Virus record (IMG/VR): IMGVR_UViG_3300012359_000001
Coordinates: 38,417-102,416 of that record
DNA length: 64,000 nt
Origin: a virus
Taxonomy: Duplodnaviria; Heunggongvirae; Uroviricota; Caudoviricetes
Reading direction: 5' to 3' (one strand)
Shown here: one piece after another, positions 1-64,000 of the stretch
Numbering within the stretch: position 1 is the stretch's first letter
How the letters are laid out: every line of letters starts with the position of its first letter
Translations under genes and position numbers: made by a program
Notes under the pieces: model-generated
Told to the model about the DNA's origin: nothing
The model's input: the letters and a program-made list of their open reading frames with translations, nothing else
Databases searched by the model: none

Positions 1-1311
1 TGCAAGCAGATCAGGGATCGCCATATGATTTGTACAGACTTGATAGGTTGCCCCTCCATCAATACTTGTCTCTATGATAAGAGGGCTTACAGCAATTGAG
101 GATTGCCCTGAAGAGGGTTGTGTGTATGCGGGAGATGTCCACGAGATGAGCGATGATTTAGCAATACCCGCGCCACTGATGCTATACGCAGATGATACCC
201 GATTGCCAGTGTGATTATAGGCTGTGACTACGCTCACAGACGTACTATAATACCCAAGTGTCGAGATGACAAAGTTCTGTGAAAGGGAAGAAGAGAAGAT
301 AGTGGTACGAGTTGTCCCGCCTGATGTCTTGATAGTTGCAGATCGCACGTAGGCAGTATACGTCCCGCCTGCATCCCCTTCTAGTCCAATGGTCACTTGT
401 CCAATGGTTAGACCCGCTAAATCTTCATTGTTTGTACTGAGTTGGATCACCCGATGCATCCACATATCATTCGCGTAGCCTGCTAGATTTGCTCCTGCAT
501 GTGATATAAAGCCGTATTGATCTCGAAAGTTCCTATCCCTCAAGTTTGATCCATCAGTAAAAATCAGGTCAAGCCCACAAGAAATAGCAGGAGAGGTTGA
601 AGACACAAACACATCGTAGATTAACTGATCGCCTGTGTTGAGGGTGATACCTCCACCGGTACTTATCTGTGCATAGTAGTAGAGGTTGTTCCCAACGCTT
701 GCGGCAGCAGTGCCAACGATCTTGATTGCGCTGGTTGAGGAGAGAATGAGGGTATTGTTGGAGGCTGAAACATTGGTAAGCGTGCCCGTTGTAAAGTTTG
801 CAGTAGTGGTTTCTGTCGTTGTTGCGGTGCTCCCTGCAAGAGAAAGTTCAAGCACCCCACTCGTGGCTGTGAGATTAGTCAGGGTGCCTGCTCCAAAGGT
901 GGCAGCACTGTTATCATGACGTGTTGCATAGTTGGCTGTGACGCCCTCAGCAGCAAGATATTTCGCGTGCAGATCCGTCACCACGTCACCCGCAAGAGTA
1001 CCCGTAAAGTCAGCTTGCAAGCATTGACGTTTTGAGGCAAGATAGGTTTTATCCTTACAGATGATATCCCACATCTTATTCGGTTGCGGGTTGAGAAGTC
1101 TGGGAGCGGCTGAGTCAATGTAGCCTGCAAACTGAAGACCGAGCACGCTATCCGTAATAGTTACCGCCATATTTTGCATGTAGGCAGCCGTACCCGCGTC
1201 ATCACGTACCGTAAACTGTGCAGTAGAACGCTGTGCCTCTTTATCCGATATCTGGATACTATCGACAAAGATAGAAACGTTAGAACCGGCAACGGATACG
1301 GTTATTGCCAT
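1..1311 (-). CDS. Phage tail protein, distal-tail (Dit)-like, N-terminal domain plus long extension. Partial: the C-terminus runs past the window start.
   Basis: Manual reverse translation from ATG at 1309-1311 gives an open frame to position 1 (at least 436 aa). The N-terminus MAITVSVAGSNVSIFVDSIQISDKEAQRSTAQFTVRDD resembles the siphophage tail component N-terminal domain. It lies directly downstream of the tape measure gene in operon order. A GGGGG RBS is present. Confidence 0.5.
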   Translation of the reverse strand, partial: MAITVSVAGSNVSIFVDSIQISDKEAQRSTAQFTVRDDAGTAAYMQNMAVTITDSVLGLQFAGYIDSAAPRLLNPQPNKMWDIICKDKTYLASKRQCLQADFTGTLAGDVVTDLHAKYLAAEGVTANYATRHDNSAATFGAGTLTNLTATSGVLELSLAGSTATTTETTTANFTTGTLTNVSASNNTLILSSTSAIKIVGTAAASVGNNLYYYAQISTGGGITLNTGDQLIYDVFVSSTSPAISCGLDLIFTDGSNLRDRNFRDQYGFISHAGANLAGYANDMWMHRVIQLSTNNEDLAGLTIGQVTIGLEGDAGGTYTAYVRSATIKTSGGTTRTTIFSSSLSQNFVISTLGYYSTSVSVVTAYNHTGNRVSSAYSISGAGIAKSSLISWTSPAYTQPSSGQSSIAVSPLIIETSIDGGATYQVCTNHMAIPDLLA

Positions 1312-1328
1312 ACCAGCACCCCCTGAAC

Positions 1329-1357
1329 TTGCTTTATAGGCGGGTTTGTGGTATAAT
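1329..1357 (+). promoter_or_regulatory. Sigma70-like promoter for the HNH gene: TTGCTT, 17-nt spacer, TGgTATAAT.
   Basis: -35 TTGCTT at 1329-1334. 17-nt spacer. Extended -10 TATAAT at 1352-1357. An AAGGAG RBS sits before the ATG at 1431. Confidence 0.4.
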
Positions 1358-1430
1358 TGAGAGGTGAAATAATTTTGCTCAGCGAGTGCTGATACACCCC
1401 TGAGCGTGATGACAAGGAGTAGACCTTATC

Positions 1431-2126
1431 ATGACTAGAGTATACCACCGTACACTTCCCGATGCGACCTCGAAAATTTGTTCTTTGTGCGGTATTGAAA
1501 GACCTCTTGATGATTTCTCGAAAGACCGGAGACAAGGCCGAGTGTCGAGATGTAAAATATGCAAAGCTGCCCCACGTGTTCAAAGAACATTCTCCTTCGT
1601 AAAAACATGTTATAGATGCAAAGTGGAAAAGTCCCTTGATGAGTTTGCGATCAGCAAAGAAAAGAAGGATGGACGTTGTTCCCTCTGTAAAGCATGTAAG
1701 AATGCAGACTTCCAGCGTACTAAAGAGCAGACGAAAGAAAAACGGGATGCTTATGCTGTTTACTACCATCAAACTCATTACGAGGAAAACCGTGAGAAAG
1801 AAAATGCTAGATGTCGTAAATGGCATAGAAATAATCCAGAATGGGCAATAGAGAATGTTGCCAAACGGCGCGCACGTCTCTTGAATGCGGCTATCATTGA
1901 AAAGATTGACTACAACTTTATCAATGAGCGAGATAATTTCACTTGCCACATTTGCGGTAAGAGTATCGATGAGAAACAAGGTATCCACTATGATCATGTT
2001 ATTCCACTTGTACGTGGGGGATGTCATACCCATAACAATATCAAAATGTCTCACGCAACCTGTAACCTGAGAAAAGGGAAAAAGTTGATGGAAGAGTTGA
2101 CTGAATATAAAAGACGCGGGGTGTAA
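1431..2126 (+). CDS. HNH homing-type endonuclease
   Basis: The C-terminus HYDHVIPLVRGGCHTHNNIKMSHATCNLRKG is an HNH motif. Multiple CxxC pairs occur upstream. It is on the opposite strand to the flanking tail genes. Confidence 0.8.
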   Translation: MTRVYHRTLPDATSKICSLCGIERPLDDFSKDRRQGRVSRCKICKAAPRVQRTFSFVKTCYRCKVEKSLDEFAISKEKKDGRCSLCKACKNADFQRTKEQTKEKRDAYAVYYHQTHYEENREKENARCRKWHRNNPEWAIENVAKRRARLLNAAIIEKIDYNFINERDNFTCHICGKSIDEKQGIHYDHVIPLVRGGCHTHNNIKMSHATCNLRKGKKLMEELTEYKRRGV

Positions 2127-2131
2127 AATTA

Positions 2132-4747
2132 TCATTTGACCACCCCCGTTACAAGCCGTATTTCTTGTGCAAAGTGAGGTCCGAGTGCCTGTGCCAGTTG
2201 CCGACCATCAACCATGAGGTTAATCGTTACACTGCCGTTACCGCTCCCGCCTCCTGATCCGTTGAGGCTTCCCCCGATAGGTGTCAGCAGATGGTTCATG
2301 GAGTCAGAAAGAATGGAAGAGTTATTCATGCCCTCTGCAATCTGCTCAGGGATGAGAGAGCCTTGCTTGACGAGATCACGCAACGGGCCGACCTTTGCAG
2401 GGGAATGAGGTAAGTGCGAGGAGATGAATGCGCCGACATCAGAAATAGCACTTCCCACAGCACCGATAGCCCCACGTATCCCGTTGGCTATGGCGTTGAC
2501 GATATTGGCGCCAGCATTAAGAGCAGCACCAGCCACGCCTCCCAGGATACCTAATACCTGACCAAGTATAGGCGCGAGTGCTCCTGCCGCTCGTCCTGGT
2601 GCCTGTGCGAAAAAGTTGACAACTCCTGTAATGAGTTGTTGCACTTTGGCGGTGGATTGTGCAGCAAGATTGAGAAACACACTTCCGATTGCCGATAGAA
2701 TACCAATGACCGCGCTTACGGCACGCCCTGGCAAGCCTGCAAAGAACTGTACAATGGCATTGATCATATCCGGTACAATCGAATGTCCTACAATCGCGTT
2801 TGCAAGGTTCGTGAAAATGCCCACGATGGTTGTCCAGAAACCTGTTACAAAGCCAACAACCGCGCCAACACCTGCCTGAAACACCCCTTTGATCGTATTC
2901 CAGAAACCTGTGATGACGGTGCCTATCCCATCGAATATCGTGCCTATATCCTGTCCTAACTTAGAAAAGTTGCCAGTCACCAAATCGACAAAGAAGGTGA
3001 TGATACCAGTCACGATTTTTATTGCACCTGAAACAATCTGAACTACCCCCGCGAAGGCAGCAATCAAGCCAGTCAAGAAGCCAGCGAAGCCCTTGATCAG
3101 ACCACCGAGTATGCTGATCAGTAAGATGATTGCAGTAACAACGATCCCCCCGATAATCTTTCCTAGTGTCATCAGCGTAGGCATGAGTGGCTGGATCGCA
3201 ACTACGAGATTGTTCCAGATAGGGATGAGTTGACCGCGAATGGTTGCTACGAGTTGATCCCATACAGGTTTAAAAGTAGACATCAAAAATGTTCCGACTG
3301 ACTGTAGGAAGGGCAAAACATACGTTTGTATCACTATACCGATTTGTTGCATAGCAGGGATGAAGTTTGCCGTGATGATTGCCCAGAGTTGCTGAAATCC
3401 CTTGACGAGATTATCAATAAACGCCTTGAAGGGAGCAGAGGTTGAGTAGAAATGCATGAAAATAGCCACGAGACCCGCAACTGCCGCGCCGATTAATAAG
3501 AAGGGCCACGTGGCAACTACCACCGAGACTGCAAGGGAGGCAAAGGCGGGAACAAGAATTGCCGCCACAATCGCACCGAGACCCGCAAGAATAGGAATGA
3601 TGACTTGTGCGTGTTGATGGAAGAAGAGTAGCACATCGTTGACTGCATGTCCTGAAGAAACCCAATTCGCAAATCCTGAGATTACCGGGGTGATTGCACC
3701 TAATATCCGTCCCAGGACTGGTAAGAGAAGCGTCCCTATTCCGATCTGTAACGCATTGACCGCCTGATGCGCCTGATCCATCTGGAAGTTAAATGTCTTC
3801 TGTACTTCTTCCCACCCAAGTACCGCGCCTGATCCACCCTTCATGGCTGCATTCAACTTTGCAATATTCTGCTCGGTTGTCTTAAGGCTATCACCTGTGA
3901 GCATAGCTGCAAGTTTTAACCCGACCAACCCACCCATGATGTTTTTTAAGGCCGTGACATTTTCAACACTACCAGCAGGAAACTTCTTGCCCACGTGATC
4001 TTCAATCAGTTGTAGGGCTTGTGGGAGTCCCTTATTGACAAGTGTATCTTTGACCTGTTGTGCGGAAAGTCCAACTGCATTCATCGAGTTTACCGCAATG
4101 CCGGAAGGAGATTGGAGCGCAACGAGTACGTGTGCAAGGTTCGTTGCTGCAATGTTACTACTCATACCCGCATTGGTCATCGTATCAATGGCACCGGCAA
4201 CTTGAGGGAAGGAGATACCCATAGCGCTAGCAATAGGTAGTACACGACCCATTGAAGCACTCAACTCCTGCAAGGTCGTTTTGCCATTCTGAACCGTCAC
4301 AATAAGTCCGTTCATGGCGTTACTTGCTTGACTAACAGGCATGTGGTATGCGGTCATCGTGGTCGTAAGTGCCCTGGCAACCACATCAAGATCGGCATTT
4401 TCAGACTTTGCCCCCTTTGCAGCAACACTCAAGACGCTGAGAGCTGCCGCGCCATGATTGCCAGCACTCTCCACAAAGTACATGCCCTTTGCCAGTTGCT
4501 CAGTGGAGGTACCTGTTTCTACACTCATCTTGAGAATGCCAGCACTGACCATTGCTATATTCTTACCTAGTTCGCCTGCACTTGTCTGAAGACGTGTCAT
4601 CGACGCCTGAAAGTCCCCTGCCTTCTTGACCGACTCGCCGATAGCCATACCGACACCCGCAATACCTGCAACCACAAGCGCCGCGCCTGATGAAAAGCCG
4701 CTTACTTCAGCTCCAAAATGAACCATCACGGACCCCAACAAGGGCAT
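2132..4747 (-). CDS. Tail tape measure protein
   Basis: 871 aa, Gly/Ala-rich with long hydrophobic stretches. The N-terminal region resembles the TP901-type tape measure core. It sits between the chaperone and distal tail genes. Confidence 0.85.
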   Translation of the reverse strand: MPLLGSVMVHFGAEVSGFSSGAALVVAGIAGVGMAIGESVKKAGDFQASMTRLQTSAGELGKNIAMVSAGILKMSVETGTSTEQLAKGMYFVESAGNHGAAALSVLSVAAKGAKSENADLDVVARALTTTMTAYHMPVSQASNAMNGLIVTVQNGKTTLQELSASMGRVLPIASAMGISFPQVAGAIDTMTNAGMSSNIAATNLAHVLVALQSPSGIAVNSMNAVGLSAQQVKDTLVNKGLPQALQLIEDHVGKKFPAGSVENVTALKNIMGGLVGLKLAAMLTGDSLKTTEQNIAKLNAAMKGGSGAVLGWEEVQKTFNFQMDQAHQAVNALQIGIGTLLLPVLGRILGAITPVISGFANWVSSGHAVNDVLLFFHQHAQVIIPILAGLGAIVAAILVPAFASLAVSVVVATWPFLLIGAAVAGLVAIFMHFYSTSAPFKAFIDNLVKGFQQLWAIITANFIPAMQQIGIVIQTYVLPFLQSVGTFLMSTFKPVWDQLVATIRGQLIPIWNNLVVAIQPLMPTLMTLGKIIGGIVVTAIILLISILGGLIKGFAGFLTGLIAAFAGVVQIVSGAIKIVTGIITFFVDLVTGNFSKLGQDIGTIFDGIGTVITGFWNTIKGVFQAGVGAVVGFVTGFWTTIVGIFTNLANAIVGHSIVPDMINAIVQFFAGLPGRAVSAVIGILSAIGSVFLNLAAQSTAKVQQLITGVVNFFAQAPGRAAGALAPILGQVLGILGGVAGAALNAGANIVNAIANGIRGAIGAVGSAISDVGAFISSHLPHSPAKVGPLRDLVKQGSLIPEQIAEGMNNSSILSDSMNHLLTPIGGSLNGSGGGSGNGSVTINLMVDGRQLAQALGPHFAQEIRLVTGVVK

Positions 4748-4828
4748 AAGCGGCTTTACCTTTCTTTAGTACAATACCTTATCCTAAGTGTATTTAAGTG
4801 TAAATCTCAACCAAAGCTAGTTTCCCAC

Positions 4829-4993
4829 CTACGTCTTTTGTGCGTCTTTGATGCGTCGGGCTTTTATCTCAAAGTAGGCTTTCCACTCAAGGACTTTGCT
4901 TGCGGGTATCTGTGCTAGCATCAAATCGGGATCGATGTAGCCGAGCCGTTCCGCGATGTAGTAAGCGTCGAATCGATCACCGTTCCCCTCAAG
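4829..4993 (-). other. Predicted programmed -1 ribosomal frameshift site and GT-like C-terminal extension
   Basis: The minus strand reads GAA GAC GAA AAA AAA GAC (A8 run, plus-strand T8 at 4986-4993). A -1 shift opens a 53-codon extension, ...AYYIAERLGYIDPDLMLAQIPASKVLEWKAYFEIKARRIKDAQKT, ending at TAG (4829-4831). Confidence 0.55.
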
Positions 4994-5514
4994 TCTTTTT
5001 TTTCGTCTTCTAAATCTTCCTTGTTGAAGCCGTTCAGGGCCATAGCCGGTTCCGCTACCAGTTCAAGGACTTCCCCTGGCATGGCTTTATTCATGGCGTC
5101 ACGGTCAAGCGGTTGAAAGACTAACTCGCCTGCATGTGGATGGTCATAGGTGTAGGGATGTGTGAGCGCCTGTTTGTCTCGGTTGTACTGTGCCAGTGAC
5201 TTGTCATACTTTGCCTGATCACGTTCAGAAAAGTTGTCAGGGATAGGATCAGGCTTGATAGGCTGCTCAGGAGGACAATCAGGATCAGGGTAGTGCAGTG
5301 AGCGTACGAACAGTTCTGCATACATCACTTTGATGTCTACACGTCCCGTTTTCTGATTGATACTATTGTTGAGTACTTCCCCCTTTTCATCTCCCATCAA
5401 TTCCCTGATGGTAAACCACCCGCCCAACCGTTCAAGGTATACGGCTTGTTGCTTGACTTTGACCTGTCGATTAAGCACATACTCACGAACATCAATAAAA
5501 TCTGACATACACAC
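4921..5514 (-). CDS. Tail assembly chaperone (G-like product)
   Basis: 197-aa ORF directly upstream of the tape measure gene. It contains an A8 slippery run (see the frameshift feature). Confidence 0.6.
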   Translation of the reverse strand: MCMSDFIDVREYVLNRQVKVKQQAVYLERLGGWFTIRELMGDEKGEVLNNSINQKTGRVDIKVMYAELFVRSLHYPDPDCPPEQPIKPDPIPDNFSERDQAKYDKSLAQYNRDKQALTHPYTYDHPHAGELVFQPLDRDAMNKAMPGEVLELVAEPAMALNGFNKEDLEDEKKDLRGTVIDSTLTTSRNGSATSIPI

Positions 5515-5520
5515 TCATTT

Positions 5521-6174
5521 CTAGACCGCATAAAAGGGGCCGGTAATCTGGAACTCTAAATCTTCCGTCACCACTTTATCAATTGCTGATTTAATGCTCA
5601 TTTTGCTATCGAAGATATAGCCCTCTAGTCTGTTGCCAGCAGGAGTCACACACGATGCAACAAGAGGCGTGCCAGCCGTGACGTAGGAGAACACTGTCCA
5701 GGTTAACTCATCTACCCACCAATTTTTTAGTTTCATACTGCCCTTCATCACGGTTGGAGTGAACACTCTAGCGCGTGATCCTCCAATGCCTGTGAGAGCA
5801 GTCGTATCTTCAAGTTGCCACTCACCATCAAAGTCCCACTCCGCTACGTTGGCAAGGGTCGTATAGGGCAAATACTTTCCTACTGTAATGCGTGCTGAAG
5901 GGGTTGCACCAGTTACAGCAGCAGGGAAGGTTACTTTGCCTCCCACGTATTGTACTGAGAGCGGTATGACTGTACCCCAGGAAGTTGACCCATCAGGTGA
6001 GGTTTGAAACGTCATGGCTGTACTGGAGTCCCAATAGCGATAGGCGGCATTGGCACTACTCACCAGAAACGTGGTGTGATCCCCGCTATCCTGTAAGGGA
6101 AAGTTTGCAGAGAGCGAGACCGCCGGTATTGATGTGATAAGCAAACTAGAATTAATTGCCGCTGTAGCGCCCAT
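5521..6174 (-). CDS. Major tail (tube) protein, paralog 2
   Basis: 217 aa. The C-terminus MSIKSAIDKVVTEDLEFQITGP is shared with the adjacent 132-aa protein. It occupies the usual major tail protein position upstream of the chaperone. Confidence 0.55.
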   Translation of the reverse strand: MGATAAINSSLLITSIPAVSLSANFPLQDSGDHTTFLVSSANAAYRYWDSSTAMTFQTSPDGSTSWGTVIPLSVQYVGGKVTFPAAVTGATPSARITVGKYLPYTTLANVAEWDFDGEWQLEDTTALTGIGGSRARVFTPTVMKGSMKLKNWWVDELTWTVFSYVTAGTPLVASCVTPAGNRLEGYIFDSKMSIKSAIDKVVTEDLEFQITGPFYAV

Positions 6175-6192
6175 ACTATCACCTCTTGCTGT

Positions 6193-6591
6193 TTATGCCG
6201 CGCTTATGGTTGACGTAGGCTGAAGCTCGATATCATCGGCTATTGCCTTATCAACGGCAGCCTTAATACTCATCTTTGCGACGTAGCAGGTCATGCTATA
6301 CGTCGTGTTCGTCGCACCATTAGCAGGACTAAACGTCATGGTAAGCAAGGTAGGAGGTGAGGCAAAGAACGCATTCTGAATGGCTAGTTGACCATTGGTA
6401 TCAGTCATGTCATAAAATACTTTTGCCTTGATGCTTCCCTTGTACAGCGTAGGCAAATACTGACGCCCTCGCTGTCCCATGACAGACACTTCTTCCATCT
6501 GGTTCTCAAAGTCAGCATCCACCTCCTGTACCTGTGCGACGGTCGCGCTAGATACTTTTAATAGTGCCTGATATGCAGCTATTGCACCCAT
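6193..6591 (-). CDS. Major tail (tube) protein, paralog 1
   Basis: 132 aa. The C-terminus MSIKAAVDKAIADDIELQPTS is paralogous to 5521-6174. Confidence 0.5.
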   Translation of the reverse strand: MGAIAAYQALLKVSSATVAQVQEVDADFENQMEEVSVMGQRGRQYLPTLYKGSIKAKVFYDMTDTNGQLAIQNAFFASPPTLLTMTFSPANGATNTTYSMTCYVAKMSIKAAVDKAIADDIELQPTSTISAA

Positions 6592-6606
6592 AACACGTCA
6601 TTCTCC

Positions 6607-7047
6607 TTATAGGTTTTCTTGCGAAAATAGATGGTAACGCGCTACGAGATGCTGAGAAATACCATCGGGGTCTTGTACAAAGTTGGCAGTATCAAACCAC
6701 GTCCCTACATGCACTTGGGCAGACAACACCAACGATTGACGATGTAACAGGCGTGTCAAGCTTCCCAGGATACTTTGCAGTTGCTTAAAGCCCCTGGTTT
6801 GTGACCATCCATGCAAGGTGTAGATACCATCGTAGCCACGCGCATTCACGGTTCCCATACAGTCCATCGGGCTTTCATAGGTTTCTCCTATGGTCACGAA
6901 AGGGAAGATTTGTGGCTGTGGAACAGACGACGCATCAAAGACGCCTTTGAGGATTGCCATCAGTGTTGCATCACCCGTCAGGCGTGTGTAAAATGCCGTT
7001 TGCACGGTTCCTGTCGCTGTCCCTATCGCGGTCATATCGCGTGACAC
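6607..7047 (-). CDS. Tail terminator / tail completion protein (DUF3168-like)
   Basis: 146 aa. Sits between the gp10-like and tail tube genes. Sequence is of the general tail terminator type. Confidence 0.4.
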   Translation of the reverse strand: MSRDMTAIGTATGTVQTAFYTRLTGDATLMAILKGVFDASSVPQPQIFPFVTIGETYESPMDCMGTVNARGYDGIYTLHGWSQTRGFKQLQSILGSLTRLLHRQSLVLSAQVHVGTWFDTANFVQDPDGISQHLVARYHLFSQENL

Positions 7048-7364
7048 TCCTCAATCAGTGTTTGGCTTGCGTCAAGAAAGGCCGGGTAAAGCGTTGGTTG
7101 AGCCGCCATATGAATCGTTCCCAACTCCACAAAAAGTGAATGCAGCACATCATTGATCGTCGAGCTGGACAATGGTCCATTATTGATTGCTTCAAATCCA
7201 TCTCGCATTTCTCCTGTATCTACTGGACAGATAGCTTGCGCGTATTCTTGGCAGTTGACTGCCGCTCGTTGTACCGCATCATCAATACGTTCGTGTGCAA
7301 GTTCCTGGGTGCGTGCAAGATTGGTAAGTGCTTCAGAGATCCCCGTTGCGCCGATACTCAGCAT
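7032..7364 (-). CDS. HK97 gp10-family head-tail assembly protein
   Basis: The PVDTGEMRDG motif is typical of the HK97 gp10 family. 110 aa. Confidence 0.55.
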   Translation of the reverse strand: MLSIGATGISEALTNLARTQELAHERIDDAVQRAAVNCQEYAQAICPVDTGEMRDGFEAINNGPLSSSTINDVLHSLFVELGTIHMAAQPTLYPAFLDASQTLIEECHAI

Positions 7365-7567
7365 TATCCATCACACTCCTCTACTCGTCGTTTGTAGTCA
7401 GAGGGGCCAGGACGTTTGACAGGAATATTCCCTTGCTGTCGTAATTCCTTGAGCAAAGACTGTTCCAGTTCGTCTCGTACCACTTCGCGGATATACGCCT
7501 CCACCCGTTGCTGTAAGGGACCACCGGTAAGTGCAACCTCGATCGGGACAATAATCTTCTCTGCCAT
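7364..7567 (-). CDS. Hypothetical small protein
   Basis: 67-aa ORF with stops and starts abutting its neighbours. Confidence 0.3.
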   Translation of the reverse strand: MAEKIIVPIEVALTGGPLQQRVEAYIREVVRDELEQSLLKELRQQGNIPVKRPGPSDYKRRVEECDG

Positions 7568-7578
7568 GCCCTTGCCTC

Positions 7579-8001
7579 CTAACTGAGTGTTCCACTTGCC
7601 TGTAACTGCTCACACACCATCTCGATATTCGTCAACGCTTCCTCAATAATATCTACAGAGCGAATGTTGTAGATATGATTTTTGTGCAATATTCTCATGG
7701 TATCGGTAATATCGAGATCTGACCGATAGCGAATAAGTACCCGTTTCCAGAATACTGGATAGACCTGTCCAGCCTGCCACGACTCAATCCCTTTCCACGA
7801 TTTGATCTTTGCCCATGTACTTATGACTGTTACCCATATTCGTGTAACCCCTCCCTGGCTATCACTCACATCTTGCGGTGTCTGGATAGTTATTCGCTTG
7901 TTGTATGCACCTGATCCCGTTGTTGCTCTCGTATTCGTAAGAATCGCATCAGGCATCGGCATACTCCACTCTTGCAGGGATGCTGCACTCAATGGCGGCA
8001 A
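7579..8001 (-). CDS. Head closure / head-tail adaptor protein
   Basis: 140 aa. The C-terminal pattern ...IYNIRSVDIIEEALTNIEMVCEQ matches the head-tail joining family. Confidence 0.5.
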   Translation of the reverse strand: MPPLSAASLQEWSMPMPDAILTNTRATTGSGAYNKRITIQTPQDVSDSQGGVTRIWVTVISTWAKIKSWKGIESWQAGQVYPVFWKRVLIRYRSDLDITDTMRILHKNHIYNIRSVDIIEEALTNIEMVCEQLQASGTLS

Positions 8002-8233
8002 TGTCTACACGTTCGGTATGCCCCTGCTTCCTGAGTGTCTTGGGAGGGACATAGAGGTGTAGTCGTGCCTTATTTTCCTTATTGTGTACAGCAATGTCGA
8101 TTTCAACTCGCGTCACATTGACAATCTCTTCTCCTGTATCTACATCGTAGACATGCACTGACCAGGGTTCAAGATGCGCCCCCGCCTCAATCCTGATCCG
8201 CTTACCTACTAAGTTGTCATGTGTGCCTATCAT
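7949..8233 (-). CDS. Hypothetical small protein, member of a three-copy family (RIRIE...DVDTGEEI...VEIDI)
   Basis: KRIRIEAG...VYDVDTGEEIVNVTRVEIDIAV is shared with ORFs 19982-20281 and 20515-20859. Confidence 0.35.
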   Translation of the reverse strand: MIGTHDNLVGKRIRIEAGAHLEPWSVHVYDVDTGEEIVNVTRVEIDIAVHNKENKARLHLYVPPKTLRKQGHTERVDIAAIECSIPARVEYADA

Positions 8234-8278
8234 CGTATCCTCGCTTAGATGCTTGCTACTTTCAAGATACTCTCCTAC

Positions 8279-8929
8279 TCAAATCCAATCCACCCGATGA
8301 CTCAGCAACTTTGCTTCAATCTCTTGCATCTGTGCAGGATTGCCCCCGCCTTCACGAAATTGATAGTAGTAGGAAACTAACTCGTACACGGCTTGAAGTG
8401 CATCAGGTGCGGCTTGATAGGAATACACAGGATCGTAGCCTGCATAATATTGAAACATCCAGAAATTGCTCGTAACCGGATCTTGCACGAACAGGCGTGC
8501 AGGTTCTTGCGTATCATCAATCCAGGTCGGTCCTGTAAACACAGTCCAATCCTCAAAGGCAGTTACTTTGGTTTGAATGACTATGGGTCGTGATGCCTGC
8601 ACAGGTGGCATACTCAGGTCATAGTAGTATTGAGCGACACCGAACGGGTTCGCCCCTAACTGTTCCTGGAACTGGTACCAATTTACTCCCCCTACAATTG
8701 GTCCTGACAAGGTACCGCCTGTTGGACGTTCAATAGTGACGACTTGCTGTATCTGTTGTGAGGCAAAGGCACGATGGGTAAGCGTCTCAGCACGCGCACG
8801 CGCACGTACAATCATCCTGGCAATCACTGCATCATCGTCAGGAAAATCGACACGTAGGTATGCTTTGGCATCAGTCAAGCTAATAGGCTCTATTGATGGT
8901 TGAGTGATCACCTTGCATGCGCTACTCAT
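8279..8929 (-). CDS. Head-tail connector (gp6-like)
   Basis: N-terminus EPISLTDAKAYLRVDFPDDDAVIARMIVRARARAETLTHRAF matches the gp6-like connector family pattern. Confidence 0.6.
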   Translation of the reverse strand: MSSACKVITQPSIEPISLTDAKAYLRVDFPDDDAVIARMIVRARARAETLTHRAFASQQIQQVVTIERPTGGTLSGPIVGGVNWYQFQEQLGANPFGVAQYYYDLSMPPVQASRPIVIQTKVTAFEDWTVFTGPTWIDDTQEPARLFVQDPVTSNFWMFQYYAGYDPVYSYQAAPDALQAVYELVSYYYQFREGGGNPAQMQEIEAKLLSHRVDWI

Positions 8930-9155
8930 CTACCGCCTTGATCTCGACATTGAACTTCTGTCCAAGTTGAGCGTCATGAAACACTTTTGCAGCAGCAGGG
9001 TTGACAATGAGCAATTCAAGTGTTCCATTCGGGGTTGCAGGTCCGAATGGTTCGCCCTGCACTGGTACAAACTTGAAATTTGTTGCTTCTCCTGATGGGT
9101 GATACATGATACGCTTTGCCTCTACAAGATGGAATTGCGCGAGAACACTACTCAT
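8922..9155 (-). CDS. Hypothetical protein
   Basis: 77-aa ORF in the head module. Confidence 0.3.
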   Translation of the reverse strand: MSSVLAQFHLVEAKRIMYHPSGEATNFKFVPVQGEPFGPATPNGTLELLIVNPAAAKVFHDAQLGQKFNVEIKAVDE

Positions 9156-9459
9156 GTTGTGTGAATACCTCCAATGTGTCTACATGCACCTGATAGCGAC
9201 CACGCTGTACCTCAATCCCTGCACACTCTACTTTTCGGTAGGACGGGTCGTCAGGATGTATTTGAACGCTATAGCGCGGTGTGATTTCTGATGGGTAGAA
9301 CTCTTCAGCGACAGGCGGGAACTCAGCAGCATCAAGCAGTAAGAGCAACGTATCCCCAAAGTCCCGTTCTTGCTGTACCGCCAGTACCTTGCAATCATCA
9401 GGCATCAGTAACATCCCCGCTAATACTTTGAGACTAATCCTGAGTAACGCCTGTCCCAT
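9148..9459 (-). CDS. Hypothetical protein
   Basis: 103-aa ORF in the head module. Confidence 0.3.
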   Translation of the reverse strand: MGQALLRISLKVLAGMLLMPDDCKVLAVQQERDFGDTLLLLLDAAEFPPVAEEFYPSEITPRYSVQIHPDDPSYRKVECAGIEVQRGRYQVHVDTLEVFTQHE

Positions 9460-9481
9460 GTACGTAGTACCCCTTTTACGC

Positions 9482-10030
9482 TTATTCTTCAGTGAATTCT
9501 ACGTTAATGTCAAAAGCCGCACCTGTAGTTGTAACGCCATTCAGGTTAATCGCAATGACTTCAGCGATACCACGAATCACTGGTGCCTGGGCAGGTCTAT
9601 CACCAAAGGTCAAGAATAACTTCTCAGGTCCGGTGGTAGCGGTTGCAGGGGCAGACAGGTACACATAAGCAACTTTGATGTTCCCGATAAGCGTCCCTGT
9701 GGTGGGATTGGCTGTATAGGCAAGAACTGTTGCTGTAGCCGCCCCACTTGCGCTATCATGCGGTACAATCGTTGGCGCTGTGCTGGTGCCAACAGTATTT
9801 GCCACCGAGCGTTTCAAGAGGACAATCTGAACAGGGACCGCCGTTGTCGATTGTCCTGAAATCTCGATACGGGTAATCCTGACGGTCTTCGTTGCCGATC
9901 CGGTGATAGTAAAAATGTCGGTTGCGCTTGCAGCAGTCACCAGACCAGTGATACTTGCTGAGTACGTTGCTTTCAGTCCGTCAACAGGCGCTATGCTGTT
10001 GGGAGGTACCGACGGTACAATAACTGGCAT
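9482..10030 (-). CDS. Hypothetical structural protein (Thr/Ala/Ser-rich, possible decoration or Ig-like)
   Basis: 182 aa with T/A/S-rich composition. Located just downstream of the capsid gene. Confidence 0.4.
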   Translation of the reverse strand: MPVIVPSVPPNSIAPVDGLKATYSASITGLVTAASATDIFTITGSATKTVRITRIEISGQSTTAVPVQIVLLKRSVANTVGTSTAPTIVPHDSASGAATATVLAYTANPTTGTLIGNIKVAYVYLSAPATATTGPEKLFLTFGDRPAQAPVIRGIAEVIAINLNGVTTTGAAFDINVEFTEE

Positions 10031-10056
10031 ATCTTTTCCTCTTTCTTACAGGGCTG

Positions 10057-10515
10057 CTAGACTGCTGAAGGCATAACGCGGGGTTCGCCCTCGATCCATA
10101 CCGCGTCATACGCCGCGCCCGTTGAGCCTGAAGCGGTGACATCACACCTGACAAAGCGTTGCGCTCCAATGTAGCCAATTCTCTGATTAAAAGCGGTAGC
10201 CGCGCTACTAATCGCTGTCGGCTGTGCATTCCCTACTTTGACCGGTGTATGGTCAGTGGCGCTCGTAGCTTTCCAGGCAATCAGATCAGTGGTTGCAACG
10301 GTGGTCCACGAACCGGGGCTTCCACTCCCATTATCAGGCGCTTCCTCAATCAGAAAAGTGTGCGTCCCATCCGTCCAGGTACCAGTCATGATGTACAGGG
10401 TAGCCGCATTAAAGCCAGCAAGATCTACCGTCGTACCCGCCGCAACCGATGTCTTATTGACCGCCGCGCCGAGTGCGTTGACGACTGTGCCTAGCTTTGA
10501 AACATTATCTCTCAT
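10057..10515 (-). CDS. Hypothetical structural protein
   Basis: 152 aa, Gly/Thr/Ala-rich, downstream of the major capsid protein. Confidence 0.4.
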   Translation of the reverse strand: MRDNVSKLGTVVNALGAAVNKTSVAAGTTVDLAGFNAATLYIMTGTWTDGTHTFLIEEAPDNGSGSPGSWTTVATTDLIAWKATSATDHTPVKVGNAQPTAISSAATAFNQRIGYIGAQRFVRCDVTASGSTGAAYDAVWIEGEPRVMPSAV

Positions 10516-10560
10516 ATTGTATTTTCTCCATGTAAGTGAGCATGCTACAAAACAGGCATA

Positions 10561-11940
10561 TCAGGAAACACTAACTTTTAGGACCCTGAACGCTTCGGGG
10601 AGCGTTACATCTCCTCCTACCCGCATACGGGCAATAAAGCCCACCATGCCGGAAGACGCGTATAACTCGTTTAACTGGCGTAAATTCATATTTACCCTGT
10701 CCACGATGAGATAATGTGAAAAGTCACCTACGATGATAGGATACGCATTAGCAGCTATTTCCGGTGCATCCGGTATCTCGATGTACGGCCTATCGTAGAT
10801 GGTTGAAGGAAGATTACTTGCTCCAAACGGTTGCCAGATCGCACGATTCATGGAGTCTTTAAACAGGCGGATCGAGTTGAGTGTGCTACGTGAGAATGCC
10901 CAGGTGACATTCGCGGCGTAGGCAGACTTGAGATCCATAAGCAAGTTCAGTACGGCATCTGCACTGAGGTTCGCGGCACTGCCTGACGGGACATAGGGGA
11001 TAGCGTCGGTGACATTGTTTTTTCCGGCACTCCCACCTGCATAACTGGAGCTGGCTTTAATCGGGTAACTGAGGATGCCACGCGGCTTGCCTACACCGTT
11101 ACCAGCCACGAATGCCTTACTCTCCAATTGCGCGAAGTTGAGTCCTAGCCTCTCCTTGATAAAAGCTTCCAGATCGAACATGCTGTCTTCCATGTTTTGC
11201 TCTGAAATCCTCATCAGACCACGCGCCTCATGCACCGGAATGTTCAGCATGCCAAAGCTCGTCTCATTGCTGTCAGAAAAGTTTGCCTGCTCAGTTGCCC
11301 AATACGCACTCGTGTCATTGATGAGCGCTGGCATCTGCACTTTTTCCCCGTTAGTCTGCATGACGCGACACACCTGACGCATCGGGGAGATCAAAATTTT
11401 ATATGCCTGCAATTCGGCAACGAAGTCGGTAGAAGCGAAGAAGCCGCCTGTTGTGGCATCGCCAGCGTACAGGGCTTTCTTCTCAGGCGGCATCATGTCA
11501 GAAACAATGTACTGCTTTTCCTCATGAGAGAGTTGCGCAAGATCGCCTTTGCGTTTGATGGCTTTCAAAAAAGCGTTACGAGCAGGGTGCGATTTGCGCT
11601 TCAGTGGAAAGGCTTTGCGTTGAAGTGTCTGCATGATGTCCGATGTACGTAAGAAGTGCAAGTTCATGCAAGGCAGAGGTGCATCGTCGTCAAACTCTCC
11701 TTCAGTGAGAGAGGGAGGGCGCAACGCTTCAACTTTGGCTTTATTGACTTCATCCATCAGTTCATTGATGCGACCGTTGAGACCATCAATGGCTGATTTG
11801 TATTCAGCAGGCATGGCACCTGACTTTGAAGTCAGGTTCTCACCTAGCTTTTTTTGTTCGGAGTCAAGAGTATCTACACGGCTTCGTAAGTCTGCGGAAA
11901 CTTTATTGACTTCCTCCATGATATCCGTAAGTGTCGGCAT
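10561..11940 (-). CDS. Major capsid protein, HK97 family
   Basis: N-terminal coiled region followed by an HK97-like core. Start moved to the ATG at 11940, which has an AGGTAAGGA RBS; the track start at 11970 is GTG and abuts the protease stop. Confidence 0.85.
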   Translation of the reverse strand: MPTLTDIMEEVNKVSADLRSRVDTLDSEQKKLGENLTSKSGAMPAEYKSAIDGLNGRINELMDEVNKAKVEALRPPSLTEGEFDDDAPLPCMNLHFLRTSDIMQTLQRKAFPLKRKSHPARNAFLKAIKRKGDLAQLSHEEKQYIVSDMMPPEKKALYAGDATTGGFFASTDFVAELQAYKILISPMRQVCRVMQTNGEKVQMPALINDTSAYWATEQANFSDSNETSFGMLNIPVHEARGLMRISEQNMEDSMFDLEAFIKERLGLNFAQLESKAFVAGNGVGKPRGILSYPIKASSSYAGGSAGKNNVTDAIPYVPSGSAANLSADAVLNLLMDLKSAYAANVTWAFSRSTLNSIRLFKDSMNRAIWQPFGASNLPSTIYDRPYIEIPDAPEIAANAYPIIVGDFSHYLIVDRVNMNLRQLNELYASSGMVGFIARMRVGGDVTLPEAFRVLKVSVS

Positions 11941-11969
11941 GCATTTGTCCTTACCTGTGTACAAGTACA

Positions 11970-13550
11970 CTAACTAATGCGTAACGCCCGTAGCGAGTCC
12001 AGCATTGCTGTTAGTTCTTGCTCGTTCACAGTGTCTTGTTCGGACGAGTGTGGTTGAGCACCGCGTGCATCGTCATGCGAGGCGGTTTTCCCTTCTGGCT
12101 TATCAGGAGTGCCAGGGTCGGTTCCATAGGCAGGCTCACTGCCTTGTAGAATGGTGGCTAAATCATCGGCAGCATTCATAATTGCTGACTTGTGGCTCTT
12201 TGCCATATCGTGCAAGGTATCGATGTGTGACTGTATTTTTTCTGAGGTGGTCTTACTGATAGCGCGTCCAGCTTTACGCGCAATACGTCGGCTACTAGCC
12301 ATACCATAGTAACTGCCATAGTTGGGCTTGCTCTCAGATCCGTACTGTATGAGGTTGTCGGCATCAGAACGAGAGTAACTATTCTCTTCCAGGTAGTCAG
12401 ATAAGCTGTACTCAATGGCCTGATCAACCCACTTCATCACGGCGTCATTGAAGGCAGTAAGCGCAGATTGCACGTCAGGCTTTGGCTGATCCCCGATTTT
12501 AAAGGCATCAAGGACCGCACAAGAAAGCGCGCACACGAGCACATCTTGCCAGTCTTCAAGCAAATCTTCACAACTTTCCTCTGCAAAATGTTCTTCAAAT
12601 GTTTTACGTTGTCTGTCCATTGTGCTTCCTTTGTCTTTCCAGGGTGGCTCTAATGGTGTGTCGTCGCCATATTTAGCATTTATCCGGTTGTAGAGAGTTT
12701 CGACTTTTTTCTTCATACCGCCGCTGTCTGAACTTGAGTCAGCCCCACGGGCACCTTGAAGGGCATTAGCAACCGCTTTAACGCCTCCCACGCAAATATG
12801 AGGTGAAGTGTCTGCATACCAGAAAGGATAAGAATAACTTCCCTTCTGCTGAACATCCCCGTTGACACTCATAAAATATTTTTTAGCGAGTGTCGTATTG
12901 ATTGACCCATCGTCTTTTTCACATACTGCCCATATTTGCTTCTTTGCCTTTGCTCCATCCCAGACTTCATCACGTGGTCCGATTGGCCCTGAGGTGTTGC
13001 CACACACGGTTTTCGTATCTATAGATTTCACATCAGTAACGATTGCCAATGTATTCATTGGGAATGTAACGATCGAGCCTTCCCACAGTCGCACTTCAAT
13101 CAGGTCTCGTACATTCTTGTCTTCAACTTTGACCCAACTAGATTGAAGCACGTCATAGCCCATACTCTGATTGAAGATATAGCCCTTCTTGAGTGCACTA
13201 TAGGCTTCACGCCCCTGCTGTACATCCAGGTCAATTTGTAGTTCTACAAACAAACCAGTTGCATCCTCGCGTGCCTCAGTGTACCCACCTATAGGTTGAT
13301 CAGTTGAGTGCTGCCACAGGAGGGGGAAGAGGTACTTCATTTCGTGTTTTTGTTTGTACTCATACTTGTTGGCAAGCGTGCGCTTGAATGCGTTAGGAAG
13401 GACACGATCGCCCCCATCGTCAATATTGTCAAAGGTCGAAAGGTACCCACGTACAATCCCTTGTTCATCGTCGAACTCTTTGACCTTGAAGGGAAAGGCC
13501 TTGTGCTCTCGTATGATCTCCCTGGTTTTGCTCATGCTTCCACCTCCCAT
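11970..13550 (-). CDS. Prohead protease (HK97/U35 family) with a roughly 340-aa C-terminal extension, possibly a scaffolding domain
   Basis: VRGYLSTFDNIDDGGDRVLPNAFKRTL is the U35 prohead protease signature. A long acidic C-terminal region follows. No separate scaffold gene lies between it and the capsid gene. Confidence 0.7.
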   Translation of the reverse strand: MGGGSMSKTREIIREHKAFPFKVKEFDDEQGIVRGYLSTFDNIDDGGDRVLPNAFKRTLANKYEYKQKHEMKYLFPLLWQHSTDQPIGGYTEAREDATGLFVELQIDLDVQQGREAYSALKKGYIFNQSMGYDVLQSSWVKVEDKNVRDLIEVRLWEGSIVTFPMNTLAIVTDVKSIDTKTVCGNTSGPIGPRDEVWDGAKAKKQIWAVCEKDDGSINTTLAKKYFMSVNGDVQQKGSYSYPFWYADTSPHICVGGVKAVANALQGARGADSSSDSGGMKKKVETLYNRINAKYGDDTPLEPPWKDKGSTMDRQRKTFEEHFAEESCEDLLEDWQDVLVCALSCAVLDAFKIGDQPKPDVQSALTAFNDAVMKWVDQAIEYSLSDYLEENSYSRSDADNLIQYGSESKPNYGSYYGMASSRRIARKAGRAISKTTSEKIQSHIDTLHDMAKSHKSAIMNAADDLATILQGSEPAYGTDPGTPDKPEGKTASHDDARGAQPHSSEQDTVNEQELTAMLDSLRALRIS

Positions 13551-14155
13551 AGTGAGCGGGTTGTGTGTTGTGGTACAGGGGTGTCGATTGCGCGTGCAAT
13601 ACGTCCGAACTTTTGAAACTCTTGTATGAACTTGTGTTCGTGAGGTCCGAGATAGACAATAGCAAGAGGGTACCCAAAGTGTTGAGTAGTGCCATCCGGT
13701 CGATCAAACTTTATGTAACCACGATGGAAACATATAGGGTAGTCATAGAGAGGCTGAAACCATACGCAAGAAGAATTGCCGCCGCAAAGAAGAATTGCTT
13801 GACTTGTACGTCCCTCAACATATTCATGTAAAAGCTTCTGTGTGAATACCTCTTGAAACCCATATGTAGACCCTAAAAGTTCTGGGCGTATACGCCCATA
13901 GGGGGGATTGAGCCACACGTTACCCTTCCATTCCTTACCTAACCCATCATCCTCTTTCGTGTAATAGCGTGCCGCCTTGACCGTTCTATTGGCAAGTTCA
14001 CAGGAGGCAGGGTCTAAATCTATCGAACCCATAACACGCCTTGCGGCATCAACATATGGAGCAGGAGTAAACCACTCATTATCTTTGCTTGCTTGCGCTG
14101 GTAGAGACATGACATCAAACAGTGTTGCCATATCACTCTCTCGAACTATCTGCAT
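13532..14155 (-). CDS. dam: DNA N6-adenine methyltransferase (phage Dam family)
   Basis: WFTPAPYVDAARRVMGSIDLDPAS plus NVWLNPPYG (motif IV NPPY). Confidence 0.75.
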   Translation of the reverse strand: MQIVRESDMATLFDVMSLPAQASKDNEWFTPAPYVDAARRVMGSIDLDPASCELANRTVKAARYYTKEDDGLGKEWKGNVWLNPPYGRIRPELLGSTYGFQEVFTQKLLHEYVEGRTSQAILLCGGNSSCVWFQPLYDYPICFHRGYIKFDRPDGTTQHFGYPLAIVYLGPHEHKFIQEFQKFGRIARAIDTPVPQHTTRSLWEVEA

Positions 14156-15858
14156 GTTGCCTCCATAAACTCTCGATACGGGTTGTTCACCGGACGGTAC
14201 CCTTCTCCATATGCAGCACTCTTGCTCTTATCTACAGCTTTCAACACACAACGACAATGAGGATGTGCGACAGGGACGCGGTTCCCACTCGGAAACTTAG
14301 AACCAACCTCACGTATCACCCGATCATTCTTCTGACATCGCTCACAAGAAAGTGAGTTGGCTAGCCATTGGATATGCGTCACACCCTGCTCTCGTAGTAC
14401 CGCAAGTTGTTGTTCCTCACTATCGTCGAGATACATCAGTTCCTTCTCGTCATAGTCAGGTCTGTAGTGTTTTTGAGGCGGCATTGATTCAGGGACAGGC
14501 GCTTCATCCCCTGGTTGCGGCAACACGGGATCGTTCGCATCAACCGGCTCATGGATGGCTTGTGGTGCTCTTGCGGGGGTAGTGAGTGATTGCAACGCAT
14601 ACTCCATCAACTTATCGGCAGGGATGAGCACTTGACCGATACGATACACGTTACCTTCTGGCACCTCTGGCAAGCCCTGTAGCACCCTGGCTTCATTGAG
14701 CAGGCACGCGCCTTGCATATAGGACTGTACAGCGCGTTGGGCTTGTGCTGTCTTCTGTGCCTGTACCATCTCCTGTATGACCTCGACACTTTCCTTGTCA
14801 TAGTAGAGATAGGCACCGCTATTCTTGAGGTCAGGGTACATCGGCACCAGCCAGTTATTCCACATGCCATACAAGTCGTCTAAGTCAGGAAATATCGCCT
14901 CAGTGTAACTAGCGGCTTTGGCTTCCATCATGTTGTTGTAGGTAGAGCTGCTGGTATCGCCAATGAGTTGCGGCGGCATGTTGTAAATATTGGCAATCAA
15001 GATCGCGTTATACTTGATACTCTCCAACCAATCCAGTTCAGCAGGAGGCAAGCCCATGCTTTGCCATGTCAAGCCTGCATCAAGAATAGGCGGCACGCCA
15101 GCATTACGCGATCCGCTTAACTTCTCTTTCAAGAGTTGCTGCAACCGAGTGCGATCATTGAGCGAAAGCGCTGTAGGCACCGTCCAGGCACCACTAGGAC
15201 GAGCACTATTCTGCACCAGTGCGAGATCCCACTTCCTTGTACCGGTTTGCATGTCAATGAGGATAGCAGCAACCTCGATAGGACTCATGCCAAAGTAAGG
15301 ATTGTCTGGATTGAAATATTTTGTATGACCAATATTCTCAGCCGCAATAGGCTGGTCCATCGCTTCATACTTGTAGGCAGAGACACCACGCACTTTATCA
15401 GGGATAGGCGCTACTCTGTCAGGACGTAAGCACCACAACTCGTCAGGAGGTCCGTTCTTCGCACGAATGGCATACTGGAAATTATTACCAGATATCAGTT
15501 TGTAGGCAAGGCACGCCTCACGATACGCTACCCCTGATTGCTCATTGTTGGGCTTGTTGAGCCTGTCAAGAAGAGGGTGTTTCTCTATCTTCTTTTGCTT
15601 TGTTTCATCGGTATATAGCAAAGGTGGGATAGAGCCGCCATTACGCGAAATGTAGCCTACGCATTTCCATACTGTGTTATCAGTGTATCCCTCTTTTGCA
15701 AAGGAGCGGTAATTTCTCGGCATCGTGACCGGTTGAGGCGCGTTCCCATACGCAACCAGACCAGAATAGGCAGGGTTGGCCTTTTGCTCTTGCCAGTCGG
15801 TATGCGTAGGGTTGAAGAAGGCATGGAACCGTTGCTTGAGGCTAACCACGTGTACCAT
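14146..15858 (-). CDS. Portal protein with a C-terminal MuF/SPP1 gp7-like head morphogenesis motif
   Basis: Large portal-like body. The C-terminus ...NRVPVAHPHCRCVLKAV matches the HxxCRC motif of the MuF family. Start placed at the ATG at 15858 after an AAGGAAGG RBS, downstream of a terminator hairpin. Confidence 0.7.
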   Translation of the reverse strand: MVHVVSLKQRFHAFFNPTHTDWQEQKANPAYSGLVAYGNAPQPVTMPRNYRSFAKEGYTDNTVWKCVGYISRNGGSIPPLLYTDETKQKKIEKHPLLDRLNKPNNEQSGVAYREACLAYKLISGNNFQYAIRAKNGPPDELWCLRPDRVAPIPDKVRGVSAYKYEAMDQPIAAENIGHTKYFNPDNPYFGMSPIEVAAILIDMQTGTRKWDLALVQNSARPSGAWTVPTALSLNDRTRLQQLLKEKLSGSRNAGVPPILDAGLTWQSMGLPPAELDWLESIKYNAILIANIYNMPPQLIGDTSSSTYNNMMEAKAASYTEAIFPDLDDLYGMWNNWLVPMYPDLKNSGAYLYYDKESVEVIQEMVQAQKTAQAQRAVQSYMQGACLLNEARVLQGLPEVPEGNVYRIGQVLIPADKLMEYALQSLTTPARAPQAIHEPVDANDPVLPQPGDEAPVPESMPPQKHYRPDYDEKELMYLDDSEEQQLAVLREQGVTHIQWLANSLSCERCQKNDRVIREVGSKFPSGNRVPVAHPHCRCVLKAVDKSKSAAYGEGYRPVNNPYREFMEATCR

Positions 15859-15870
15859 CCTTCCTTGAGC

Positions 15871-15914
15871 AAATAAAAAAGGTCGCATCCTCCACACAAA
15901 GTAGAGTAGCGACC
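15871..15914 (-). terminator. Rho-independent terminator (minus strand) upstream of the portal start
   Basis: GGTCGC...GCGACC stem (15881-15914) followed on the minus strand by TTTTTTATTT (15871-15880). Confidence 0.45.
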
Positions 15915-15993
15915 TAGCAGGCATAAGCGCCCTAGCAGTCTTATTGCTTGTAGTATAACATACAAGCAACCATTAATGTCACACTATCTGCAA

Positions 15994-16353
15994 CTATTTC
16001 TCTTTTGTTTCTATCACAATGGATAATCTACATTTCCCTTGCGTATCTACCATCCGGAGTTCCAACTTATCTGGGAGCATAATACGAAATCTTGCGGTTG
16101 TGGTACGGGGGAATAACTCTTGATACGTGGTGCCATCTGGAAACTTAACAATGACATCCTCATCAGGAAAAGTGTCAATCGTTGTACATCCGTGTTCTTC
16201 AAGGATAGCCAACATCTTCAAAATGTCTTTGTAGTACTGCGAACTTGCAGGATTGGAAATCATCAATTCGCTATGGAGCGGCTTGATGGACTCTAACTCT
16301 TCAAACATACGAGCGTCAAGAGGATTATTTTCTGGATTGTTGGTATCAGACAT
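15994..16353 (-). CDS. Hypothetical protein (accessory island)
   Basis: 119-aa ORF. Confidence 0.35.
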   Translation of the reverse strand: MSDTNNPENNPLDARMFEELESIKPLHSELMISNPASSQYYKDILKMLAILEEHGCTTIDTFPDEDVIVKFPDGTTYQELFPRTTTARFRIMLPDKLELRMVDTQGKCRLSIVIETKEK

Positions 16354-16425
16354 GATAGGTTCCTCCCTGTTATTTTCTTCGGTCTAAGCATAACAGGAAA
16401 GTGTGTGTTTTGCAGCAATCAAGGG

Positions 16426-16647
16426 CTATATCCATTTGAAGTAACTATCGATATTCTCAGAAGTAAACATGATACGGATAACAGCCTCATTGTAGGTTCC
16501 GGCCAGCACGCCATCGTGTAGCACGTCCACATAGGCCACTGCATGCCATTGATGATTGAGTGCTGCTGTACCCATTTGTTGCTGAAGAGAGTTGCGTGTG
16601 GTGTATCCTCTGGCTTGCAGGGCTTCCTCAAATTCTACTATGGTCAC
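16426..16647 (-). CDS. Hypothetical protein
   Basis: 73-aa ORF. Confidence 0.3.
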   Translation of the reverse strand: MTIVEFEEALQARGYTTRNSLQQQMGTAALNHQWHAVAYVDVLHDGVLAGTYNEAVIRIMFTSENIDSYFKWI

Positions 16648-17120
16648 TCCTCACCTGCCTTGAACGTCTTGTACTCTTGCAGCCACTTCAACGCATCCTC
16701 ACGATCACTACACTCATGAAATTCCTCTATAAAATATTCAGCATCACAGAGTAGCCTATCACGCTCAACAAAGCGGCTATCAAACTCCATCACACCCTGT
16801 ATCAATTTGAACTTTTCATCACCCTCACCTTTCACGAACAACTGCACATCTTCAGGATAAACCCACTTGATTGTGCTGAGATGCTTCTGAAATGCTGCAA
16901 GGTTGAAGTAATTATATGCGCCCACGTACACATGACATTGCAATGACTTTGACCCGCCATACCAACCACACGGTAACTCCTGAGCGTGCAGTCCAACGAG
17001 CGGATTATCAGGAATGCTATAATGCTCTGTGTCTGAGAAGTACTGATTGACCTCTGCAATGCGTTCCTCTTCATCCTCCATACCTGATATGTGGAGCAAC
17101 AGGCTAGTAACACAACTCAT
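16644..17120 (-). CDS. Hypothetical protein
   Basis: ORF trimmed to the internal Met at 17120 to avoid overlap with the next gene. Confidence 0.3.
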   Translation of the reverse strand: MSCVTSLLLHISGMEDEEERIAEVNQYFSDTEHYSIPDNPLVGLHAQELPCGWYGGSKSLQCHVYVGAYNYFNLAAFQKHLSTIKWVYPEDVQLFVKGEGDEKFKLIQGVMEFDSRFVERDRLLCDAEYFIEEFHECSDREDALKWLQEYKTFKAGEE

Positions 17121-17124
17121 GGCT

Positions 17125-17376
17125 TTAATTTCTCCAGGACGTGATATCTGGTATATTTTCAACTTCCATAGGATCTTCCAGATCGTACCGTCTATCTCCC
17201 TCTGCAAGTCTATTGAGGGTATGCTTCACCAGATCATAGGCACGTTGAGCAATAGTCTCTTCCCACTCAGCACGCCAATCATCCTGAAAAGGCGTTTCAA
17301 CCGTGATAACACTCGCCTTCAATAGTTCGTCTAACAGCAACTTCGCAAAACCTGAAAAATGTGTGTCACGCTCCAT
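17125..17376 (-). CDS. Hypothetical protein
   Basis: 83-aa ORF. Confidence 0.3.
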   Translation of the reverse strand: MERDTHFSGFAKLLLDELLKASVITVETPFQDDWRAEWEETIAQRAYDLVKHTLNRLAEGDRRYDLEDPMEVENIPDITSWRN

Positions 17377-17578
17377 GCTGTACCTCCTCTTGTCCCTTCA
17401 GATAACACGACTGGCACCAATAATCGACGCTCTCTAGTTTATCGTCTTCAGCACGATTGAGGACACCAACGACAACCACCGCTAACGCTCCACAGACGCA
17501 CTCTAGACGCCCACCGCCACGTAACATCACAATGACTGGTTGCCACTTGCTATCCCCTTCAGTATCCTTCTCATTCAC
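17366..17578 (-). CDS. Hypothetical Cys-rich small protein
   Basis: 70 aa with CVCG and CQSC pairs. It abuts the IS left end. Confidence 0.3.
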   Translation of the reverse strand: MNEKDTEGDSKWQPVIVMLRGGGRLECVCGALAVVVVGVLNRAEDDKLESVDYWCQSCYLKGQEEVQHGA

Positions 17579-17584
17579 ACGAAC

Positions 17585-18895
17585 CTCCGTTCAGGAAGCC
17601 CTACGGCTTCAGCCAAGGGAGGAATGAACGGCTTCCGCAGAAGCATTATTGCGTATTGACGATATCCCTCTAAGTGTGCTATAATACTGACATGAAACAA
17701 ACCATGCTCTTGAAACTGGCACCATCGCCAGAACAACAGAACGCCCTGCTTGAAGTCATGCATGCCTTTAATGATGCGTGTAATATGATCGCGCAAGTGG
17801 CATACGATGAACAACTTGCCAACAAGTTCAAGTTGCAAAAGTTGGTCTATGCCACCGTACGCAAGGACTTCAAGTTGTCGTCTCAGTTGGCAATACGCGC
17901 AATCAGCAAAACGGTGGAGTCCTACAAGCATGATAAGAGCATCAAAGTTTCTTTCCGCCGTGAGGGTGCAATCACCTATGACGAGCGGGTAATGTCCTTC
18001 AAAGGGTTGAATGAAGTCTCCCTGCTCACTCTGCAAGGGCGTGTGTTGGTTCCGTTTCGTATCGGCGGCTATCAGGAGTCTCGACTTGACCAAATCAAGG
18101 GGCAGGCCGATCTTCTCTTGAAGGGAAATACCTTCTATCTTGCAGTCACCCTGGACGTGCCAACTCCTGAACCCTATCAACCGTCTGAGACGTTGGGTGT
18201 TGATCTCGGTATTATCAACCTTGCTACCGCGTCGGATGGTGAGACGTTTAGCGGACAGGCGATTGAGCATACCCGCATACGCATGCTCTCGTTGCGAACA
18301 CGTTTGCAGAAGGTTGGCACGAAGTCCGCAAAGCGCCACCTCAAGAAACTTTCCGGTCATGAGAAACGGTTTCATCGTAACACGAATCATGTGATCTCCA
18401 AACATCTGGTACATAAAGCGAAAGTCAATGGACAAGAACTCGCGATTGAAGACTTAAGGCACATTCGTAAGAATGCAACGGTTCGGAAGTCTCAGCGCAA
18501 TCGACACGCCTCCTGGTCCTTCTGGCAACTGCGCTTCTTCCTCTCCTACAAGGCGGCGCTTGCGGGTGTTCCCTTGCACGTGGTAGACCCGCGTAACACG
18601 TCTCGAACGTGCCATGTGTGCGGACACTGCGAGAAAGCGAACCGCAAGAGTCAAGCCCTGTTCCTCTGTAAACAGTGCGGCATGTCGATGAACGCTGACA
18701 TCAACGCCGCAATAAACATATCTAGGGCTGAAGTCATGCAGCCTATGGCATCGGGACGCGCCCAGGTGCAAGCCGTTGGGTTTTAACTCAGGCGGTCATG
18801 ACTCTTGCGCTCCCTCTCCATACCGTTCAGGAAATTTACCCTTTGCCGTCTCTCTCTGGGGATAATCTGAAATATTCCCTATCAGTGGAGCAGAG
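17585..18895 (+). mobile_element. IS200/IS605-family element carrying only tnpB (IS1341-like). Boundaries approximate.
   Basis: Subterminal hairpins at 17600-17650 (GAAGCC..GGCTTC; GCTTCcgcaGAAGC). tnpB at 17692-18786. The motif CCGTTCAGGAA is repeated near both ends (about 17590 and 18832). Confidence 0.55.
17692..18786 (+). CDS. tnpB: TnpB (IS605 OrfB) RuvC-like RNA-guided nuclease family
   Basis: RuvC-I LGVDLGI, RuvC-II AIEDL, zinc finger CHVCGHC...CKQCG, and RuvC-III NADINAAINI. TATAAT sits 12 nt upstream of the ATG. Confidence 0.85.
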   Translation: MKQTMLLKLAPSPEQQNALLEVMHAFNDACNMIAQVAYDEQLANKFKLQKLVYATVRKDFKLSSQLAIRAISKTVESYKHDKSIKVSFRREGAITYDERVMSFKGLNEVSLLTLQGRVLVPFRIGGYQESRLDQIKGQADLLLKGNTFYLAVTLDVPTPEPYQPSETLGVDLGIINLATASDGETFSGQAIEHTRIRMLSLRTRLQKVGTKSAKRHLKKLSGHEKRFHRNTNHVISKHLVHKAKVNGQELAIEDLRHIRKNATVRKSQRNRHASWSFWQLRFFLSYKAALAGVPLHVVDPRNTSRTCHVCGHCEKANRKSQALFLCKQCGMSMNADINAAINISRAEVMQPMASGRAQVQAVGF

Positions 18896-18981
18896 ATAGC
18901 AAATGCGTGTAATATCTCCTGCCGAATATGCTCTACTGCGTCAAGCCATTCCTGCTCGCCTGCATCTGAAAATGTTGCTCT

Positions 18982-19194
18982 TCAGTCATGCGGTACGCGC
19001 CCTCTCTCTAATCGTTCCATCTCCTCTAATTCTTGCCATTGTCGCTCAATCCATTCGCGTGTGTAGCGTTCCACCTCACCACGATCTGACTTACAGCGTA
19101 CCTCCACATAACACCGTCCATTCTCAATACACAACGTAAAGTGAGTTGTCCCCCAAGTCGGGCATCGTACAGGGAGACGCTTGTTGTCAGTCAT
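18982..19194 (-). CDS. Hypothetical Cys-rich protein
   Basis: ORF trimmed to the internal Met to avoid a 73-nt overlap. Confidence 0.3.
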   Translation of the reverse strand: MTDNKRLPVRCPTWGTTHFTLCIENGRCYVEVRCKSDRGEVERYTREWIERQWQELEEMERLERGRVPHD

Positions 19195-19472
19195 GATAGG
19201 TACACATTCCCATTCTTCACAACGGAATGCAAGAGCGTAACGCTTGCTCTGTTCTCTGTCCAACTGGAAACATTGCTCACGGTGAGATATAGCGTACTCA
19301 CAGTATACCCGATCGTTGGCTTGAATGCTGTGTATCCGTCTCTACGCATCGCTATGGATCTTCTCACGTACTCTGAGACAGTTTCATGCTGTTGTGTAGA
19401 GACGTTCCTGATAGCTTCCATCTCATCATTAGGCAACCGAAATGCAATTATGTTTGACTTCTGCTCACTCAT
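19191..19472 (-). CDS. Hypothetical protein with a ribbon-helix-helix-like N-terminus
   Basis: IIAFRLPNDEMEAIRNV...YVRRSI resembles RHH DNA-binding motifs. Confidence 0.3.
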   Translation of the reverse strand: MSEQKSNIIAFRLPNDEMEAIRNVSTQQHETVSEYVRRSIAMRRDGYTAFKPTIGYTVSTLYLTVSNVSSWTENRASVTLLHSVVKNGNVYLS

Positions 19473-19699
19473 GCGCTACACAACCTCTCTGCTATGGCTT
19501 GATTGAGATCACGTACATACCCTTCAGCAATCCAGAAAAGATAGTCACGATGATCATTATTCTTGACATACTCTCGTAGTATCATCCAGTTGACACCAAT
19601 AATACCGCCGCCGATATACTTTCTTATCCGCAACACCCCTGCAAAGGCAGATACCTCAAATCCTTGCTCATGGAAGTAGGTAGCCAGCGCTTCAATCAT
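19469..19699 (-). CDS. Hypothetical protein
   Basis: 76-aa ORF. Confidence 0.3.
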   Translation of the reverse strand: MIEALATYFHEQGFEVSAFAGVLRIRKYIGGGIIGVNWMILREYVKNNDHRDYLFWIAEGYVRDLNQAIAERLCSA

Positions 19700-20025
19700 G
19701 GGATTATTCCCTTATCAGCCATCCGTTTCGTCAACTCGCCACCATCAATAGTACAAATACATATCGGATGTTCAGGCGGTACCTCTGCTTGCTCAGCAAT
19801 CTCAATCAAGCGGTCAATATAAAACCGCGCCTTCTTGAGATCAGCAATCCCATCCTTCCGTTGCCAGCGAGAAACATACTTGATGATATTGCCCTCATGA
19901 AAGCCTATCCCGTTTGCCTCTATGTAGCACAATGGGTCAATCTTCATGGTCCGATAGTGCTGGCTGTCAGGCGGGATTGCATCAGTCATGTTCACCCCAC
20001 ACGTGCTTATTCCACTCATCCTCAA
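19696..20025 (-). CDS. DUF3310-like phage protein
   Basis: NGIGFHEGNIIKYVSRWQRKDGIADLKKARFYIDRLIE matches the DUF3310 pattern. Confidence 0.5.
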   Translation of the reverse strand: MRMSGISTCGVNMTDAIPPDSQHYRTMKIDPLCYIEANGIGFHEGNIIKYVSRWQRKDGIADLKKARFYIDRLIEIAEQAEVPPEHPICICTIDGGELTKRMADKGIIP

Positions 20026-20281
20026 CAGGCGGCGGGTCTATCGCTTGCCCCTCGTCAGGCTTGCCGCAACAGGGACAGATGTGTTGTATCTCAGCATCGG
20101 CAATCAGATCAAGCACAGTACTGTAGCAAGTCAGTTTTGCCGTGATGAGTTGGTTCGCGTTGAAATCAATCTCCACACGAAACACATTGTCGATACTCTC
20201 CCCTGTATCGGCGTCAGTGACTCTTGCCTTGTAGCCGACAGTGTCCTCGCTTGCAATACGTACACGTTTCAAGGCTTTCAC
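19982..20281 (-). CDS. Hypothetical protein, family copy 2 (KRVRI...DADTGESI..VEIDF)
   Basis: Paralogous to 7949-8233 and 20515-20859. Confidence 0.4.
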   Translation of the reverse strand: MKALKRVRIASEDTVGYKARVTDADTGESIDNVFRVEIDFNANQLITAKLTCYSTVLDLIADAEIQHICPCCGKPDEGQAIDPPPVEDEWNKHVWGEHD

Positions 20282-20284
20282 TCC

Positions 20285-20515
20285 TTACGACTCTGCATCA
20301 ACCCACTCTATACATGTTGCCCCGCTTGCGCTAACAGTCTCTTGCATAATCGGCTTTGGTCCTAATTTTCCTTCACTCCATCGTAATGAGTACCCTTCAG
20401 GGGTCATAAGGAACTCTAGAATATCCTCTGGTGAGTGTCCTAGCGACTCTACCCATGACGCAAGATAGGGATAGCATTTCAATGTGTGCAAAGGTGGCAC
20501 GTGCAAAATAGCCAC
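20285..20515 (-). CDS. Hypothetical protein
   Basis: 76-aa ORF. Confidence 0.3.
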   Translation of the reverse strand: MAILHVPPLHTLKCYPYLASWVESLGHSPEDILEFLMTPEGYSLRWSEGKLGPKPIMQETVSASGATCIEWVDAES

Positions 20516-20859
20516 TATAGGAGACTCCTTTTCTGGATATACTCAGCATTCCACTTCTCATAGGCTACTAAATCAATCTCCGGATCTGCTACACGCAACT
20601 TCCCCATGATAGGCTTACGGTCATCGTCTAACCAGTCACCCGTTGAGAGGATAGCGCCCTTCTCGTCTGTCTCATAGTAGGTTAGCTCTGCCTCATTGAG
20701 TTCCCCAGGGCGTAGATAGATGACAATACAAGCCACATGAGGAACAAACTCACCTGTATCGAGATCCCATACAGAGATGCCATACCCGCATTCAGCATGA
20801 GTACCTTTTCCCTCGATACGTATTTTTCTCTTGTAGTGAGACTGCTGCTTGTCACTCAT
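20515..20859 (-). CDS. Hypothetical protein, family copy 3 (RKIRIEG...WDLDTGEFV)
   Basis: Paralog. Start set at the internal MSDKQQ; the longer upstream extension is hydrophobic and may be a signal peptide or membrane anchor. Confidence 0.4.
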   Translation of the reverse strand: MSDKQQSHYKRKIRIEGKGTHAECGYGISVWDLDTGEFVPHVACIVIYLRPGELNEAELTYYETDEKGAILSTGDWLDDDRKPIMGKLRVADPEIDLVAYEKWNAEYIQKRSLL

Positions 20860-21136
20860 TGACAATACTCCCCTTATTGAAAACAGGGATACACCCACAA
20901 ACGAGAGCATAATCAGCCACTTGAGCCAGCGTAATATCAGGCTTAGGTGAGTTCTCCCACTGCATAATCTTGCGAGAGGAAGCACCCATTCGCAATGCAA
21001 CTGTTTCTATTGGCAAGCAGGAGGCAATACGTACTTCCCGTAATCTTTCCATCAGGAAGCAAGTCAAGCAGTCCTGACTCATAAATACTTCCTTCGCTCT
21101 CGCTTCTTCCGTCGTTGCATTCGCCGCTTGACACAC
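20852..21136 (-). CDS. XRE-type HTH protein
   Basis: IETVALRMGASSRKIMQWENSPKPDITLAQVADYA is a helix-turn-helix. The true start is probably an internal Met (about 21052). Confidence 0.4.
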   Translation of the reverse strand: MCQAANATTEEARAKEVFMSQDCLTCFLMERLREVRIASCLPIETVALRMGASSRKIMQWENSPKPDITLAQVADYALVCGCIPVFNKGSIVNE

Positions 21137-21393
21137 TTCCTGACTTTACGAGAGGGGAGCACATACGCTTTACTACAATGCCGCCACCACTTCATTGTAC
21201 GATAGGTTCTTGCGGGTATCATCCATTGTACAGGTGCCTCAGTCTTGAGATCACTTGCTAAACGTAACACATCGTCGGCAGTAAGGCTGCATCCTGAGAT
21301 CCTGTAGTCACTTGCCAGATCGTAGACTGTTTCGTCATCCATACCTCTATGATACACGTCTATAGCCAATCGAGTTAATGCTTGCTCGTTCAA
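21079..21393 (-). CDS. Hypothetical protein with a strongly basic C-terminus
   Basis: C-terminus KVRKCVKRRMQRRKKRERRKYL. Confidence 0.3.
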   Translation of the reverse strand: MNEQALTRLAIDVYHRGMDDETVYDLASDYRISGCSLTADDVLRLASDLKTEAPVQWMIPARTYRTMKWWRHCSKAYVLPSRKVRKCVKRRMQRRKKRERRKYL

Positions 21394-21396
21394 TGA

Positions 21397-21768
21397 TTAT
21401 TCCTTTGTACTGTCAGGAAAAAATGAGAGGTCTAATGCACATTCCCCATGTCCGATTGAGATGGTATAGGCGATTCTCCCATACCTTCTGTGCGTAGGTT
21501 CACCGATTTGTCTGATTGCATACCCGTCAGTTATTTCTCTGATAACATCCTCTGCTGGTGAGAGGGTTTCAGACCAGGGGATAGCGATGAGATCAAAGTC
21601 TTTTGCAAGGCTCCCATGAACAGCAAGTGCGTACCCATGCCTTTGAAATATCTTTGCCAGTTCAGGGTACAGCGCGGCGGCATACACGGGCGCATAGTTC
21701 GGCTTAATCTGCTCAGCCTCTTTCATCTCATCATTCGTCTCCATAGCCATGTGACGACGCCCAGGCAA
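21397..21768 (-). CDS. Hypothetical protein
   Basis: 123 aa. Overlaps the terL start by 38 nt. Confidence 0.35.
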   Translation of the reverse strand: MPGRRHMAMETNDEMKEAEQIKPNYAPVYAAALYPELAKIFQRHGYALAVHGSLAKDFDLIAIPWSETLSPAEDVIREITDGYAIRQIGEPTHRRYGRIAYTISIGHGECALDLSFFPDSTKE

Positions 21769-23110
21769 ACGGGTCTATCCGTTCAATCTCTGCAATCGTT
21801 GGTATCAGTACGGTTGTTGAGGTGACTTCTTCACCTCTCAATGGGACATTAGGACAAAACTTGTACGCGCATAAGTAGCGTTCACAATCTTTTGCATGAT
21901 CAAACTTCTTCACTGGTGCTTCATTCACTTTTTTACCATTAGAGGTATCCCAGATGTAATTCTCAAATTCAGCTTCAGAGCAAATAGGCAAACTTTGTTT
22001 CTGTAGCACCGGATCGACTTCTACTAGACTATCCCGTAAGAAGTACATGCCTGCTCGTCCGTTGGCATTCGGGCGTAATCTTGCTTGCATTTCTTGTATA
22101 CCCACTGACACCGCTTTGTTTGCAGCCAGGGTGCTATATCCAGTATAGCGTTCAAGCGTAGCGCGGTCTTCAGCATTATGATCGCAAATAATTGCAGATG
22201 GAGGTGGTTCACCCTGTGTTATCTGCATGATCAGTTTTGCGTGGTCTTCTACTAGTGTACCGGTCTTATAAATCTCATGGTAGCGGTACAGTTCGTCGTC
22301 GGGTGACTCGGCCCAGGCTTGCCATACAAACGGGTTGCGAAAGCCAAAGTCTACCACCCAATAACGCGGCCAATCGGCAGGGATATCAAAACGGTTGACA
22401 ATGTGCAGAGCAGGGTTCCATTCCTCCTCATACACCATACCCTCAGAGCTGGCCCAGATACCTTTACGCAACCGTAAGTACAGCACCCCTGATAACGCGT
22501 CTAACGTGGCAAGGTCTTCAGCAGTGCAGGCAGGGTTATCTTCATGCTTGCTATCAAGGAGCAACGTCTTACCCGCGTCACAGCGTTGTTTGAGCCAATG
22601 GTTAGCAGGACCAGGGTTACAGTCTCCAAGCAATTGCTGGTAGGGCATGACGTGATTACGTAGTCGTGATGTGAGGCTTTCCCAATCCACTTGATCCAGT
22701 TCTATCGCCTCTTGCGGATAGATAAAATCCCACTCTGATGACATGATCTTTTGTGGATCATCTAACCCGCCCACGGCTATGATACTCCCGTTGGGATACT
22801 CATATTGCTGATCAGTCACATTGAAGCGTATCAGGCTGCCGAGCCAGCCTTGCGGTAATACCTTCGTCTCATACGTCACCATAGCGGTTTGTGTGAGACT
22901 TTTGCGCGTTTTACGTACCATCAAGCCGCGCATACCCTTATACTTGTCAGCACAGTAATGCAGCTTTTCTATGGCACACCTAGATTTTCCAGTATTTGCC
23001 GCTCCGCACAAAAGCAACTCCCTACGAGCTGAGCGCCATGCTTTAAGAGCACCGCCGAAGGGTTGATACGGGCGCTTCTCTTTGACGTAGGAAGAGGCAA
23101 GAGTGATCAC
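21731..23110 (-). CDS. terL: Terminase large subunit
   Basis: Walker A-like LLCGAANTGKS near the N-terminus. 459 aa with a C-terminal nuclease-like region. The small subunit gene lies immediately upstream. Confidence 0.85.
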   Translation of the reverse strand: MITLASSYVKEKRPYQPFGGALKAWRSARRELLLCGAANTGKSRCAIEKLHYCADKYKGMRGLMVRKTRKSLTQTAMVTYETKVLPQGWLGSLIRFNVTDQQYEYPNGSIIAVGGLDDPQKIMSSEWDFIYPQEAIELDQVDWESLTSRLRNHVMPYQQLLGDCNPGPANHWLKQRCDAGKTLLLDSKHEDNPACTAEDLATLDALSGVLYLRLRKGIWASSEGMVYEEEWNPALHIVNRFDIPADWPRYWVVDFGFRNPFVWQAWAESPDDELYRYHEIYKTGTLVEDHAKLIMQITQGEPPPSAIICDHNAEDRATLERYTGYSTLAANKAVSVGIQEMQARLRPNANGRAGMYFLRDSLVEVDPVLQKQSLPICSEAEFENYIWDTSNGKKVNEAPVKKFDHAKDCERYLCAYKFCPNVPLRGEEVTSTTVLIPTIAEIERIDPFAWASSHGYGDE

Positions 23111-23613
23111 TTCTCAATACCATCCTGAGCAGGGTCAAAGGTGTACTCTTTGGGGAGCGTTTCAACCGTGATATGTTGCCTGTCTCGATATTCACTCATT
23201 CTGGATTTGGCGTGAAAGATCAAAAGAGTGTCGCTTTTCTCTCGATAGGTGAGCGGCTTCCCATCTGCACCATACACCAGTTTGCCTTGCGCAACCACAA
23301 ACCGTTCCTCTCCAAACATGCCACGCCTGAATATCTCAGCACGTATAGCATCGTCAACATCGGCTTTTGCAAGGGCGTACTTCATGTTGAACGCTTCATC
23401 ATGCTCTGCCCACTTGTGAACCGTTGAACGGTCAATGCCAGCAGACATGCAGGCCGCTCGTACATTGCCGTTGGAGGCAAACGCTTTCAAGAATTTCTCT
23501 TGTGTCTCCGCAACTTCTTCTTTGGTGAGTCTTACCCCTTTGCGGCGTACTGATGTACGTACATGGCTACGTGCGTTTTTTGTGTGTGTTGACGTGTTGG
23601 TGTGATCAGACAT
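23107..23613 (-). CDS. terS: Terminase small subunit (HTH)
   Basis: NVRAACMSAGIDRSTVHKWAEHD is an HTH typical of terS. Start set at the ATG at 23613 with a GAGAGGG RBS. Confidence 0.6.
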   Translation of the reverse strand: MSDHTNTSTHTKNARSHVRTSVRRKGVRLTKEEVAETQEKFLKAFASNGNVRAACMSAGIDRSTVHKWAEHDEAFNMKYALAKADVDDAIRAEIFRRGMFGEERFVVAQGKLVYGADGKPLTYREKSDTLLIFHAKSRMSEYRDRQHITVETLPKEYTFDPAQDGIEK

Positions 23614-23675
23614 AAAACTACCCTCTCGTATGCATACTATTGCCAGTATAGACGAGAGGGCAAAGAACAAACAAA

Positions 23676-24104
23676 TTAAAATGAGAATGGATGCTGTATC
23701 TGACGAGGGGCAAACACTATCTCCTCTGGCACCTCGAAGAGTGTTTGCCTCCCTCGATAGGGCACAAATGGTAATGCGAGTGGGTGGGACAGTACCCACC
23801 CGTAGAGGCCGCAAAACCAGGGACTTGCGTTCTCTGTTACAATATCCACCAGATCGACAATTCCAATGATCCCGCCTGTCGGGTGGTGCTCACTCCTGAA
23901 TTGTACAAAGGTTTTTTCATCAATAATCCGCGCTATTTGCTCGTATCCTTCAGGATCAATCGTCTTACTGGCGTGTATCAACAACGGTCCTCGGTAGGGA
24001 GTAGTCCAGGTACGGTTCTCTATATGCTTCCACCCCTTTATGATGACGGAAGCCCACGGCTGACGGACGCTAATACAGCGAATACAGCGAATACGCATAC
24101 ACAC
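23676..24104 (-). CDS. ASCH domain protein
   Basis: ISVRQPWASVIIKGWKHIENRTW...GPLLIHASK matches the ASCH pattern. The N-terminus is encoded by a 9-bp tandem repeat. Confidence 0.55.
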   Translation of the reverse strand: MCMRIRCIRCISVRQPWASVIIKGWKHIENRTWTTPYRGPLLIHASKTIDPEGYEQIARIIDEKTFVQFRSEHHPTGGIIGIVDLVDIVTENASPWFCGLYGWVLSHPLALPFVPYRGRQTLFEVPEEIVFAPRQIQHPFSF

Positions 24105-24107
24105 TCT

Positions 24108-24172
24108 CCTTTCTACGGATAATAGAGAGAAGGGAGGAAACTGCTCCCTTCTCTCTATTATCCGTAGAAAGG
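24108..24172. repeat. Perfect 29-bp inverted repeat with a 7-nt loop (65-nt hairpin or cruciform)
   Basis: CCTTTCTACGGATAATAGAGAGAAGGGAG (24108-24136), loop gaaactg, then the exact reverse complement at 24144-24172. Confidence 0.9.
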
Positions 24173-24179
24173 TACCAGA

Positions 24180-25355
24180 CTAACGGGCAGCGTCCATTTG
24201 CATAACTACCGCCTCAAACCCAGGAACACGGTCAAGCGTGAGAGAGGATGCATGATGTTTCGTTGTCCAGGCACAATAGAGCATCGACGCAGGTGCAACA
24301 CTACACACATCAATCAGGTATTGGTAGTTGTAGATACCTTCCAACTCCTTGCCCTCAGTCGCCGCACTCACCAACACACTCATTGGCTCAACCATCCCAT
24401 CCCGTTTTGCTTTCACGTTGAGCGTTCCGTCATGTGGATACAGCCGAACGATGTTGCTATTGTCTTTCGCAATCGGCGCAATAGCAAGCAACGCAGCCTT
24501 GAGTGATGTACTTTCGACAAGAAGCGATGTCTCAAGATCGTCTGTTTTAGGAATAATCTGCTCGTAGCGCGGATAATTCGCCTCAATTTCACGAATATGG
24601 GAGGTGAGTATTCCGCAAGTGAGTGTCGCAAAAGCAGAGGAGAGAGAAGACAACGTGATCTCCCCTTGTTTGGGCATCCGTTTTACCATCTCAAACAAGG
24701 ATCGGGCAGGGAGTAATAGATCACGATCCCAACTCCCCGCACCTACAAGGGTTTCGCGCATCAAGTGAAGACGATGTTGATCACAGGCTACAAGAGTAAG
24801 TACGTCTTGACGTAAACGGAAGAGTATTCCACTAAAAACAGGGCGGGTATCATCCTCTGCCGCCGCAGGGTAGACTGCGTTCACCATCTGCCGAAAGGTA
24901 GCAACTGGCAGACTCACACACGACTCGGGCAGACGGTTCTCCTCTTTCACGGATGGCTCAAAGGGATACTCATCTGCATCAATCGTGGGAAGTGAGACGG
25001 TCATGTCTGCCCCGCTAATGAGCACACTATCCTCTTGAGCGACAAGCGTAAGCGTGGATTTCTTCAAGGGTTTGATAATATCTAGTAACTCTTTATAGTT
25101 GACAGTGAACACTCCATCGCTCTGTACGTAGGCGGCAAGTTCTACTTTTGAGTAGACTTCCAGGTTGGTCGCGGCAATCGTAAGAAACGGATGACGTGCC
25201 TCGATCTTGACATTTGTAAGAATAGGGAGCGTTGAACGTTTTGCAAGTGCAGATGAGATGCTAACAAGCGCATCTGCCAGCACTTTTTGATCAATCGTAA
25301 AAGTTGTAGGGGATGCGACAGGGAGAACAGTCTCTTTCATCGTAACTGTAGTCAT
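24180..25355 (-). CDS. dnaN: DNA polymerase III beta subunit (sliding clamp)
   Basis: FTIDQKVLADALVSISSALAKRSTLPILTNVKIEA...LTIAATNLEV and an overall three-domain clamp pattern. 391 aa. Confidence 0.85.
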   Translation of the reverse strand: MTTVTMKETVLPVASPTTFTIDQKVLADALVSISSALAKRSTLPILTNVKIEARHPFLTIAATNLEVYSKVELAAYVQSDGVFTVNYKELLDIIKPLKKSTLTLVAQEDSVLISGADMTVSLPTIDADEYPFEPSVKEENRLPESCVSLPVATFRQMVNAVYPAAAEDDTRPVFSGILFRLRQDVLTLVACDQHRLHLMRETLVGAGSWDRDLLLPARSLFEMVKRMPKQGEITLSSLSSAFATLTCGILTSHIREIEANYPRYEQIIPKTDDLETSLLVESTSLKAALLAIAPIAKDNSNIVRLYPHDGTLNVKAKRDGMVEPMSVLVSAATEGKELEGIYNYQYLIDVCSVAPASMLYCAWTTKHHASSLTLDRVPGFEAVVMQMDAAR

Positions 25356-25405
25356 TAGGGTTCCTTCTTTTCTTGTAGTATAGGAAACTTCTTTTCTCTA
25401 CACGT

Positions 25406-25511
25406 AGTATATCATACGTACGTATATGTGTCAAGTGGCTTTACAGGCGGTTTTTGCGGTACTTTGAAAAACCATTTAGAGGTTGACAAACGTACGTATA
25501 TGTGGTAAGGT
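25406..25511. promoter_or_regulatory. Divergent promoter pair, each with the same palindromic operator (ACGTACGTATATGTG) in the spacer
   Basis: Minus strand: TTGACA (rc of 25429-25434), 17-nt spacer, TATACT (rc of 25406-25411). Plus strand: TTGACA 25483-25488, 17-nt spacer, TAAGGT 25506-25511. Operator copies at 25416-25430 and 25490-25504. Confidence 0.5.
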
Positions 25512-25532
25512 AAGAGAGAGGAGAGGTGCACC

Positions 25533-25721
25533 ATGAAAACAGGGCGAACCAAAGTCTATGCCGACGCACAGCCATTTGATATAAAAAATCTTTCTGCCGA
25601 TCTGAAGAAGAAGTTTGAGGAAGGGCAAGTTCGATACAAAGAAAGGACAGGGCAAGAAATGACGAGACGGGGATATCTTGAGCATTTGCTCAGAACACAC
25701 CCCGAATTGCAGAAGGACTAA
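25533..25721 (+). CDS. Hypothetical small protein
   Basis: 62 aa with a strong GAGAGGAGAGG RBS, downstream of the plus-strand promoter. Confidence 0.4.
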   Translation: MKTGRTKVYADAQPFDIKNLSADLKKKFEEGQVRYKERTGQEMTRRGYLEHLLRTHPELQKD

Positions 25722-26419
25722 ATTCGTATACGTCCGTGGTCATGCCAAAGGTGCTGTCGCTTCCAAGCGTGATTACGGACTGGTTCACGATACATCCTCC
25801 CTTTGAAAGACACGACGCCCTCACGCGCCTGCTCATCAAAGTAGTAGTCCTCGCTATCCCACGGTGTACGCCCCTCACGCTCAGGTGCCAGCAGTAACTC
25901 ACCTTCCACCAACTTCTGCATACAGGATGACTGTCCGACGCAAAAATGTCCGATTCGACGCTTTCCGTAAACCGCTAATGACTTGAACGCTAGCCATAAC
26001 CCTGCGGCAGTATCCCCAATGTAAAAGGGTAGATAAGGACCATATTCCAGCCAACTTCGGCATTGTGCCAGCATATCAAAGGACACTTCCCCTACTTCAC
26101 TGCGTAGTGACACCCACACACATTGCATTTCATCGGCTAATTGCGCAGGGTCAACGTCCCACTTTTCTAGCGTCTGTGGGCGAAAGTTATCAAGCACGAT
26201 ATCAGGATAATCCAGGGGATGCAGATCAAGAAGCGAGAGGATATTCTTCTCTTCCATCTGCTTACCCGCATTAATCCATTCCCACAACTCATCACCCTGG
26301 CGCAAGCCAAGTATCGGATCTTTGCCAGTATGCCACTTTGTAACTTCGCATCCCTGCTCGGCCAAGATCATGCCAGCGTAGGCAACGCTTACATAATTGC
26401 CCAATTCAAGAACGCGCAT
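25718..26419 (-). CDS. CoA-transferase family III (CaiB/BaiF)-like protein, short form
   Basis: N-terminus MRVLELGNYVSVAYAGMILAEQGCEVTKWHTGKD aligns with the CaiB/BaiF N-terminal fold (kVLD..G..aGP....LA..GA.ViKiE). It is only 233 aa, against about 400 aa for canonical enzymes. Confidence 0.45.
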   Translation of the reverse strand: MRVLELGNYVSVAYAGMILAEQGCEVTKWHTGKDPILGLRQGDELWEWINAGKQMEEKNILSLLDLHPLDYPDIVLDNFRPQTLEKWDVDPAQLADEMQCVWVSLRSEVGEVSFDMLAQCRSWLEYGPYLPFYIGDTAAGLWLAFKSLAVYGKRRIGHFCVGQSSCMQKLVEGELLLAPEREGRTPWDSEDYYFDEQAREGVVSFKGRMYREPVRNHAWKRQHLWHDHGRIRI

Positions 26420-26756
26420 ACTGCAACACCTCCTGTACCTGATTATCAGGAGTACAGTATACGACGGTCACACCACTGAACACTTCTTCCTGACGATAGG
26501 CAATCACAATACACGTATCTCCCACTTCACCAAGACGAGCGCCGCCGCCATTGAGAGTAAACACACCCTCCTCAGATGGCAGGGCATATGTTACCCACCT
26601 GTTGCCATTCGAGAGGTTGACAATATGTACTTGCTCATAGGGATCGATGCCTGCAATCTTAAGCAAAGAGGCATCGATACTCGCCGAGCCATGATACCTC
26701 AAACTTTTATCGGTTACGTACAGATTATGGAGTTTTGCACTTACAAACGTTTTCAC
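26406..26756 (-). CDS. panD: Aspartate 1-decarboxylase (pyruvoyl-dependent)
   Basis: MKTFVSAKLHNLYVTDKSLRYHG|SASID...NGNRWVTYAL...NGGGARLGEVGD aligns along the full length of PanD. The Gly-Ser self-cleavage site and the Lys9, His11, Arg54, Thr57 and Tyr58 equivalents are present. Confidence 0.8.
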   Translation of the reverse strand: MKTFVSAKLHNLYVTDKSLRYHGSASIDASLLKIAGIDPYEQVHIVNLSNGNRWVTYALPSEEGVFTLNGGGARLGEVGDTCIVIAYRQEEVFSGVTVVYCTPDNQVQEVLQYARS

Positions 26757-26915
26757 GTAACAACCTTCTACTATTGTTCAATGGCTCTACATGTTGCGAG
26801 ATACTAGAATTCACCAACCATCGCGGGAGGAAAGACGCATGGATTGTGTCACTTCCTCAAAAAGTTGTCGTAGCATCTCCTGAGCCACTTTACCACACAG
26901 AGAACAAATATTCTC

Positions 26916-28193
26916 CTACTTGATGGGTGGAGCGTACTCAAAAGTAGCAGTTCCCAGGCGGCGGTACTGTGCTTGCCGCCCTCGCAAAACCGGATCGGCA
27001 GTTTTTGAGCTAGAGAGTGATGCCACATTCGTGTAAGAACCATGATGACTCTTCTGCATATTCAGAGCATCGCGCTTCTTGTCTAAATGGTCGTCTAGGC
27101 AGACTAGACGACCAGAGTTACTGTGATACAACATTTTCTGGTTCTTCTTCCACCTCGACGACTCTGACGCAGGCGATGGACCCGATGCATCCACGCCACA
27201 TTGCTTCCAGCGAGGGCTACGTGAGTAGTATGCAATCATAGCAGGATGGGCAACCGTATTATGGTAGCGATAGCCACGCTCATACAAATACTGGCCGAGC
27301 CAATCATCAAAACGTCCACCTAAACCTAAACCTTGATAATCAGGACGAACGACTAAGCGGTGCCCTTGCTTGATATTTCTGGTTTTCGGATGAGGAAGGT
27401 GCAAATAGGAAGAGAACGCTACGCACTCGCCTCCAATGAAACCAGCAAAGCATTGGGCCGCAGTATGGAGTACTCCACTTAGATAGTGATACTTGCTAAA
27501 CAGTCTCCATGCGGTTTTATCACACTGATAGATGCGGAACTCCAATTCTGGATGTCGTTGAAGTAACCTCCAATTGAAGGTATTAGTATGCGGCTGGTAC
27601 ACCCAATCAGGTTGTAACCAATCAAGCACATCATAATGGCACGTTACCGCGACCAATTGTTTTCCCGATTTGCGCACACTTTTCTGGATGCTGTGCGAAG
27701 CAACCTGCGCTACCTGCCGATCGACGACGCTGGTAAACTCATCAAGGACAATGAGATTCTCTGGTTCTAGTAACGCACGAGCCGCAGTGACACGGAACTG
27801 TTCACCCATGCTGAGTACAGCGTAGGGACGCATCCAGTTAGGAGGAGAACCAAAGCCGACACCGCACAACGATCCGGTGATATCCTTGATCGAAAGTCCT
27901 TTAGGCATTGCATCAACCACACTTTTATCAACGGGCCAGTCATCATAACCGATACGAACACAATCACCATAGAGAGCACGCGCAACCGTTGTTTTGCCAC
28001 TACCAGAGGGTCCAACAATAAGCCCGATGGACCAATCCTTTTGGTTGAGCGGCAAGTCAATATCCCAAGACTCAATAGATCGTTCTGAAATCGGGATATC
28101 GAATAAACTCTCTAATTGTTGTATACGTGCCGTTCGTTGCACGGCACATTCTTTCACGATATGCGCTTGCATTACAGTACCAGTGCCCGACAT
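26916..28193 (-). CDS. ABC-type ATPase nucleotide-binding domain fused to a GNAT-like acyltransferase domain
   Basis: Walker A GPSGSGKTT, signature-like LSMGEQ, Walker B LIVLDEFTSVVD, H-loop VTCHYD. C-terminal HRLVVRPDYQGLGLGGRF resembles GNAT motif A. Confidence 0.55.
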   Translation of the reverse strand: MSGTGTVMQAHIVKECAVQRTARIQQLESLFDIPISERSIESWDIDLPLNQKDWSIGLIVGPSGSGKTTVARALYGDCVRIGYDDWPVDKSVVDAMPKGLSIKDITGSLCGVGFGSPPNWMRPYAVLSMGEQFRVTAARALLEPENLIVLDEFTSVVDRQVAQVASHSIQKSVRKSGKQLVAVTCHYDVLDWLQPDWVYQPHTNTFNWRLLQRHPELEFRIYQCDKTAWRLFSKYHYLSGVLHTAAQCFAGFIGGECVAFSSYLHLPHPKTRNIKQGHRLVVRPDYQGLGLGGRFDDWLGQYLYERGYRYHNTVAHPAMIAYYSRSPRWKQCGVDASGPSPASESSRWKKNQKMLYHSNSGRLVCLDDHLDKKRDALNMQKSHHGSYTNVASLSSSKTADPVLRGRQAQYRRLGTATFEYAPPIK

Positions 28194-28783
28194 GTAATCC
28201 CCTCTCCCTGAAAGCGATCTAAGAGCACCAATTGCTCTTGCTCATTCTGGCAATCAATGATAATACCCCATCGCTCGGCAACGTCTGTTTGTTCAGCATT
28301 CCCCTCCTCTGGTAACTTGTCAGCATTTCTCCCTATCACCTCATCACCCAAACCCTCCAACATTTGCCGCAATGTCTCATCATCGCTACCAAGTGTCACC
28401 AGATCGTACCCTGCGTTTTGTTGTTCGGTAAGCAATTCTGCTAAAAGCGCATCATCGTCTACAGCATCCGCACTCAGGAGGTTATCGGCTACAATATAGG
28501 CATTGCATTCTAAATCAGAAAATGTTGGAGGCAGGATCGTTGCGTGAAGTTGGCTCATTTTGAGTTGTTGCGCCGCTTCGACCACACCATGACCTGCAAG
28601 GATCGTGTATGACCCATTCCCCTCATCCCTGCACACAATATCGCGCATCTGCCCGAAGCGTTCAAGACTCATCTTGATTTTATGTACTTGTTCGGGTGGA
28701 TGCGAACGGAAGTTCCGCTCAGATGGGTAGAGGGCAGCAACGGACACCTGATAATGCTCTTTGACAATCTCTTGCTCGATCAT
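28172..28783 (-). CDS. ParB-like nuclease domain protein
   Basis: LYPSERNFRSHPPEQVHKIKMSLERFGQMRDIVCR...YTILAGHGVVEAAQQL is a ParB/Srx fold pattern. Confidence 0.55.
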   Translation of the reverse strand: MIEQEIVKEHYQVSVAALYPSERNFRSHPPEQVHKIKMSLERFGQMRDIVCRDEGNGSYTILAGHGVVEAAQQLKMSQLHATILPPTFSDLECNAYIVADNLLSADAVDDDALLAELLTEQQNAGYDLVTLGSDDETLRQMLEGLGDEVIGRNADKLPEEGNAEQTDVAERWGIIIDCQNEQEQLVLLDRFQGEGITCRALVL

Positions 28784-28786
28784 ACC

Positions 28787-29005
28787 CTACTCCTGCTTTG
28801 CTGGTTCCTCTGTCGCTGGTTGCTGTTCTTCATCTCCCACAACACGCTTCACTTGTCTGCGTAATGTCTCAAAATGCGGCATGATCTGTTTTGCCTCTTG
28901 ATGCGCGTACTCTCCCATACCTGCAAACATATTGTGTGCCTCACGATAGAGGATATCTAATCGTGCATGCAATCGTTTCAATTGTTGTTTTAACTCTTCA
29001 TTCAT
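28787..29005 (-). CDS. Hypothetical protein
   Basis: 72-aa ORF, predicted coiled. Confidence 0.3.
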   Translation of the reverse strand: MNEELKQQLKRLHARLDILYREAHNMFAGMGEYAHQEAKQIMPHFETLRRQVKRVVGDEEQQPATEEPAKQE

Positions 29006-29358
29006 ACTGTATCCTGTCGTGTTGCCCGTAACTCTACAAGTAACGCTTTGATATCACATATTTCTTTCTCTGCTAGTCGGTTCACCATTGCATCATGCTC
29101 CACCGTACACCTGTCTCGCTCAGCCTGCTTATTCTCTGACATCAGGACAAAAATACTTAGGAATATCGCCTCAAGACTTACGGATAAGGTCAAGAACGAG
29201 AACGGGTACGCATCGAACCGCCAGAGTGTGAATGTGTTCAACACAATCCAGAAGAGGAACACAAAGAAATTAATTGCTAGAAATGCAATCGATCCACAAA
29301 AGACAGCAATCCATTCAGCAATCCGCTCACTCTTACTCACCTCCGGTGCCTTAATCAT
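29002..29358 (-). CDS. DUF1003-like membrane protein
   Basis: Two TM segments and ...FDAYPFSFLTLSVSLEAIFLSIFVLMSENKQAERDR match the DUF1003 pattern. Confidence 0.45.
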   Translation of the reverse strand: MIKAPEVSKSERIAEWIAVFCGSIAFLAINFFVFLFWIVLNTFTLWRFDAYPFSFLTLSVSLEAIFLSIFVLMSENKQAERDRCTVEHDAMVNRLAEKEICDIKALLVELRATRQDTV

Positions 29359-29462
29359 CCCTTATACTTTCAGCAATGCAGGCGGGACAGTCCAGATACA
29401 AGAAGCATTACCCACAACACTATCCCGCTACATCTAGCATACAGTCAGGCACAAAGCGTTGC

Positions 29463-29762
29463 TCATTCCTCTTGCCTCACCGTTGCTTCAAAGTGCAAAC
29501 CAAACACCGTTACACCGCCTGGGCAAAATGCCAATATCGCTACAGCCTCACAGAACCGGCCCATCATTTTACCGGTTTGCCCCTTTACGTAATAGAGCAG
29601 GCTATCCCCTTTTTCTCCCAGGACGAAACCGAATTTTTGCGCTTCCTCAAGGTGATATTCAGTCGGACCTCCCATCTGCTGCAAGTCAAATATCGCTATT
29701 GGCACGAGTGCAGAGAGAGTACAGCGTATGAGGTGTAGTTTTGTGGCGTTGTTATCGATCAT
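29463..29762 (-). CDS. Hypothetical protein
   Basis: ORF trimmed to the internal Met MIDNN. The upstream part overlaps a structured intergenic region. Confidence 0.3.
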   Translation of the reverse strand: MIDNNATKLHLIRCTLSALVPIAIFDLQQMGGPTEYHLEEAQKFGFVLGEKGDSLLYYVKGQTGKMMGRFCEAVAILAFCPGGVTVFGLHFEATVRQEE

Positions 29763-29927
29763 ACTTTCATGATACTGAACAGGAAAAGCAAGAAAGCAGT
29801 ATTGCAAAAATGGACAAAAAAAAGAGAGAGAGCAGGCATCTGGTACCCACACTCTCTTTTTTTTCTGGCAGATAGTAGCGAAAGGAATAATCATGTACAA
29901 CCAAAGTCAGTATAGCCGATACAACAA

Positions 29928-29967
29928 AAGAGAGAGGTGTTGCCAGATCGCACCTCTCTCTTTTTCT
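29928..29967. terminator. Bidirectional rho-independent-like terminator hairpin
   Basis: AAGAGAGAGGTG, loop ttgccagatcg, CACCTCTCTCTT, then TTTTTCT. An A-rich run precedes the stem. Confidence 0.5.
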
Positions 29968-30144
29968 CAAGGACCAATTGTGAATAACATGACGTAAAGC
30001 AATTCCCTTATTCAGCATACCAAACACCACAAAAGCGACCTGGAAAGATTGTTCTCCCAGGTCGTGATATCATTGGCTATTTTGCTGCAACTATTATCGT
30101 TCTACGGGTACGTTTACGAGGTCGTGTGTTTTACCGCCAACACT

Positions 30145-30615
30145 TCATGGGCAAGCTGTAGGGAAATACCTGCTTTTTTTTGCAAGTCGCTCAGGCGTAA
30201 TCTCTGGGTAAAGTTTCATGATGACAGAGACTCTACTTCCTAATTCACCTTTTATTAATGGTGAGCTATTTTTAGCCTGCCCTGTTTTTGATTTGCTTTC
30301 AAAAATGGACTGAAAATCTTTGTAAGTGAAAGACTTTGCAACATCCAGATTGAATAGACGCACCCCCAAGGAGAGGTAGTAGCGTATCCAATATTGCTCT
30401 CTTCCTTTAGCTTTCTCTATTGTTTCCACTTGCTCAAGAGTACGCATGATAAGCATGAAGCTTTCACTCTTTAGTTCCTGTATCCACTCATTCTTGTCGA
30501 TATTATTCCCGCTACACTGCACATGCTGAGAGAAGCGTTTATACACATCATCAGTAATGCCAACATAGCGTACAACATCGTTGCGAGGATCGATCAGGAC
30601 GTAAACAGCAATCAT
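30145..30615 (-). CDS. GIY-YIG homing endonuclease
   Basis: VYVLIDPRNDVVRYVGITDDVYKRFSQH is the GIY-YIG motif. Confidence 0.75.
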   Translation of the reverse strand: MIAVYVLIDPRNDVVRYVGITDDVYKRFSQHVQCSGNNIDKNEWIQELKSESFMLIMRTLEQVETIEKAKGREQYWIRYYLSLGVRLFNLDVAKSFTYKDFQSIFESKSKTGQAKNSSPLIKGELGSRVSVIMKLYPEITPERLAKKSRYFPTACP

Positions 30616-30627
30616 AGCATTGTCTCC

Positions 30628-30924
30628 CTACTCAAAACCCATATCGTCTAACAGGCTACTTGCAGCATCTCTTGCAGCATCAGTCACAACAACCCCTGAA
30701 ACTTTTGCCTCATGCTTTTTCTTCAGTTTACGATCAACTTTCTTCTTTGAGGCAGGCTTTCTTTCCTCGTCTGCCTCATCAGTGTAGGCAAGAATGGAAG
30801 CGGATTTAATGAGTACCCGCAACGGAATGGCTGACTTCTCAGCATGTTCTACCATCCGTTGCGCTGCCTGATTATCCTTTGGCAGTGCAATCTCAACATA
30901 CCAGTACTTCTCATGGTCTTTCAT
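30628..30924 (-). CDS. Putative ParR-like centromere-binding adaptor
   Basis: 98-aa basic/acidic protein immediately downstream of the parM-like gene, the canonical parMR order. Confidence 0.35.
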   Translation of the reverse strand: MKDHEKYWYVEIALPKDNQAAQRMVEHAEKSAIPLRVLIKSASILAYTDEADEERKPASKKKVDRKLKKKHEAKVSGVVVTDAARDAASSLLDDMGFE

Positions 30925-30927
30925 GTT

Positions 30928-31998
30928 TTACGCCCTCCGCAATGCGCGGCGCTGTCCGATCTGGTCTGCAAGAACGGCATACCCGCGAGCATTCGCTTTC
31001 TCAGGATCGGCTATCTGCACAGCGTTCTTGATGATTTTTTGTAGCGATGAATGGAAGTAGTACGCGCCGCCGCCGCAATGCAGCACTGATTTAAAGCTAG
31101 AAGCTACTTTGCCGCTCTGGTTACTCCACACACTAGAGATTTTTGCATTCTTCTCATCACCAGTTTCCTTGATAGCGGCTTTGACCCACTGCTGCAAATC
31201 TATCCCTGAAACTTGTATTCCATCAGCATACAGTTCTGGATAGGCACCAATATTGATACTTGCACGAAGGACAGCCTGCATTTCTGGCTCTGAGAGTTCA
31301 CGCCCGTATTTCGCCTCAAACTTTGTGCTCAACCGATAGAGGGCATTATTGACGCCGATCTCGAAACTATCGCACTGCTCAGTATGTGCCTTGTGTCCAT
31401 CAAAGCGAAGCATGTTGGTCGTGAGCGATCCGCTATCAACTATTCCTATCGTACTGGTCTTATCAAAACCGTGATAGATAGCAGCTCCCGCGCCCTCCAT
31501 GAACACCTTGACCGTCTCGACGCTGATCGCCATATCACGCCCATTGAACTGATAGCGATACACGCCGGTTAACTCTTCAACGATCTTGCTAGACTGTTCC
31601 TGGTAAGCACGCAAAGGAACGCCCATAACCAGATTGATGGAGAACTCCTGTATCCCAGGCCATATCTGCGCGGCAGCCAGCGAAGCAAAGCACATGATAG
31701 AAACCTGAGTACGTTTGTTGTGATAGCGGTGCTTGTCTTTAAAATCTGAAGTTGGGTTAAGTCCCTGCTCAGCAAGATCAGACAAAAAGTACACTGATCC
31801 GTCATATTCCACCATCAACTCGTTAGGATTGATGGTTTCACCGAGTCCACTGCCAGATTTCAGGGATTGATACTTCTTTAAGTTCCCTTCCGAGATGAGG
31901 CTTGACGCGTCGAACTCCAATAATCTGCCAGTATCCGTCATAACAGCGATATTTGTACGCTGATTGCCCCTGTCGAAGCCTAAATTCAATGTTTTCAT
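30928..31998 (-). CDS. parM: Actin-like ATPase, ParM/StbA family
   Basis: Phosphate-1 LGFDRGNQRTNIAV, phosphate-2 IVDSGSLTTN, adenosine HCGGGAY. Confidence 0.7.
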   Translation of the reverse strand: MKTLNLGFDRGNQRTNIAVMTDTGRLLEFDASSLISEGNLKKYQSLKSGSGLGETINPNELMVEYDGSVYFLSDLAEQGLNPTSDFKDKHRYHNKRTQVSIMCFASLAAAQIWPGIQEFSINLVMGVPLRAYQEQSSKIVEELTGVYRYQFNGRDMAISVETVKVFMEGAGAAIYHGFDKTSTIGIVDSGSLTTNMLRFDGHKAHTEQCDSFEIGVNNALYRLSTKFEAKYGRELSEPEMQAVLRASINIGAYPELYADGIQVSGIDLQQWVKAAIKETGDEKNAKISSVWSNQSGKVASSFKSVLHCGGGAYYFHSSLQKIIKNAVQIADPEKANARGYAVLADQIGQRRALRRA

Positions 31999-32019
31999 AG
32001 TGATTATGCCCTTTCTTTT

Positions 32020-32125
32020 GTACCGAATAATATTGAACTATACGGTATAGTTCGTTACTTTTTACCAGGATACCACAAAAATACCGAACTATCAAGTACT
32101 TTCCTGAACAGTTCGGAACTGATAA
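32020..32125. repeat. Centromere-like (parC-like) repeat array upstream of parM
   Basis: Palindrome GAACTATACgGTATAGTTC at 32035-32053. Related CCGAACTA and CAGTTCgGAACTG (32108-32120) repeats. Confidence 0.45.
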
Positions 32126-32395
32126 AATGGCCTAGTATAAGACAACACCTTTGTTTATGGAAAAATAAAATGCTGCATAGTTTGCAGCACATTACCTTCT
32201 ACCCAGTCTCTTTATCCCCTCAACATCTGATGAACCCGACCTACAACAAAACCCACAATACACACCAGCGATACAAGCGTACATACCGCCTGTACTGGCG
32301 CTACCACTGGCTTGATGTCAGGAACAAGCTAGATCGACACAATGAGCAGGGCGGCAATAACTCCTGTCATTTGCGCTAGCCTGAGCACTGGATTG

Positions 32396-32587
32396 TTATG
32401 CATATCGGTCCTCCACAATCGCACTCAGTACCCACCACACGAGCGCCATACCCGCTATAATGGGTACAACGAACGCCACTACACTCTGTTCAGCCGGATA
32501 CGCCCACAACAGGACCAGCAGGATTGCCAGCCAATTGAGGCACTGCTTGTAGAGTTCATCCATCTGTACGCTTAATCTGTTATGCAT
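32396..32587 (-). CDS. Hypothetical small membrane protein
   Basis: 63 aa with two hydrophobic segments. Confidence 0.3.
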   Translation of the reverse strand: MHNRLSVQMDELYKQCLNWLAILLVLLWAYPAEQSVVAFVVPIIAGMALVWWVLSAIVEDRYA

Positions 32588-32634
32588 TTTGATTTATCCT
32601 CTCTGTTCGGTTGTTATCCACAAGTTATTCACAC

Positions 32635-33204
32635 TTACGCTCTTCTCTTGAGTCCACATTGCTCTAGAACATAGGCGGCGTGGCGACGATAGCGGCTATT
32701 GGTGATACCCATTTTCGCCAGGGCATCATTCACATTGCCAACTTTCCGGTACCAATATTGCAGGTCATCATGTAAATTTTCTGGTAAAAACTTGTCATCT
32801 CCTCTAGGGATATACCCATCACGAGAAGAGTCGGGTCTATTTTTCACTTCCAGTGCTGCAACGGCTTGAATGGCTATTTGACGAGAAGCCTGCACTTGCA
32901 ACTTTTTAATCTCTTTGAGTGCTAATCTATGGGTAGCATTTGTAAGAGGTTCACTTAACGTCTCAAAATGTTTAATCCAATAAGCCTCTCGCTCAAGGGA
33001 AAATTGATAGTTTCCAACTTGTTCCAGTGTCTCCATAATGACCATGCGATTGAGCGCACGCAGTTCAAAAATCCAGGCATTCTTTACAAAACTGCTGCCC
33101 TCTCCGTTAATATGCTGAGTAAATCGCTGGTAGACATCAGTTGTTTGACCGACATAGTGAACGGTGTAGTCTCGCGGATCTACCAGCGCGTAAATGGTAT
33201 ACAT
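32635..33204 (-). CDS. GIY-YIG homing endonuclease (second copy)
   Basis: IYALVDPRDYTVHYVGQTTDVYQRFTQH. The C-terminal module ...SRYRRHAAYVLEQCGLKRRA is shared with the upstream ATPase. Confidence 0.75.
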   Translation of the reverse strand: MYTIYALVDPRDYTVHYVGQTTDVYQRFTQHINGEGSSFVKNAWIFELRALNRMVIMETLEQVGNYQFSLEREAYWIKHFETLSEPLTNATHRLALKEIKKLQVQASRQIAIQAVAALEVKNRPDSSRDGYIPRGDDKFLPENLHDDLQYWYRKVGNVNDALAKMGITNSRYRRHAAYVLEQCGLKRRA

Positions 33205-33205
33205 G

Positions 33206-35044
33206 TTATGCGTCCTTCTTCTTTAATCCCAACTCTGCAATCACGACTCTTGCATGCTGTCGATAACGGCTATCGGCTTGACAAAACTTCAGGCTTTTAT
33301 CGATGTTGCCAGTCATTTCATACCCTTTTGCGAAGAGTGCAATCTGTGTTTGGTTGAGTTGTGGCTGTGCGTCTGAGTGCGTCGTATGCGCTGGCTTCTC
33401 ATCTGGACGCACAGGACGTTGTACCGACGCACTGACTATTTCAGCTAAAATGAGACGATAATCAGCCTCAGAGATGCTGGTCAAGGCTAGAATGTCACTA
33501 TCAAGAAAACCAGCTTCACGCATTTTACGTATCGCTTCTACCTTGCCCATTGCACTGACAGAAGGCTCTAATCGCTGTACCGGTTGCGCAGAACGTTTTG
33601 TCAAGCAAGGGTTGCGTAACCGCTCAATCCCTGGTGTCTCGCTATAATCCTTTGACTCCCGCTTATCAAACTGAACCACCATTGGCTGTAAGGTGAAACC
33701 GAACACAACCGCTCTCCCAGGTGAGAGCATATTGATCTCCTCACGTGTAGCAACCTTTGCGTCAATTTCCTTCTCGCAGGCATCCAGGTCGTTTCGTTCA
33801 ACGTGCCGCGCAAAGATACGTATCTGGCAACTCTTGATCGCCCACTTGGCAATATAGGTCAAACTCTGTGTTGCAAAACCTACGGTATAGCCTGCTGATC
33901 GTCCATTGCTCACCAGCGTAAAGTACGAGTTGTTCAGTTCGTTGAGAAGTGGTTTATTCTCTCTGGCTTCAGGTGGAAGCAAGTCGATCTGTTGCGGCAG
34001 GTAGAGTTGCGCTTCATCTAGCAAGAGCCAGCAAGGGAGTAGCGTGCTGCCAGGAGGAAGCCCGTTCGCCATATCTAACTTGCGTTGCCTGATTGCATAG
34101 CGCATAAGCGACTTCCCAACTGCCGCTACAATTTCAGCCTTTGGCAACCACTTATCATCAGGGCCACCGTAGGAGGGAAGATTGACAATGGCAACACAAC
34201 GCTCCTCCATGACCATCCAGACAAACTCATCGACATTTTTGAGAGTCAGTTCAAAGAATTTGGGTACTCCTGCCATTTCAGCAGAGCCAGCATGGATGCC
34301 ATCAATAAAAGGCAAATCCAGAATAGGCGGGTATTCGCCCTTATGGTCAAGCACAATGATGGGAGCGCCACATTTGCCGCCTTGCTCAATAATGCGCCCC
34401 ATGAGTTGTGACTTGCCTGATCCCTGGACAGCACAGGCGACAAACCCTTTGCCGCTAATCTGATTGAAGTGAGGGTCAAACCTCTGTCCAGCTTTTACCA
34501 CTTTCCCCAGGACAATTGTTTCGTCGTGAGGGTAGGAAGGGAATACTGGCTCGTACACATCCTCCTTATCGTCCTCAAGTGCCTGCACAACAACCGGTCG
34601 GTCATCCTTCGGTTTTGCTACACTCTCAACAACTCTCTCATCAAGCGCGTATTCTAGTGGGGGTGTCGTCATCCCAACCAGTCGCATGAGTTTTGCTTTG
34701 ACTGATTGATCTTTGAACAACTCTTCTTCATCTTCAGGGGAAAGTGCCTCAACGACCTTTTCAGCAGTGATCTGTACTTGCTCTATATCCCCGCCAGGGG
34801 TAAGAAATGCCTGCTTGACCATTGAACCGGCATGAACGAGTTCACCAGAAAACAACCCCGCAATGACGGTACCTGCTATCCCGAAAAACGCGACGGTGCC
34901 ATTATGCGCAACCGCGTCAACAAACATAGAACTGGCAAATGCGCTGGTAGTAAGTATCACCCGCCCCTTAGAAACGTTACGCAAGTAAGAAGGGAGCATT
35001 GACTGCCCCCCACGCTTTGGTAGAATTTTCTCATTGTCTGTCAT
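33206..35044 (-). CDS. HerA/FtsK/VirB4-superfamily (DUF87-like) ATPase with an N-terminal hydrophobic region
   Basis: Walker A AVQGSGKSQLMG followed by IIVLDHKGEY (HerA-like). Walker B WLLLDEAQ. C-terminus ...DSRYRQHARVVIAELGLKKKDA. Confidence 0.55.
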   Translation of the reverse strand: MTDNEKILPKRGGQSMLPSYLRNVSKGRVILTTSAFASSMFVDAVAHNGTVAFFGIAGTVIAGLFSGELVHAGSMVKQAFLTPGGDIEQVQITAEKVVEALSPEDEEELFKDQSVKAKLMRLVGMTTPPLEYALDERVVESVAKPKDDRPVVVQALEDDKEDVYEPVFPSYPHDETIVLGKVVKAGQRFDPHFNQISGKGFVACAVQGSGKSQLMGRIIEQGGKCGAPIIVLDHKGEYPPILDLPFIDGIHAGSAEMAGVPKFFELTLKNVDEFVWMVMEERCVAIVNLPSYGGPDDKWLPKAEIVAAVGKSLMRYAIRQRKLDMANGLPPGSTLLPCWLLLDEAQLYLPQQIDLLPPEARENKPLLNELNNSYFTLVSNGRSAGYTVGFATQSLTYIAKWAIKSCQIRIFARHVERNDLDACEKEIDAKVATREEINMLSPGRAVVFGFTLQPMVVQFDKRESKDYSETPGIERLRNPCLTKRSAQPVQRLEPSVSAMGKVEAIRKMREAGFLDSDILALTSISEADYRLILAEIVSASVQRPVRPDEKPAHTTHSDAQPQLNQTQIALFAKGYEMTGNIDKSLKFCQADSRYRQHARVVIAELGLKKKDA

Positions 35045-35059
35045 ACTCCCTCTCCTTTC

Positions 35060-35593
35060 TTATGCCTTTTTCCAGGCGATACTCAACAAATGCATTCCGA
35101 TAGTTCCGAAGAACCCGACAATAAAACTAGTGACGATAGCGAATCCCCACCGGCCTGCCTCACCACTTCCGAAGCTTCCATACTGGTGATCAGTCCAGGC
35201 ATTGAAGAAGGAGATCACTACGACACAGCCAATAAACACCTTTGCCATAATCGGACCTGATTTGCTTGCGGCGTCATGGAGCACTTCATATCCAATGATG
35301 AGTCCCAGGATAACCAATTCAATCCCCCAGGCAAAAACGGATGATCGGGCTTCCGTTGAACTCATGTTGCCGGTAATCAGACCTGGAAGCTGAAGCATGA
35401 TCAGCCAGTTCGGGTGATAGACATCAATTTGACCTGAGTTGGTGATATAGGCTTCATTGGTCTGGATTTGCGTCATGATGCCAACAACCCACATCACTAA
35501 AAATCCTGCCGCCACGGTCCCAACAAAAAGAGCAGGATGTCCTTTTTTTGCTGTACTGGTTCGTGCTGGTGTCTGCTGTACTGGTTCTGCCAT
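35060..35593 (-). CDS. Integral membrane protein (about 4 TM)
   Basis: 177 aa with several long hydrophobic segments. Immediately upstream of the ATPase. Confidence 0.45.
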   Translation of the reverse strand: MAEPVQQTPARTSTAKKGHPALFVGTVAAGFLVMWVVGIMTQIQTNEAYITNSGQIDVYHPNWLIMLQLPGLITGNMSSTEARSSVFAWGIELVILGLIIGYEVLHDAASKSGPIMAKVFIGCVVVISFFNAWTDHQYGSFGSGEAGRWGFAIVTSFIVGFFGTIGMHLLSIAWKKA

Positions 35594-35674
35594 GAGATAA
35601 TCCTTTCATTTTGAGAATGTCGATCGAAAATCGTGTATACTAGTGGTGACTGTTACCCTACAAGGAGAAACTAC

Positions 35675-35878
35675 ATGGACAATCTGTTTGATACGCTGTA
35701 TGAGATGCTTGCAGAAGTGTCCCATCAACAAAAAATGGCTGCACTCTCTGTCGCTCACTGGCTCATACATCTGATCGATCGTGTCTACGATGACACCGCT
35801 GAGAGAGAAATACCGGTCTATATCCCGTTACATCCCATGACTTCAGGAGAAATAGACCGCGTAAAACCAAAAGAATAA
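35675..35878 (+). CDS. Hypothetical small protein
   Basis: Start set at MDNLFDTLYE after an AAGGAG RBS. Confidence 0.35.
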   Translation: MDNLFDTLYEMLAEVSHQQKMAALSVAHWLIHLIDRVYDDTAEREIPVYIPLHPMTSGEIDRVKPKE

Positions 35879-36026
35879 CTACTCTTGCCAATGGCGATAC
35901 TTCTCAGTAAGACCGTTCTCTTGTGTAGGATGGTCCCACTCTTTATTCTCGAATGCGCCACATGTGCCATATCGTGCAGGATAACAATAACGATTGCCAG
36001 TACTTGCAGAAGAAACATGGTACCTC

Positions 36027-36260
36027 CTACCAGGACATCGTGATATCATTGCGGGTCACACTACGCTGTTTCTGGATGGTGTCGATGCTGTGCTGAAGCT
36101 GTTGCCCTGTATTGGAAAGGGTACGACGGATATTCTGATACCAGTCTGCCGTTTTACTGACATCCCCGTTTGTGGGAGCAGTGAACACGATCATAAAAAT
36201 GACAATGATCGCAAAGACAGTGCCGATGAGGGGGCCGCAGCCAGATTTCTTTTGTTGCAT
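36027..36260 (-). CDS. Hypothetical small membrane-anchored protein
   Basis: N-terminal hydrophobic segment LIGTVFAIIVIFMIVF. Confidence 0.35.
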   Translation of the reverse strand: MQQKKSGCGPLIGTVFAIIVIFMIVFTAPTNGDVSKTADWYQNIRRTLSNTGQQLQHSIDTIQKQRSVTRNDITMSW

Positions 36261-36382
36261 ATGGTCCTTCTTTCTTTTGTTGTGCCAGGACCATCAGATA
36301 TACTGAGGATGCTGGCAAGTTCGGGTTAAAACGCTTTGCCGGTGCCTGCTAGGTGTTGTCGCACTCTGGCAGGTATTTGCTG

Positions 36383-37153
36383 TTACTTCCAGTAGTCTAT
36401 TTTTTCAGACATCCTGTACTCAAAACGAGTTGCATCTGCAATAGTTCGATGCAAGGCAACCACTGAATTATCAACAGAATAGTTGATACGACGCACTTCA
36501 AAGACAGGCTGAAAACGAGCCAGTTTTAATGTCTCGCACTCAGCAAATGTTGGTGGACGGGACTGGATGGTAAGATCGGTATGGTCAACTGATACACCGT
36601 ACTTCTGTTTGATAGCAAGCATCGTATCGAAGCCAGGGTCTTGACGCATCTGCTCTACAAAAACACTGGCAAGCGAAACCGGATACCAGATATGACCAAT
36701 CCTCAACGGTTGCTCATCTGTTCCCTGTAACCGTGATCGATGCACAACGTGAACACCTTCAGGGATAGCAATGTCTCCGTCTCTTTTCATAAAAAGAATA
36801 GCCACATCAGGAGGCATCGATGCAATCACAGGATCAACCAGGTTTTCTTCCACCGTCTTCAACCCTAATTTTTGTAAATGGGTTATAAAATTTGGCGTCA
36901 GACCAGGGAGAATGATCCGCAATTGTGCAACCTTGTAACGGTTACCAGCAACAGGAACAACAAGTCCTTCAGATCGTAGGATGAGCAACGCATTTGTAAC
37001 AGTCACGCGTATAGTTTTCCACTCTTTCGCAATAGAGGCGATAGAGGGAAGTATCCCTTCATTTCCGTAGTCTCCATTTTTAATCCGACTACGAAAATCA
37101 TCAGCTATCTGCTCAACTAGCGTCCCCCCTTCAGTATCACTCACTTCTTTCAA
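36383..37153 (-). CDS. GntR/HutC-family transcriptional regulator
   Basis: N-terminal GntR HTH (SIASIAKEWKTIRVTVTNALLILRSEGLV) plus a UTRA-like C-terminal domain. Confidence 0.7.
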   Translation of the reverse strand: MKEVSDTEGGTLVEQIADDFRSRIKNGDYGNEGILPSIASIAKEWKTIRVTVTNALLILRSEGLVVPVAGNRYKVAQLRIILPGLTPNFITHLQKLGLKTVEENLVDPVIASMPPDVAILFMKRDGDIAIPEGVHVVHRSRLQGTDEQPLRIGHIWYPVSLASVFVEQMRQDPGFDTMLAIKQKYGVSVDHTDLTIQSRPPTFAECETLKLARFQPVFEVRRINYSVDNSVVALHRTIADATRFEYRMSEKIDYWK

Positions 37154-37335
37154 GTCCTCTCTTAAACCTTGATATTAACTTCTCGATATGTTATACTCAA
37201 TATACCAGAGACAAAGCAGGTTTGTCAAGGGATTTTAGACAAAAAAAGAACTGATACGCAAATATCAGTTCCCTTATGACTCTGCAACACCTATGTCCTG
37301 AGAAAACGAGAGTGTTGCATTGAAAGGATTGTATC

Positions 37336-37560
37336 ATGCTTCGAGTTCCCACATCAAGCGCCTCTTCCACTCAGATTGAACGTCAGATCGAGACTGATTT
37401 ACGTCAGCATCTTGAAGACACCCCTCTTTTCTGGATTATCCGTAGCAATCGCTCTGTACAACGAACCTGGAATGAGTTGACTGAAACTGAACGTCAACAG
37501 ACTCAGGAAGCGCAAGTGCGAGCGCAGTATATTGCATTGTTTAATCCCTGTAACTGGTAG
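37336..37560 (+). CDS. Hypothetical protein
   Basis: 74-aa ORF downstream of a TTGATA, 17-nt spacer, TATACT promoter-like element at about 37172-37200. Confidence 0.35.
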   Translation: MLRVPTSSASSTQIERQIETDLRQHLEDTPLFWIIRSNRSVQRTWNELTETERQQTQEAQVRAQYIALFNPCNW

Positions 37561-37570
37561 GAGGTGGGGG

Positions 37571-37735
37571 ATGTACGTTCTAGAACGTGACGAGGAAGAC
37601 GCTACTCTCGACATGGGGAGCATTGCATTATTCATTGGCGGGTTAGATACCGTCAGCCTTGAGAACCTGGGAGCATTGATTGTATCGCTTGACCAGCAAG
37701 GCATTGAACAATTCGAGATCGAAACCACGCGGTAA
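37571..37735 (+). CDS. Hypothetical small acidic protein
   Basis: Start at MYVLERDEED after a strong GGTAGGAGGTGGGGG RBS. Confidence 0.35.
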   Translation: MYVLERDEEDATLDMGSIALFIGGLDTVSLENLGALIVSLDQQGIEQFEIETTR

Positions 37736-37739
37736 CGTT

Positions 37740-37776
37740 GGGGGTGAGTGACTATGCTCACCCCCTTTTTTATTTT
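37740..37776 (+). terminator. Rho-independent terminator
   Basis: GGGGGTGAG, loop tgactatg, CTCACCCCC, then TTTTTTATTTT. Confidence 0.7.
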
Positions 37777-37803
37777 CTTAGTAATCGCTGTAGGGGAGTT
37801 GAT

Positions 37804-38433
37804 ATGGAAGCGGACGAGTTGCCCGTAAAGAAAGCGAGAAAGCCTGATAAGAGGAGTCAGGAGCGTGGTGTATTCCCAGGCTTCAGGAGGCCCGATAGTG
37901 CTTATTTCAGTTTGCCGAATGAGTGGACAGATATCACAGCAGATATTCAGAGTTTGGCAGAATTAAAAATAGTCGAATACATTGCACGTCATACTTGGGG
38001 CTTCAATGAGTATGGAGGAAAGAAGCATATCACAACCGACGAGTTCATGCATGGCAGGTTAAAAGGCAAGGATACCCGCATGGATAGAGGTACGCAGTTA
38101 AGCGATAGGGGAGTGAAAGACGGTATAGAACTTGCTGAGAAGCATGGTTACATCGTTATCACAACTGACGAGAGCGACAAAGCACGCATCAGAAAGTACT
38201 ACGGTCTCAAGATGCTCCCTGTTGAAGTAGATGGGAAGAAACTTCCTACCAATACCTCACCAGATAGGAAGAGTCTTCCTCCCGCTAGGAACAAACTTCC
38301 CACTGGACAGGAGCACTCTTCCTATCGATCTAAGATAACCACTACAGACACACACCTGAAGAAAACCATTTCTGTTCCTCAATCACTTTCAATGGAAGAA
38401 ATAATCAGACGACAGAAAGAAGCCGCAAAATGA
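37804..38433 (+). CDS. Replisome-organizer-like replication protein (N-terminal winged-helix region)
   Basis: LAELKIVEYIARHTWGFNEYGGKKHITTDEFMHGRL resembles phage replisome organizer N-terminal domains. It immediately precedes the DnaC-like loader gene. Confidence 0.45.
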   Translation: MEADELPVKKARKPDKRSQERGVFPGFRRPDSAYFSLPNEWTDITADIQSLAELKIVEYIARHTWGFNEYGGKKHITTDEFMHGRLKGKDTRMDRGTQLSDRGVKDGIELAEKHGYIVITTDESDKARIRKYYGLKMLPVEVDGKKLPTNTSPDRKSLPPARNKLPTGQEHSSYRSKITTTDTHLKKTISVPQSLSMEEIIRRQKEAAK

Positions 38434-39095
38434 GAGATAATCCCTACGAAGAATTAATGCAACGGCAGGAGAGACAGCGTAAGCAGCAATCGTGCGTCAG
38501 GTGCTATACATGGCTGAGAGAAGACCTGGACATCTTACGAGAGAAAACATTCGAGAACTACCAGCGTGATCTCTTCCCATCGGCCTATGACCGCCTCCTG
38601 GCATTTACTCAGCATAAAGACGAACAAGACGTGGCGATTGCACCCCGCGAGAACTTTATCATCTTTGGAGGATATGGAACTGGCAAAACACACCTGCTTA
38701 CAGCGACACTGAACAAATTGTGCAAGAGGCTGGTACCGTGCCGCTTCATGACCGGTCAAGGTTTGTTTGATGCTATCACCAGGGCCATCGGGAACCATGA
38801 ACAGTATCAGGGATACCTTGATGACGCCGGCAGTATACCCGTGCTGGCAATCGATGACATTGACAAGGTTCACATACCAGCAGCAACCAGAGGGACTGAA
38901 GATAACTTTCAGGTCAAGACGTTCTTCGCTATTCTCAATAAGCGCTACATGAAGAGACTGCCAACGCTCATCACGACCAATGCAATGGATATCACCCCGT
39001 ATGTAGGAGGTGCTTCGTTCTCACGATTGAAGGAATGCGGCAACTTTGTAAGCATGGAAGGGAAGGATTTTCGAGATAGCCTGATCCACTGGTAG
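38430..39095 (+). CDS. DnaC/IstB-like helicase loader ATPase
   Basis: Walker A IIFGGYGTGKTHLL. Walker B VLAIDDIDK. Confidence 0.7.
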   Translation: MRDNPYEELMQRQERQRKQQSCVRCYTWLREDLDILREKTFENYQRDLFPSAYDRLLAFTQHKDEQDVAIAPRENFIIFGGYGTGKTHLLTATLNKLCKRLVPCRFMTGQGLFDAITRAIGNHEQYQGYLDDAGSIPVLAIDDIDKVHIPAATRGTEDNFQVKTFFAILNKRYMKRLPTLITTNAMDITPYVGGASFSRLKECGNFVSMEGKDFRDSLIHW

Positions 39096-39144
39096 AAACA
39101 GAGGAAGGAAGCAGAGATATCACACTCTGCTTCCTTCGTTGTTA

Positions 39145-39603
39145 TCAATCGCGGGATCGTTGCTTCTTCGGATCGAGGGAGACCACAAGATAGCCCATGT
39201 TGATCAGCGATTTCACGTCAATCCCGAACGGGCGAATCTTGAGGCGTATCCGTCCTAAGAGATTGCGGATAGGACGGATAACCACATCTACCTCTTTATT
39301 GTCCACACCCCATATCACCCTTTCTCGACACTTTTCGATACTCTTGCCAGTCATAACCGACAAGATCTCTTCGTACTGGCTGTAGTCAGGGTAGGATTTG
39401 AGCATCACATCAAGCACATACATCTCACCAGGGCTGAGCAGTTGTTGATGGATAGGAGTAGCATCTTCAATATTAATCAGTGAGATGATACCAAACTCGA
39501 AGTTAAGCCAGAGTTGATGATGCTCTGGCAATAACAGCATAATATTTTTGTAGCAAACAATCTTTTGTGTCTCTATCGGCTGAGCGGCAGGAGCGTGGTT
39601 CAT
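39145..39603 (-). CDS. Hypothetical protein, possible regulator
   Basis: ORF with start set at MNHAPAAQ, abutting the upstream gene. Confidence 0.3.
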   Translation of the reverse strand: MNHAPAAQPIETQKIVCYKNIMLLLPEHHQLWLNFEFGIISLINIEDATPIHQQLLSPGEMYVLDVMLKSYPDYSQYEEILSVMTGKSIEKCRERVIWGVDNKEVDVVIRPIRNLLGRIRLKIRPFGIDVKSLINMGYLVVSLDPKKQRSRD

Positions 39604-39818
39604 CGTCCCACCTCGCGCCTGACTTCTATTGCCCACCCTTCAATATGCACTACAAACGGGGATATATCGTCATGGGCACGAAACTGGATATGATCGAGGA
39701 TACCGCTAGGGTGTGACTCCCAGGTCTCATGCTCGAAAGTGAGTGAAAAGGGATGGTCACACGTCACATCCCAGATATTCCCTTCAGCAATCGGTATTCG
39801 CTTAACAGTAAAGTTCAT
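39600..39818 (-). CDS. Hypothetical protein
   Basis: 72-aa ORF in an operon of abutting genes. Confidence 0.3.
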   Translation of the reverse strand: MNFTVKRIPIAEGNIWDVTCDHPFSLTFEHETWESHPSGILDHIQFRAHDDISPFVVHIEGWAIEVRREVGR

Positions 39819-40051
39819 ACCGTCGCCTCGCTCTCAAGAAGTGAGTACTGCACGTTGTCGAGGATGACCGTCACTACCTCGAATAGTTCGTCAGGCAAAA
39901 ACGGGCGTGTGCTCTCTAATGCCTGTGAAAGTATTTCAATCAGCGGGATATCGGGGTGAGAAAACGCCAGATTATTTAAGGCGTCTCGTGATTGCAGGCG
40001 TCGGACCTGCTCAACGACAGGAGAATGCTGTAGAATATTTACGCTGGACAT
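39815..40051 (-). CDS. Hypothetical protein
   Basis: 78-aa ORF. Confidence 0.3.
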   Translation of the reverse strand: MSSVNILQHSPVVEQVRRLQSRDALNNLAFSHPDIPLIEILSQALESTRPFLPDELFEVVTVILDNVQYSLLESEATV

Positions 40052-40122
40052 GAAACGATCCTTTCTTGTCTGGTAGTGTTGGAGTAGATTTCGACTACTC
40101 CAACAGCTTCATTTTTGTGATG

Positions 40123-40497
40123 TCACGCTTGCAATTCGCGTAGCTCGCGTGCGAACGTTTCTGCCATTGCATTCTGACGAGGATCGCCAGTTGCAACGAA
40201 AGCGTTACGCCATTCGCGCCATACAGGAATTGCAACAGAGACATCACCTTCCCCTGGATCGAGTTGAGCGGCGATTGTTGCCAACTCTTCACAGGTCTTT
40301 CTACGGGCGGCAATACGCACATCGTCTTCGTTCTGTGGTGCAGCCAGCACAAACCACGCGGATGCAAGATCCGCAAGGGACAGATCTTCAGGGATATATG
40401 ACTGCAACTGTACCAGAGTACCTGCCGTGGCATTGGCACGCGGGGAAGGCTGCAACTGAGATCGGACATCTTCAACGAACTGCTCAAAGTTTTCCAT
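40123..40497 (-). CDS. Hypothetical protein
   Basis: 124-aa ORF. Confidence 0.35.
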   Translation of the reverse strand: MENFEQFVEDVRSQLQPSPRANATAGTLVQLQSYIPEDLSLADLASAWFVLAAPQNEDDVRIAARRKTCEELATIAAQLDPGEGDVSVAIPVWREWRNAFVATGDPRQNAMAETFARELRELQA

Positions 40498-40524
40498 AAT
40501 TTTTGCTCACTTTCTTTGGTAGTG

Positions 40525-40773
40525 TTAGACATTTTGCTCAGAAGTTCTGAGCAGTTCTCGTACGTATTCTTCGTCGGAAGACCATGCATCAGGATCTTTC
40601 TCAAGTTTTGAGACAATTGCCGTTGCTGCCTCTATCTCAGTATCAAAACTTGAGTAATATGTATTCAAATCACAAAGACGTGCTCCCCATTCAGGGGTCT
40701 TCTCATGAATTTTTAGTTCATGAGATCCGGTATCATCATCATTCCAATAGCGATCAGTCACACAATAACTCAT
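40525..40773 (-). CDS. Hypothetical acidic protein
   Basis: 82-aa ORF. Confidence 0.3.
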   Translation of the reverse strand: MSYCVTDRYWNDDDTGSHELKIHEKTPEWGARLCDLNTYYSSFDTEIEAATAIVSKLEKDPDAWSSDEEYVRELLRTSEQNV

Positions 40774-40790
40774 GATATTTTCGCCTTTCT

Positions 40791-41324
40791 TTATGCCGCT
40801 AACTCTTCGCTAGCAGCACACTTCTCAACTATTTTCTGTAGGAGTATTCCTTTGCTCCAACTTTCAATAAATGCTAATGCCACAAGACCAGCATTAAACT
40901 GCATTTCGACTTCACTCCACACGCGCCCATTGGCTTCAGGCAAACCTGCGTCTTCCCCGTACAGTGCATGGAAAGAGACTTGCCCAACAGACGTTTCGAT
41001 ATAGACAATACCGTCAACTTGCCAACACTCAGGATGGAATGCCGTTGCAAGATTGATAAGTACTGGCTTATGTTCGTACAATTCACAGTCATAGCATTTT
41101 GCCGCACAATTACAGCAATTGGCTAAAACTGCTAGTCCATCTGGACTTTCAAGGAAACACTCTACATAGTCAGTCAGATCGAAGTACGCCAATATTTCGA
41201 GAGCCACTGAACGTAGTTCCTCGCGGTCTTCTTCCACTTGCGCCATCTCTGCCTGCATCACTTGCAAGTCAGACTCGGATTGTTCACATTCTCGATGGAA
41301 TGTATTGCGTTCAGTGGCTCTCAT
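40791..41324 (-). CDS. Hypothetical Cys-rich protein
   Basis: 177-aa ORF with a CCNCAAKCYDC cluster. Confidence 0.35.
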   Translation of the reverse strand: MRATERNTFHRECEQSESDLQVMQAEMAQVEEDREELRSVALEILAYFDLTDYVECFLESPDGLAVLANCCNCAAKCYDCELYEHKPVLINLATAFHPECWQVDGIVYIETSVGQVSFHALYGEDAGLPEANGRVWSEVEMQFNAGLVALAFIESWSKGILLQKIVEKCAASEELAA

Positions 41325-41327
41325 GAC

Positions 41328-41657
41328 TTACTCCTCTGGAAACAATTCATCCAACATTACTTTATTGGCAAAGCCAAAGATTTTTGCCACTTCATGCCCC
41401 TCCCACGGGGTACAAAAATCTTGCCAGGGTGTAGCGTAGATGTCTTCCTCAGGCAACTTCCTCCATATGGGTGTGTGTGTCTCGATATCGAGACACACAC
41501 CATAGGCACCATGACTCTCGAAATCGATACGAGCTTCACCGTTCACATAGGCAAAGCCGTTTTCAAAATCAAAATCCTTGAGCCACTCCTCGGGGAAAGC
41601 ACAGGGAGCCATTCCCTTGAAACAGGATATAAATTGACGAGCCATTTTACTTCTCAC
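41328..41657 (-). CDS. Hypothetical protein
   Basis: 109-aa ORF. Confidence 0.3.
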   Translation of the reverse strand: MRSKMARQFISCFKGMAPCAFPEEWLKDFDFENGFAYVNGEARIDFESHGAYGVCLDIETHTPIWRKLPEEDIYATPWQDFCTPWEGHEVAKIFGFANKVMLDELFPEE

Positions 41658-41919
41658 TTCCTTTGTTGGCTTGCGCTTTCTCGCTCAGCCAGTCTCGTAT
41701 TTCAACATCTTTCATTGGTAGCAGCAATCGATAAATGCCGGTTATTGCTGCTTTTTTTGCCAGATCTACACAATTCTGGTCTGTTGGTTCCTGACCATAC
41801 TGCTGTAAAATCATGCGTAAGAGTGCCATGTCTTCCGCTTTGATGTAAAGGCTGATTGTCTTGCCGGTATCAGCCTTCTTAGCGTAGGTATTGCCTTCAG
41901 GCGCTCCGGTGCCAGCCAT
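41647..41919 (-). CDS. Hypothetical protein
   Basis: 90-aa ORF. Confidence 0.3.
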   Translation of the reverse strand: MAGTGAPEGNTYAKKADTGKTISLYIKAEDMALLRMILQQYGQEPTDQNCVDLAKKAAITGIYRLLLPMKDVEIRDWLSEKAQANKGSEK

Positions 41920-42203
41920 TACTCCTCCGCGCCATCTTCGTCTTCATCGGTGGTATATCCGAGCGCGTTTATGACGCGCACAGCGTCCGTTACGCAACTA
42001 ACGAACACATATTCAACATCTTCTGCTGGCGTACCACCGTAGATATTGCCACGCCTCTCTTGAGGATCAAAGTCAAGATTGGCATCACGTAACGCATTGT
42101 AGACTTTCTGCATATCAACAGATGTGGCATAGTGGTTGCGATAAATCTCAATCTCTGTAAGCATTGTCATATATCCTTTCAACTTCTGTACTCTCAATTC
42201 CAT
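41919..42203 (-). CDS. Hypothetical protein (first gene of the leftward early operon)
   Basis: 94-aa ORF next to the divergent promoter region. Confidence 0.3.
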   Translation of the reverse strand: MELRVQKLKGYMTMLTEIEIYRNHYATSVDMQKVYNALRDANLDFDPQERRGNIYGGTPAEDVEYVFVSCVTDAVRVINALGYTTDEDEDGAEE

Positions 42204-42318
42204 ATTAGAATACTAACAGATTTCTAACAGATTGTCAATGCTTTTCCGTACCAGTTTCCGTACTTGCTTCCTGCTCAACTTGAAATCACTATTTATTCAT
42301 CCTTTTCTATAGCCACGA

Positions 42319-42347
42319 TTGACAAATGGACAACTCACAATTATACT
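42319..42347 (+). promoter_or_regulatory. Sigma70-like promoter: TTGACA, 17-nt spacer, TATACT
   Basis: TTGACA at 42319-42324. 17-nt spacer. TATACT at 42342-42347. Direct repeats CTAACAGATT x2 and TTCCGTAC x2 lie upstream at 42215-42270. Confidence 0.5.
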
Positions 42348-42404
42348 TTGTTGTAACAAATGTAGTACAAGATTGTAATGTATGTAGCAAGGGAGGAGTA
42401 TTTT

Positions 42405-43004
42405 ATGCAACCGAAGTATATTGAACTGTTTTACAATGATCTCGTGAGTGTTGCGCTACGAGAGATAGTTAGTGGGTATTACTGGCAGGGGCATCCTGTT
42501 GAGGTGGCATTGCAAGTATTAGAGCAACAAGCAAGAGAGCGACATCTCGTCTTTCGTACCACTGGCACTACTTCATACTTTCGCCTTATTCCTATTGAAC
42601 AGACAATGCTCCCATCAAAGAGGAGTATACTCATTATTGGTCGTGAGAAGGTCATGAGTGCCTTGCTCTTTTTGATGCTCATCCGCGGCGGGTATACTGT
42701 CTCAACAACCTCTGACGTAGCTGAGGTTGCGTTATTGAGCCATACGTACAGACCTGATCTGATTATTTATGATCTGGATACAATTTCACTAGAAAGTATT
42801 GAGTTGTGTATTGCTGATATTCCGCAACTCGCCATGAGTAGTACGCGTATTGCAGGACTCAAGAAGCCATTCACGCAACAAAAGTTATTGCATGAAGTAG
42901 AACAAATATTCAAGGAGAACGGACATGGAAGGGACAGAAAAGATATTCAATGCATTGATGCAAACCGTCCGTCGAGAGGAACAAGACGGGCACCCATTAG
43001 ATAG
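42405..43004 (+). CDS. Protein with a receiver (REC)-like domain lacking the acidic pocket (pseudo-receiver)
   Basis: SILIIGREK..(GR replaces the DD pair)..PDLIIYDLDT...KKPF fits a CheY-like fold. GGGAGGAG RBS before the ATG at 42405. Confidence 0.45.
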   Translation: MQPKYIELFYNDLVSVALREIVSGYYWQGHPVEVALQVLEQQARERHLVFRTTGTTSYFRLIPIEQTMLPSKRSILIIGREKVMSALLFLMLIRGGYTVSTTSDVAEVALLSHTYRPDLIIYDLDTISLESIELCIADIPQLAMSSTRIAGLKKPFTQQKLLHEVEQIFKENGHGRDRKDIQCIDANRPSRGTRRAPIR

Positions 43005-43167
43005 AGATCATCCTGTTGAGCAATTCCTGAGCAAAATGGAATATCAAGCAGGCTTAGATGGATGGATATACAAAGAGGCGCAACCTGGATATTTTCAACT
43101 CGTGGGGATGGATGAAGAGGAGTTTGAGGCATTCAAGCAACTGGTATCGGGCAACATCCATCCATGA
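42925..43167 (+). CDS. Hypothetical protein (overlaps the previous gene's 3' end in another frame)
   Basis: 80-aa ORF. Confidence 0.25.
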   Translation: MEGTEKIFNALMQTVRREEQDGHPLDRDHPVEQFLSKMEYQAGLDGWIYKEAQPGYFQLVGMDEEEFEAFKQLVSGNIHP

Positions 43168-43193
43168 TAGATAGGTACTTTTGGCATCGGTAT

Positions 43194-43835
43194 CTATACT
43201 GAGTAAGAGAGTTGCACGAAAATACCTGTCAAAAGATTAACACGTCCTCTACCTCCTTGTGTCCAGAGTGTACCAATTCCAACACGGAAGAGATCACCCT
43301 GTCCTCTTGCCTGATAGAAGGATTGCATCTCACATATGAGTGGTAGTAACTCCCCTGTATGCCTGATATAGCCCTTGACTTCCCACCCTTGAATTGTAGG
43401 TACCCATACATAGGGCTTGCTGTGATACTCATCCCACAACCGGTATGCCATACCGGTTGTCCATTGTTGCCGTTGTCGAACAATGCTGGCTTTTCCATCT
43501 GTAATCGGCTTCTCACAACACAAGTCCATCATAGCCGCCCACTCAGGACGGATTGCATCAAGCCACTGCACATATTGCTCTACACTATATTTGTACTCGC
43601 CTCCCCACTTCTTTGCGGCAACGAACCCTCCACAGTCAGCGGCAATATGGGTCATGCAGTCAGGTAAGCGAGGGACCGGTATACGTCCAATGACGTGATC
43701 GGTTGGCAAGCCACGTTTCTCTTGATTGCGTAAGGCACTGCCAGCCCAGGACGATGCTGGCAACAGAGCGCAAGGGATGAGACTGTACTTGCCTATCTCC
43801 CCACAAGAGACGGTTGGATAAAATGTGATGCTCAT
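43194..43835 (-). CDS. Hypothetical protein with weak tRNA-guanine-transglycosylase/DpdA-like motifs
   Basis: HIAADCGGFVAAKKW versus the TGT motif LTDSGGFQ. GQGDLFRVGIGT versus GxDMFDCVxPTR. Low-confidence resemblance only. Confidence 0.3.
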   Translation of the reverse strand: MSITFYPTVSCGEIGKYSLIPCALLPASSWAGSALRNQEKRGLPTDHVIGRIPVPRLPDCMTHIAADCGGFVAAKKWGGEYKYSVEQYVQWLDAIRPEWAAMMDLCCEKPITDGKASIVRQRQQWTTGMAYRLWDEYHSKPYVWVPTIQGWEVKGYIRHTGELLPLICEMQSFYQARGQGDLFRVGIGTLWTQGGRGRVNLLTGIFVQLSYSV

Positions 43836-44152
43836 ACCTTTGCCCCTGGCAACGTTGCCCCGATGCCTAGCAATTCGTTGAGGGCATACCAGCGATCGTG
43901 CATCTCTGTGTAGTCCAATCCTTCCAATCGTTTTCTCGCATTTGCTTGCTTATGAAACGAAAGGGTACTCAGCAATACCCCAAAAAACTCACCACACTGG
44001 CAAGGAGTGGCATTACCGAGTGTTGTTATCCCATTAGGAATTACAAAAACCATGAGGCCCTCAGCGTCTTCGTACGAGTATTTCGGACCCGTCCCGTTGA
44101 CACACTGCCCCTTGAGCCACTTTCCATTGTGTCCCTGAATTGCAGCCATCAC
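43832..44152 (-). CDS. Hypothetical protein
   Basis: 106-aa ORF. Confidence 0.3.
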   Translation of the reverse strand: MMAAIQGHNGKWLKGQCVNGTGPKYSYEDAEGLMVFVIPNGITTLGNATPCQCGEFFGVLLSTLSFHKQANARKRLEGLDYTEMHDRWYALNELLGIGATLPGAKV

Positions 44153-44541
44153 GCGACCCCCTTCGTGCCATACATCCCGCCGTACTCCTGCTCCAACTTT
44201 GCCGCAACCATCTTGGCATGCTCAGGGGTTGCACGCTCGCAATAGGCAAGCCAGTTATGATAGCCTTGCCTGATGAAGAACCCGCCTGCATCCTCCTCTT
44301 CCATACGCTTTGTTTCCCCATTCCACCGTTTTTGTGTGAATATCATTTCCAACTCAGGGCATCCATAATAGCGTGCCTGTTCTAGCAACCGTGCAGCATG
44401 TGCATGTTCCTTGCAAAAGCCGCTCTCACCTGCTGTATTGGTACAGGCTGTGATGCGCCGTGGAAAGACGGTAGAAGGCTGCGTGATCTCGAACTGGCAG
44501 CACGACTCTTGCTTGATTGCTACTCCAAAGAGGTATTTCAT
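44149..44541 (-). CDS. Hypothetical Cys-rich protein
   Basis: 130-aa ORF. Confidence 0.3.
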   Translation of the reverse strand: MKYLFGVAIKQESCCQFEITQPSTVFPRRITACTNTAGESGFCKEHAHAARLLEQARYYGCPELEMIFTQKRWNGETKRMEEEDAGGFFIRQGYHNWLAYCERATPEHAKMVAAKLEQEYGGMYGTKGVA

Positions 44542-45290
44542 GCCTCTTGCTCACTTTCTGGCATATCCCACGGTGGGGTATCATCTTCATTGGTTACAGG
44601 TGCCTGCTTGCGCAACTCTTCGCTGACATGCTGTAACTGCATTCGTTTAAGTCGAGAGGCAGCCTGCACTACAGACCTTGCTTGCGTCACTTCGTCACGA
44701 GAGAGGATATACATCGCCTCCTCACGGCATCTTAAAACGGCAGGGTGTAACTCAGGAGGCACATCAAGAGACTGATTAGGAACAGGTTTCTGAGCAGTAA
44801 AGGCAAGGAGTAATTGGTACAGCATTCGTGTATCTTCTCTCGTAAAATCATCGGGCGCAATAATGCCGCATACGTGAGAAGTAAGGCTTGTTGCCTCAAG
44901 GAGAAGCCCAACAAGTAGATCCTCCCAGGTCTGCACGGTCACTTTCTTGTTTTTGCGTACCACCGTTGGATCAGGGTATAAAGCGTGCCCTGTCTTATCC
45001 ATGAGATCAGATTGCTCCACTTTGGAATGGAAGTGTTCATGACACGATTCGCAAAGCGTGGTTAAGTCATTCAAGTCTTCGCGCCCACGTCGTTGGTATG
45101 TGCGATGATGCACCTCTAACTTTTCATTGCTATAACAAAGTCGGCAACGATGATCATCACGGATAAGCGTTTGTTTCCGTTTCTCTGCCCATTCAGGCGT
45201 TCGTAAGTACTCGGCATACGGCATACGTGCTAACTGCTCTTTGCGCTGCTCATTAACAGTCAAACGAGAGAACCATTCAGGATCATTCAT
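44538..45290 (-). CDS. HNH endonuclease domain protein
   Basis: DDHRCRLCYSNEKLEVHHRTYQRRGREDLNDLTTLCESCHEHFH is an HNH motif. Start probably at MNDPEWF (45290). Confidence 0.7.
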   Translation of the reverse strand: MNDPEWFSRLTVNEQRKEQLARMPYAEYLRTPEWAEKRKQTLIRDDHRCRLCYSNEKLEVHHRTYQRRGREDLNDLTTLCESCHEHFHSKVEQSDLMDKTGHALYPDPTVVRKNKKVTVQTWEDLLVGLLLEATSLTSHVCGIIAPDDFTREDTRMLYQLLLAFTAQKPVPNQSLDVPPELHPAVLRCREEAMYILSRDEVTQARSVVQAASRLKRMQLQHVSEELRKQAPVTNEDDTPPWDMPESEQEA

Positions 45291-45637
45291 TATGCAACCT
45301 CCTGTATTTCTAATGCCGCCATTGCTAACGCCGTGATACATTCATCACTTCCCATCAATGTAATCTGCACTGCGTACCAGGGACCAGCCTCAATCGAGTA
45401 GTACTTGACTTCATCAAGAGTGATATCGGTCAAAGCAGGGAAGCCACGTGAAGAGAGAATGTCAAGGAAATCTCCACGTATCCGATGTTCCGTACACCAG
45501 CACATCCCGGCGCAATCTCGATAGACCACCTCTGGTACATCCATCTCAAATTGCTGCAAGGTGTCTTTATCACACCGCATACACTCGCCTGGACGCTCAA
45601 TCTCTTGTAGTTTTCTCCGTATTTCAGTGATGTTCAT
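45290..45637 (-). CDS. Hypothetical protein
   Basis: 115-aa ORF. Confidence 0.3.
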   Translation of the reverse strand: MNITEIRRKLQEIERPGECMRCDKDTLQQFEMDVPEVVYRDCAGMCWCTEHRIRGDFLDILSSRGFPALTDITLDEVKYYSIEAGPWYAVQITLMGSDECITALAMAALEIQEVA

Positions 45638-45647
45638 GGTTGACCTC

Positions 45648-46973
45648 TCAAACCGTTAAGGGATAACACATTGTCTCATCCGCTTTGAAGTACAGGGACA
45701 CCGTACCAGTTGGCCCATTGCGATGTTTTGCTATCTGTAATTCCATCACATTCGAGTTTTCAGAAGGTCGGTTTTCTAGCGCGGCATAATAATCATCCCG
45801 GTAAATCGTCAATACCACATCAGCCGTTGCCTCAATATCCCCGCTATCCCGTAAGTCTGAAAGGATCGGGCGTTTGTTGCCGCGTGACTCAACTGAACGT
45901 GAGAGCTGAGAGAGGACTATTACTGGCAGGTTAAATTCTTTCGCAAGGTTTTTTAACTCAAGGACAATACGCCCGACCTCATGCACCCGGTTATCGTTTT
46001 TGTGCTCCTCTGGCTTGATCAAGCCGAGGTAGTCCACCAGCACCAGATCGACCTTCCCTTGCGTCTGGATGAGGCGGCGCAACTGGCTCCGTATTGAGAC
46101 AACCGGATTGCCAGAAGTATCATTGATGTAGAGTGGCAACTGTGCAAGGTTCTTTGCGCAAGCTAGAACTGACGCCCACTGATCGCTCTCAATCCATCCA
46201 CTGCGTAGCCTCTGCATGTCTACCTTGCTTTCCATGCTCATGAGGCGGCGCATCAGTTGCTTGCGTCCCATCTCAAGGCTGAAGACTGCAACGCGTTTTC
46301 CCCGGCATGCCGCATTGTAGGCAATGGACATCCCCAGGCTGGTTTTTCCTGATCCCGGTCTGCCTGCCAGAATGATCAGGTCCGTATCTTGCAACCCGCA
46401 AAGAGGATTATCCAGGTCGTCATAACCCGTTGGCACACCGGTTATTCTCCCTTTGTTGGACTGCAAAAACTCCAACTCCTTCAGGTATTCTGGCATGAGG
46501 TCTGCCGTGGATTGAAATTCTGCATGCGCAGAATACTCTGAAATCCCGTAAAGGATTTCCAGTGACCGTTCAATGGGATCGCCCTCTTGATCGTATCCAG
46601 CTTGAGCGATATCAGCCGCCGCCTGAATGACTTTACGCCCAATTGCGGTCCGTCTGACAATATCTGCATAGACCGTCACATCACGAACCGTCATCACGTT
46701 TTCCATCAAGTCTGCAAGGTACTTCGGACCGTCATCAAGCGTATCCATCACATCTCGACGGTACAACTCATCAGTGACACTAATCAAGTTGGGGCTTATC
46801 CGACGTGTGATAAGTGACCGGTACACCTCGAAGATAGTTCGGTGGGCATCACGATAAAACATGTCAGGGGTGATCGTTTCTGCAATCTTGTCATAACTTC
46901 GTGACTGAAACAGGATGCATCCTAACAATGCCTGCTCCGCTTCAAGGTTATGTGGCAATCGAGGCTCTTTCAT
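45648..46973 (-). CDS. dnaB: Replicative DNA helicase, DnaB family
   Basis: N-terminal LPHNLEAEQALLG. Walker A AGRPGSGKTSLG. Walker B LVLVDYLGL. The SQLSR and KHRNGPTG motifs are present. Confidence 0.85.
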   Translation of the reverse strand: MKEPRLPHNLEAEQALLGCILFQSRSYDKIAETITPDMFYRDAHRTIFEVYRSLITRRISPNLISVTDELYRRDVMDTLDDGPKYLADLMENVMTVRDVTVYADIVRRTAIGRKVIQAAADIAQAGYDQEGDPIERSLEILYGISEYSAHAEFQSTADLMPEYLKELEFLQSNKGRITGVPTGYDDLDNPLCGLQDTDLIILAGRPGSGKTSLGMSIAYNAACRGKRVAVFSLEMGRKQLMRRLMSMESKVDMQRLRSGWIESDQWASVLACAKNLAQLPLYINDTSGNPVVSIRSQLRRLIQTQGKVDLVLVDYLGLIKPEEHKNDNRVHEVGRIVLELKNLAKEFNLPVIVLSQLSRSVESRGNKRPILSDLRDSGDIEATADVVLTIYRDDYYAALENRPSENSNVMELQIAKHRNGPTGTVSLYFKADETMCYPLTV

Positions 46974-48505
46974 TGTGCAGCCACTTTCTTCTCGCAACTC
47001 TCGCGCATCTCGCGCATCTTACGCTGTAAATCGGTTTCAGGTCGGCGTGTTGTTTTGACGGTCGTATTGCCTACTTGGATTTCAACCTGCTGCACCTCTT
47101 TTGGTTTGAGGTCAGCAAGCAGATCCCAGGAGTTAGCAATTGCCTCAAGTTTTACCCGTTTGCCCTGTCGCTTCAATTCAGCGGCTATGAGCAATGCATC
47201 CTTGAGCGTTCCCTTGAGCCTGAAAAGGATAATTTTGACACTCGATACTTCCCACTTGCTGAGTGAGCATGGCCCGTAGATGCTCTGATCCCAATTGTCA
47301 ATAAATTCGAGCACTGGAAGGGTAATACCTTTGACTTCTGGCATTTGATCTTTGATCAACTCAGTGAGCAGGCTAATCCGTTGGCGACGTGCCAACTCTT
47401 CAGGAGAAAGTACAGGGTGTTGCTGCACTGCTGGCTTGACTTGTAGGGGTAACGCTGGCTGGTCATACATCAGCACTTCAACCGCTACCGTACCATTGCG
47501 GGGGAGATCGCTAGGGATCGGTAAGACTTGCTCAGAAAGTGGCTTCATCGTCGCTTTGCCTTGCTTGCTCGGTTGTGCTGATACGGCTTGCTGGCTATAC
47601 GACGATGAAGCACTGGAAGAGACAGGAACGAGAGATGCTTGTGTCGATGCTACATCTTCTGAGGTTGAATGTCCCGCCTCTACTGCCATTATACCGGGAG
47701 TGCAAGTTATGGGAGGTTGCGCGACCGGATATACCGCTTCACGATGCGAACCTGCCTGAAGGGGATTGGCTTGCGCATCCTTTCCAACTTCAACTCCCTG
47801 ATCGCTTTGTGGAGCATTTCCTGTCTCAGCAGAATAACTATCGTGAGGATACCCATTGCTAGCATCCAGGTTATCACCAGATTGATCAGTAGTTGCACCA
47901 TTGCCGTGTGTCTCCTCAAGACTTGAAGATAACTCTGCCTGATTGATTATAGCGTCCTGAGAAAAAAGTGAGGGTGTTTTTGGTTGCGTGTCACTACTGT
48001 TGGTTACTACCACACCCTCTCTCGTAGTGTTTCTTGTTACGTGTGTTTCTTGTATGTTACCTGAGGTAACTACCCCCCTTGCTGAAAAGTAACTACCCCC
48101 CTGGTTACTCTGAGTAACCACCTCGTTACCTGAAGTAACTACCTCAATGGCTTTTTTAAACCGCAATTTGTAAATGGTTGTGTCCTTACTTCCGGTAATC
48201 GCCTCTCGTTTTTCTGAGACAATGCACCCCTTTTTCTCAAGTCCTTTGAGAGAGGCTAAGATGAGGCGATTATGTCCGATACCGCAACCAACGTTGAGCA
48301 CCTTGCCCTCTTTTGTCTTGATGCCCTCTTTGAACTGGCTGAGTGAAATAGCATCAGCATTCTTGCCAAATCCGAAGGTCCGACGAATGATATACATGAG
48401 TACTTTCAGTTCGTTGCCCGTAAGTATTTTGAGGAGGAAGTCAAAAACGTAATCGGGTACGGCTGTCGTTCCTGGTGTGTCAAATCCTTCAAACTGTTCG
48501 CTCAT
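46970..48505 (-). CDS. Replication initiator / replisome organizer with internal iterons
   Basis: N-terminus FDFLLKILTGNELKVLMYIIRRTFGF... is a winged-helix rep-organizer type. The Ser/Thr/Gln-rich middle is encoded by repeats. Confidence 0.5.
   Translation of the reverse strand: MSEQFEGFDTPGTTAVPDYVFDFLLKILTGNELKVLMYIIRRTFGFGKNADAISLSQFKEGIKTKEGKVLNVGCGIGHNRLILASLKGLEKKGCIVSEKREAITGSKDTTIYKLRFKKAIEVVTSGNEVVTQSNQGGSYFSARGVVTSGNIQETHVTRNTTREGVVVTNSSDTQPKTPSLFSQDAIINQAELSSSLEETHGNGATTDQSGDNLDASNGYPHDSYSAETGNAPQSDQGVEVGKDAQANPLQAGSHREAVYPVAQPPITCTPGIMAVEAGHSTSEDVASTQASLVPVSSSASSSYSQQAVSAQPSKQGKATMKPLSEQVLPIPSDLPRNGTVAVEVLMYDQPALPLQVKPAVQQHPVLSPEELARRQRISLLTELIKDQMPEVKGITLPVLEFIDNWDQSIYGPCSLSKWEVSSVKIILFRLKGTLKDALLIAAELKRQGKRVKLEAIANSWDLLADLKPKEVQQVEIQVGNTTVKTTRRPETDLQRKMREMRESCEKKVAAQ
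47995..48145. repeat. Origin-like iterons (RGTAACYACC direct repeats plus inverted GGTTAC copies) inside the initiator gene
   Basis: GGTAACTACC 48065-48074. AGTAACTACC 48089-48098 and 48134-48143. AGTAACCACC 48113-48122. GGTTACT copies at 48003 and 48103. Confidence 0.5.
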
Positions 48506-49374
48506 GCTACACGCCCACTTTCTACTTTTTTCTTTGCCGTTGGAACGATCAAACTTTGCAATGTAGAGGTATCCCACAAACCATCTTGTGAAGTGGGAGC
48601 GAAGCAACCGCAACCGCCCCAATCGTTTTTGTCATAACTGGTATCGCCAGCTTCTAATCTCAATCGGAAATCATGCAGTGAGAGAGGATAGGCAACACCG
48701 TTCACACGCTCTCTGAGGATCGTGACGTTTTTTTCCAGGTACGTCCGTATCTCTTCCTCTTTTGTCTCCCATACTGCGTATCGATCTGGTAGCGTGTAGT
48801 AGAGGTGCGCCCAATGGGCCATGCCAGCCTTGACGCAACCCCCGCCACAATTATTGTGGCTAAACCCCAGTGTGTAGAGCCTGGGAACTGCAATGCCGAT
48901 CTTTTCCAGGTACTCTGCAATATCACACTTTTGTACGTAGGGCTTCTCGCAAAGCGGAAACCAGACCGGTTGCGGTGCCAGAGAAGCCGTGAGACGGTCA
49001 ACACGGTGCATCTCTGTCCAGTCCATACCAAAGACACGAGTGTAGGTTACAGGCGCGTAGCGTTCGTTGAGCACCTTGTCTATCAATTTTCGTTTGAGGA
49101 TTTTACTGCAAGGTGCCGCGCTTTGCATGGTGATACAGCGCTCGTCATGCATCACTTGCCAGGGTGTACGTCCGTCTGCAACGCGTTCTATGGTGATACC
49201 GAAGTAGCGTTCCTGGTCATCAAGGAACCGGTACAGGTCTTCATCTTCAATGAGGGTGTCAGCGAATATGGCGCGTGTGCGTTCTTTGCCGTATCGCTCT
49301 AAGGTTCGTCTCAAGGCTTCAAATGAGGTAAGCCCACCTGAGACATTGACAATGTATATCTGTGTATCAGACAT
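48502..49374 (-). CDS. PAPS reductase-like / PP-loop ATP pyrophosphatase family protein
   Basis: IYIVNVSGGLTSFEALRRTL is PP-loop like. C-terminal Cys cluster DWGGCGCF. Confidence 0.6.
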   Translation of the reverse strand: MSDTQIYIVNVSGGLTSFEALRRTLERYGKERTRAIFADTLIEDEDLYRFLDDQERYFGITIERVADGRTPWQVMHDERCITMQSAAPCSKILKRKLIDKVLNERYAPVTYTRVFGMDWTEMHRVDRLTASLAPQPVWFPLCEKPYVQKCDIAEYLEKIGIAVPRLYTLGFSHNNCGGGCVKAGMAHWAHLYYTLPDRYAVWETKEEEIRTYLEKNVTILRERVNGVAYPLSLHDFRLRLEAGDTSYDKNDWGGCGCFAPTSQDGLWDTSTLQSLIVPTAKKKVESGRVA

Positions 49375-49510
49375 CTAACTGTCCTATCTTGACTAACTAT
49401 CCCATCTACCCTTGACACCTTTTGGCATCTCTGGTACACTGATAGTGCAATACGTTTAAGGGGCAAACCTGAAGCAAATGGAATTATCCTTCAGGTTTGC
49501 CTTTAATCGT

Positions 49511-49738
49511 TTACGCGGGACTCTTCCTCGCTGCCCACTGTTCCAGACGATAGAAATCGTCTGTACTGATTTTGCGGCAGTCGTAGCGTTCCCCATACTC
49601 TGCCAACAACTCTAACTCCGCTTCACGCTTCTCGATCTGAGTTGATTGGAACATCTCAACCTTGCCCGTAAACGGGTCGAGGTACGAGACTGGATATATG
49701 CCTGGACGGAAGATGTAGTACAGTTTCATCTTTTTCAT
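49511..49738 (-). CDS. Hypothetical protein
   Basis: 75-aa ORF. Confidence 0.3.
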   Translation of the reverse strand: MKKMKLYYIFRPGIYPVSYLDPFTGKVEMFQSTQIEKREAELELLAEYGERYDCRKISTDDFYRLEQWAARKSPA

Positions 49739-49962
49739 GCCCCATCTTCTGGATCATAGGCAAACCACCTGATAATCTTGCCTGCATGTACATCCCCTTC
49801 CACCTGGACAGACTTGAGGTAATAACCTGCTTCGCTCACAGGCATGGTTTCTTGCTGGCGCAACTGATCGAACATTGCCATTGCTGCTTGATGGGTGAGG
49901 ATATCACCATTCTGGTTTGTCTCTCCGTAAACCGCAATGATCGTGCAAATTTCTGGCATCAT
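49735..49962 (-). CDS. Hypothetical protein
   Basis: 75-aa ORF. Confidence 0.3.
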   Translation of the reverse strand: MMPEICTIIAVYGETNQNGDILTHQAAMAMFDQLRQQETMPVSEAGYYLKSVQVEGDVHAGKIIRWFAYDPEDGA

Positions 49963-49980
49963 GCATTTCCTCCTTCAAAC

Positions 49981-50157
49981 AAAGTCGACAAGACGGACGC
50001 TACTGGCTTTGATGGCGCTATGCCGGTTACTGGTTGTCCAGTAGACCCATAAACGCTCACCCTCCGGCGTCTCCCAGGACCAACGGACAATCCCGTATTG
50101 TCTTCCGAAGTGTCTGCACTTCTTGACAACCTTATTGTCTCGTTGATACATACTCGC
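49981..50157 (-). CDS. Small Cro-like first gene of the leftward early operon (58 aa, not in the ORF track)
   Basis: Manual translation: MYQRDNKVVKKCRHFGRQYGIVRWSWETPEGERLWVYWTTSNRHSAIKASSVRLVDFV. It sits divergent to the XRE repressor-like gene. Confidence 0.25.
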
Positions 50158-50197
50158 CGCTTGCCTTTCTGTGTTTCCTTTGTCTGTTATGTAAACA

Positions 50198-50260
50198 TTG
50201 ACAAATCTCTGTCTAATCGTGTATGCTATGTTGCATACGATGTAACTACCTGATTATACA
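50198..50260 (+). promoter_or_regulatory. Rightward promoter region with an operator-like palindrome
   Basis: TTGCAT 50231-50236, 17-nt spacer, TTATAC 50254-50259. An upstream TTGACA at 50198-50203. Palindrome GTATGCtatgttGCATAC at 50221-50238. Confidence 0.4.
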
Positions 50261-50302
50261 TCAAACGATATTACCTGTCAAGGAAAGAAGGAAGAAAAAG
50301 CG

Positions 50303-50590
50303 ATGCCGAGAAAAAGTGAGATGCAACTGAGTCCAGTGGGTGTAAAGATCCATGCAGTTCGCGTGCGTAAAGATATTATGCTAACGCAAATAGCGCGTAA
50401 GGCTGATCTACAGTACACTCAGGTGTACCGGATCATGCATGGATTGTCAAACCCATCTTACAGCAGTCTCTTGAGGATATGTAAAGCGCTTCAATGCACG
50501 CCCCATGAAACATCCGAAATATTCTCAGCAACCCCGTTTCGTGCTCCTACTCAAGATGAACTGGAATGTGACCCTGTTATTGCTGCCTGA
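50303..50590 (+). CDS. XRE-family HTH regulator (CI-like repressor candidate)
   Basis: VKIHAVRVRKDIMLTQIARKADLQYTQVYRIMHGLSNPSYSSLLRICKALQCTPHE is an HTH_XRE pattern. Confidence 0.65.
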   Translation: MPRKSEMQLSPVGVKIHAVRVRKDIMLTQIARKADLQYTQVYRIMHGLSNPSYSSLLRICKALQCTPHETSEIFSATPFRAPTQDELECDPVIAA

Positions 50591-50632
50591 GAGGACTAAC
50601 CATCCTCTCCATCCCTCCCCTTAAAATACCTG

Positions 50633-50995
50633 CTATCTTTCTAGTCTACTCGCTTGTTCCAAGTAGGTTTTGAAAGAAGTTCTTTCCCTTTTTTCGGTAC
50701 GTATACGCCCAACAACCGCGTTATATCCGTGAGGCCAGAGGGTGTCGTGATGGAGAATAGCCCGATATTCTTGTTGCCGCATCTCAAAATGTGTTGCGTA
50801 AAACGCGAGTGGCTCTATGCTGAAGTGCTCAATTCCATACTTCAACATATCTTGATAGAGAGGTTTTTGATTGGCGCGGTAAGTTTCTCGACAATGTTGC
50901 AACCATCTCTTAGACAATTGGTGCTCGGTGCTTCCAATGTAGAGCATTCCAGTGGCATGGTTGGTAATTTTATAAACGACGAAGTTTTTTCTCAT
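50633..50995 (-). CDS. GIY-YIG endonuclease (third copy)
   Basis: FVVYKITNHATGMLYIGSTEHQLSKRWLQH. Start set at MRKNF. Confidence 0.6.
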   Translation of the reverse strand: MRKNFVVYKITNHATGMLYIGSTEHQLSKRWLQHCRETYRANQKPLYQDMLKYGIEHFSIEPLAFYATHFEMRQQEYRAILHHDTLWPHGYNAVVGRIRTEKRERTSFKTYLEQASRLER

Positions 50996-51142
50996 AGCAT
51001 CTCCTTCGTCATTTGGATAACGGCGTATTCTTTTTGGCATGTAACTCTCCTCGTATATAAGGTCTTACCTCAACAATAAATATATCCGTTACCGATACAG
51101 TTGTGAGTGGTGTATAGTAGAGAGAGTCAGCACATCTCTGGG

Positions 51143-51183
51143 ATATGCCCATCGTTTACACAACCACTAAACGATGGGCATAT
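51143..51183. repeat. 16-bp perfect inverted repeat hairpin
   Basis: ATATGCCCATCGTTTA, loop cacaaccac, TAAACGATGGGCATAT. A second imperfect outer inverted repeat (CCGTTACCGATACAG / CTGTTATCGGTATAC) nests around it. Confidence 0.85.
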
Positions 51184-51263
51184 TGCTGTTATCGGTATAC
51201 TGAGAGCGCAATAGAAATCGTCGCTTCCAAGAGCGCGCATCTGGGAGTGACATTCTGTTTCAA

Positions 51264-51698
51264 CTACTTGTCCCTGAAGACAAGTAGTTCCAGTTCGTCA
51301 ATGGTGAAGCACACGCCTCCACACGGATCTCCCCATCCATCAGGGCGTACACGCCAGGGGTGCGGGTATCCGGGCTGATAGCTGTACACGTACCCTTCAA
51401 GTCCTCTTAGACCGCTCTCAGGCGCTACAATGCGTACTCTGGCACGTAAATCCCTGCAACGGTCGCACTCATCCTCGCTATCGTGTTTCTCGTATTGCCA
51501 CTGATTGTAGGCTTGTTCCAGTTGCAGCACGCGATGCCCACGCTCTTTGATGGTCAGTTCAATGTGCAAGTCAAGGTCACGCCTGCTGATCGTTCCATCC
51601 GTGACTTCTCCCACGTCTTCCCAGTCGTCAGGGATAGCCTCACCCCAACCTTGCAGAATGTTCACAGCCTCGTCTATGGTTATGTGTTCGTTGTTCAT
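51264..51698 (-). CDS. Hypothetical protein
   Basis: 144-aa ORF. Its 3' end overlaps an 11-bp inverted repeat (AACTACTTGTC/GACAAGTAGTT). Confidence 0.35.
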   Translation of the reverse strand: MNNEHITIDEAVNILQGWGEAIPDDWEDVGEVTDGTISRRDLDLHIELTIKERGHRVLQLEQAYNQWQYEKHDSEDECDRCRDLRARVRIVAPESGLRGLEGYVYSYQPGYPHPWRVRPDGWGDPCGGVCFTIDELELLVFRDK

Positions 51699-51975
51699 TC
51701 TTTCTCTTTTCTTCTGTATCGATAGATATCTATCATATAGTACCGTTCTACAGTTTACGCACTTCGTGTACGTTAAATACTATTGTGTAAACGCTCCTCG
51801 ATAGGCCAGTATCACCAGAGTAGAGATGACCACTGCACCGATGATAGCGACAATGAGGAGGCAAATAAGTTCTTTTCTGCTCATACTTTCAGTATATTTT
51901 TGCGCATTGCACATTTGAGAATACTGGTTGCTTCTCGTTGAGATAGATATAGTGGAGGTAAAGGAGAAAGTCTGT

Positions 51976-52131
51976 ATGGTGCAGTGGGTTCTTTTGCCAG
52001 TGGTTGCCGGTTTTCTACTTCTTGGTCTCACGGTCCTGATACTCGCGCCGATCTATTTGCCATACGTCAAGCAGGTCGTACGTGCTATCAGGGAGCGAAT
52101 AGTTGAAATGAAAAATATGTGGAGAGAGTAA
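51976..52131 (+). CDS. Small single-pass membrane protein (partner of the SPFH gene)
   Basis: MVQWVLLPVVAGFLLLGLTVLILAPIYLP... GGAGGTAAAGGAG RBS. The next gene starts 1 nt after its stop. Confidence 0.4.
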   Translation: MVQWVLLPVVAGFLLLGLTVLILAPIYLPYVKQVVRAIRERIVEMKNMWRE

Positions 52132-53004
52132 ATGACGAAATATTGTTCGTATGCTGTTGTTGGGTTTGTGCTTCTCGTTGCCTTATCCTGGTTTCTTGTT
52201 GCCAATTTTACCTACAAAGTGGATGCAGGCAAAGTTGGACTGCTCATCAACTACACGCAAAAGGAGAAGAACGGATCGCCTCATGTGACGGTTATCCCTC
52301 AATCATCTTTTATCTGGTATAACTCATGGAACAGCCAAGCGGTCTTTGAATATCCGATCGCACTACAAACGCTTACGCTGGTAGCGAACGCTCAGGAGGG
52401 ACAGCAGCAGGGAGATGACTCAGTAACGTTTGTGACTCAGAACGGGATACCGCTCAAAATAGATGTCACGGTACAATGGCGCGTAACCAACCCGGCACAA
52501 CTCTATTTCCTCATGCCAGGGGTGCCGCTGGACGGGGATTTCAACCATGACGTCTCCACCAAGCTGGTCAGGCAGAGTGTGATCCATGCCCTCAATCAAT
52601 CAGGGTCAGCGTACCAATGGCAAGAGGTGTCAAGCCACGAAGACCTGATTGAGAAAAATATGGCAATGGAGCTGTACCCTCTGCTTGACAAATATGGCAT
52701 TACCGTTGAGCAGATCGCACTCGGTCAACCGCATTACTCTCGACAGCAACAGGCGGCAATTGATAATGTCGCGCGTGCTCAGCAGGAGACACAACAGGCG
52801 CAATTCCTCAAGCAAAAAGCGGAGTATGAAGCACAAGCCAATCAGATAACAGCGCAAAGTCAGGCGCAACAAATACGTGTCATTAACGAGCAATTGGCAA
52901 AAAGTCCAGACTACTTAAAATATCTCCAAGTGAAGGAGTGGGATGGGCATCTTCCTGCAACGCTCGTCAATGGCAATAATCCTGTCTTCACAGCAAGCAA
53001 ATAG
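52132..53004 (+). CDS. SPFH/band-7 (stomatin/prohibitin-like) domain protein
   Basis: N-terminal TM, then KVDAGKVGLLINYT...IPLKIDVTVQWRVTNPAQLY (SPFH core), then a Gln/Ala-rich coiled C-terminus. Confidence 0.7.
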   Translation: MTKYCSYAVVGFVLLVALSWFLVANFTYKVDAGKVGLLINYTQKEKNGSPHVTVIPQSSFIWYNSWNSQAVFEYPIALQTLTLVANAQEGQQQGDDSVTFVTQNGIPLKIDVTVQWRVTNPAQLYFLMPGVPLDGDFNHDVSTKLVRQSVIHALNQSGSAYQWQEVSSHEDLIEKNMAMELYPLLDKYGITVEQIALGQPHYSRQQQAAIDNVARAQQETQQAQFLKQKAEYEAQANQITAQSQAQQIRVINEQLAKSPDYLKYLQVKEWDGHLPATLVNGNNPVFTASK

Positions 53005-53115
53005 TTGAGATTGACAGGCAGAAACGGCATGAGCTAAAATACGGTCTCTCATAATATGAGAGACGATAGCACAAGAAAAGGGGTAACACTACCACACCTC
53101 CCTACTCCACTTGTG

Positions 53116-53391
53116 CTATTTTTGTTGGCTTGATGCCCGTTCGAGTATCTCCCAGGGAGGTGTCAAGTCCTTGTATTTGTACTCCCTGTAGTGAGGCACT
53201 TCTTCCGTTCCCTCTAAGTGCTCGGCGCATACCAGTACTTCTCGGTACCGTTTCTCCTCAATCCCTGTGAGGTTCTTTCCGGTTGCGCCCACGACCATGC
53301 GTCTAAAATGGATAGGCACGATCGAGAGAGGACCGCCAGTTGGCTTGCATAGATTACAGCATCCCATTACTACCTTATTTTTTACTGCCAT
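53116..53391 (-). CDS. Hypothetical Cys-containing protein
   Basis: 91-aa ORF. Confidence 0.3.
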   Translation of the reverse strand: MAVKNKVVMGCCNLCKPTGGPLSIVPIHFRRMVVGATGKNLTGIEEKRYREVLVCAEHLEGTEEVPHYREYKYKDLTPPWEILERASSQQK

Positions 53392-53403
53392 GTCATGCCT
53401 CTC

Positions 53404-53880
53404 TCAACGCGTTATCTCATAGGTCTGCTCGAAGATGGTACGGGCGATAACTCGCATATCTCCATCCTCTCCTTGTTTTCCATTCCAGGTAATCATTCCA
53501 CCGTTTGCGTTCTCGCATGTCCAGGTTTCACCCTTTGAGATGAGTGCAAACGGGAATGAGATGTCAAAACATTGAATAGCCTTTGGGTTGCGCATGAGGT
53601 AGAGGCGATACCCTTCAGCATCCTCCTCACTTATTGGGTAACGATCTCGCTCAAGTGATTGCTGTGAGGTTGTCCAGCGTTCACCGTCCGGACCTATACA
53701 GATACATCGCTCGGTAGTGAGATCGTGTCTGCGTCCCTCAAGATCGTAGAAGAAAGGTTCATATGCAATATCTTCTTCAGTGACTTGTTTTATTTTCGTG
53801 GGTACCGACTTGATATAGGGGAGCGAAGTGTACGCACGTAGAACTTGCTCGATACTCAGGACAGTTATTTGATCTATCAT
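53404..53880 (-). CDS. Hypothetical protein
   Basis: 158-aa ORF. Confidence 0.35.
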   Translation of the reverse strand: MIDQITVLSIEQVLRAYTSLPYIKSVPTKIKQVTEEDIAYEPFFYDLEGRRHDLTTERCICIGPDGERWTTSQQSLERDRYPISEEDAEGYRLYLMRNPKAIQCFDISFPFALISKGETWTCENANGGMITWNGKQGEDGDMRVIARTIFEQTYEITR

Positions 53881-53895
53881 CAGGTGTTTCCCTTG

Positions 53896-54270
53896 TCATA
53901 CCACGTATAACGGTATCTCATATATGGCTTCAAAAAGTTTTTTAGTACGCACGAAGTCCTTTGTAATGTATCCTTTGGCATCCTCAATTCGTACTTCACC
54001 TGTCGCCACGACCTTGTACCGGAAGTCAGCCGTGTAGACTCCAATCTTGTGACCGTTGACGACCAGAGGAAACTTTGGTTGTAGTTCCAGGTCGGTGATT
54101 TCACCAGCAACAAGCAGCAGTTTCAACTCACAGTACCGACGCCCTTCAAGCTGGCTAGGGAAACGATGATTGTCAATCGTGACTGGCTTGCTGTTGTATT
54201 TCATAATTTCAGCATATTCCTCTTGCGCAAATGGCAAGAAAGTGACCTCCCATAGTTGGGAGGTCTTCAA
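53896..54270 (-). CDS. DUF1064-like phage protein
   Basis: RRYCELKLLLVAGEITDLELQPKFPLVVNGHKIGVYTADFRY resembles the DUF1064 pattern. Confidence 0.45.
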   Translation of the reverse strand: MKTSQLWEVTFLPFAQEEYAEIMKYNSKPVTIDNHRFPSQLEGRRYCELKLLLVAGEITDLELQPKFPLVVNGHKIGVYTADFRYKVVATGEVRIEDAKGYITKDFVRTKKLFEAIYEIPLYVV

Positions 54271-54899
54271 TGTTACTCGTCTTCATCAGTATTGCGTTCA
54301 AAGTACGATGGTACTGACTCGAATTGATCGACATGATGGAGCCAGAGCAAGTATTGTTGCTGTTCTGTCATGGCGTCAATTCGTTGCAATTCGTACTCTT
54401 CATCCAACGTTGTGCTGTCTTCAGTGTAGGGAGGCATTAGAGTACCCTCCCATGATAGATGTTATCAGCGTCTTCAGCAGACACTAGACCTTCGTTGTAG
54501 AAGTCGCCCAACAAGGCCACTTCTACAACATCCTCTTTACAGGGACATGCAGGATCAGTACAAAACTGATGCTCGCTATGGTCATCTGGATTACTGGCAG
54601 GTTCGTAGTCCATGTGCTATTATTCTCCTGAATAGTCTATGCGTACGGTTTACGGATTATTCAAAAGAGGCGCAAGAAATTAGCCCTTTCTGCGCCTCTT
54701 GCCACAAAGAGATACATCCTCATCAATCAAGCAAACTCCCGTATTTTTGATGCTTCATTGTTGCATGCAACTACGTCAAAGTAGGCATACCATGAATAGG
54801 GTGGGAGTTGCTGATGCGGTATCCCTCACGCAGACATTCTCTTGCGAAAGCGCCTGAGTCAAGGAGCGGCGCAATGGGCACGCCGCATACCCTTTTCGA

Positions 54900-55091
54900 C
54901 TAAGTGGAAGAGACGAAATCTACCTCTACCCATTGCGGATTGAGATGGATTGACTTTCCTTGATGATCAAAAACGAGCCAGATCAATCCATCAGCCTCAT
55001 ATATACCCTCTTCGTTGCGGACAATGGTTGCCGTCTCTCCTTCGTAGAGTTCTCGACTGCCGACGATCTGTACACGCTGTCCAGGTTCCAT
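54900..55091 (-). CDS. Hypothetical small protein
   Basis: 63-aa ORF. Confidence 0.3.
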   Translation of the reverse strand: MEPGQRVQIVGSRELYEGETATIVRNEEGIYEADGLIWLVFDHQGKSIHLNPQWVEVDFVSST

Positions 55092-55178
55092 GTATTCGCC
55101 CTTTCTTGTAGCGGATTATGCCGCCTTTCGCCTCAATCGTTTCCTTTTGTTGATTGAAACGCTTTTGACGGCGCGAAT

Positions 55179-55385
55179 TCATAACTTCGCGTAATATTCA
55201 ATCGCCTGGGGGATCGCGGCGGCGTTGATCTCGCTCACGTCTCCACCGTCTGAACGCACCTGATTGATGATGCCGAGTAGCCGTTGCAGGCTTGTTACAT
55301 CGCTTGATCCATTGATGAGATCAGCCAAAAACAAAGCGGTGTTACGATTGACTGCATCCTGAAACGCTTCAGTGGTTGTATCCAT
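55179..55385 (-). CDS. Hypothetical small protein
   Basis: 68-aa ORF. Confidence 0.3.
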   Translation of the reverse strand: MDTTTEAFQDAVNRNTALFLADLINGSSDVTSLQRLLGIINQVRSDGGDVSEINAAAIPQAIEYYAKL

Positions 55386-55965
55386 GTGTTTATTTTCCTT
55401 TTCCTATTTCGAGAGAAGGTCTCTCGTCTCCACTCACTGTTGCCAATGAGCAAGGACGAGAGAGCAGATCGTTACAACCTGCCCACTCGAAAATCTATGT
55501 GTTCCATACAAGCTCACTAGGCTTTATGGCTTGCATCCATACATCGGCGTTCTACTTACCACAGTGCCGATCTGAACCGTGAATGTTGCGGCGGTATGAT
55601 CCCATTTCTCTACCCATTTCAAGGCTACCCATTGCCGTCCCACGGATAGGTATGCCGATGCGTTCAATTAGCCGTTACAATCCTCATCGTAACAGGTCGC
55701 ATCTAGCAGGAAATAGTGCTTGTCTATCAGGGTTCCCGTAGGAAGTCGTGTGATTGTTCATAACCCCGATATGGTATTCAGTTGGTAAGGTGCAACTGAG
55801 GAGAAGCGGGAGCTGTCTGCGACTTGATGCCTAGTAAAGCCTATCTTGCGATGACTTTCAAATCTCCTCAGTGAACTTGATACTATTTAATTATGTATCT
55901 TGAGTCCGTTAAAAGTCAAGTGATTTATGACGAAATTTATCATATAACAGAAAATACACAGGAAA

Positions 55966-55983
55966 GACCTTGTAAATTTACAA
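55966..55983. promoter_or_regulatory. Perfect 18-bp palindrome CCTTGTAAATTTACAAGG upstream of the GntR-family gene (GntR-box-like operator)
   Basis: Sequence read directly. It lies about 70 nt upstream of the ATG at 56056. GntR operators are typically GT-N-AC palindromes. Confidence 0.5.
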
Positions 55984-56055
55984 GGGAACAGTTATGATAT
56001 AAAGAGTCAATGAGTTTATCAGCAAATTTCGTCACAGAAATAGAGGAGCAAGAAT

Positions 56056-56772
56056 ATGCCAGTAGGAAAATACGTTGCATTAGCAACTGAATTAGAGAAA
56101 GATATCCACTCTGGAAAATATGGTCAAGAAGGTGGCTTGCCAAGTGTTATTGAATTGGCCGAGAAGTGGGGAGCGGCTATCAATACGGTGAAAAGTTCGC
56201 TGGCACTCTTAGAGGGTAAGGGTATCATCGAAAAGCGAGGAAGCAACTACTACGTCAACAAGATTGATATTGTCATGACGCGGCATGTGCCTGCCGCAAC
56301 TGCACGTCTGCCGCGTGGTTCCTTTTGTAGAAATATCAGTGACGTGACCGTAGATGCCTTCCCCTCCTACCTTGTAGTAAAGATAGATGCTTCCTCTCCT
56401 GGGCAGGCACCACACCGTACACAGGTTTCAGGAGAGTTCGTTGACGGAAAAGAGCGACCAATCATGGTCGCTTCCCGTTACTACCTTCTTGCGCTTACCC
56501 CTGAGCAGGTCAACCGACTAGAGGATGCAACTTATGATCCAATGTGGGATGAGTCTGATGTGCCAGTTAGTCTAGTAGCACATAATATATCGTGCGCACG
56601 ACTAGCCACAGAAGAGGAGAGAACCTTGCTTCATCTCCCTAATCCATCTGCTGTTACCAATCTCTTTGAGGCAATCTATGATGCGCAAGGCAATGTACTC
56701 ATGGCTCAAGAGGTCGTAGTGTCTCCTGCATACGACCTCCATCATAGATACCCATTCATGAACCGCCCGTAA
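56056..56772 (+). CDS. GntR/HutC-family transcriptional regulator (second copy)
   Basis: N-terminal GntR HTH (LPSVIELAEKWGAAINTVKSSLALLEGKGII) plus a UTRA-like C-terminal domain. Confidence 0.7.
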   Translation: MPVGKYVALATELEKDIHSGKYGQEGGLPSVIELAEKWGAAINTVKSSLALLEGKGIIEKRGSNYYVNKIDIVMTRHVPAATARLPRGSFCRNISDVTVDAFPSYLVVKIDASSPGQAPHRTQVSGEFVDGKERPIMVASRYYLLALTPEQVNRLEDATYDPMWDESDVPVSLVAHNISCARLATEEERTLLHLPNPSAVTNLFEAIYDAQGNVLMAQEVVVSPAYDLHHRYPFMNRP

Positions 56773-56904
56773 AGGGTACAGCGATAGATTGACAAATGGA
56801 CATTCAGCAATTGAGGTAGTTTCCGGACTGCCTCTTTTTTGTTGACCTGACTCTTGTGTCATATCACTGGTAGGTTGCCATAGTCAGGTCTGCCGTTTTC
56901 GTAT

Positions 56905-57004
56905 ACAAGATGCAGCTTTTCACCAATTGATGAGGTTATCGACAGGTTGTCAAGGGAAAGCTGTCGATAACCTCATCAATTTATAGCACAAGATGCAGCT
57001 TTTC
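56905..57004. repeat. Composite element: 17-bp direct repeats flanking a 21-bp perfect inverted repeat
   Basis: DR ACAAGATGCAGCTTTTC at 56905-56921 and 56988-57004. IR AATTGATGAGGTTATCGACAG 56925-56945 and its reverse complement at 56961-56981 (15-nt spacer). Confidence 0.85.
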
Positions 57005-57101
57005 TGAAAAACCTGGATTTTAGGAAACGGTCGGGGTATACTAAGAAAAATAGCTGCATTTTGCAATACGGGAAGTGCCAGCTTTACAAGGAAGGTCCGG
57101 C

Positions 57102-57620
57102 ATGAGTAGACAAAAGAGTGAGTGGCCCGATAAAACGGAAGTGCCAGAAAGCCAGTATGTTACCGTTACGATGATATCACGGCGTACAGGACTTTCAAGG
57201 GCAATTATAAGAGGAACTATAGAACGCGGTGAGTTATCAGGGGTAAAAGTATCATCAAAGTACAATAGTAGCGGATTTGAGTGGAATGTACGATTAGAGG
57301 ATGCAGAGACATACATACAAAAGCTGGCGCTTGAAGCTGGCGATTTTCCTCAAGAGGCAGAGGAACCACCTGAAAAGCTGGCGCTCGAAGAGGAAAAGCT
57401 GGCGCTCCCTGAAAATGTGTCTCCTCGACTCCTCGGCACACCTGAAGAGTGTGGTTGCTGCGGACTAGATACCGGAAATATCTTAGGTGATATCAACGGG
57501 CTTACGCGTGAACAGTACGGCTATCTTTGCCATAAGTGCTACAAACTGGTACAGATGTTTCATGCAGATACGCAACGCATGGAAAAGGTGCTTGCTTATT
57601 TGAAGATAACACGAAAATAG
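57102..57620 (+). CDS. Hypothetical DNA-binding protein (N-terminal HTH-like, C-terminal Cys cluster)
   Basis: VTVTMISRRTGLSRAIIRGTIERGEL is HTH-like. The C-terminus has CGCCGLD...LCHKCYKL. Start set at MSRQKSEW. Confidence 0.35.
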   Translation: MSRQKSEWPDKTEVPESQYVTVTMISRRTGLSRAIIRGTIERGELSGVKVSSKYNSSGFEWNVRLEDAETYIQKLALEAGDFPQEAEEPPEKLALEEEKLALPENVSPRLLGTPEECGCCGLDTGNILGDINGLTREQYGYLCHKCYKLVQMFHADTQRMEKVLAYLKITRK

Positions 57621-57714
57621 ACCTCCTATGCGGCAAACACGAGAGGTCTTTCCTGGTGTAGGAACCATGTTCATTGTACCAACCAGACAATGAATACAAT
57701 CAAAAGGAAATGGA

Positions 57715-58800
57715 ATGAAGACAAGTAAGAAGAAGTGGAACGAACCATCAACACCGGTCATGCCTCAGCAGCAAAATGCGTGGCATCCGGTAACAGTTCG
57801 AGAACTAAGAGAGCAACGGGAGCGTTTTAATATCGATCCTCCTTTTCAACGGAAACAAGCATGGAACCGTCGGCAATGTCAGCAACTCTATGAGACGATG
57901 TTCCAGGGACGACCGATAGGGACACTTGAAGGGTATCGTGAGAATACAGCGATGGAGGGCGGAACCGTCTTTGGTATTATTGATGGACACCAGCGCATTA
58001 CGGCTATTCTGCGCTTCGTTGATAACAATATTAAAACCTGGACGTATCCTCAAAAGTTGCAACTCTTCCCAGGTTCCGAAGCGCCGAAACAGCCTGGACG
58101 ATTTTTCAGAGATCTCGATGTGAATGCAAGGAACTACTTTCTTGACTATCGGGTGGATATCAACCTTATCCCAAAGATGACTGACCACGAATTAGTTGAA
58201 CGGTTCCTTGAGATACAGTGTCATGTGCCGCTCTCGCCTGCTGAACGATTGTATGCCTATCCTAGTAAAGCGAAGGAACTAGCAAAGCGGATCGGCTCAC
58301 ACTTACTTTGGGATGGGTTCTATGCAGGAGAACGGCATAGAGGACAGGTTTTTCAAAGTTGCCTCTGTCTTCTGGCAATTGAACTGCAAGGCGGTATTGC
58401 CGATCTACGAGGTCAAAGCGTGTACATCAATAGCCTTGCGTGCGGGAAGCGTGACGATGAGATTACAACCACAGTAGAGCAGAGAGTGAGAGGGCATTTG
58501 GATGAGGTGTGTTTACTCTTTTCAGGGATGCAGTTCACTGACAGGATAGCCAGCGTGGTCATGTATCAAGCTGTGATGAAGTTGAAAGAGTGCGGATATC
58601 AAATAAAAACAACCGATCGCGGGAAACTGACAACCTGGATACTGAACATCATCAATGAGTCAAAGCAGGTAATGGGGATACCTGTCTATAACCAGCCAAT
58701 CCAACGCCTCCTTTACGCTTCATCTCAAAAAGTATTCTGGGAACATAACCTGAAAGTGGTGTTGCGGCTAATGGATATACCTGAATCGCAAGAGGGATAA
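57715..58800 (+). CDS. DUF262 (ParB-like, GmrSD N-terminal type) domain protein lacking an HNH/DUF1524 domain
   Basis: FQRKQAWNRRQCQQLYETMFQGRPIGTL...VFGIIDGHQRITAIL matches the DUF262 pattern (DGQQR with His). No His-Me nuclease motif in the C-terminal 200 aa. Confidence 0.55.
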   Translation: MKTSKKKWNEPSTPVMPQQQNAWHPVTVRELREQRERFNIDPPFQRKQAWNRRQCQQLYETMFQGRPIGTLEGYRENTAMEGGTVFGIIDGHQRITAILRFVDNNIKTWTYPQKLQLFPGSEAPKQPGRFFRDLDVNARNYFLDYRVDINLIPKMTDHELVERFLEIQCHVPLSPAERLYAYPSKAKELAKRIGSHLLWDGFYAGERHRGQVFQSCLCLLAIELQGGIADLRGQSVYINSLACGKRDDEITTTVEQRVRGHLDEVCLLFSGMQFTDRIASVVMYQAVMKLKECGYQIKTTDRGKLTTWILNIINESKQVMGIPVYNQPIQRLLYASSQKVFWEHNLKVVLRLMDIPESQEG

Positions 58801-58940
58801 TCACCGGGGAGCGACGTTACGTCGCTCCCCTTCTCTTTTTGCCAATTATCAAATCATCAACGCTTGTTTCTTGTATATTGATACTCTTCAATATATGCTT
58901 GATGCATAACCATTGTTCAGGTATTGAGGAGGATACGAGT

Positions 58941-59108
58941 ATGTTTGTCGATGGATACGTTCTACTGACTATTTCGATTATGGCGTTCTGGTTTCTTGTG
59001 TGGGGGTATACCTGGATATTTTACCCATGTAAATGTCAATGCGGGAAAAGGATATGGACGCGTCGGGCCATGAAGAAACATTTGGCAACGAAGCATATTT
59101 GGGATTGA
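58941..59108 (+). CDS. Small membrane-anchored protein with a C-terminal C2H2-like motif (paralog A)
   Basis: TM LLTISIMAFWFLVWGYTWIF followed by CKCQCGKRIWTRRAMKKHLATKH. GAGGAGGA RBS. Confidence 0.4.
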   Translation: MFVDGYVLLTISIMAFWFLVWGYTWIFYPCKCQCGKRIWTRRAMKKHLATKHIWD

Positions 59109-59117
59109 CCTGCACCA

Positions 59118-59435
59118 ATGCTACCCTCTCTCTCATCGTGCTATGAGCCTGCTACGGCGTGGCATTATTTTGTGCTAGGCATTTTGCCTCTCTCCATCAG
59201 TACAGGCGGTGTGTTGCCTGTTATGTGTCGTGCAATGAGCAGTGTGTATCATGGAAGTATGCTACTCACCATTCTGCAATATCTCATCGATACTATAGCG
59301 CTTATCTCCATGTGGTACTGGATACGCCGCTTGTTCAGACCGTTTCGCTGTGGCTGTGGAATGACCTTCTGGACGGTCAAACGGGCGCTTATCCACATGG
59401 GGACGACACACCGCTATACCCCTGAACAGCATTAG
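59118..59435 (+). CDS. Small membrane protein with a C-terminal C2H2-like motif (paralog B)
   Basis: TM segments followed by RCGCGMTFWTVKRALIHMGTTH, which parallels paralog A. Confidence 0.4.
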   Translation: MLPSLSSCYEPATAWHYFVLGILPLSISTGGVLPVMCRAMSSVYHGSMLLTILQYLIDTIALISMWYWIRRLFRPFRCGCGMTFWTVKRALIHMGTTHRYTPEQH

Positions 59436-59623
59436 CACCTCCCTCCAATACGAATATTCCCATGAAAAACTGGCGTCAAACCTGCTAAAAGCCTTGACTT
59501 ATTGTTGGAAGAGTGGTATTATTAATACATAGAAGAGAGTACATGGTAAATGACGTCGGAGGGCAAAACCTGCTCACTTCGGACGTCATTTACCAGTACA
59601 AGAGCGAGAGAAAAGGAAACGAA

Positions 59624-59984
59624 GATGACAACTACAAAAACCTGCACACGTTGCAACGGAACTGGCACATACAGTTTCAACTTGAAAGATGGCACCGTTT
59701 GCTACGGATGTAGCGGGTCTGGTGTGGTTGCAGTGACCTCCAAAGGGAAGAAAATCAAAGCGACTAGCACGCTTCGTAATGCACAGATCGGGGATACGAT
59801 TGAGGCAGGCAACATTTACGAAGTAATCTCTATCGCCGATGTCGTTGACCCCAAAGCTGGCTCTACTGATATTGCTGATATTCTCAATCATACCCCTTAC
59901 AATCAACAGGTCATCGGTAAGAATATCGTTTCAGGGAAGTACGCGAAGTTCTATCGCTACTCCTCACAACAGGAGGTGAAATGA
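59624..59984 (+). CDS. Hypothetical protein with an N-terminal zinc-ribbon (CxxCxGxG x2)
   Basis: CTRCNGTG...CYGCSGSG. Confidence 0.4.
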
Positions 59985-60244
59985 ACCTTGACCACTACGC
60001 TGATCTGACGGACTCGGTAGGAGCTGCAAGCATCCTGGCTAGAAAGTTTGGCGGTTCCTACTCAGTAGAAGCGTTGCGGCAACTGGTAAAGAATGACAGG
60101 ATCAGGTGTTTGATTTTCGAGGGCGGCGTACTTACTGAGAGGCATCCAGGCAAGAATACCAGGGGAAGAGATGTATTCTTTCTCAGGAGTGACATAGAGG
60201 CGTTAGAGCGTCCCAGGCGAGGACGACCGGAAAAGCAAGTATAG
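59981..60244 (+). CDS. Small HTH protein (excisionase/AlpA-like candidate)
   Basis: DSVGAASILARKFGGSYSVEALRQLVKNDRI is an HTH. Basic C-terminus RRGRPEKQV. Confidence 0.35.
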   Translation: MNLDHYADLTDSVGAASILARKFGGSYSVEALRQLVKNDRIRCLIFEGGVLTERHPGKNTRGRDVFFLRSDIEALERPRRGRPEKQV

Positions 60245-60260
60245 CAATTGGCAAGTATCA

Positions 60261-60292
60261 GGAGTGGGATAACAACCCACTCCTTTTTGTGT
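60261..60292 (+). terminator. Rho-independent terminator
   Basis: GGAGTGGG, loop ataacaa, CCCACTCC, then TTTTTGTGT. Confidence 0.65.
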
Positions 60293-60343
60293 ACCTTGCA
60301 AAGAATACTAGTATCTGCCTGCTATACTAGTCTCAGATGCACA

Positions 60344-60667
60344 ATGGACGAGAGGAGATATTTTATATTGACTCAAGATCAAATCATGTACCTTCTCATT
60401 CTCCTGAGCACGCTCTTGTCCTGTTCCCTCTTGCAAATCTATCAGACGGAAAAGCAACTTGACTGCCTGATAGAGCGGCAGAAAGAACTACAACGCTTGC
60501 TCACACCACTGGATGAATATATACGTTATTGTGAAGCAGTGGAAGAAGAGTATAGCGATGAAGGGTTTGAGGAGTATCTCCTTGAGCGAGGTCTATCTTT
60601 ACCTGTATGGAGATATGCACTCATGAATTATAGAGTTACTGTTGAAAGTGGAAGGGAATCATCATGA
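60344..60667 (+). CDS. Hypothetical membrane-anchored protein
   Basis: Start at MDERRYF. TM segment MYLLILLSTLLSCSLL. Confidence 0.35.
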   Translation: MDERRYFILTQDQIMYLLILLSTLLSCSLLQIYQTEKQLDCLIERQKELQRLLTPLDEYIRYCEAVEEEYSDEGFEEYLLERGLSLPVWRYALMNYRVTVESGRESS

Positions 60668-61137
60668 AATCAACTGAGCAAGAAGAAATTAAGCAATTCG
60701 TGGAAAAGTTTGGTCCTGGTGCAAGAACTTGGCAAGAGCAACAAATATGCCGTATGCTCCAACTTGGCATCTCTCCACCGCACCATCTGGAAATGCGGGT
60801 GAGAGTGGAAAAGGGGGATCTCTTTGAGATGGTACAGGATGCAGCAAACTTGTTCCTCTCCACTTTTTACCTGTATCCAACTTCTATCGCGCTTCATCCA
60901 ACGGTTGCATCCTTGATGGAGGTAGCAGAAAAGACGGTTACGGCCACGCTACGCAACACTGCAAGCGACTTCACTGAGAAACTGCTAGGGAAGGGTTTCA
61001 CGGCGCGGTCTATTCACATCGAGAAGGATGATAGTCTGCAACTATACGAGTGTGCTGTGCGCTTCTCTTTTGACGTTGATAAGAACATTGATACTATTTG
61101 CGATGTCATCATGCGTTCCCTGGAAAACATGCAATGA
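60664..61137 (+). CDS. Hypothetical protein
   Basis: 157-aa ORF. Confidence 0.35.
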   Translation: MKSTEQEEIKQFVEKFGPGARTWQEQQICRMLQLGISPPHHLEMRVRVEKGDLFEMVQDAANLFLSTFYLYPTSIALHPTVASLMEVAEKTVTATLRNTASDFTEKLLGKGFTARSIHIEKDDSLQLYECAVRFSFDVDKNIDTICDVIMRSLENMQ

Positions 61138-61278
61138 TCTCCTTCAATCCTACATGCTACGTAGACACACAGAGAAGCCTGTAGGTCAGGGTGATGATAC
61201 AATGCTCTATTATATCAATCAAGATACGATAACAGGTGCTAGTGCGCGTCTATAGCACAGAAAGTAGGGTGCAGAGAA

Positions 61279-61562
61279 TGGCAATCAGTGTTTGCTCAGG
61301 GTGCAATGAAGTATTCAACTCGGTGGGAGCGTTTGACCTGCACAGAGTCGGTACATATAGCCGATTGCTGTACAGGGAACGAGCTGATGGGACATTGAGT
61401 AGATCTGTTATTGGTCGCTCTACCTTTGCACGACGTTGCCTTTCGTCAGGGGAGATGCTGGAGAACGGGATGCTCAGGAACGAACGGGGCAGATGGATCG
61501 GACAAGAATACAACGGACCTGCCTACAAAAAGAAAGTGGAGGAGAATCATGTCAGAACTTGA
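61279..61562 (+). CDS. Hypothetical protein with an N-terminal CxxC
   Basis: Start at MAISVCSGCNEVF. Confidence 0.3.
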
Positions 61563-61815
61563 AGAAGATATTCTTGCAACATTACGATGCATTGTGAACG
61601 CTATCTTACCTGTCTTGCAACAAGCCTATAGTGCCTGTTATCTGGTGTATCGTGATACCGGTATGCCCTATGGAGATACGTTTGATGGATGTATGCAATG
61701 GGTACGTGAGATGCTACAACGCGATGGTAATGAGCAAGAGATTGAACGGATACGGCAATTGTATGAGGCAATAAGGGGTATACAGAAAGTGGAGGAGGAA
61801 GTCACACATGGATGA
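61549..61815 (+). CDS. Hypothetical protein
   Basis: Start at MSELEEDIL after a GTGGAGGAG RBS. Confidence 0.35.
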   Translation: MSELEEDILATLRCIVNAILPVLQQAYSACYLVYRDTGMPYGDTFDGCMQWVREMLQRDGNEQEIERIRQLYEAIRGIQKVEEEVTHG

Positions 61816-62011
61816 AACAATAGAGCATTCACACGAGATGCAAGATCTACACAATGAGGCAATCAATACCGTCTATCGGTTTATTGCGATAGACACCAGT
61901 CATATCATCGGACCTGATGCGCTTTTCCATTTGGGTTTGTATTTTGCTGGTGTTCAAGGGTTGATTAGGAAAAGTAGTGAAGGGCGATATGGGAACAAAA
62001 GAAACCTATAG
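61808..62011 (+). CDS. Hypothetical protein
   Basis: 67-aa ORF. Confidence 0.3.
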   Translation: MDETIEHSHEMQDLHNEAINTVYRFIAIDTSHIIGPDALFHLGLYFAGVQGLIRKSSEGRYGNKRNL

Positions 62012-62792
62012 CATTGTGGAGGCTGCCATGTATCTGGGCCTCACTGAAGGGAACACGAAACCAATCTACGCAGCAATCTATGCCAACAAGATACTCGCGG
62101 TAAAAGAGAACGTAGGCGGGAAAATAGTCTGGGTGATCGATGGAGAAAGCTTAGCTGAGTACAAATCACAGTTAGGAAACGGGCCACGCAAGAAGCCTGC
62201 TGAAGTCGCTGTACAGGAGAAGCAACCGGTACCAGTAGCGCATCCTGTCCGAAGAGAGGCACCCGATGATAGTACCTTGCTCCCTCGTGCTATCACCTCA
62301 CTCTTTCAATTCTTGTCTGACCACCATCTATCCAACGATGTGCGATCGATACAGAAAGTAGTAGAACACTTGCATATCTGGGAAGTACAAACGGCAAACA
62401 CGCCTGTACAAATTGTCATTGCAGGTGAACGCGTAACCGTCCTGGCAGATGAGTACCAACGAGAGTTAGAGGCACAGGTGCAGGAGTTGAGAAGCCACCT
62501 GAGAGAAGCAGAGACGCGCCTGTCCTACTATACACGCAAGGCACAGGAGCGAGTGTTGACTGAGTATCACTATCCCCTCACGGTCCTTGTGGAGTCACAC
62601 GTTGATGGTTTTCTGGTATGGTCCAAACAGTTTCCCTTTGCCGCAAGGGGGCAAACAGAGGGGGAAGCGTTGGCCGCATTCAGAAGGATGATCTGGGGCT
62701 ACGCATCCTGGCTACGCACGCATGAGAGAGAGTTAGCGAATGGGATGCGAGAGCAATTTGGAATGCTCAAGAATTTGCTCGTTGAAGATTAA
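61989..62792 (+). CDS. HTH protein with a central coiled region and a C-terminal HicB-like (UPF0150-type) domain
   Basis: SIVEAAMYLGLTEGNTKPIYAAI is HTH-like. The C-terminus YHYPLTVLVESHVDGFLVWSKQFPFAARGQTEGEALAAFRRMIWGYASWL resembles HicB-family antitoxin folds. Confidence 0.4.
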   Translation: MGTKETYSIVEAAMYLGLTEGNTKPIYAAIYANKILAVKENVGGKIVWVIDGESLAEYKSQLGNGPRKKPAEVAVQEKQPVPVAHPVRREAPDDSTLLPRAITSLFQFLSDHHLSNDVRSIQKVVEHLHIWEVQTANTPVQIVIAGERVTVLADEYQRELEAQVQELRSHLREAETRLSYYTRKAQERVLTEYHYPLTVLVESHVDGFLVWSKQFPFAARGQTEGEALAAFRRMIWGYASWLRTHERELANGMREQFGMLKNLLVED

Positions 62793-62793
62793 C

Positions 62794-62865
62794 CTACCCT
62801 TGATGCCATACATAATCCACTGTGTGTATGTCCGTACTTCCTTCAACAATTGGCATCAAGGGTAG
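62794..62865. repeat. 15-bp perfect inverted repeat with a 42-nt loop between convergent genes
   Basis: CTACCCTTGATGCCA at 62794-62808 and TGGCATCAAGGGTAG at 62851-62865. Confidence 0.8.
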
Positions 62866-62871
62866 TTACTG

Positions 62872-63054
62872 CTACCAGCGGTGGCGTCTGTGATGGCGGT
62901 GGCGTCTTCTATGACGCCCGTACTCGTCGTAATCCCAATACCATCCATCGTCGTCGTCCCAATCGTCGTCTCCCCAATCACGACGATACCCGCCTGTAAC
63001 TTGAGCCAGTTCTGTATCGCTTAACTCAAGCATTTCATATGTTTCTTCCATCAT
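62872..63054 (-). CDS. Double-glycine-leader precursor peptide (bacteriocin/RiPP-like) with an unusual bipartite core
   Basis: MMEETYEMLELSDTELAQVTGG | YRRDWGDDDWDDDDGWYWDYDEYGRHRRRHRHHRRHRW. The leader fits the L(-12), E(-8), L(-7), V(-4), GG consensus. AAGGAGAAA RBS. Confidence 0.55.
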   Translation of the reverse strand: MMEETYEMLELSDTELAQVTGGYRRDWGDDDWDDDDGWYWDYDEYGRHRRRHRHHRRHRW

Positions 63055-63462
63055 TTTCTCCTTTTCAAAGTGGGGGATTCTCCTCTTCTCTTCTATTAGG
63101 AATGGAAAGGAAGAATCCCGTCTCAGGTATTCGCTGTCTCTTTTCGAGACTCCTTATAGCATACACAGCCATATGCCAAATGTCCATTGAGCATCTGTCA
63201 ATTTATGAATAAGACGCCCACAACGACGGTACGCATCCTGTAATCCTGGGGTGTTCTTCTGTATGATCTGCAATGAAGGAGGCTGTATTGTGGCTGTCAG
63301 ACGGTTATCCTTGTGCTGTAAGCCAACAGAGGCTTACACGTCTCTTTTATGAGACATCAAACTTCTTTGTCTTTCTCTTGCCAGTGAAGCACGGTCAACC
63401 TCGAACGTTCCGTGTTGAGGCAAGTGTTTGTGTCTGTGCATTCAAGCGTAAGGTAGCGACAA

Positions 63463-63524
63463 ACAACAAGAAACCACCTATCAGTAAATCTGAGCGACAA
63501 CAGAGATAGGTGGTTCTTTGTTGT
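63463..63524. repeat. 20-bp near-perfect inverted repeat hairpin
   Basis: ACAACAAGAAACCACCTATC at 63463-63482 and GATAGGTGGTTCTTTGTTGT at 63505-63524 (one mismatch, 22-nt spacer). Confidence 0.8.
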
Positions 63525-63676
63525 AATTAATCGTCGTAATGGCTCAAAGGCACCTCGCAATCTAGGACGTATACATGCTACAAATAGTATAACATGTTTG
63601 GGCTTTTCGTCTTGTGCGTTCTTTTCAACCATTTCCCCTTTTGCTATACTGATAGAAAAGTGTGTGTGAGGTGGCA

Positions 63677-63955
63677 ATGCGCAACCATCAATTCGAGATC
63701 CCTGAACAGGCTGCAAGTCTCCATATGAGAGAAGTTATTCTTTGGACGAATGGCAACTGTATGGTTTTCGACGATAAGGGGCAACAGATGTGTGAGTTCC
63801 AGGGGATATTTGAGAATGCTGCTCCTCGTATCAATGCGGTCTTTTCTGGCAACTGGCAGTACGGGGATTGGAGACGTGGGATCATACAAAGTGTTCCATT
63901 TGAGCAGGTAATGTTCACAGAGAATGGAGTATATCGGTGGACATCGGAACCGTGA
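63677..63955 (+). CDS. Hypothetical protein
   Basis: Start at MRNHQFEIPE after a GAGGTGG RBS. 92 aa. Confidence 0.4.
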   Translation: MRNHQFEIPEQAASLHMREVILWTNGNCMVFDDKGQQMCEFQGIFENAAPRINAVFSGNWQYGDWRRGIIQSVPFEQVMFTENGVYRWTSEP

Positions 63956-64000
63956 TAGTGTTTGCCGCATCTGTGGGTTTATTTATCTGGCTGGTAGTCA

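Follow-up and report, generated by a model that had tools for sequence, protein, structure and literature searches.

What does a phage acylate with a protein that joins an ABC-type ATPase to a GNAT acyltransferase? The gene that raises this question lies in a 64,000-nucleotide stretch of a Caudoviricetes genome (the window). Its open reading frame has two candidate start codons (Table 1), and either is possible: there is a strong Shine-Dalgarno sequence (GGAGAGGGG) 6 nt 5' of ATG 28193, and ATG 28172 shares bases with the stop codon of the ParB-like gene upstream (TAATG). A protein identical to the 418-aa product, which starts at the second ATG, is present in a public protein collection (P0001). 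When we searched the phage collection with 20 kb of the window for a near-identical phage, we found no match.

Table 1. Features of the ABC-GNAT locus; residue numbers are counted from the methionine at position 28172.
Feature	Coordinates	Strand	Residues	Details
ABC-ATPase::GNAT fusion gene	26916..28193	(-)		ORF; 425 aa from ATG 28193, 418 aa from ATG 28172
ABC-type ATPase domain	27573..28172	(-)	1-200	Motifs and Foldseek
Walker A, GPSGSGKT	27990-28013	(-)	54-61
Signature, LSMGEQ	27798-27815	(-)	120-125
Walker B and catalytic Glu, LIVLDEF	27735-27755	(-)	140-146
D-loop, SVVD	27720-27731	(-)	148-151	Placed by hand
H-loop, CHYD	27630-27641	(-)	178-181
GNAT acyltransferase core	27198..27560	(-)	~205-325	Domain model, PDB fold matches, Pfam PF00583
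Invariant H229-Y230 in GNAT core	27477-27494	(-)	229-230	Alignment
GNAT motif A, RLVVRPDYQGLGLGG	27315-27359	(-)	272-286	Acyl-CoA pyrophosphate loop
Basic low-confidence linker	26952..27197	(-)	~326-407	pLDDT <50
Conserved C-terminal strand, TATFEYAPP	26925..26951	(-)		Invariant F411 and Y413
ParB/Srx-like partner gene	28172..28783	(-)		203 aa; stop overlaps ABC-GNAT start region
PanD-type pyruvoyl aspartate 1-decarboxylase	26406..26756	(-)		116 aa; Pfam Asp_decarbox 1.5e-28
Half-length class III CoA-transferase-like protein	25718..26419	(-)		233 aa; Pfam CoA_transf_3 7.9e-9
DNA polymerase III beta sliding clamp	24180..25355	(-)		Pfam DNA_pol3_beta; between CoA-transferase and ASCH genes
ASCH (PUA-like) protein	23676..24104	(-)		GKER-type octapeptide GWKHIENR; Pfam ASCH 1.7e-5
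Terminase small subunit	23107-23814	(-)		Pfam Sf6_terminase 26.2 bits, just under 27-bit gathering score
Terminase large subunit	21731-23110	(-)		Pfam Terminase_3

An ABC-type ATPase fused to a GNAT acyltransferase

We found that Walker A, the signature, Walker B with its catalytic glutamate, the D-loop and the H-loop are present in the order of an ABC ATPase, as an earlier note on this DNA had said, and that all key residues of these motifs and of GNAT motif A are invariant in an alignment of 37 sequences. Another SVVD is found at residues 84-87 and is not the D-loop. The Pfam ABC_tran profile matches above its gathering score (E 9e-9). When the whole protein is modelled with AlphaFold (pLDDT 81), the best Foldseek matches are ABC nucleotide-binding domains (MalK, HlyB, MJ0796 and FtsE; E ~1e-8, probability 1.00), and these ordered motifs on an ABC fold place the protein in the ABC ATPase superfamily.

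The likeness in fold and motifs to transporter nucleotide-binding domains, together with homologue records that read 'ABC iron siderophore transporter' or 'ABC transporter ATP-binding protein', could point to the ATP-binding subunit of an ABC transporter; however, the remaining evidence leaves next to no chance of this. As the earlier note had stated, the protein has no membrane domain: we found no membrane segment (the maximum Kyte-Doolittle mean over 19 residues is 1.18) and no permease gene adjoining it in the window or in 164 related loci. None of the NCBIfam transporter models comes near its cut-off (38.8 vs 435 bits, for example), and the protein is fused to a GNAT domain and is encoded in phage genomes beside ParB and terminase genes. 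The Q-loop glutamine is the residue that couples ABC domains to membrane domains, and in the 37-sequence alignment we found no invariant glutamine between Walker A and the signature, a segment of only ~60 residues in which the invariant columns are D87, P90, G106, P111, W113, R115 and P116. With no permease and no membrane segment, we rejected the transporter reading as effectively refuted. We also weighed a DUF1003 membrane protein, encoded two genes upstream (29002-29358), as a possible membrane partner and rejected it, as it is absent in all related loci.

The suggestion that the ABC domain resembles the DNA-clamping ATPases UvrA, RecF and MutS found no support, because the nearest folds are transporter-type and the ABC domain is slightly acidic (median net charge -3 across the family). 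Contact with DNA is more likely to come from the ParB-like partner and from the basic GNAT domain and tail than from the ABC domain.

The segment that follows the ABC domain, which had been noted for its motif-A pattern, is a true GNAT fold. Structure prediction had been proposed as the check on this C-terminal half, and in a separate model of residues 196-418 all of the top 50 PDB matches are GNAT acyltransferases, including RimI, PaiA and SpeG (E 3e-6 to 6e-5, probability 1.00). Pfam Acetyltransf_1 (PF00583) also matches (E 2.1e-5; 25.2 vs a 20.7-bit cut-off), and Q280-G281-x-G283 of motif A (Q/R-x-x-G-x-G/A) is invariant, so that both fold and motif assign the domain to the GNATs. The net charge of the GNAT core is +7 in the window protein, with a family median of +9, and is positive in 161/161 homologues. 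The linker that follows is ~50 aa longer in the window protein than in most homologues of the alignment; the linker carries a net charge of +8 (family median +6, with 24% K/R). After the linker, the AlphaFold model regains confidence and predicts a strand at residues 409-413, which probably completes the GNAT sheet as its last strand. Taken together, these data indicate that the ABC-GNAT protein is a soluble ABC-type ATPase with intact dimerisation and hydrolysis motifs, fused to a GNAT acyl-CoA-dependent transferase.

The ABC-GNAT family and its ParB-like partner

The earlier note had not recognised this architecture as a named family and had called for a database search for the same fusion. 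When we ran this search on the protein collection, we found at least 7,500 homologues and, in a search limited to E<=1e-30, 1,033 clusters at 50% identity. Phages and prophages from many phyla carry the family in large numbers, and the cultured phages that carry it infect Streptococcus, Lactococcus, Gordonia/Rhodococcus, Burkholderia and Aeromonas. It corresponds to PHROG 11143, listed as 'unknown function' (E 5e-95), and had already been predicted to be a DNA-base acylation enzyme: Iyer and Aravind (2021, Viruses, PMC7824862) proposed that a phage ABC-ATPase with a GNAT acylates a DNA base, and that paper cites the same prediction from Iyer, Zhang, Burroughs and Aravind (NAR 2013). The architecture was thus on record before. 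Homologues are routinely mis-annotated as ABC transporters.

In Tenacibaculum phage pT24, gp038/gp037 match the window protein by tblastn with 30.7% identity over 80% coverage (E 8e-44). By this comparison of sequences, the window protein belongs to the predicted phage ABC-GNAT DNA-modification family, of which pT24 is an example. In the pT24-type system, the same two kinds of domain, ABC and GNAT, are fused or adjacent, and are encoded by a phage in a ParB-terminase type locus (PMC4738411). That system has been described by computational prediction, which assigns it no chemistry, and the window locus adds PanD and a mini CoA-transferase to it. We found no experimental work on any ABC-GNAT family member in the literature. 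Searches of the literature, in which the 2013 prediction was covered through the papers that cite it, returned nothing relevant on beta-alanyl-CoA with phage DNA modification, N4-acyl-dC in phages or PanD/CaiB/GNAT.

In 110/137 testable loci, a ParB-like gene of the same orientation immediately precedes ABC-GNAT, and in the window the two genes are translationally coupled. We also found ParB-like::ABC::GNAT triple fusions (P0133, E 6e-17; P0142, E 3e-5), and the length pattern of such a fusion is present in 11 of the top 150 cluster representatives. In the window, the ParB-like protein matches Pfam ParB_N at 1.9e-4 (21.9 bits, under the 26.3 cut-off) and PHROG ParB-like families at 1e-23. It also matches the N-terminus of phage ParB::DNA-methyltransferase fusions (PHROG 498, 6e-24) and of the PADLOC model MTase_II (5e-15). 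PADLOC models gave partial matches only, including one of the ABC region to mad3 (3.5e-12), and no defence system could be assigned. Other ParB folds require the box-II arginine to bind nucleotide. The ParB-like protein of the window lacks this usual arginine (GHGV, not GHxR; V67), whereas 94/131 partners have it; valine is found in only 2/131, and G64 is invariant.

Experiments have shown ParB-like proteins of phages to be activators of a dioxygenase that modifies DNA bases (PMC13229309). In both the 5mYOX phage thymidine dioxygenases (PNAS 2026, PMC13229309) and the ParB::DNA-methyltransferase fusions (PMC12704722), a ParB/Srx-fold protein is encoded beside or fused to an enzyme that modifies DNA bases and that needs it as activator, a pairing similar to that of the ParB-like and ABC-GNAT genes in the window. 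The window differs from them in that the partner is an ABC-GNAT protein rather than a dioxygenase or methyltransferase, and in that its ParB-like protein is without the nucleotide-binding arginine.

PanD, CoA-transferase and ASCH genes of the operon

Most of the functional information is carried by the operon, with its ParB-like, PanD, CoA-transferase and ASCH genes, which was absent from the earlier note. The terminase genes make the region a 'ParB-terminase locus', a concept described previously (PMC4738411), and the gene order that contains them is the same in related loci.

The PanD-type protein shares 33% identity with E. coli PanD by BLASTP (E 3e-21), and residues K9, G24-S25, R54, T57 and Y58 are identical in the alignment; its score is under the NCBIfam equivalog cut-off (79.6 vs 106 bits). 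In PanD, Gly24-Ser25 is the self-cleavage site at which the pyruvoyl group forms. Downstream of it, the CoA-transferase-like protein shares the N-terminal CoA-binding domain with class III CoA-transferases (Frc, CaiB and YfdE). In contrast to these enzymes of ~400 aa, it has ~230 aa and is without the small domain and the C-terminal half, so that it falls short of the full two-domain form, which makes an interlocked dimer; its homologues are mostly 213-241 aa. The Pfam match covers only the first 96 residues (profile positions 4-109 of 366), and PDB profile matches to formyl-CoA transferase, FAR and Rv3272 end near residue 150. An invariant G135-D136-T137 aligns opposite L167-G168-D169 of E. 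coli Frc in a weak hhalign comparison (18% probability, E 0.0013). Asp169 is the catalytic residue of Frc, and CaiB takes omega-ammonium carboxylates, compounds similar in chemistry to beta-alanine. Because of the half length, the Pfam match to the first 96 residues and the 18% alignment at the GDT, the activity of the mini CoA-transferase is uncertain.

To examine how these genes are linked, we searched in reverse from the mini CoA-transferase. It is seen only beside ABC-GNAT (39/39 testable viral loci), and PanD is present in 34/42 loci of this search. From the side of ABC-GNAT, PanD and CoA-transferase genes follow it in the window and in 20/161 alignable related loci. The same four-gene cassette is found in Rhodococcus phage Jace (gp85-88) and in hosts from Actinobacteria, Alphaproteobacteria, Planctomycetes and Acidobacteria. 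Gordonia phages Axumite and Shatter and Streptococcus phage 315.4 have ParB and ABC-GNAT but not the full cassette. The strict two-way linkage between mini CoA-transferase and ABC-GNAT argues for a dedicated donor pathway rather than general metabolism. PanD is on the route of CoA biosynthesis, and it could instead act as an accessory gene for raising CoA production in the host. Within the GNAT domain, residues G270, N305 and Y316 separate PanD-linked proteins from the rest (N305, 100% vs 7%), a separation that is confounded by shared ancestry. These positions sit on beta4, beta5 and alpha4, elements that generally flank the acyl pocket in GNATs.

Of 164 related loci, 57 contain an ASCH gene. 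It usually comes right after ABC-GNAT, and in many cases it starts 20-170 nt past the end of that gene. The ASCH protein of the window scores 25.9 vs 21.2 bits for PF04266 and contains the GxKxxExR octapeptide; its enzymatic activity is putative. Characterised ASCH proteins are N4-acylcytosine amidohydrolases (PMC6972931), and those of the family, including the GKER type, have been described as ac4C erasers that require the octapeptide Lys/Glu dyad for ac4C hydrolysis (bioRxiv 2026.02.27.708502). An ASCH gene is also present in the unrelated Streptococcus phage 315.4.

When we clustered the neighbours in 161 loci, no other donor-making enzyme recurred; besides ParB, ASCH, PanD and CoA-transferase, the recurrent neighbours were packaging and structural genes and HNH endonucleases, with many of the apparent clusters being shadow ORFs of high-GC genomes. 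The DNA polymerase III beta clamp had no matches in related loci, and Pfam searches on the ABC-GNAT neighbours in Aeromonas phage PX29, pT24 and SSU5 gave mostly no matches.

Candidate targets of acyl transfer

We judge the chances to be about even that the ABC-GNAT protein provides the catalysis in a phage module that acylates nucleic acid, is encoded in a ParB-terminase locus and places an acyl group, here probably beta-alanyl, on bases of the phage DNA. ATP-gated delivery of an acyl group to nucleic acid, as the earlier note had proposed, is the interpretation that gene context supports best, because of the ParB-like partner and its fusions, the ASCH neighbour, the ParB-terminase locus and the strongly basic GNAT domain and tail. 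It agrees with the published prediction (PMC7824862); the target itself we infer.

In the proposed module, PanD would convert L-aspartate to beta-alanine, and the mini CoA-transferase would move CoA from a common acyl-CoA onto beta-alanine to give beta-alanyl-CoA. The ParB-like protein would bring ABC-GNAT to phage DNA or activate it there, and ATP binding would produce a closed head-to-tail ABC dimer that gates the GNAT domains. These would then transfer beta-alanyl to the exocyclic amine of a flipped-out base. We favour N4 of cytosine because ASCH proteins bind and hydrolyse N4-acylcytosine; adenine N6, as in phage Mu Mom, would be an alternative acceptor. Acylation would take place around packaging time, the positively charged adduct would shield the DNA from host restriction, and ASCH would act as reader or eraser of the acyl mark. 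For homologues that lack PanD and CoA-transferase, the donor would be a common one, for example acetyl-CoA. The most specific form of this scheme is possible but doubtful: amide-linked beta-alanyl DNA, for example N4-(3-aminopropanoyl)-deoxycytidine, made post-replication by an ABC-GNAT and ParB-fold writer, with PanD and mini CoA-transferase supplying the donor and ASCH as reader or eraser.

Several observations speak against a DNA target. The nearest solved GNAT folds belong to acetyltransferases of proteins and polyamines (RimI, PaiA and SpeG), the window ParB-like protein is without the box-II arginine, there is no significant likeness to Mom or TmcA, and ASCH proteins, as far as characterised, act on RNA and free nucleosides rather than on DNA. 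Acylation of a protein, whether of the host (RNA polymerase, ribosomal or defence proteins), the ParB-like partner or a packaging protein, with the ABC domain as a regulatory or substrate clamp, is rather unlikely. It would fit the nearest structures, which are of enzymes that acetylate the N-alpha group or lysines of proteins (RimI, 5isv; PAT, 4nxy) or polyamines, and the terminase-adjoining site in the case of a packaging protein; phage GNATs that acetylate host proteins are also known, such as Rac of phiKMV-like phages, according to a passage in PMC7824862. However, structural neighbours poorly predict the substrate of a GNAT, and against a protein target stand the obligate pairing or fusion with a ParB-like domain, a type of domain also joined to DNA methyltransferases, the recurrent ASCH neighbour, whose fold binds modified bases, and the uniformly basic GNAT domain and tail. 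A small-molecule target (a nucleotide, defence signal or antibiotic), or PanD and CoA-transferase merely raising host CoA and beta-alanine pools, is very unlikely. Small amines, polyamines and aminoglycosides among them, are substrates of many GNATs, SpeG and AAC are among the fold matches, PanD is a CoA-route enzyme, and 'acr candidate' genes adjoin a homologue in Porphyromonas phages. Against this stand the 39/39 linkage, which argues for a dedicated donor pathway, and the ParB partner or fusion, the ABC dimerisation engine and the basic tail, three features not expected of a small-molecule acetyltransferase.

In TmcA and NAT10, which write ac4C, an ATPase is coupled with a GNAT, and the ABC-GNAT protein might likewise be an RNA or tRNA cytidine N4-acyltransferase that alters tRNAs of the host or the phage, for example as a way past anticodon nucleases, with ASCH as the eraser. 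This is unlikely, although the likeness extends to an NTPase coupled to a GNAT (for nucleobase acylation, proposed in the case of ABC-GNAT), to a product class, N4-acylcytosine, that is what ASCH recognises, and to a weak PDB profile match to NAT10 (E 0.076, at motif A only); the tested ASCH proteins all strip ac4C from tRNA (bioRxiv 2026.02.27.708502). TmcA and NAT10 have a RecD-like helicase module, a tRNA-binding domain and an RNA substrate, whereas the ATPase here is ABC-type, we found no tRNA-binding domain in ABC-GNAT, and a comparison of the GNAT profile with E. coli TmcA by hhalign gives 0.4% probability. The ParB-like partner, its kinship with DNA-methyltransferase fusions and the ParB-terminase locus point to DNA.

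For DNA-base modification, a further comparison is Mom, a phage GNAT that acts on the exocyclic amine of a DNA base (adenine N6) against restriction, as we presume for ABC-GNAT. Both have a basic C-terminal region (Mom: PMC7261163), and in the Mu-like Burkholderia phage phiE255 ABC-GNAT follows the tail-fibre genes, like mom in Mu. Unlike ABC-GNAT, Mom has no ATPase or ParB partner, and it uses acetyl-CoA and iron in a proposed radical route to carbamoylmethyl, not a simple acyl transfer. We found no match to Mom (PF25680) in ABC-GNAT at E<=0.1, and hhalign of the GNAT domain against a 20-sequence Mom profile gave 1.2% probability (E 0.044) over 45 columns only. Among the residues H48, Y49, S114, D139, Y149 and R101 of the Fe/acetyl-CoA site of Mom, only the HY dyad aligns, with H48-Y49 opposite a local HHY(L/S) motif of ABC-GNAT, an alignment without statistical support. 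As neither profile comparison is significant (1.2% and 0.4%), we rejected assignment to the Mom and TmcA families.

The ABC-GNAT architecture and the DNA-base prediction are already published, and the link to a PanD and CoA-transferase donor is what the window appears to add to the prediction as the later papers cite it. This link sharpens a vague 'acyl modification' into a concrete prediction of +71.04 Da on dC or dA, for example in the DNA of phage Jace. To our knowledge, phage Mu Mom is the only GNAT known to modify DNA, by a chemistry that is so far a proposal, and N-acyl bases in DNA are almost unexplored. If the proposal is true, the locus would define a new chemical class of DNA hypermodification, N-acylation of the aminoacyl type, together with the first known pair of writer and eraser for DNA bases with N-acyl groups, and cassettes without PanD and CoA-transferase would write N-acetyl bases. 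There would be consequences for restriction evasion and for sequencing artefacts, and the ABC-GNAT protein would be a new ATP-gated tool for site-directed DNA acylation. ASCH domains would gain a substrate at the level of DNA, and ParB-fold proteins would have a wider role as activators of DNA-modifying enzymes.

ABC-GNAT and its family

We found that the ABC-GNAT protein, in which an ABC-type ATPase domain is fused to a GNAT acyltransferase domain, carries the motifs of both in the order reported in the earlier note, and that an alignment of 37 sequences shows no variation at their key residues. Pfam ABC_tran and Acetyltransf_1 both exceed their curated thresholds, and the AlphaFold model (pLDDT 81) matches ABC nucleotide-binding domains. 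When residues 196-418 were modeled separately, the best 50 PDB matches were all GNAT acyltransferases, confirming the fold proposed for the C-terminal half. Judged by sequence, the ATPase part has all dimerization and hydrolysis motifs and the CoA-binding loop of the GNAT part is intact. No hydrophobic segment was found in the protein, in line with the earlier claim that a membrane domain is absent, and annotation as an ABC transporter was rejected. Among homologues, the GNAT core is basic (median net charge +9, positive in 161/161), as is the tail after it (median +6), and the ABC domain is slightly acidic (median -3). A strong Shine-Dalgarno sequence precedes the first ATG. The second ATG (28172) shares bases with the stop codon of the gene before it (TAATG), and the public protein P0001 is identical from this second ATG (418 aa); translation from either ATG is possible.

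Features of ABC-GNAT and of the surrounding phage genome
Feature	Position	Strand	Detail
Dam-type N6-adenine DNA methyltransferase	13532-14155	-	Pfam PF05869, E 1.4e-11; overlaps portal gene end
TnpB/IS605 OrfB-like transposase	17674-18786	+	PHROG transposase, E 6e-46 and 3e-43
Large terminase		-	Gene 8; after ASCH in gene order
Small terminase		-	Gene 7; after ASCH in gene order
ASCH	24104-23676	-	Gene 6
DNA polymerase III beta sliding clamp	24180-25355	-	Gene 5; complete
CoA-transferase-like	26419-25718	-	Gene 4
PanD	26756-26406	-	Gene 3
ABC-GNAT	26916..28193	-	Gene 2; 425 aa
Walker A	residues 54-61		GPSGSGKT
Signature	residues 120-125		LSMGEQ
Walker B with Glu	residues 140-146		LIVLDEF
D-loop	residues 148-151		SVVD; coordinates computed by hand
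H-loop	residues 178-181		CHYD
GNAT motif A	residues 272-286		RLVVRPDYQGLGLGG
ParB-like	28783-28172	-	Gene 1; directly before ABC-GNAT
DUF1003 membrane protein (small)	29002-29358	-	Pfam E 3.6e-26; two genes upstream of ParB-like
GIY-YIG homing-endonuclease-like	30145-30615	-	Paralogue of 32635-33204
Actin-like ParM/Alp7A	30928-31998
GIY-YIG homing-endonuclease-like	32635-33204	-
HerA/FtsK-like ATPase	33206-35044		Pfam DUF87; PADLOC mad8, E 6e-10
DnaB	45648-46997
O-like initiator	46970-48622
PAPS-reductase-like	48502-49374	-	PHROG 424, E 1.9e-45

The architecture, which the earlier note did not recognize, is a known, if obscure, predicted family. A word-indexed search returned >7,500 homologues, mostly 360-390 aa with both Pfam domains, and when 1.84 billion cluster representatives were searched exhaustively with a profile, 1,033 clusters reached E≤1e-30. 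PHROGs lists it as family 11143, 'unknown function', and homologues are usually annotated 'ABC transporter' or 'hypothetical'. It is present in 85 phage records, from phages of, for example, Gordonia/Rhodococcus, Streptococcus, Lactococcus, Oenococcus, Burkholderia, Aeromonas, Porphyromonas, Leptospira and Tenacibaculum; in Firmicutes phages the two halves are separate adjacent genes. One homologue (P0196, 715 aa) is split by an intein, its residues 63-341 matching the Pfam domains Hint, LAGLIDADG and homing endonuclease, and P0135 and P0251 are also over-long.

Genes around ABC-GNAT

The window is a siphovirus-like phage genome with tape measure, major head protein, protease, portal, terminase, DnaB and O-like initiator genes. 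To define the context of ABC-GNAT, 160 related loci were drawn from collections of viruses and of genomes, and their neighboring genes were scored. Of the 137 loci with enough sequence, 110 have a ParB-like gene in the same orientation at most 1 kb upstream. Among the 150 best cluster representatives, 11 are ~200 aa longer at the N-terminus, and the two that were checked are both ParB-like::ABC::GNAT fusions (P0133, E 6e-17 across the whole ParB-like protein; P0142, E 3e-5). From this pairing and these fusions we conclude that the two proteins work as one unit, and we treat the association as obligate. Proteins like the window ParB-like protein are found fused to DNA methyltransferases in phages (PHROG 498; PADLOC MTase_II). 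At residue 67 it has GHGV where 94/131 partners (72%) have GHxR; the box-II arginine position is valine in 2/131 and threonine in 30/131. Other ParB folds require this arginine to bind nucleotide, so the window copy may be unable to bind NTP. In Salmonella phage SSU5 (1599-4743), two ParB-like genes precede an ABC ATPase whose similarity to the query is confined to the ABC half (~28% identity, E 1e-13) and in which no GNAT could be detected; such phage-plasmids include Klebsiella and E. coli relatives, and theirs may be a related ParB+ABC module that serves another effector.

ASCH genes occur in 57/164 loci, usually just past the 3' end of ABC-GNAT and often convergent, and the genes after the module are typically small and large terminase and portal. 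In most prophage loci (L085-L103 and others; ~+20 to +170 nt after ABC-GNAT), ASCH is convergent with ABC-GNAT, and of 47 downstream copies 43 run on the other strand, which may mean separate regulation, e.g. expression in the lysogen. ASCH is co-directional in the window and in Streptococcus phage 315.4, where it follows the GNAT gene.

Several other window genes were observed. The beta sliding-clamp gene between the CoA-transferase-like and ASCH genes is found at this position in no related locus. The TnpB-like gene lies among the late genes but on the opposite strand, with the terminase region to one side and the portal region to the other, and looks like a mobile-element insertion. The GIY-YIG paralogues flank the ParM/Alp7A gene, with the HerA/FtsK-like gene next, a segregation/translocase cluster that is unusual for a phage. 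The DUF1003 gene is absent from all related loci and so is probably unrelated to the module. The Dam-type gene means that the genome also encodes a conventional DNA methylase. The PAPS-reductase-like gene adjoins replication genes, and since members of its family frequently have links with DNA modification, its product may be a second modification enzyme.

PanD and a half-length CoA-transferase-like protein

PanD (aspartate decarboxylase) and CoA-transferase-like genes occur together beside ABC-GNAT in 17-19/161 loci, the hosts being Actinobacteria, Alphaproteobacteria, Planctomycetes and Acidobacteria, and the closest cultured relative, Rhodococcus phage Jace (54% identity), carries the same four genes, likewise ordered. 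One subgroup of ABC-GNAT loci has a dedicated PanD/CoA-transferase pair. The reverse search is a stronger test of linkage than this forward count: with the CoA-transferase-like protein as query, 42 loci were recovered from viral contigs, with ABC-GNAT in all 39 not cut off upstream and PanD in 34 of 42. Window PanD shares 33% identity with its E. coli counterpart and conserves K9, the G24-S25 self-cleavage site, R54, T57 and Y58. Among class III enzymes, formyl-CoA transferase (E 1.5e-5), FAR and Rv3272 are matched by the CoA-transferase-like protein. Its invariant G135-D136-T137 aligns, at a probability of only 18%, with the E. coli Frc segment holding Asp169, the known catalytic residue. Given this alignment and a length of ~230 aa, which omits the C-terminal half of the family, CoA-transferase activity is no more than plausible.

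GNAT positions G270, N305 and Y316 separate PanD-linked (n=20) from PanD-less (n=83) proteins; N305 occurs in 100% of the former vs 7% of the latter, a comparison uncorrected for shared ancestry. In the model, these positions fall in predicted strands and a helix matching beta4, beta5 and alpha4 of GNATs, which flank the acyl pocket.

Possible acylation of a DNA base

The earlier note proposed ATP-gated delivery of an acyl group to nucleic acid. This agrees with gene context and with Iyer et al. (PMC7824862), who predict that a phage ABC ATPase and GNAT system acylates a DNA base; genes of their example, Tenacibaculum phage pT24, match the window protein (E 8e-44). Literature searches found no experimental study of the family. 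We consider that acylation of a DNA base, as predicted from sequence and context, has an even chance of being correct. Weak points of this reading are that the solved GNAT structures closest in fold acetylate proteins and polyamines, and that the window ParB-like protein has valine at the box-II arginine position. Acylation of protein is unlikely in our judgment, acylation of RNA rather improbable, and a small-molecule or metabolic role of the module more improbable still. Known ASCH substrates are RNA and nucleosides, whereas acylation of a DNA base would place the mark on DNA. Comparison with TmcA gave no similarity. ABC-GNAT had no match to PF25680 (Mom), and hhalign against Mom was not significant (probability 1.2%), although a local HHY motif aligns with Mom H48-Y49. 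In Mu-like Burkholderia phage phiE255 (3510-5242), the gene after ABC-GNAT (gp29) encodes a formyltransferase (Pfam PF00551, E 2.9e-21), and the annotation shows no ParB-like gene; the pair sits after tail-fibre genes, as mom does in Mu.

If ABC-GNAT acylates a DNA base, PanD would make beta-alanine and the CoA-transferase-like protein would make beta-alanyl-CoA, for which CaiB, a class III enzyme handling omega-ammonium carboxylates, is a precedent. Loci without donor genes would presumably use acetyl-CoA. The ParB-like protein would target or activate ABC-GNAT on DNA, ATP-driven ABC dimerization would gate both GNAT domains, and the acyl group would pass to an exocyclic amine of a base. Adenine N6, on which Mom acts, is the alternative to the favored site, N4 of cytosine. 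Phage thymidine dioxygenases are activated by ParB-like proteins in experiments (PMC13229309). The N4 site is favored because YqfB (GKTR)-type and GKER-type ASCH proteins hydrolyze N4-acetylcytosine in nucleosides and tRNA (PMC6972931; bioRxiv 2026.02.27.708502) and the window ASCH carries a GKER-type motif, GWKHIENR. The quantified ParB fusion and ASCH associations, read with the recent ASCH and ParB experiments, appear to be new against the literature consulted, as does the strict link, in both directions, between ABC-GNAT and the pair of PanD and a minimal class III CoA-transferase. Beta-alanyl transfer, the specific prediction to which this link leads, also appears new, and the resulting mark, bearing a pendant primary amine, would be akin to other cationic hypermodifications of phages.

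Follow-up and report, generated by a model that had tools for sequence, protein, structure and literature searches.

What does a tailed phage do with an actin-like ATPase gene that is followed by the gene of a small charged protein and preceded by short repeats? We studied such a locus in a 64-kb stretch of phage DNA, hereafter the window. Judging by its sequence, the locus is a type II (ParMRC-like) DNA-positioning cassette and belongs to a known kind of system. An initial annotation had proposed a phage-plasmid lifestyle for the element or, alternatively, positioning of phage DNA by a filament.

The carrier element is a tailed phage with a genome of about 100 kb (~102 kb), of which the window covers 64 kb and ~38 kb lie outside. 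Its phage gene set in the window consists of tape measure, major head protein, protease, portal and TerL/TerS. The host is probably a mycelial member of the Ktedonobacteria (Chloroflexota): relatives of the actin-like protein were found in Ktedonobacteria genomes, and close and distant relatives were binned in Ktedonobacteria MAGs. With 24-40 kb of sequence as query, megablast gave zero matches in 50,697 phage records. The cassette is placed in the replication/early region, between DnaN and DnaB/O-like genes. All its parts are on the minus strand and are listed here in the direction of transcription, with their neighbors.

33206-35044, minus: HerA/FtsK-like P-loop ATPase, 612 aa, a conserved upstream neighbor of the cassette in many relatives
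32170-32190, minus: terminator-like hairpin (8-pair stem) with T-run, tail TTTATTTTTC, closing the upstream transcription unit; 5' boundary of the cassette
32080-32119, minus: repeat block A, candidate centromere/operator, four 10-bp units (phased GWWC score)
32067-32095, minus: predicted sigma-70-type promoter, TTGATA-17 nt-TATCCT with a TG extended -10 (from sequence); -35 at 32090-32095, -10 at 32067-32072
32019-32058, minus: repeat block B, candidate centromere/operator, four 10-bp units (phased GWWC score)
32009-32018, minus: purine-rich ribosome-binding region AAAGAAAGGG, read from sequence, 10 nt upstream of the motor start codon
30928-31998, minus: actin-like ATPase (ParM-like ALP), predicted motor/filament protein, 356 aa (Pfam, PHROGs, motifs, AF2/Foldseek)
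30628-30924, minus: predicted ParR-like adaptor, 98 aa (AF2, alignment of homologues)
30145-30615, minus: GIY-YIG homing-endonuclease-like ORF, 156 aa, starting 12 nt past the adaptor stop
30036-30064, minus: terminator-like hairpin, 11-pair stem, at the 3' end of the transcription unit

Hairpins similar to the upstream one are found ahead of the repeat arrays in the related loci L002 and L024. The GIY-YIG ORF, which has counterparts at the matching position in L005 and L013-L015, is probably a co-transcribed selfish passenger with no functional part in the cassette. In L010 and L025, an AEP primase-like gene adjoins the cassette.

Motor and adaptor proteins

The initial annotation had described an actin-fold ATPase with intact phosphate-1, phosphate-2 and adenosine motifs, and each of these elements was borne out. 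The protein passed the Pfam gathering scores of ALP_N (45.6 vs 26.3 bits), MreB-like_C and Alp7A_like_C, and matched PHROG 691 'partition protein' (4.9e-35). Its nucleotide-binding and catalytic motifs are intact and invariant or nearly so across 22 homologues: phosphate-1 GFDRGNQRTN, with invariant D9 and G11; catalytic MEGAGA (E168-A172); phosphate-2 VDSGSLTTN (D188, G190, T193); and adenosine CGGGAYY (G309-G311). The AF2 model had a pLDDT of 91.7 and a pTM of 0.87. Its Foldseek matches 1-26 in the PDB were all ParM/ALP-family actin homologues, with Hsp70 and MreB ranking below; the top group comprised BtParM, pCBH ParM, archaeal Ta0583, pSK41 ParM, CorM, Alp7A, Alp12 and R1 ParM. The fold is confidently predicted to be ParM-like.

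The sequence itself has only remote relatives among characterized proteins. The nearest PDB sequence was pCBH ParM (4.5e-6), the nearest plasmid genes were Bacillus genes annotated ParM (~23% identity), and the sole tblastn match in the phage collection was Bacillus phage 0305phi8-36 (~23% identity). Against the NCBIfam equivalog 'plasmid segregation protein ParM' (PRK13917) the protein scored 33.6 bits (E 2.3e-8), under the 417-bit cutoff. It is a distant member of the ALPs that lies outside this equivalog and forms its own subfamily, which counts 154 representative clusters at a cutoff of E <= 1e-30 and 1327 clusters at E <= 1e-10.

The small charged protein expected after the ATPase is indeed there. 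Its start lies 3 nt past the ALP stop, and its 98 residues include 19 K/R and 18 D/E. Alignment of homologues divides it into a ribbon-helix-helix (RHH) domain at ~residues 6-48, of the kind carried N-terminally by adaptors of type II systems, a disordered basic linker (51-78), and a conserved acidic C-terminal helix (82-94) ending in AASSLLDDMGFE. The AF2 model shows an extended N-terminus, two helices, a disordered stretch at 55-77 and the same C-terminal helix, so that the predicted layout is that of a ParR. A C-terminal peptide of ParR binds ParM in R1 (PDB 4a62), and one of the ParR type binds CorM in CorMR (bioRxiv 10.1101/2025.06.27.661541). The C-terminal motif SSAxAFLDDEGF is kept in the adaptor family, and adaptors of distant relatives carry acidic-aromatic tails. 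A word-indexed search with the single sequence found 2 homologues, and a profile search extended the family to 33. Sequence searches of Pfam, PHROGs, NCBIfam, PADLOC and the PDB gave no match to the protein.

The order of the two genes, which had been likened to parM-parR, is shared by every close relative and by most of the distant ones: directly downstream of the ALP gene, all 10 of the close-relative loci that were compared have an adaptor ORF, as do 7 of 10 distant IMG/VR loci. The ORF at this position has 86-98 aa in L001-L014. The IMG/VR relatives were found by an alignment-based scan; a single-protein scan found none.

The possibility that a ParB_N-like ORF at 28172-28783 marks a second partition system was rejected. 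The ORF has no ParA partner, overlaps an ABC-ATPase/GNAT gene, and its best matches are methyltransferase-associated ParB-like domains (PHROG 498/620, PADLOC MTase_II).

Repeats around the promoter

Upstream of the motor gene, the initial annotation had seen an array of GAACTAT/AGTTC-based palindromes. Palindromes are present, a perfect one (GAACTATAC-G-GTATAGTTC) in block B at 32035-32053 and overlapping GAACAGTTC/GTTCGGAAC at 32106-32119, but GAACTAT is not enriched in the window (11 found vs 7.2 expected, 3 of them within 58 bp at the cassette). A description that fits the array better is that of two blocks, each 40 bp long, in which GWWC tetramers recur in 5-bp phase and form GTTCnGAACn-like units. 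The units of block A are GTTCC GAACT, GTTCA GGAAA, GTACT TGATA and GTTCG GTATT; those of block B are GTAAC GAACT, ATACC GTATA, GTTCA ATATT and ATTCG GTACA. Block B starts 61 bp after block A, and a repeat spacing of 61-62 bp is found also in L010 and L011. Together the blocks bracket the sigma-70-type promoter, whose -35 hexamer falls within unit 3 of block A. A short-repeat array thus lies upstream of the motor gene and overlaps the operon promoter, as in type II systems, and the parC-like reading of the array agrees with this position. The 20-bp sequence GTTCCGAACTGTTCAGGAAA is a candidate target duplex for the adaptor.

Could the repeats be chance or promoter-associated sequence and the small ORF an unrelated downstream gene, with only the ALP being real? 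Exact-word counts would allow this. GAACTAT, CGAACTRT and GWWCNGWWC (19 found vs 14.2 expected) were at best marginally enriched across the window, exact 6-7-mer enrichment in the upstream regions was non-significant in most loci, and the small protein has no family match. The repeats are seen only by mismatch-tolerant and phased tests because they are degenerate. In such tests, the self-similarity of the 138-nt upstream region exceeded that of all 300 dinucleotide shuffles; across the 10 loci compared, the upstream self-similarity exceeded that of shuffles at both thresholds (fraction <= 0.03) in 8 and at one threshold in a ninth. Blocks A and B are the two top 40-mers in the 64 kb, on both strands, for 5-bp-phased GWWC, each scoring 26 of 32 against a window mean of 12.2 (sd 2.6), for a pattern that was chosen post hoc, after viewing the sequence. 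The next-ranked phased-tetramer match, a GATC-based one with a score of 24 that lies within an ORF (42740-42785), was judged unrelated. The position, fold and C-terminal motif of the small ORF, moreover, are conserved across 33 sequences, and in distant relatives the promoter lies between the two copies of long, nearly identical repeats. The chance explanation is largely refuted and, in our judgment, very improbable.

The layout of motor, adaptor and repeats recurs in ~20 related loci with ALP identity as low as 26%. A TTGACA/TATACT-type promoter lies at the equivalent place in L002, L004-L006, L008-L011, L013 and distant relatives. The repeat sequence differs between the loci while its placement is constant: GTTC/GAAC drifts to GTAC/GGAC, and distant relatives carry two near-identical copies of unrelated 31-36-nt repeats flanking the promoter. 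Placement that is kept while the sequence changes is a signature of a specific protein-DNA array.

This conservation bears on another explanation, a ParMR pair that has been repurposed and has lost its role in handling DNA, its filament serving as a cytoskeletal or host-manipulating device and the repeats being a mere operator or irrelevant. The precedent is the cyanobacterial CorMR, in which CorR acts on the membrane instead of DNA (bioRxiv 10.1101/2025.06.27.661541). CorM is among the top PDB sequence and fold matches of the ALP, and the NCBIfam filament-morphology protein FcmB gives a weak match (7.7e-7, far under cutoff). Distant family members lie amid ordinary chromosomal genes in Ktedonosporobacter rubrisoli and one Ktedonobacteraceae MAG, in a class that is multicellular and mycelial, so the ALP family is not tied to plasmids. 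CorR, however, has an N-terminal amphipathic helix and no parC; in the adaptor, the predicted RHH strand begins at ~residue 6 (MKDHEKYWYVEIALP) and such a helix is absent. The two-block array around the promoter is kept across the phage-borne family, and the cassette sits on a mobile genome that needs positioning. We regard the repurposed pair as distinctly unlikely.

The K. rubrisoli homologue was also considered as part of an integrated prophage. Its 21-kb context has no phage genes and is therefore uninformative on the lifestyle of the phage in the window.

Proposed mechanism and role

From the fold and motifs of both proteins, the repeat and promoter architecture, and the conservation of all these, as computed here, we infer DNA binding, autorepression, adaptor-filament contact, polymerization and segregation, and with them a plasmid lifestyle. 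Dimers of the 98-aa RHH protein would bind both blocks cooperatively, one dimer per 10-bp unit and thus about one helical turn apart. The adaptor-DNA complex would serve both as cargo handle and as repressor of the operon (autoregulation), since the sigma-70 promoter of the cassette is flanked and partly covered by the blocks. The acidic C-terminal helix of the adaptor, on its flexible basic linker, would capture the growing ends of ATP-dependent ALP filaments, and filament growth between two adaptor-DNA complexes would push copies of the phage genome apart.

The most likely role of a cassette with this mechanism would be to keep the phage genome stably inherited as an extrachromosomal, low-copy plasmid prophage of its Ktedonobacteria host, a proposal to which we give evenly balanced confidence. 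The window combines the phage gene set with plasmid-type replication and partition functions, as expected of a phage-plasmid. By analogy with plasmid par loci, in which the motor gene also comes first, the gene order would fit this role. So would the replication gene set (O-like initiator, DnaB, DnaC-like loader, DnaN), to which no DNA polymerase could be added from the 64-kb window, and the binning of relatives in Ktedonobacteria MAGs. The absence of an integrase, which had been claimed for the window, was upheld: no integrase or recombinase was found among all window ORFs of at least 250 aa by Pfam or PHROGs, nor an integrase among the Pfam-annotated genes of L001-L014, although the ~38 kb outside the window could hold one. 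The accessory genes (GmrSD_N/NsnA-like, two GntR regulators, TnpB) are typical of resident elements and would fit the role as well.

Other features of the window count against the plasmid prophage. It has three GIY-YIG and one HNH homing-endonuclease-like ORFs, and several homing endonucleases are commoner in virulent phages. No CI-like repressor, antirepressor, toxin-antitoxin, multimer-resolution recombinase or lysogeny module was recognized in the window, and the family is also chromosomal. The phage-plasmid lifestyle that had been suggested is not established.

The same machine may instead move replicating phage DNA to a favorable site (membrane, pole or hyphal compartment) during lytic development or after induction, and not be needed for plasmid inheritance. 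The analogy is with the integrated prophage CGP3, where a cassette of the same kind serves lytic replication. There, AlpA attaches to repeats of its own promoter region and connects the DNA with AlpC filaments, and replication is efficient only when AlpA is present (PMC4446434). The homing endonucleases and DNA-modification candidates (DpdA-like, PAPS reductase), the lack of recognized lysogeny genes in the window, and the location in the replication/early region, next to the primase-like gene in L010 and L025, would all suit such a use. The order of motor and adaptor is that of plasmid par loci, however, and opposite to that of alpAC (Donovan et al.). An autorepressed promoter-centromere would fit constitutive low expression, no integrase was found in the 64 kb, and the defence-type and regulator genes and TnpB again suggest a resident element. 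We consider DNA positioning of this sort possible, though on the doubtful side.

An extended form of the plasmid-prophage reading would join the cassette to its upstream neighbor. The HerA/FtsK-like ATPase is directly upstream of the cassette in most relatives and may be functionally linked to it. The cassette and the ATPase, with a small ORF before the latter, might form one DNA-trafficking module for a mycelial, sporulating host, in which the filament distributes phage-plasmid copies along hyphae and the translocase pumps copies across septa or into spores. Streptomyces plasmids use the FtsK-like TraB, which may be compared with the proposed septal DNA pump. We think this module improbable; if true, type II partition and the pumping of DNA across septa would be combined on a phage.

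With this locus, the large phages of Ktedonobacteria/Chloroflexota, which are essentially unstudied, gain a well-resolved type II cassette with a two-block centromere/operator whose 5-bp-phased tetramer grammar is readable from sequence. The locus also defines an ALP subfamily (the 154 clusters above) found on phages and host chromosomes. If the element is a plasmid prophage, actin-type segregation in phage-plasmids would extend beyond Firmicutes, and the cassette would provide a compact stabilization module for a phylum without genetic tools. The find is solid and fairly ordinary, as actin-type systems are already known from plasmids and some phages. It will not surprise a specialist because the concept is established, with ParMRC on phage-plasmids and AlpACS on prophages.

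Comparison with known systems

ParMRC of the E. coli plasmid R1 shows the same order of centromere-promoter, actin-like motor and small adaptor, and likewise two sets of 10-11 bp repeats split by the promoter core. In R1, the promoter is surrounded by the 2 x 5 x 11-bp iterons of parC, which binds about one adaptor dimer per repeat and doubles as operator (PMC2241845). The array here spans 101 bp (2 x 4 x 10 bp), that of R1 159 bp (2 x 5 x 11 bp); the units here are palindromic GWWC-n-GWWC whereas those of R1 are direct iterons, and the -35 here is inside the upstream block. The ALP is ~11% identical to R1 ParM in structural alignment. The carrier is a tailed phage, that of R1 a conjugative plasmid.

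Tailed phages with a ParM-like gene beside an RHH adaptor and a putative centromere are known: Bacillus phages IEBH and vB_BtS_B83 and the big C. difficile phages like phiCD5763, which are temperate and replicate as plasmids (PMC8026635, PMC6669507, PMC5786514). The phage studied here shares this gene set with them but has no detectable DNA similarity, and its probable host belongs to Chloroflexota, not Firmicutes. The plasmid prophages carry Xer-type recombinases, none of which was found in the window; their plasmid state has been demonstrated, whereas that of the present phage is a proposal.

In CGP3 of Corynebacterium glutamicum, AlpC, the co-transcribed AlpA and alpS repeats in the operon promoter link phage DNA to filaments (PMC4446434, PMC5539076). 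Common to both are a phage-borne actin-like protein, an adjacent adaptor gene and repeats in the promoter region of the operon. In CGP3 the adaptor gene comes first, whereas the ALP gene comes first in the window, and the alpS motif TTAAnnG is unrelated. CGP3 is integrated, and AlpACS serves replication and transport after induction; no evidence of integration was found in the window.

The closest solved structures are BtParM of Bacillus thuringiensis (fold 2.7e-23) and pCBH ParM of C. botulinum (fold 4.2e-21), at 15-18% identity. Filament architectures vary widely in this family, so the filament form of the ALP cannot be inferred from them.

CorMR and the chromosome-encoded Dh-cParM1 show that ParM/ParR-derived pairs occur beyond plasmids, and CorM and Dh-cParM1 are among the top fold matches of the ALP. 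CorR of Anabaena has an N-terminal amphipathic helix, binds membrane rather than DNA and has no parC (bioRxiv 10.1101/2025.06.27.661541). The adaptor in the window, by contrast, has no amphipathic helix and is accompanied by a repeat array. The array, with its 5-bp-phased degenerate GWWC boxes, resembles ParG/parH of plasmid TP228 (type Ib), where the motor is ParF, a ParA-type Walker ATPase; here the motor is actin-like.

Organisation of the cassette and its putative motor

Two co-oriented ORFs and a 170-nt leader, all on the minus strand, fill the interval under study. The unit and its edges comprise:

32170-32190, terminator-like hairpin at one edge of the unit
30928-31998 (-), actin-like ATPase (ALP) ORF, 356 aa
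30628-30924 (-), adaptor ORF, 98 aa, starting 3 nt past the ALP stop
30145-30615 (-), GIY-YIG homing-endonuclease-like ORF, beginning 12 nt past the adaptor ORF
30036-30064, terminator-like hairpin at the other edge

The actin-fold ATPase, the small protein after it and the upstream repeats described in the initial annotation were all confirmed at this place. ALP scored above the Pfam gathering thresholds for ALP_N, MreB-like_C and Alp7A_like_C and matched PHROG 691 ('partition protein') at 4.9e-35. Across 22 aligned homologues (30-82% identity), the phosphate 1 residues D9/G11, the segment E168-G-A-G-A172, the phosphate 2 residues D188-x-G190..T193 and the adenosine motif G309-G-G311 were invariant or nearly so, bearing out the earlier claim that the phosphate-1, phosphate-2 and adenosine motifs are intact. 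The AlphaFold model built from this alignment was confident (pLDDT 91.7, pTM 0.87). Its first 26 Foldseek matches in the PDB were all ParM/ALP-family actin homologues, among them BtParM, pCBH ParM, archaeal Ta0583, pSK41 ParM, CorM, Dh-cParM1, Alp7A, Alp12, R1 ParM and Cbc-ParM; Hsp70 and MreB ranked below them.

The solved protein closest by sequence was pCBH ParM (E 4.5e-6). Because the closest plasmid genes, Bacillus 'plasmid segregation protein ParM', share ~23% identity and the NCBIfam ParM equivalog is missed widely (33.6 vs 417 bits at the cutoff), ALP represents, judged by sequence, a divergent subfamily of actin-like proteins. When 1.84 billion representative proteins were covered by a full profile search, 154 clusters were recovered at E <= 1e-30; at E <= 1e-10 the number rose to 1327.

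Adaptor, DNA site and their conservation

The adaptor had no match in Pfam, PHROGs, NCBIfam, PADLOC or PDB sequences. Every close-relative locus fetched had an ORF of 86-98 aa directly 3' of the ALP gene, and a profile search defined a family of 33 members. In their alignment the N-terminus is conserved, (K/R)(Y/F)xYVEVALP, and leads into two amphipathic segments; a K/R/P-rich linker, which is variable, comes next, and the acidic tail, SSAxAFLDDEGF, is again conserved. The adaptor appears to share the layout of ParR, in which a flexible linker joins an RHH domain to a C-terminal motor-docking helix. The Foldseek matches listed for the ALP model include PDB 4a62, a ParR C-terminal peptide bound to ParM, and CorM is bound by the equivalent C-terminal helix of CorR (bioRxiv 10.1101/2025.06.27.661541).

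The leader contains the following elements:

32119-32080 (-), block A, 40 bp, eight GWWC-like tetramers in 5-bp phase
32095-32067 (-), promoter TTGATA-17-TATCCT with an extended-10 TG, from a promoter scan
32058-32019 (-), block B, 40 bp, eight GWWC-like tetramers in 5-bp phase

On the gene strand the leader reads ...ATCA GTTCC GAACT GTTCA GGAAA GTACT TGATA GTTCG GTATT, then TTTGTGGTATCCTGGTAAAAA, then GTAAC GAACT ATACC GTATA GTTCA ATATT ATTCG GTACA, then AAAGAAAGGGCATAATCACT and ATG. The tetramers of each block form four 10-bp units of the imperfect palindrome GTTCnGAACn. The -35 hexamer falls within the third unit of block A, and the -10 element in the 21-bp core between the blocks. The repeat statistics were mixed overall. 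Single repeat words were not enriched across the 64-kb window, and exact k-mers gave a weak signal in the leader. Pairs of 10-mers matching at 7 of 10 and 8 of 10 positions in the 138-nt leader exceeded all 300 dinucleotide shuffles; blocks A and B were the top two 40-mers for the phased pattern (26/32) when both strands of the 64 kb were scanned, in a post hoc test with a background mean of 12.2 (sd 2.6).

The two-block design matches that of parC, the centromere of E. coli plasmid R1, in which a 39-bp stretch containing the promoter lies between two sets of five 11-bp iterons, each iteron is bound by about one ParR dimer, and a single site serves as operator and centromere (PMC2241845). The degenerate tetramer grammar recalls parH of TP228, to which the RHH protein ParG binds (PMC3130281).

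Comparison across relatives is the strongest line of evidence. A TTGACA/TATACT-type promoter lies ~60-100 nt 5' of the ALP start in all 10 close-relative loci compared. Leader self-similarity was in excess at both thresholds in 8 of these loci, at one threshold in a ninth (L006), and at neither in the most divergent, L013. The repeat unit drifts from locus to locus: the window shares GTTCnGAAC with L002 and L004, while L005, L010 and L011 have GTACnGTAC/GGAC, with the 61-62 bp block spacing maintained in L010 and L011. In IMG/VR relatives (26-35% ALP identity) the repeats are of unrelated sequence, yet a pair of 31-36-nt copies, 84-97% identical and spaced 94-133 bp apart, still flanks the promoter. 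Of these 10 distant loci, 7 have an RHH-like ORF directly 3' of the ALP gene, encoding an acidic-aromatic tail (DAWPD, YGD). Constant placement with changing repeat sequence is the pattern expected of a protein-specific binding array.

This evidence supports a ParMRC-like machine, and the initial reading of a ParM/ParR-like type II locus with a parC-like array is upheld in each respect open to sequence analysis. Adaptor RHH dimers would coat both blocks, repressing the embedded promoter and forming the cargo complex; the adaptor C-terminal helix would catch ALP filament ends, and ATP-driven ALP elongation would move the phage DNA. A role not involving DNA, like that of CorMR, the ParM/ParR-derived pair of Anabaena, is unlikely, since the adaptor lacks the amphipathic helix of CorR and the cassette has a conserved repeat array.

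Phage genome and neighbouring genes

By gene content the window is a tailed-phage genome, with a major head protein, protease, portal and TerS besides the structural and packaging genes below. Its replication genes encode a DnaN-like clamp, a DnaC-like loader, a DnaB helicase, an O-like initiator and a Holliday-junction resolvase.

2132-4747, tape measure
17674-18786 (+), TnpB-type ORF, OrfB_IS605 with a Cas12f1-like TNB domain
21731-23110, TerL
30145-30615, 32635-33204 and 50633-51040 (-), three homing-endonuclease-like GIY-YIG ORFs
33206-35044 (-), HerA/FtsK-like P-loop ATPase (Pfam DUF87; PADLOC mad8, 6e-10), directly upstream of the cassette
35060-35593 (-), ORF before the HerA-like ATPase gene
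36383-37153 (-) and 56056-56772 (+), two regulators of the GntR family, one of them carrying a UTRA effector domain
44538-45341 (-), one homing-endonuclease-like HNH ORF

No DNA-level match was found among 50,697 phage records. ENA contig DNA_vOTU_6973 (102,432 bp) carries an identical ALP protein; with a coordinate offset of 50,228, its end projects to ~52204, inside ORF 52132-53004, and the window extends 11.8 kb beyond. The window must therefore derive from a different record of this phage, either permuted or longer. The differing break points would fit an assembly that is circular or circularly permuted, without proving one.

The HerA/FtsK-like ATPase, a conserved neighbour of the cassette, is the most interesting loose end. 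A comparable ORF lies directly upstream in most relatives, including some with 28-34% ALP identity, and measures 484-612 aa across loci (L002, L004, L006, L008, L016, L019/L020, L024, L025); close relatives have an ORF of ~170-200 aa, with no assigned function, in front of it. Two of the three GIY-YIG ORFs bracket the cassette, and in L005 and L013-L015, too, such an ORF comes directly after the adaptor gene. The C-terminus (residues 152-188) of the second GIY-YIG ORF in the window resembles that of the HerA-like ATPase (41% identity over 37 aa, E 5e-6). The TnpB-type ORF is on the strand opposite to the otherwise minus-strand structural/packaging region around it; L002 has a second, unrelated TnpB near its ALP locus.

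A candidate DNA-modification/anti-restriction set (43194-43835, 48502-49374, 28172-28783 and 26916-28193, all -) includes queuine tRNA-ribosyltransferase (DpdA)-like, PAPS-reductase-like, ParB_N-like and ABC-ATPase/GNAT ORFs, the ParB_N-like ORF overlapping the ABC-ATPase/GNAT ORF (PHROG 11143, 5e-95). Grouped with this set is a GmrSD_N/NsnA-like ORF (57715-58800, +), possibly a defence moron. In several relatives (L002, L009, L010) a GntR/UTRA gene is again present within a few kb 5' of the cassette, and it may be the main phage regulator or repressor. In L010 (1-1826, -) and L025 (2029-5097, -), an ORF of ~1020-1060 aa whose product has an AEP primase (AEP-TOTE) domain is divergent and upstream of the HerA-like/ALP genes, so that the cassette adjoins a replicase in a plasmid-like rep-par arrangement.

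Host and biological role

Species-representative genomes with ALP relatives were confined to Ktedonobacteria, a class of Chloroflexota whose members are mycelial and form spores. They comprise one Dictyobacter MAG (58%), the chromosome of Ktedonosporobacter rubrisoli (32%) and two MAGs of Ktedonobacteraceae. The phage host is probably within this class. In K. rubrisoli (L026; NZ_CP035758.1, ~11.28 Mb) the distant homologue at 9878-11464 is followed by a 125-aa RHH-like ORF and lies among ordinary chromosomal genes (LuxR/MalT regulators, MFS, TetR, dehydrogenases); the neighbours of another distant homologue, L028, encode an aromatic amino-acid lyase, HlyD, MFS and PadR. No phage genes were seen near either, and both may represent ParM/CorMR-like systems encoded on the chromosomes of a multicellular lineage of Chloroflexota.

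We favour maintenance of a plasmid prophage as the biological role, at roughly an even chance. The initial annotation had noted the lack of an integrase, and this holds for all ORFs of at least 250 aa in 64 kb of the ~102-kb genome; in 14 related loci, the genes with a Pfam annotation include none either. The preference rests on this lack together with the plasmid-type gene order, a replication set that relies on host polymerase, accessory/defence-type genes, relatives that co-bin with host MAGs, and documented plasmid prophages of Bacillus and C. difficile (PMC8026635, PMC5786514). A phage-plasmid lifestyle is plausible. The main rival, that the cassette positions DNA during lytic or induced replication as does AlpACS, the actin-like DNA transport system of the Corynebacterium glutamicum prophage CGP3 (PMC4446434), draws on the many homing endonucleases in the window and its lack of recognisable lysogeny genes, and we regard it as possible, though less probable than plasmid-prophage maintenance. 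This kind of system is already known; new here are the probable host phylum and the distinct ALP subfamily.

Follow-up and report, generated by a model that had tools for sequence, protein, structure and literature searches.

Whether a phage can encode a peptide meant for secretion and leave its export to the host is the question raised by a small gene on the minus strand at 62872-63054 of the 64-kb window, by which we mean the whole stretch of viral DNA analysed here. The initial annotation described its product as a peptide with a double-glycine (GG) leader of the bacteriocin or pheromone type and an unusual charge-segregated core, and suggested that it could be an antimicrobial, self-masking, metal-binding or signalling peptide exported by an ABC transporter with a C39 peptidase domain. 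The parts of that interpretation that concern the phage gene, the GG leader and the make-up of the core stood up to the analyses described below, while the core did not fit the class II bacteriocins, the common RiPP classes or the ComC/BlpC pheromones. As judged from the sequence, the interpretation is plausible, and the lack of conservation weakens it. There are precedents for phage bacteriocins and for orphan GG peptides alike; what makes the locus intriguing is the type of core and a phage setting in which about 80% of the genome showed no exporter.

The small gene and its setting

The reading frame extends from a first ATG at 63054 to a TAG stop codon at 62872-62874 on the minus strand and comprises 60 codons, or 59 when counted from a second ATG at 63051. 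Its product consists of the leader MMEETYEMLELSDTELAQVTGG followed directly by the core YRRDWGDDDWDDDDGWYWDYDEYGRHRRRHRHHRRHRW. The strong ribosome-binding site noted in the initial annotation was confirmed as a Shine-Dalgarno sequence AAGGAG at 63058-63063 (minus strand), which leaves a spacer of 3 nt before the first ATG and one of 6 nt before the second. Because the latter spacing is the better one, the 59-aa form starting at 63051 is the likelier product. The start is called differently in the public records, with 59 aa in those of NCBI, ENA and Logan and 60 aa in that of JGI. More than half of the phage genes inspected use a Shine-Dalgarno sequence, and the AAGGAG of the small gene is among the strongest at the 35 gene starts examined.

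Two plus-strand transcription units are separated here by 884 nt, and no other minus-strand gene shares this gap with the small gene. The gap is bounded by the end of a 271-aa ORF at 62792 and by the start of the next called gene near 63677, and the small gene is oriented opposite to both flanking genes. As had been proposed, it is convergent with the rightward operon that ends in the 271-aa ORF, and the hairpin said to lie just downstream is present: an inverted repeat with a perfect 15-bp stem (62794-62808 and 62851-62865) and a 42-nt loop is located between the two convergent stops. It begins 6 nt past the stop of the small gene and has a folding z-score of -3.8. Since its loop is 42 nt long and a U-tract is missing, the hairpin is no canonical intrinsic terminator, nor was it scored as one; it could serve as a bidirectional transcript end or as a stabiliser. 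The presumed 5' UTR holds a second stem-loop (63074-63119, minus strand, z -2.0) a short way upstream of the ribosome-binding site; in the centroid fold it leaves this Shine-Dalgarno sequence unpaired. Further upstream, at 63158-63186 (minus strand), there is a weak match (9/12) to a sigma-70-like promoter, TGGACA-17-TATGCT, which is a candidate only, since such matches in the region are not more frequent than expected from shuffled sequence.

No co-directional ORF with a ribosome-binding site occurs between 62793 and 63720, and the Rfam search over 62000-64000 gave no match. Plus-strand ORFs that overlap the DNA of the small gene were rejected on the basis of their codon score and the absence of a ribosome-binding site. 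The surroundings form an accessory or regulatory region with long inverted repeats, in which the nearest neighbours have no known function except for helix-turn-helix, GntR, GmrSD_N and zinc-finger matches. Among the hallmarks of a moron, the opposite orientation and the flanking hairpins were observed, together with a promoter match that is weak and a downstream hairpin that lacks a U-tract. In the reading that we favour, with less than even confidence in the whole of it, this would be a real and self-contained moron-like gene of the phage.

Leader and core of the predicted peptide

The leader occupies 62989-63054 (minus strand) and is 22 aa long, or 21 aa when translation starts at the second ATG. 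The Gly-Gly pair is at positions -2/-1, directly before the core (VTGG/Y, residues 19-23). Counting back from the cleavage point, the leader has Leu at -12 followed by Ser, Asp and Thr, then Glu at -8, Leu at -7, Ala and Gln, Val at -4, and Thr before the two glycines, and it thereby matches every C39 recognition position. The recognition elements Leu-12-(X)3-Glu-8-Leu-7 were set by the work on ComA and by the co-crystal structure of LahT150, and the same rules place these residues on a short helix that also presents a hydrophobic side chain at -4 (PMC6363468). In a single-sequence AlphaFold2 model a helix is predicted at residues 13-19, which correspond to positions -10 to -4. The NCBIfam model TIGR01847 (bacteriocin_sig) gave the leader 17.5 bits (E 0.0044), above its curated cutoff of 15.7, whereas the Pfam search of the peptide gave no match. 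The claim of a 22-aa GG leader is thus well founded: the curated model and the structural rules of recognition agree that the N-terminal sequence is that of a bona fide double-glycine leader, and it fits each of the double-glycine-leader criteria that can be applied to the peptide itself.

The core is 38 aa long and is built from only seven residue types (D10, R10, W5, H5, Y4, G3 and E1). It contains no Cys, Ser, Thr or Lys, and aliphatic hydrophobic residues are absent from it. The first 24 residues, YRRDWGDDDWDDDDGWYWDYDEYG (62917-62988, minus strand), constitute an acidic and aromatic half with a charge of about -9 at pH 7, while the last 14 residues, RHRRRHRHHRRHRW (62875-62916, minus strand), constitute a basic half with a charge of about +8 at pH 7 and +12.6 at pH 5. 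The net charge of the whole core is -0.8 at pH 7 and +4.8 at pH 5, its pI is 6.55, and its computed monoisotopic mass in the unmodified state is 5297.34 Da. The charge segregation pointed out in the initial annotation, with Asp, Trp and Tyr first and Arg and His after them, is borne out by a kappa of about 0.65, compared with a shuffle mean of 0.16; this value was reached by none of 5000 shuffles.

At the DNA level, the acidic half is made of three copies of a 15/16-nt repeat encoding W-x-D-D-D, and the basic half holds an 18-nt tandem duplication encoding HRRRHR and HHRRHR. These short tandem duplications suggest a recent expansion of the core. The single-sequence AlphaFold2 model predicts a beta-hairpin in which residues 35-42 of the acidic and aromatic half pair with residues 48-55 of the Arg/His half; the mean pLDDT is 70.5, the hairpin itself reaches about 70-80, and, coming from a single sequence with a low pTM of 0.23, the hairpin is weak evidence. 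If the peptide is real, its core would represent a block polyampholyte of Asp/Trp and Arg/His.

The phage, its relatives and its probable host

The gene belongs to a complete tailed phage of the siphovirus type with a genome of ~102.3 kb. The window encodes an HK97-type capsid protein, portal, S78 prohead protease, large terminase, tape measure protein, DnaB and DnaN, and the description of the peptide as phage-encoded is in agreement with this gene content. The public record of the phage is ENA ERZ14695916 DNA_vOTU_6973 (102,432 bp), and it is also present in Logan run SRR10360606 and in JGI. The window crosses the record ends with a 139-bp overlap, so the genome assembly is circular, at ~102.3 kb.

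The search for an exporter and for maturation enzymes covered ~112 ORFs in ~83 of the ~102.3 kb, that is, the window and its flanks of 9 kb and 8.6 kb, or about 80% of the phage; record positions ~20987-41658 (~20.7 kb) were outside it. No C39-peptidase ABC transporter had been reported for the window, and none was found there. The further check proposed in the initial annotation, a search of the rest of the phage, likewise gave no Peptidase_C39 domain and no ABC_membrane exporter in ~83 of ~102.3 kb, and hence no cognate transporter combining Peptidase_C39, ABC_membrane and ABC_tran domains. The single ABC-type match in the scan was a soluble ATPase-GNAT fusion at 26916-28193. Genes for radical-SAM enzymes, P450, LanC/LanM, YcaO or ATP-grasp proteins were not detected among the same ORFs, nor was an immunity gene, an accessory protein or a histidine kinase. 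The phage sequence scanned contained no tRNA genes.

The peptide itself has no detectable relatives. When 5.8 billion clusters were searched by word index, nothing but the peptide itself came back, and the exhaustive phmmer search of 1.84 billion representatives returned the peptide and two further matches. Both of the latter were discarded as spurious, as they are long repeat proteins that were aligned through summed low-complexity stretches. No relative was found in Pfam, PHROGs or PDB, or by back-translated scans of viral, genome and metagenome contigs, and thus the homologous GG-leader peptides for which the initial annotation suggested searching did not occur in any of the databases searched. 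Synteny scans with the 271-aa neighbour and an AAA_25 helicase revealed no related locus in viral or metagenome contigs, and INPHARED contained no close relative of the phage. The sole related phage found, in IMG/VR, has a portal protein with 66% identity, and its 46.7-kb contig ends short of the syntenic position. The copies in ENA and Logan show no difference from the window (100% identity); as all assembly copies are identical, no dN/dS could be computed, and as there is in addition no homologue, the gene shows no selection signal or other evolutionary support. By sequence comparison the peptide is an ORFan. Lack of conservation had been named beforehand as an argument against the proposal, and formally it is what we observed, in a lineage that has no sequenced relatives.

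The host was approached through a TnpB gene (IS605 OrfB) inserted in the phage at 17674-18786, for which thousands of homologues were found. In a scan of 185,579 bacterial and archaeal species, each represented by one genome, the closest ~30 relatives (62-78% identity) all came from Ktedonobacteria or from MAGs labelled Chloroflexota/Chloroflexia. The identities were 78% for Ktedonobacteraceae MAGs, 77% for Ktedonobacter robiniae, 70% for Thermosporothrix hazakensis and 65-66% for Thermogemmatispora, and past the top ~30 they were 56% or less (Armatimonadota, Methanothrix and others). The host of the phage is therefore probably a member of Ktedonobacteria, an assignment that, coming from a single mobile gene, is an inference and not a proof. 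The tblastn comparisons of the capsid, DnaB, DnaN and GntR proteins with phage and plasmid records gave identities of 24-40% spread over many phyla, and no host signal.

Ktedonobacteria are a soil lineage for which, to our knowledge, almost no viruses have been characterised. Ktedonobacter racemifer possesses two C39-LanT homologues, Krac_11031, which is accompanied by LanM, and Krac_11909, which has no lanthipeptide enzyme nearby (PMC3951391). Moreover, Ktedonobacteria make lanthipeptides and are rich in RiPP clusters (PMC6497799). The cognate type of exporter thus exists in the inferred host class, and these published C39-LanT exporters make a host-dependent export plausible.

Proposed export, alternatives and known systems

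The combination of a GG leader with a unique core that has no relatives, on a stand-alone gene, looks like that of a secreted peptide borrowing the exporter of the host. Our preferred explanation, held tentatively and at somewhat short of even confidence, is that a moron-like gene encodes an unmodified, charge-masked Arg/His/Trp peptide that is cleaved after Gly-Gly and exported by a PCAT of the host. The N-terminal 21-22 residues of the prepeptide would form a canonical double-glycine leader, and in an infected or lysogenic cell the short helix of this leader (Leu-12, Leu-7, Val-4) would dock in the C39 peptidase domain of the host PCAT. The PCAT would then cut after Gly-Gly and export the 38-residue core (5297.34 Da monoisotopic). 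The mature peptide would remain unmodified, and its poly-Asp/Trp/Tyr half would fold back on the Arg/His/Trp half, and the resulting hairpin would mask itself and be almost uncharged overall at pH 7 (net -0.8). It would be unmasked either at pH 5, where the core would become cationic (+4.8), or once the acidic half is clipped off, and the freed Arg/His/Trp segment would then be directed at other cells, with an antimicrobial or competitive role the most likely.

In favour of export we counted the leader match, the gene signals, the tolerance of C39 proteases towards the core (the LahT150 protease is highly forgiving of core sequence; PMC6363468), the inferred host clade, the precedent of phage SPbeta and the charge masking. 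Counted against it were the ORFan status, the lack of an exporter, immunity, accessory, kinase or maturase gene in ~83 kb, the atypical core, the host assignment from one mobile gene, the weak promoter, the non-canonical downstream hairpin and the low pTM (0.23), as well as the ability of PCATs to reject incompatible cargo (PMC7018657).

Several other explanations were weighed against host-dependent export. In composition the core may be likened to arginine-rich RNA-binding motifs and to acidic DNA mimics. The peptide could act inside the cell, with its GG-like N-terminus unused for export, the Arg/His tail binding nucleic acid in the manner of arginine-rich-motif peptides or protamine-like condensers, or the acidic half mimicking DNA or binding a host protein in an anti-defence or regulatory role; a sub-variant would have it neutralise charge inside the virion. 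The arrangement of 10 Arg, 5 His and 10 Asp in charge blocks is consistent with such a role, as are the location in an accessory and regulatory region that also holds long inverted repeats and helix-turn-helix, GntR and GmrSD-like genes, and the absence of an exporter from ~83 of the ~102.3 kb of phage. However, the acidic half would neutralise the basic one, the structural module is distant and encoded on the other strand, and the leader matches six of six recognition positions as well as the curated model, which is unlikely to occur by chance. We consider an intracellular function unlikely, although it is the alternative that survives best.

Next to it, and unlikely as well, stands the possibility that the ORF has no function, being a product of chance or a very young sequence that arose by short-repeat duplication, in which an accidental Shine-Dalgarno sequence and ATG draw the gene callers. 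In codon usage the annotated frame was the best of six, with 0.139 bits per codon compared with 0.160 +/- 0.045 for the long genes of the phage; this value combines a score of 0.36 for the leader with one of 0.008 for the core, whose DNA consists of 15-18-nt tandem duplications. The low score of the core and the ORFan status without conservation both suit a non-functional ORF, and, as the ORF was picked from many windows, a rare chance match could have surfaced in this way. On the other hand, the strict GG-leader pattern is expected only 0.043 times per 64 kb in Markov-shuffled sequence read in six frames, and 0.003 times when an upstream start codon and a downstream core are also required. 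It was seen once in the 64-kb window, at the small gene, and neither the phage sequence scanned nor about 450 kb of other loci yielded a further GG-leader ORF. The high coding score of the leader and the exact motif coincide with the strong Shine-Dalgarno sequence, the isolation of the gene and its hairpins, and GG peptides are used by the inferred host clade (PMC3951391), all of which argues against a chance ORF.

That the peptide is exported through its GG leader as a signal rather than a toxin, for communication between phages or between phage and host or for hijacking the quorum sensing of the host, seems improbable to us. GG leaders do serve pheromones such as ComC and BlpC (PMC6363468; PMC7018657), no immunity gene was found in ~83 kb, and a large divergent regulatory gap adjoins the gene. 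A ComC/BlpC-type pheromone was nevertheless rejected, because kinase, response regulator and receptor-like domains are missing nearby and the BlpC model NF033215 scored 12.8 bits against a cutoff of 70. In addition, the core, with its 38 residues of repetitive low complexity, is unlike known pheromones, and the absence of homologues from the databases searched leaves nothing that would indicate a conserved signalling system.

RiPPs often carry GG leaders. A RiPP precursor with a modified core (Trp/Tyr/His cross-links, or hydroxylation of Asp or Arg), matured by enzymes of the host or of the remaining 20.7 kb of phage, is the least probable of these alternatives: the nine aromatic residues of the core, a match below threshold to TIGR04497, a model of putative ATP-grasp RiPP targets (E 0.0014), and the wealth of RiPP clusters in Ktedonobacteria (PMC6497799) speak for it, but the radical-SAM, P450, LanM/LanC, YcaO and ATP-grasp genes it would call for were not found in ~83 kb, and TIGR04497 (18.6 bits, cutoff 32), TIGR03898 (14.6, cutoff 23.5) and TIGR04149 (11.3, cutoff 25) all scored below their cutoffs. 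The common RiPP classes were rejected, as the core offers no modifiable Cys, Ser, Thr or Lys and no maturase was found in ~83 kb; the same lack of residues excludes lanthipeptides, azol(in)e peptides, sactipeptides, glycocins and graspetide esters or amides, and for graspetides the sub-threshold model score is added to it.

A bolder form of host-dependent export, to which we would give only a small chance, is that the phage peptide parasitises the GG export of the host in one of two ways. It might be an 'activatable' peptide, inert in the producer with its poly-Asp/Trp part zipped on the Arg/His/Trp part, until acidic soil pH or an extracellular protease unmasks a cell-penetrating polycation that kills or reprograms uninfected neighbours. 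Alternatively, with its leader still attached, it might be a decoy that jams the PCAT or lanthipeptide pathway of the host in the course of infection. In either case a virus would be using GG secretion in a new way, and the gene would be the first accessory gene with a function to be described from a phage of Ktedonobacteria.

If our preferred explanation is true, the phage equips or exploits its host with a secreted peptide by means of a ~180-bp precursor and the promiscuous exporter of the host, and such a minimal phage 'weaponisation' would be missed by the cluster-based miners antiSMASH or BAGEL. The core would be a new peptide chemotype, whose charge masking and pH switch would be of interest for the design of antimicrobial or cell-penetrating peptides, and the gene would offer a first entry to the study of phages and their hosts in Ktedonobacteria. 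If there is no expression from the ORF, repeats have produced a sequence that is no more than a curiosity.

With respect to known families, a class II bacteriocin was rejected, as the core is not cationic, amphiphilic or hydrophobic (net -0.8 at pH 7, pI 6.55), no adjacent co-transcribed immunity gene is present at 62793-63720 and no exporter was found in ~83 of ~102.3 kb. Since the leader criteria agree and three families failed, we file the product as a GG-leader peptide of a new core type, from an orphan phage precursor.

The Arbitrium peptide AimP is a secreted phage peptide that carries a Sec signal, is trimmed to a hexapeptide and is encoded next to its receptor AimR. The peptide described here is likewise small and phage-encoded, whereas it bears a GG leader, and its neighbourhood holds no receptor gene. 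Some cationic antimicrobial peptides are masked by an anionic pro-segment, and synthetic activatable cell-penetrating peptides are hairpins of a polyanion, a linker and polyarginine; these are eukaryotic precursors or designed molecules. The phage core resembles them in its polyanionic block, short linker, Arg-rich block, near-zero net charge and predicted hairpin; no bacterial or phage example was retrieved, and unmasking of the phage core is hypothetical.

In pneumococci, the shared exporters ComAB and BlpAB accept many different GG peptides (PMC7018657), and the phage peptide would similarly depend on a broadly accepting exporter. The pneumococcal GG peptides are chromosomal, conserved within the species and regulated by known systems, none of which is known for the phage peptide. 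Sublancin of the Bacillus prophage SPbeta is a phage-borne bacteriocin that benefits the lysogen (Dragos et al., bioRxiv 10.1101/2020.10.01.322628), and our peptide resembles it as a phage-borne ribosomal peptide apparently meant for export with a possible competitive benefit. SPbeta itself supplies the transporter (sunT), the modification enzymes and the immunity gene (bioRxiv 10.1101/2020.10.01.322628), whereas here only the precursor was found in ~80% of the genome; moreover, the inferred host belongs to Chloroflexota and not to Bacillota, and the cores are unrelated. The closest likeness in the leader is to the PCAT/AMS substrates, that is, the class II bacteriocin precursors and the LahA/ProcA-type leaders. 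The phage peptide differs from these in being phage-borne, in its near-neutral core and in that no linked transporter, immunity or accessory gene was seen, but it has the same 21-22-aa leader with Leu-12, Glu-8, Leu-7, Val-4 and Gly-Gly.

Genome completeness and maintenance of the phage

The window spans the ends of the public 102,432-bp record of the same phage (ENA DNA_vOTU_6973, ERZ14695916), and the overlap between them is 139 bp. From this it follows that the contig is circularly assembled and that the ~102.3-kb phage genome is complete. A partition-like module is located on the minus strand of the window (26916-31998), and it includes an actin-like protein of the ALP/Alp7A type (30928-31998, -), a protein weakly matching ParB_N (28172-28783, -) and a fusion of an ABC-type ATPase with a GNAT acetyltransferase (26916-28193, -). 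The ~83 kb of the phage that was scanned showed no integrase. One possibility is that the phage persists as a plasmid-prophage; another is that it actively positions its DNA.

Mobile elements and the host clue

An inserted TnpB/IS605 OrfB gene (window 17674-18786, +), with OrfB_IS605 and Cas12f1-like TNB domains, separates the portal gene of the phage from the terminase. Its nearest genomic relatives, with 62-78% identity, all belong to Ktedonobacteria or Chloroflexota MAGs, and these relatives are the only source of a clue to the host. Homing-endonuclease-like genes are numerous across the whole window, with at least three of the HNH and at least three of the GIY-YIG type; examples are found at window positions 1431-2126 (+) and 44538-45341 (-), as well as at 2045-2899 of L003, a further stretch with its own coordinates. 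A Dam methylase match and a truncated CoA-transferase III fragment (window 25718-26419) are also present.

Regulators and a putative secreted protein

Two GntR-family regulators are encoded in this one phage. The first (window 36383-37153, -) matches the UTRA effector domain with an E-value of 3.4e-12, while the match of the second (56056-56772, +) reaches only 0.015, below the Pfam cutoff. The presence of these UTRA matches hints at small-molecule-responsive regulation. About 3.2 kb past the window end, in the overlapping stretch L001, a gene (6593-6889, +) encodes a 98-aa protein with a signal-peptide-like N-terminal segment followed by a Pro/His/Cys-rich body (…HHRPVHLPPVHHKPPTKKPP…). Like the double-glycine-leader peptide, it is a small phage product, and it is probably secreted.

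Surroundings of the peptide gene

A possible uncalled ORF of 73 codons (window 63288-63509, +; 0.105 bits per codon) forms a divergent pair with the peptide gene. Its TTG start lies 5 nt downstream of a perfect AAGGAGG, its stop falls within an inverted repeat with 20-nt arms (63463-63524), and the candidate has no Pfam match. The membrane protein closest to the peptide gene is a 91-aa protein with a single N-terminal transmembrane helix, whose gene is second in the divergent operon (L001 8840-9115, -; window ~63937 onward, +); nothing connects this protein with immunity. The phage also encodes, ~4 kb from the peptide gene, a GmrSD_N (DUF262) protein (window 57715-58800, +) similar to the N-terminal domain found in restriction enzymes of type IV.
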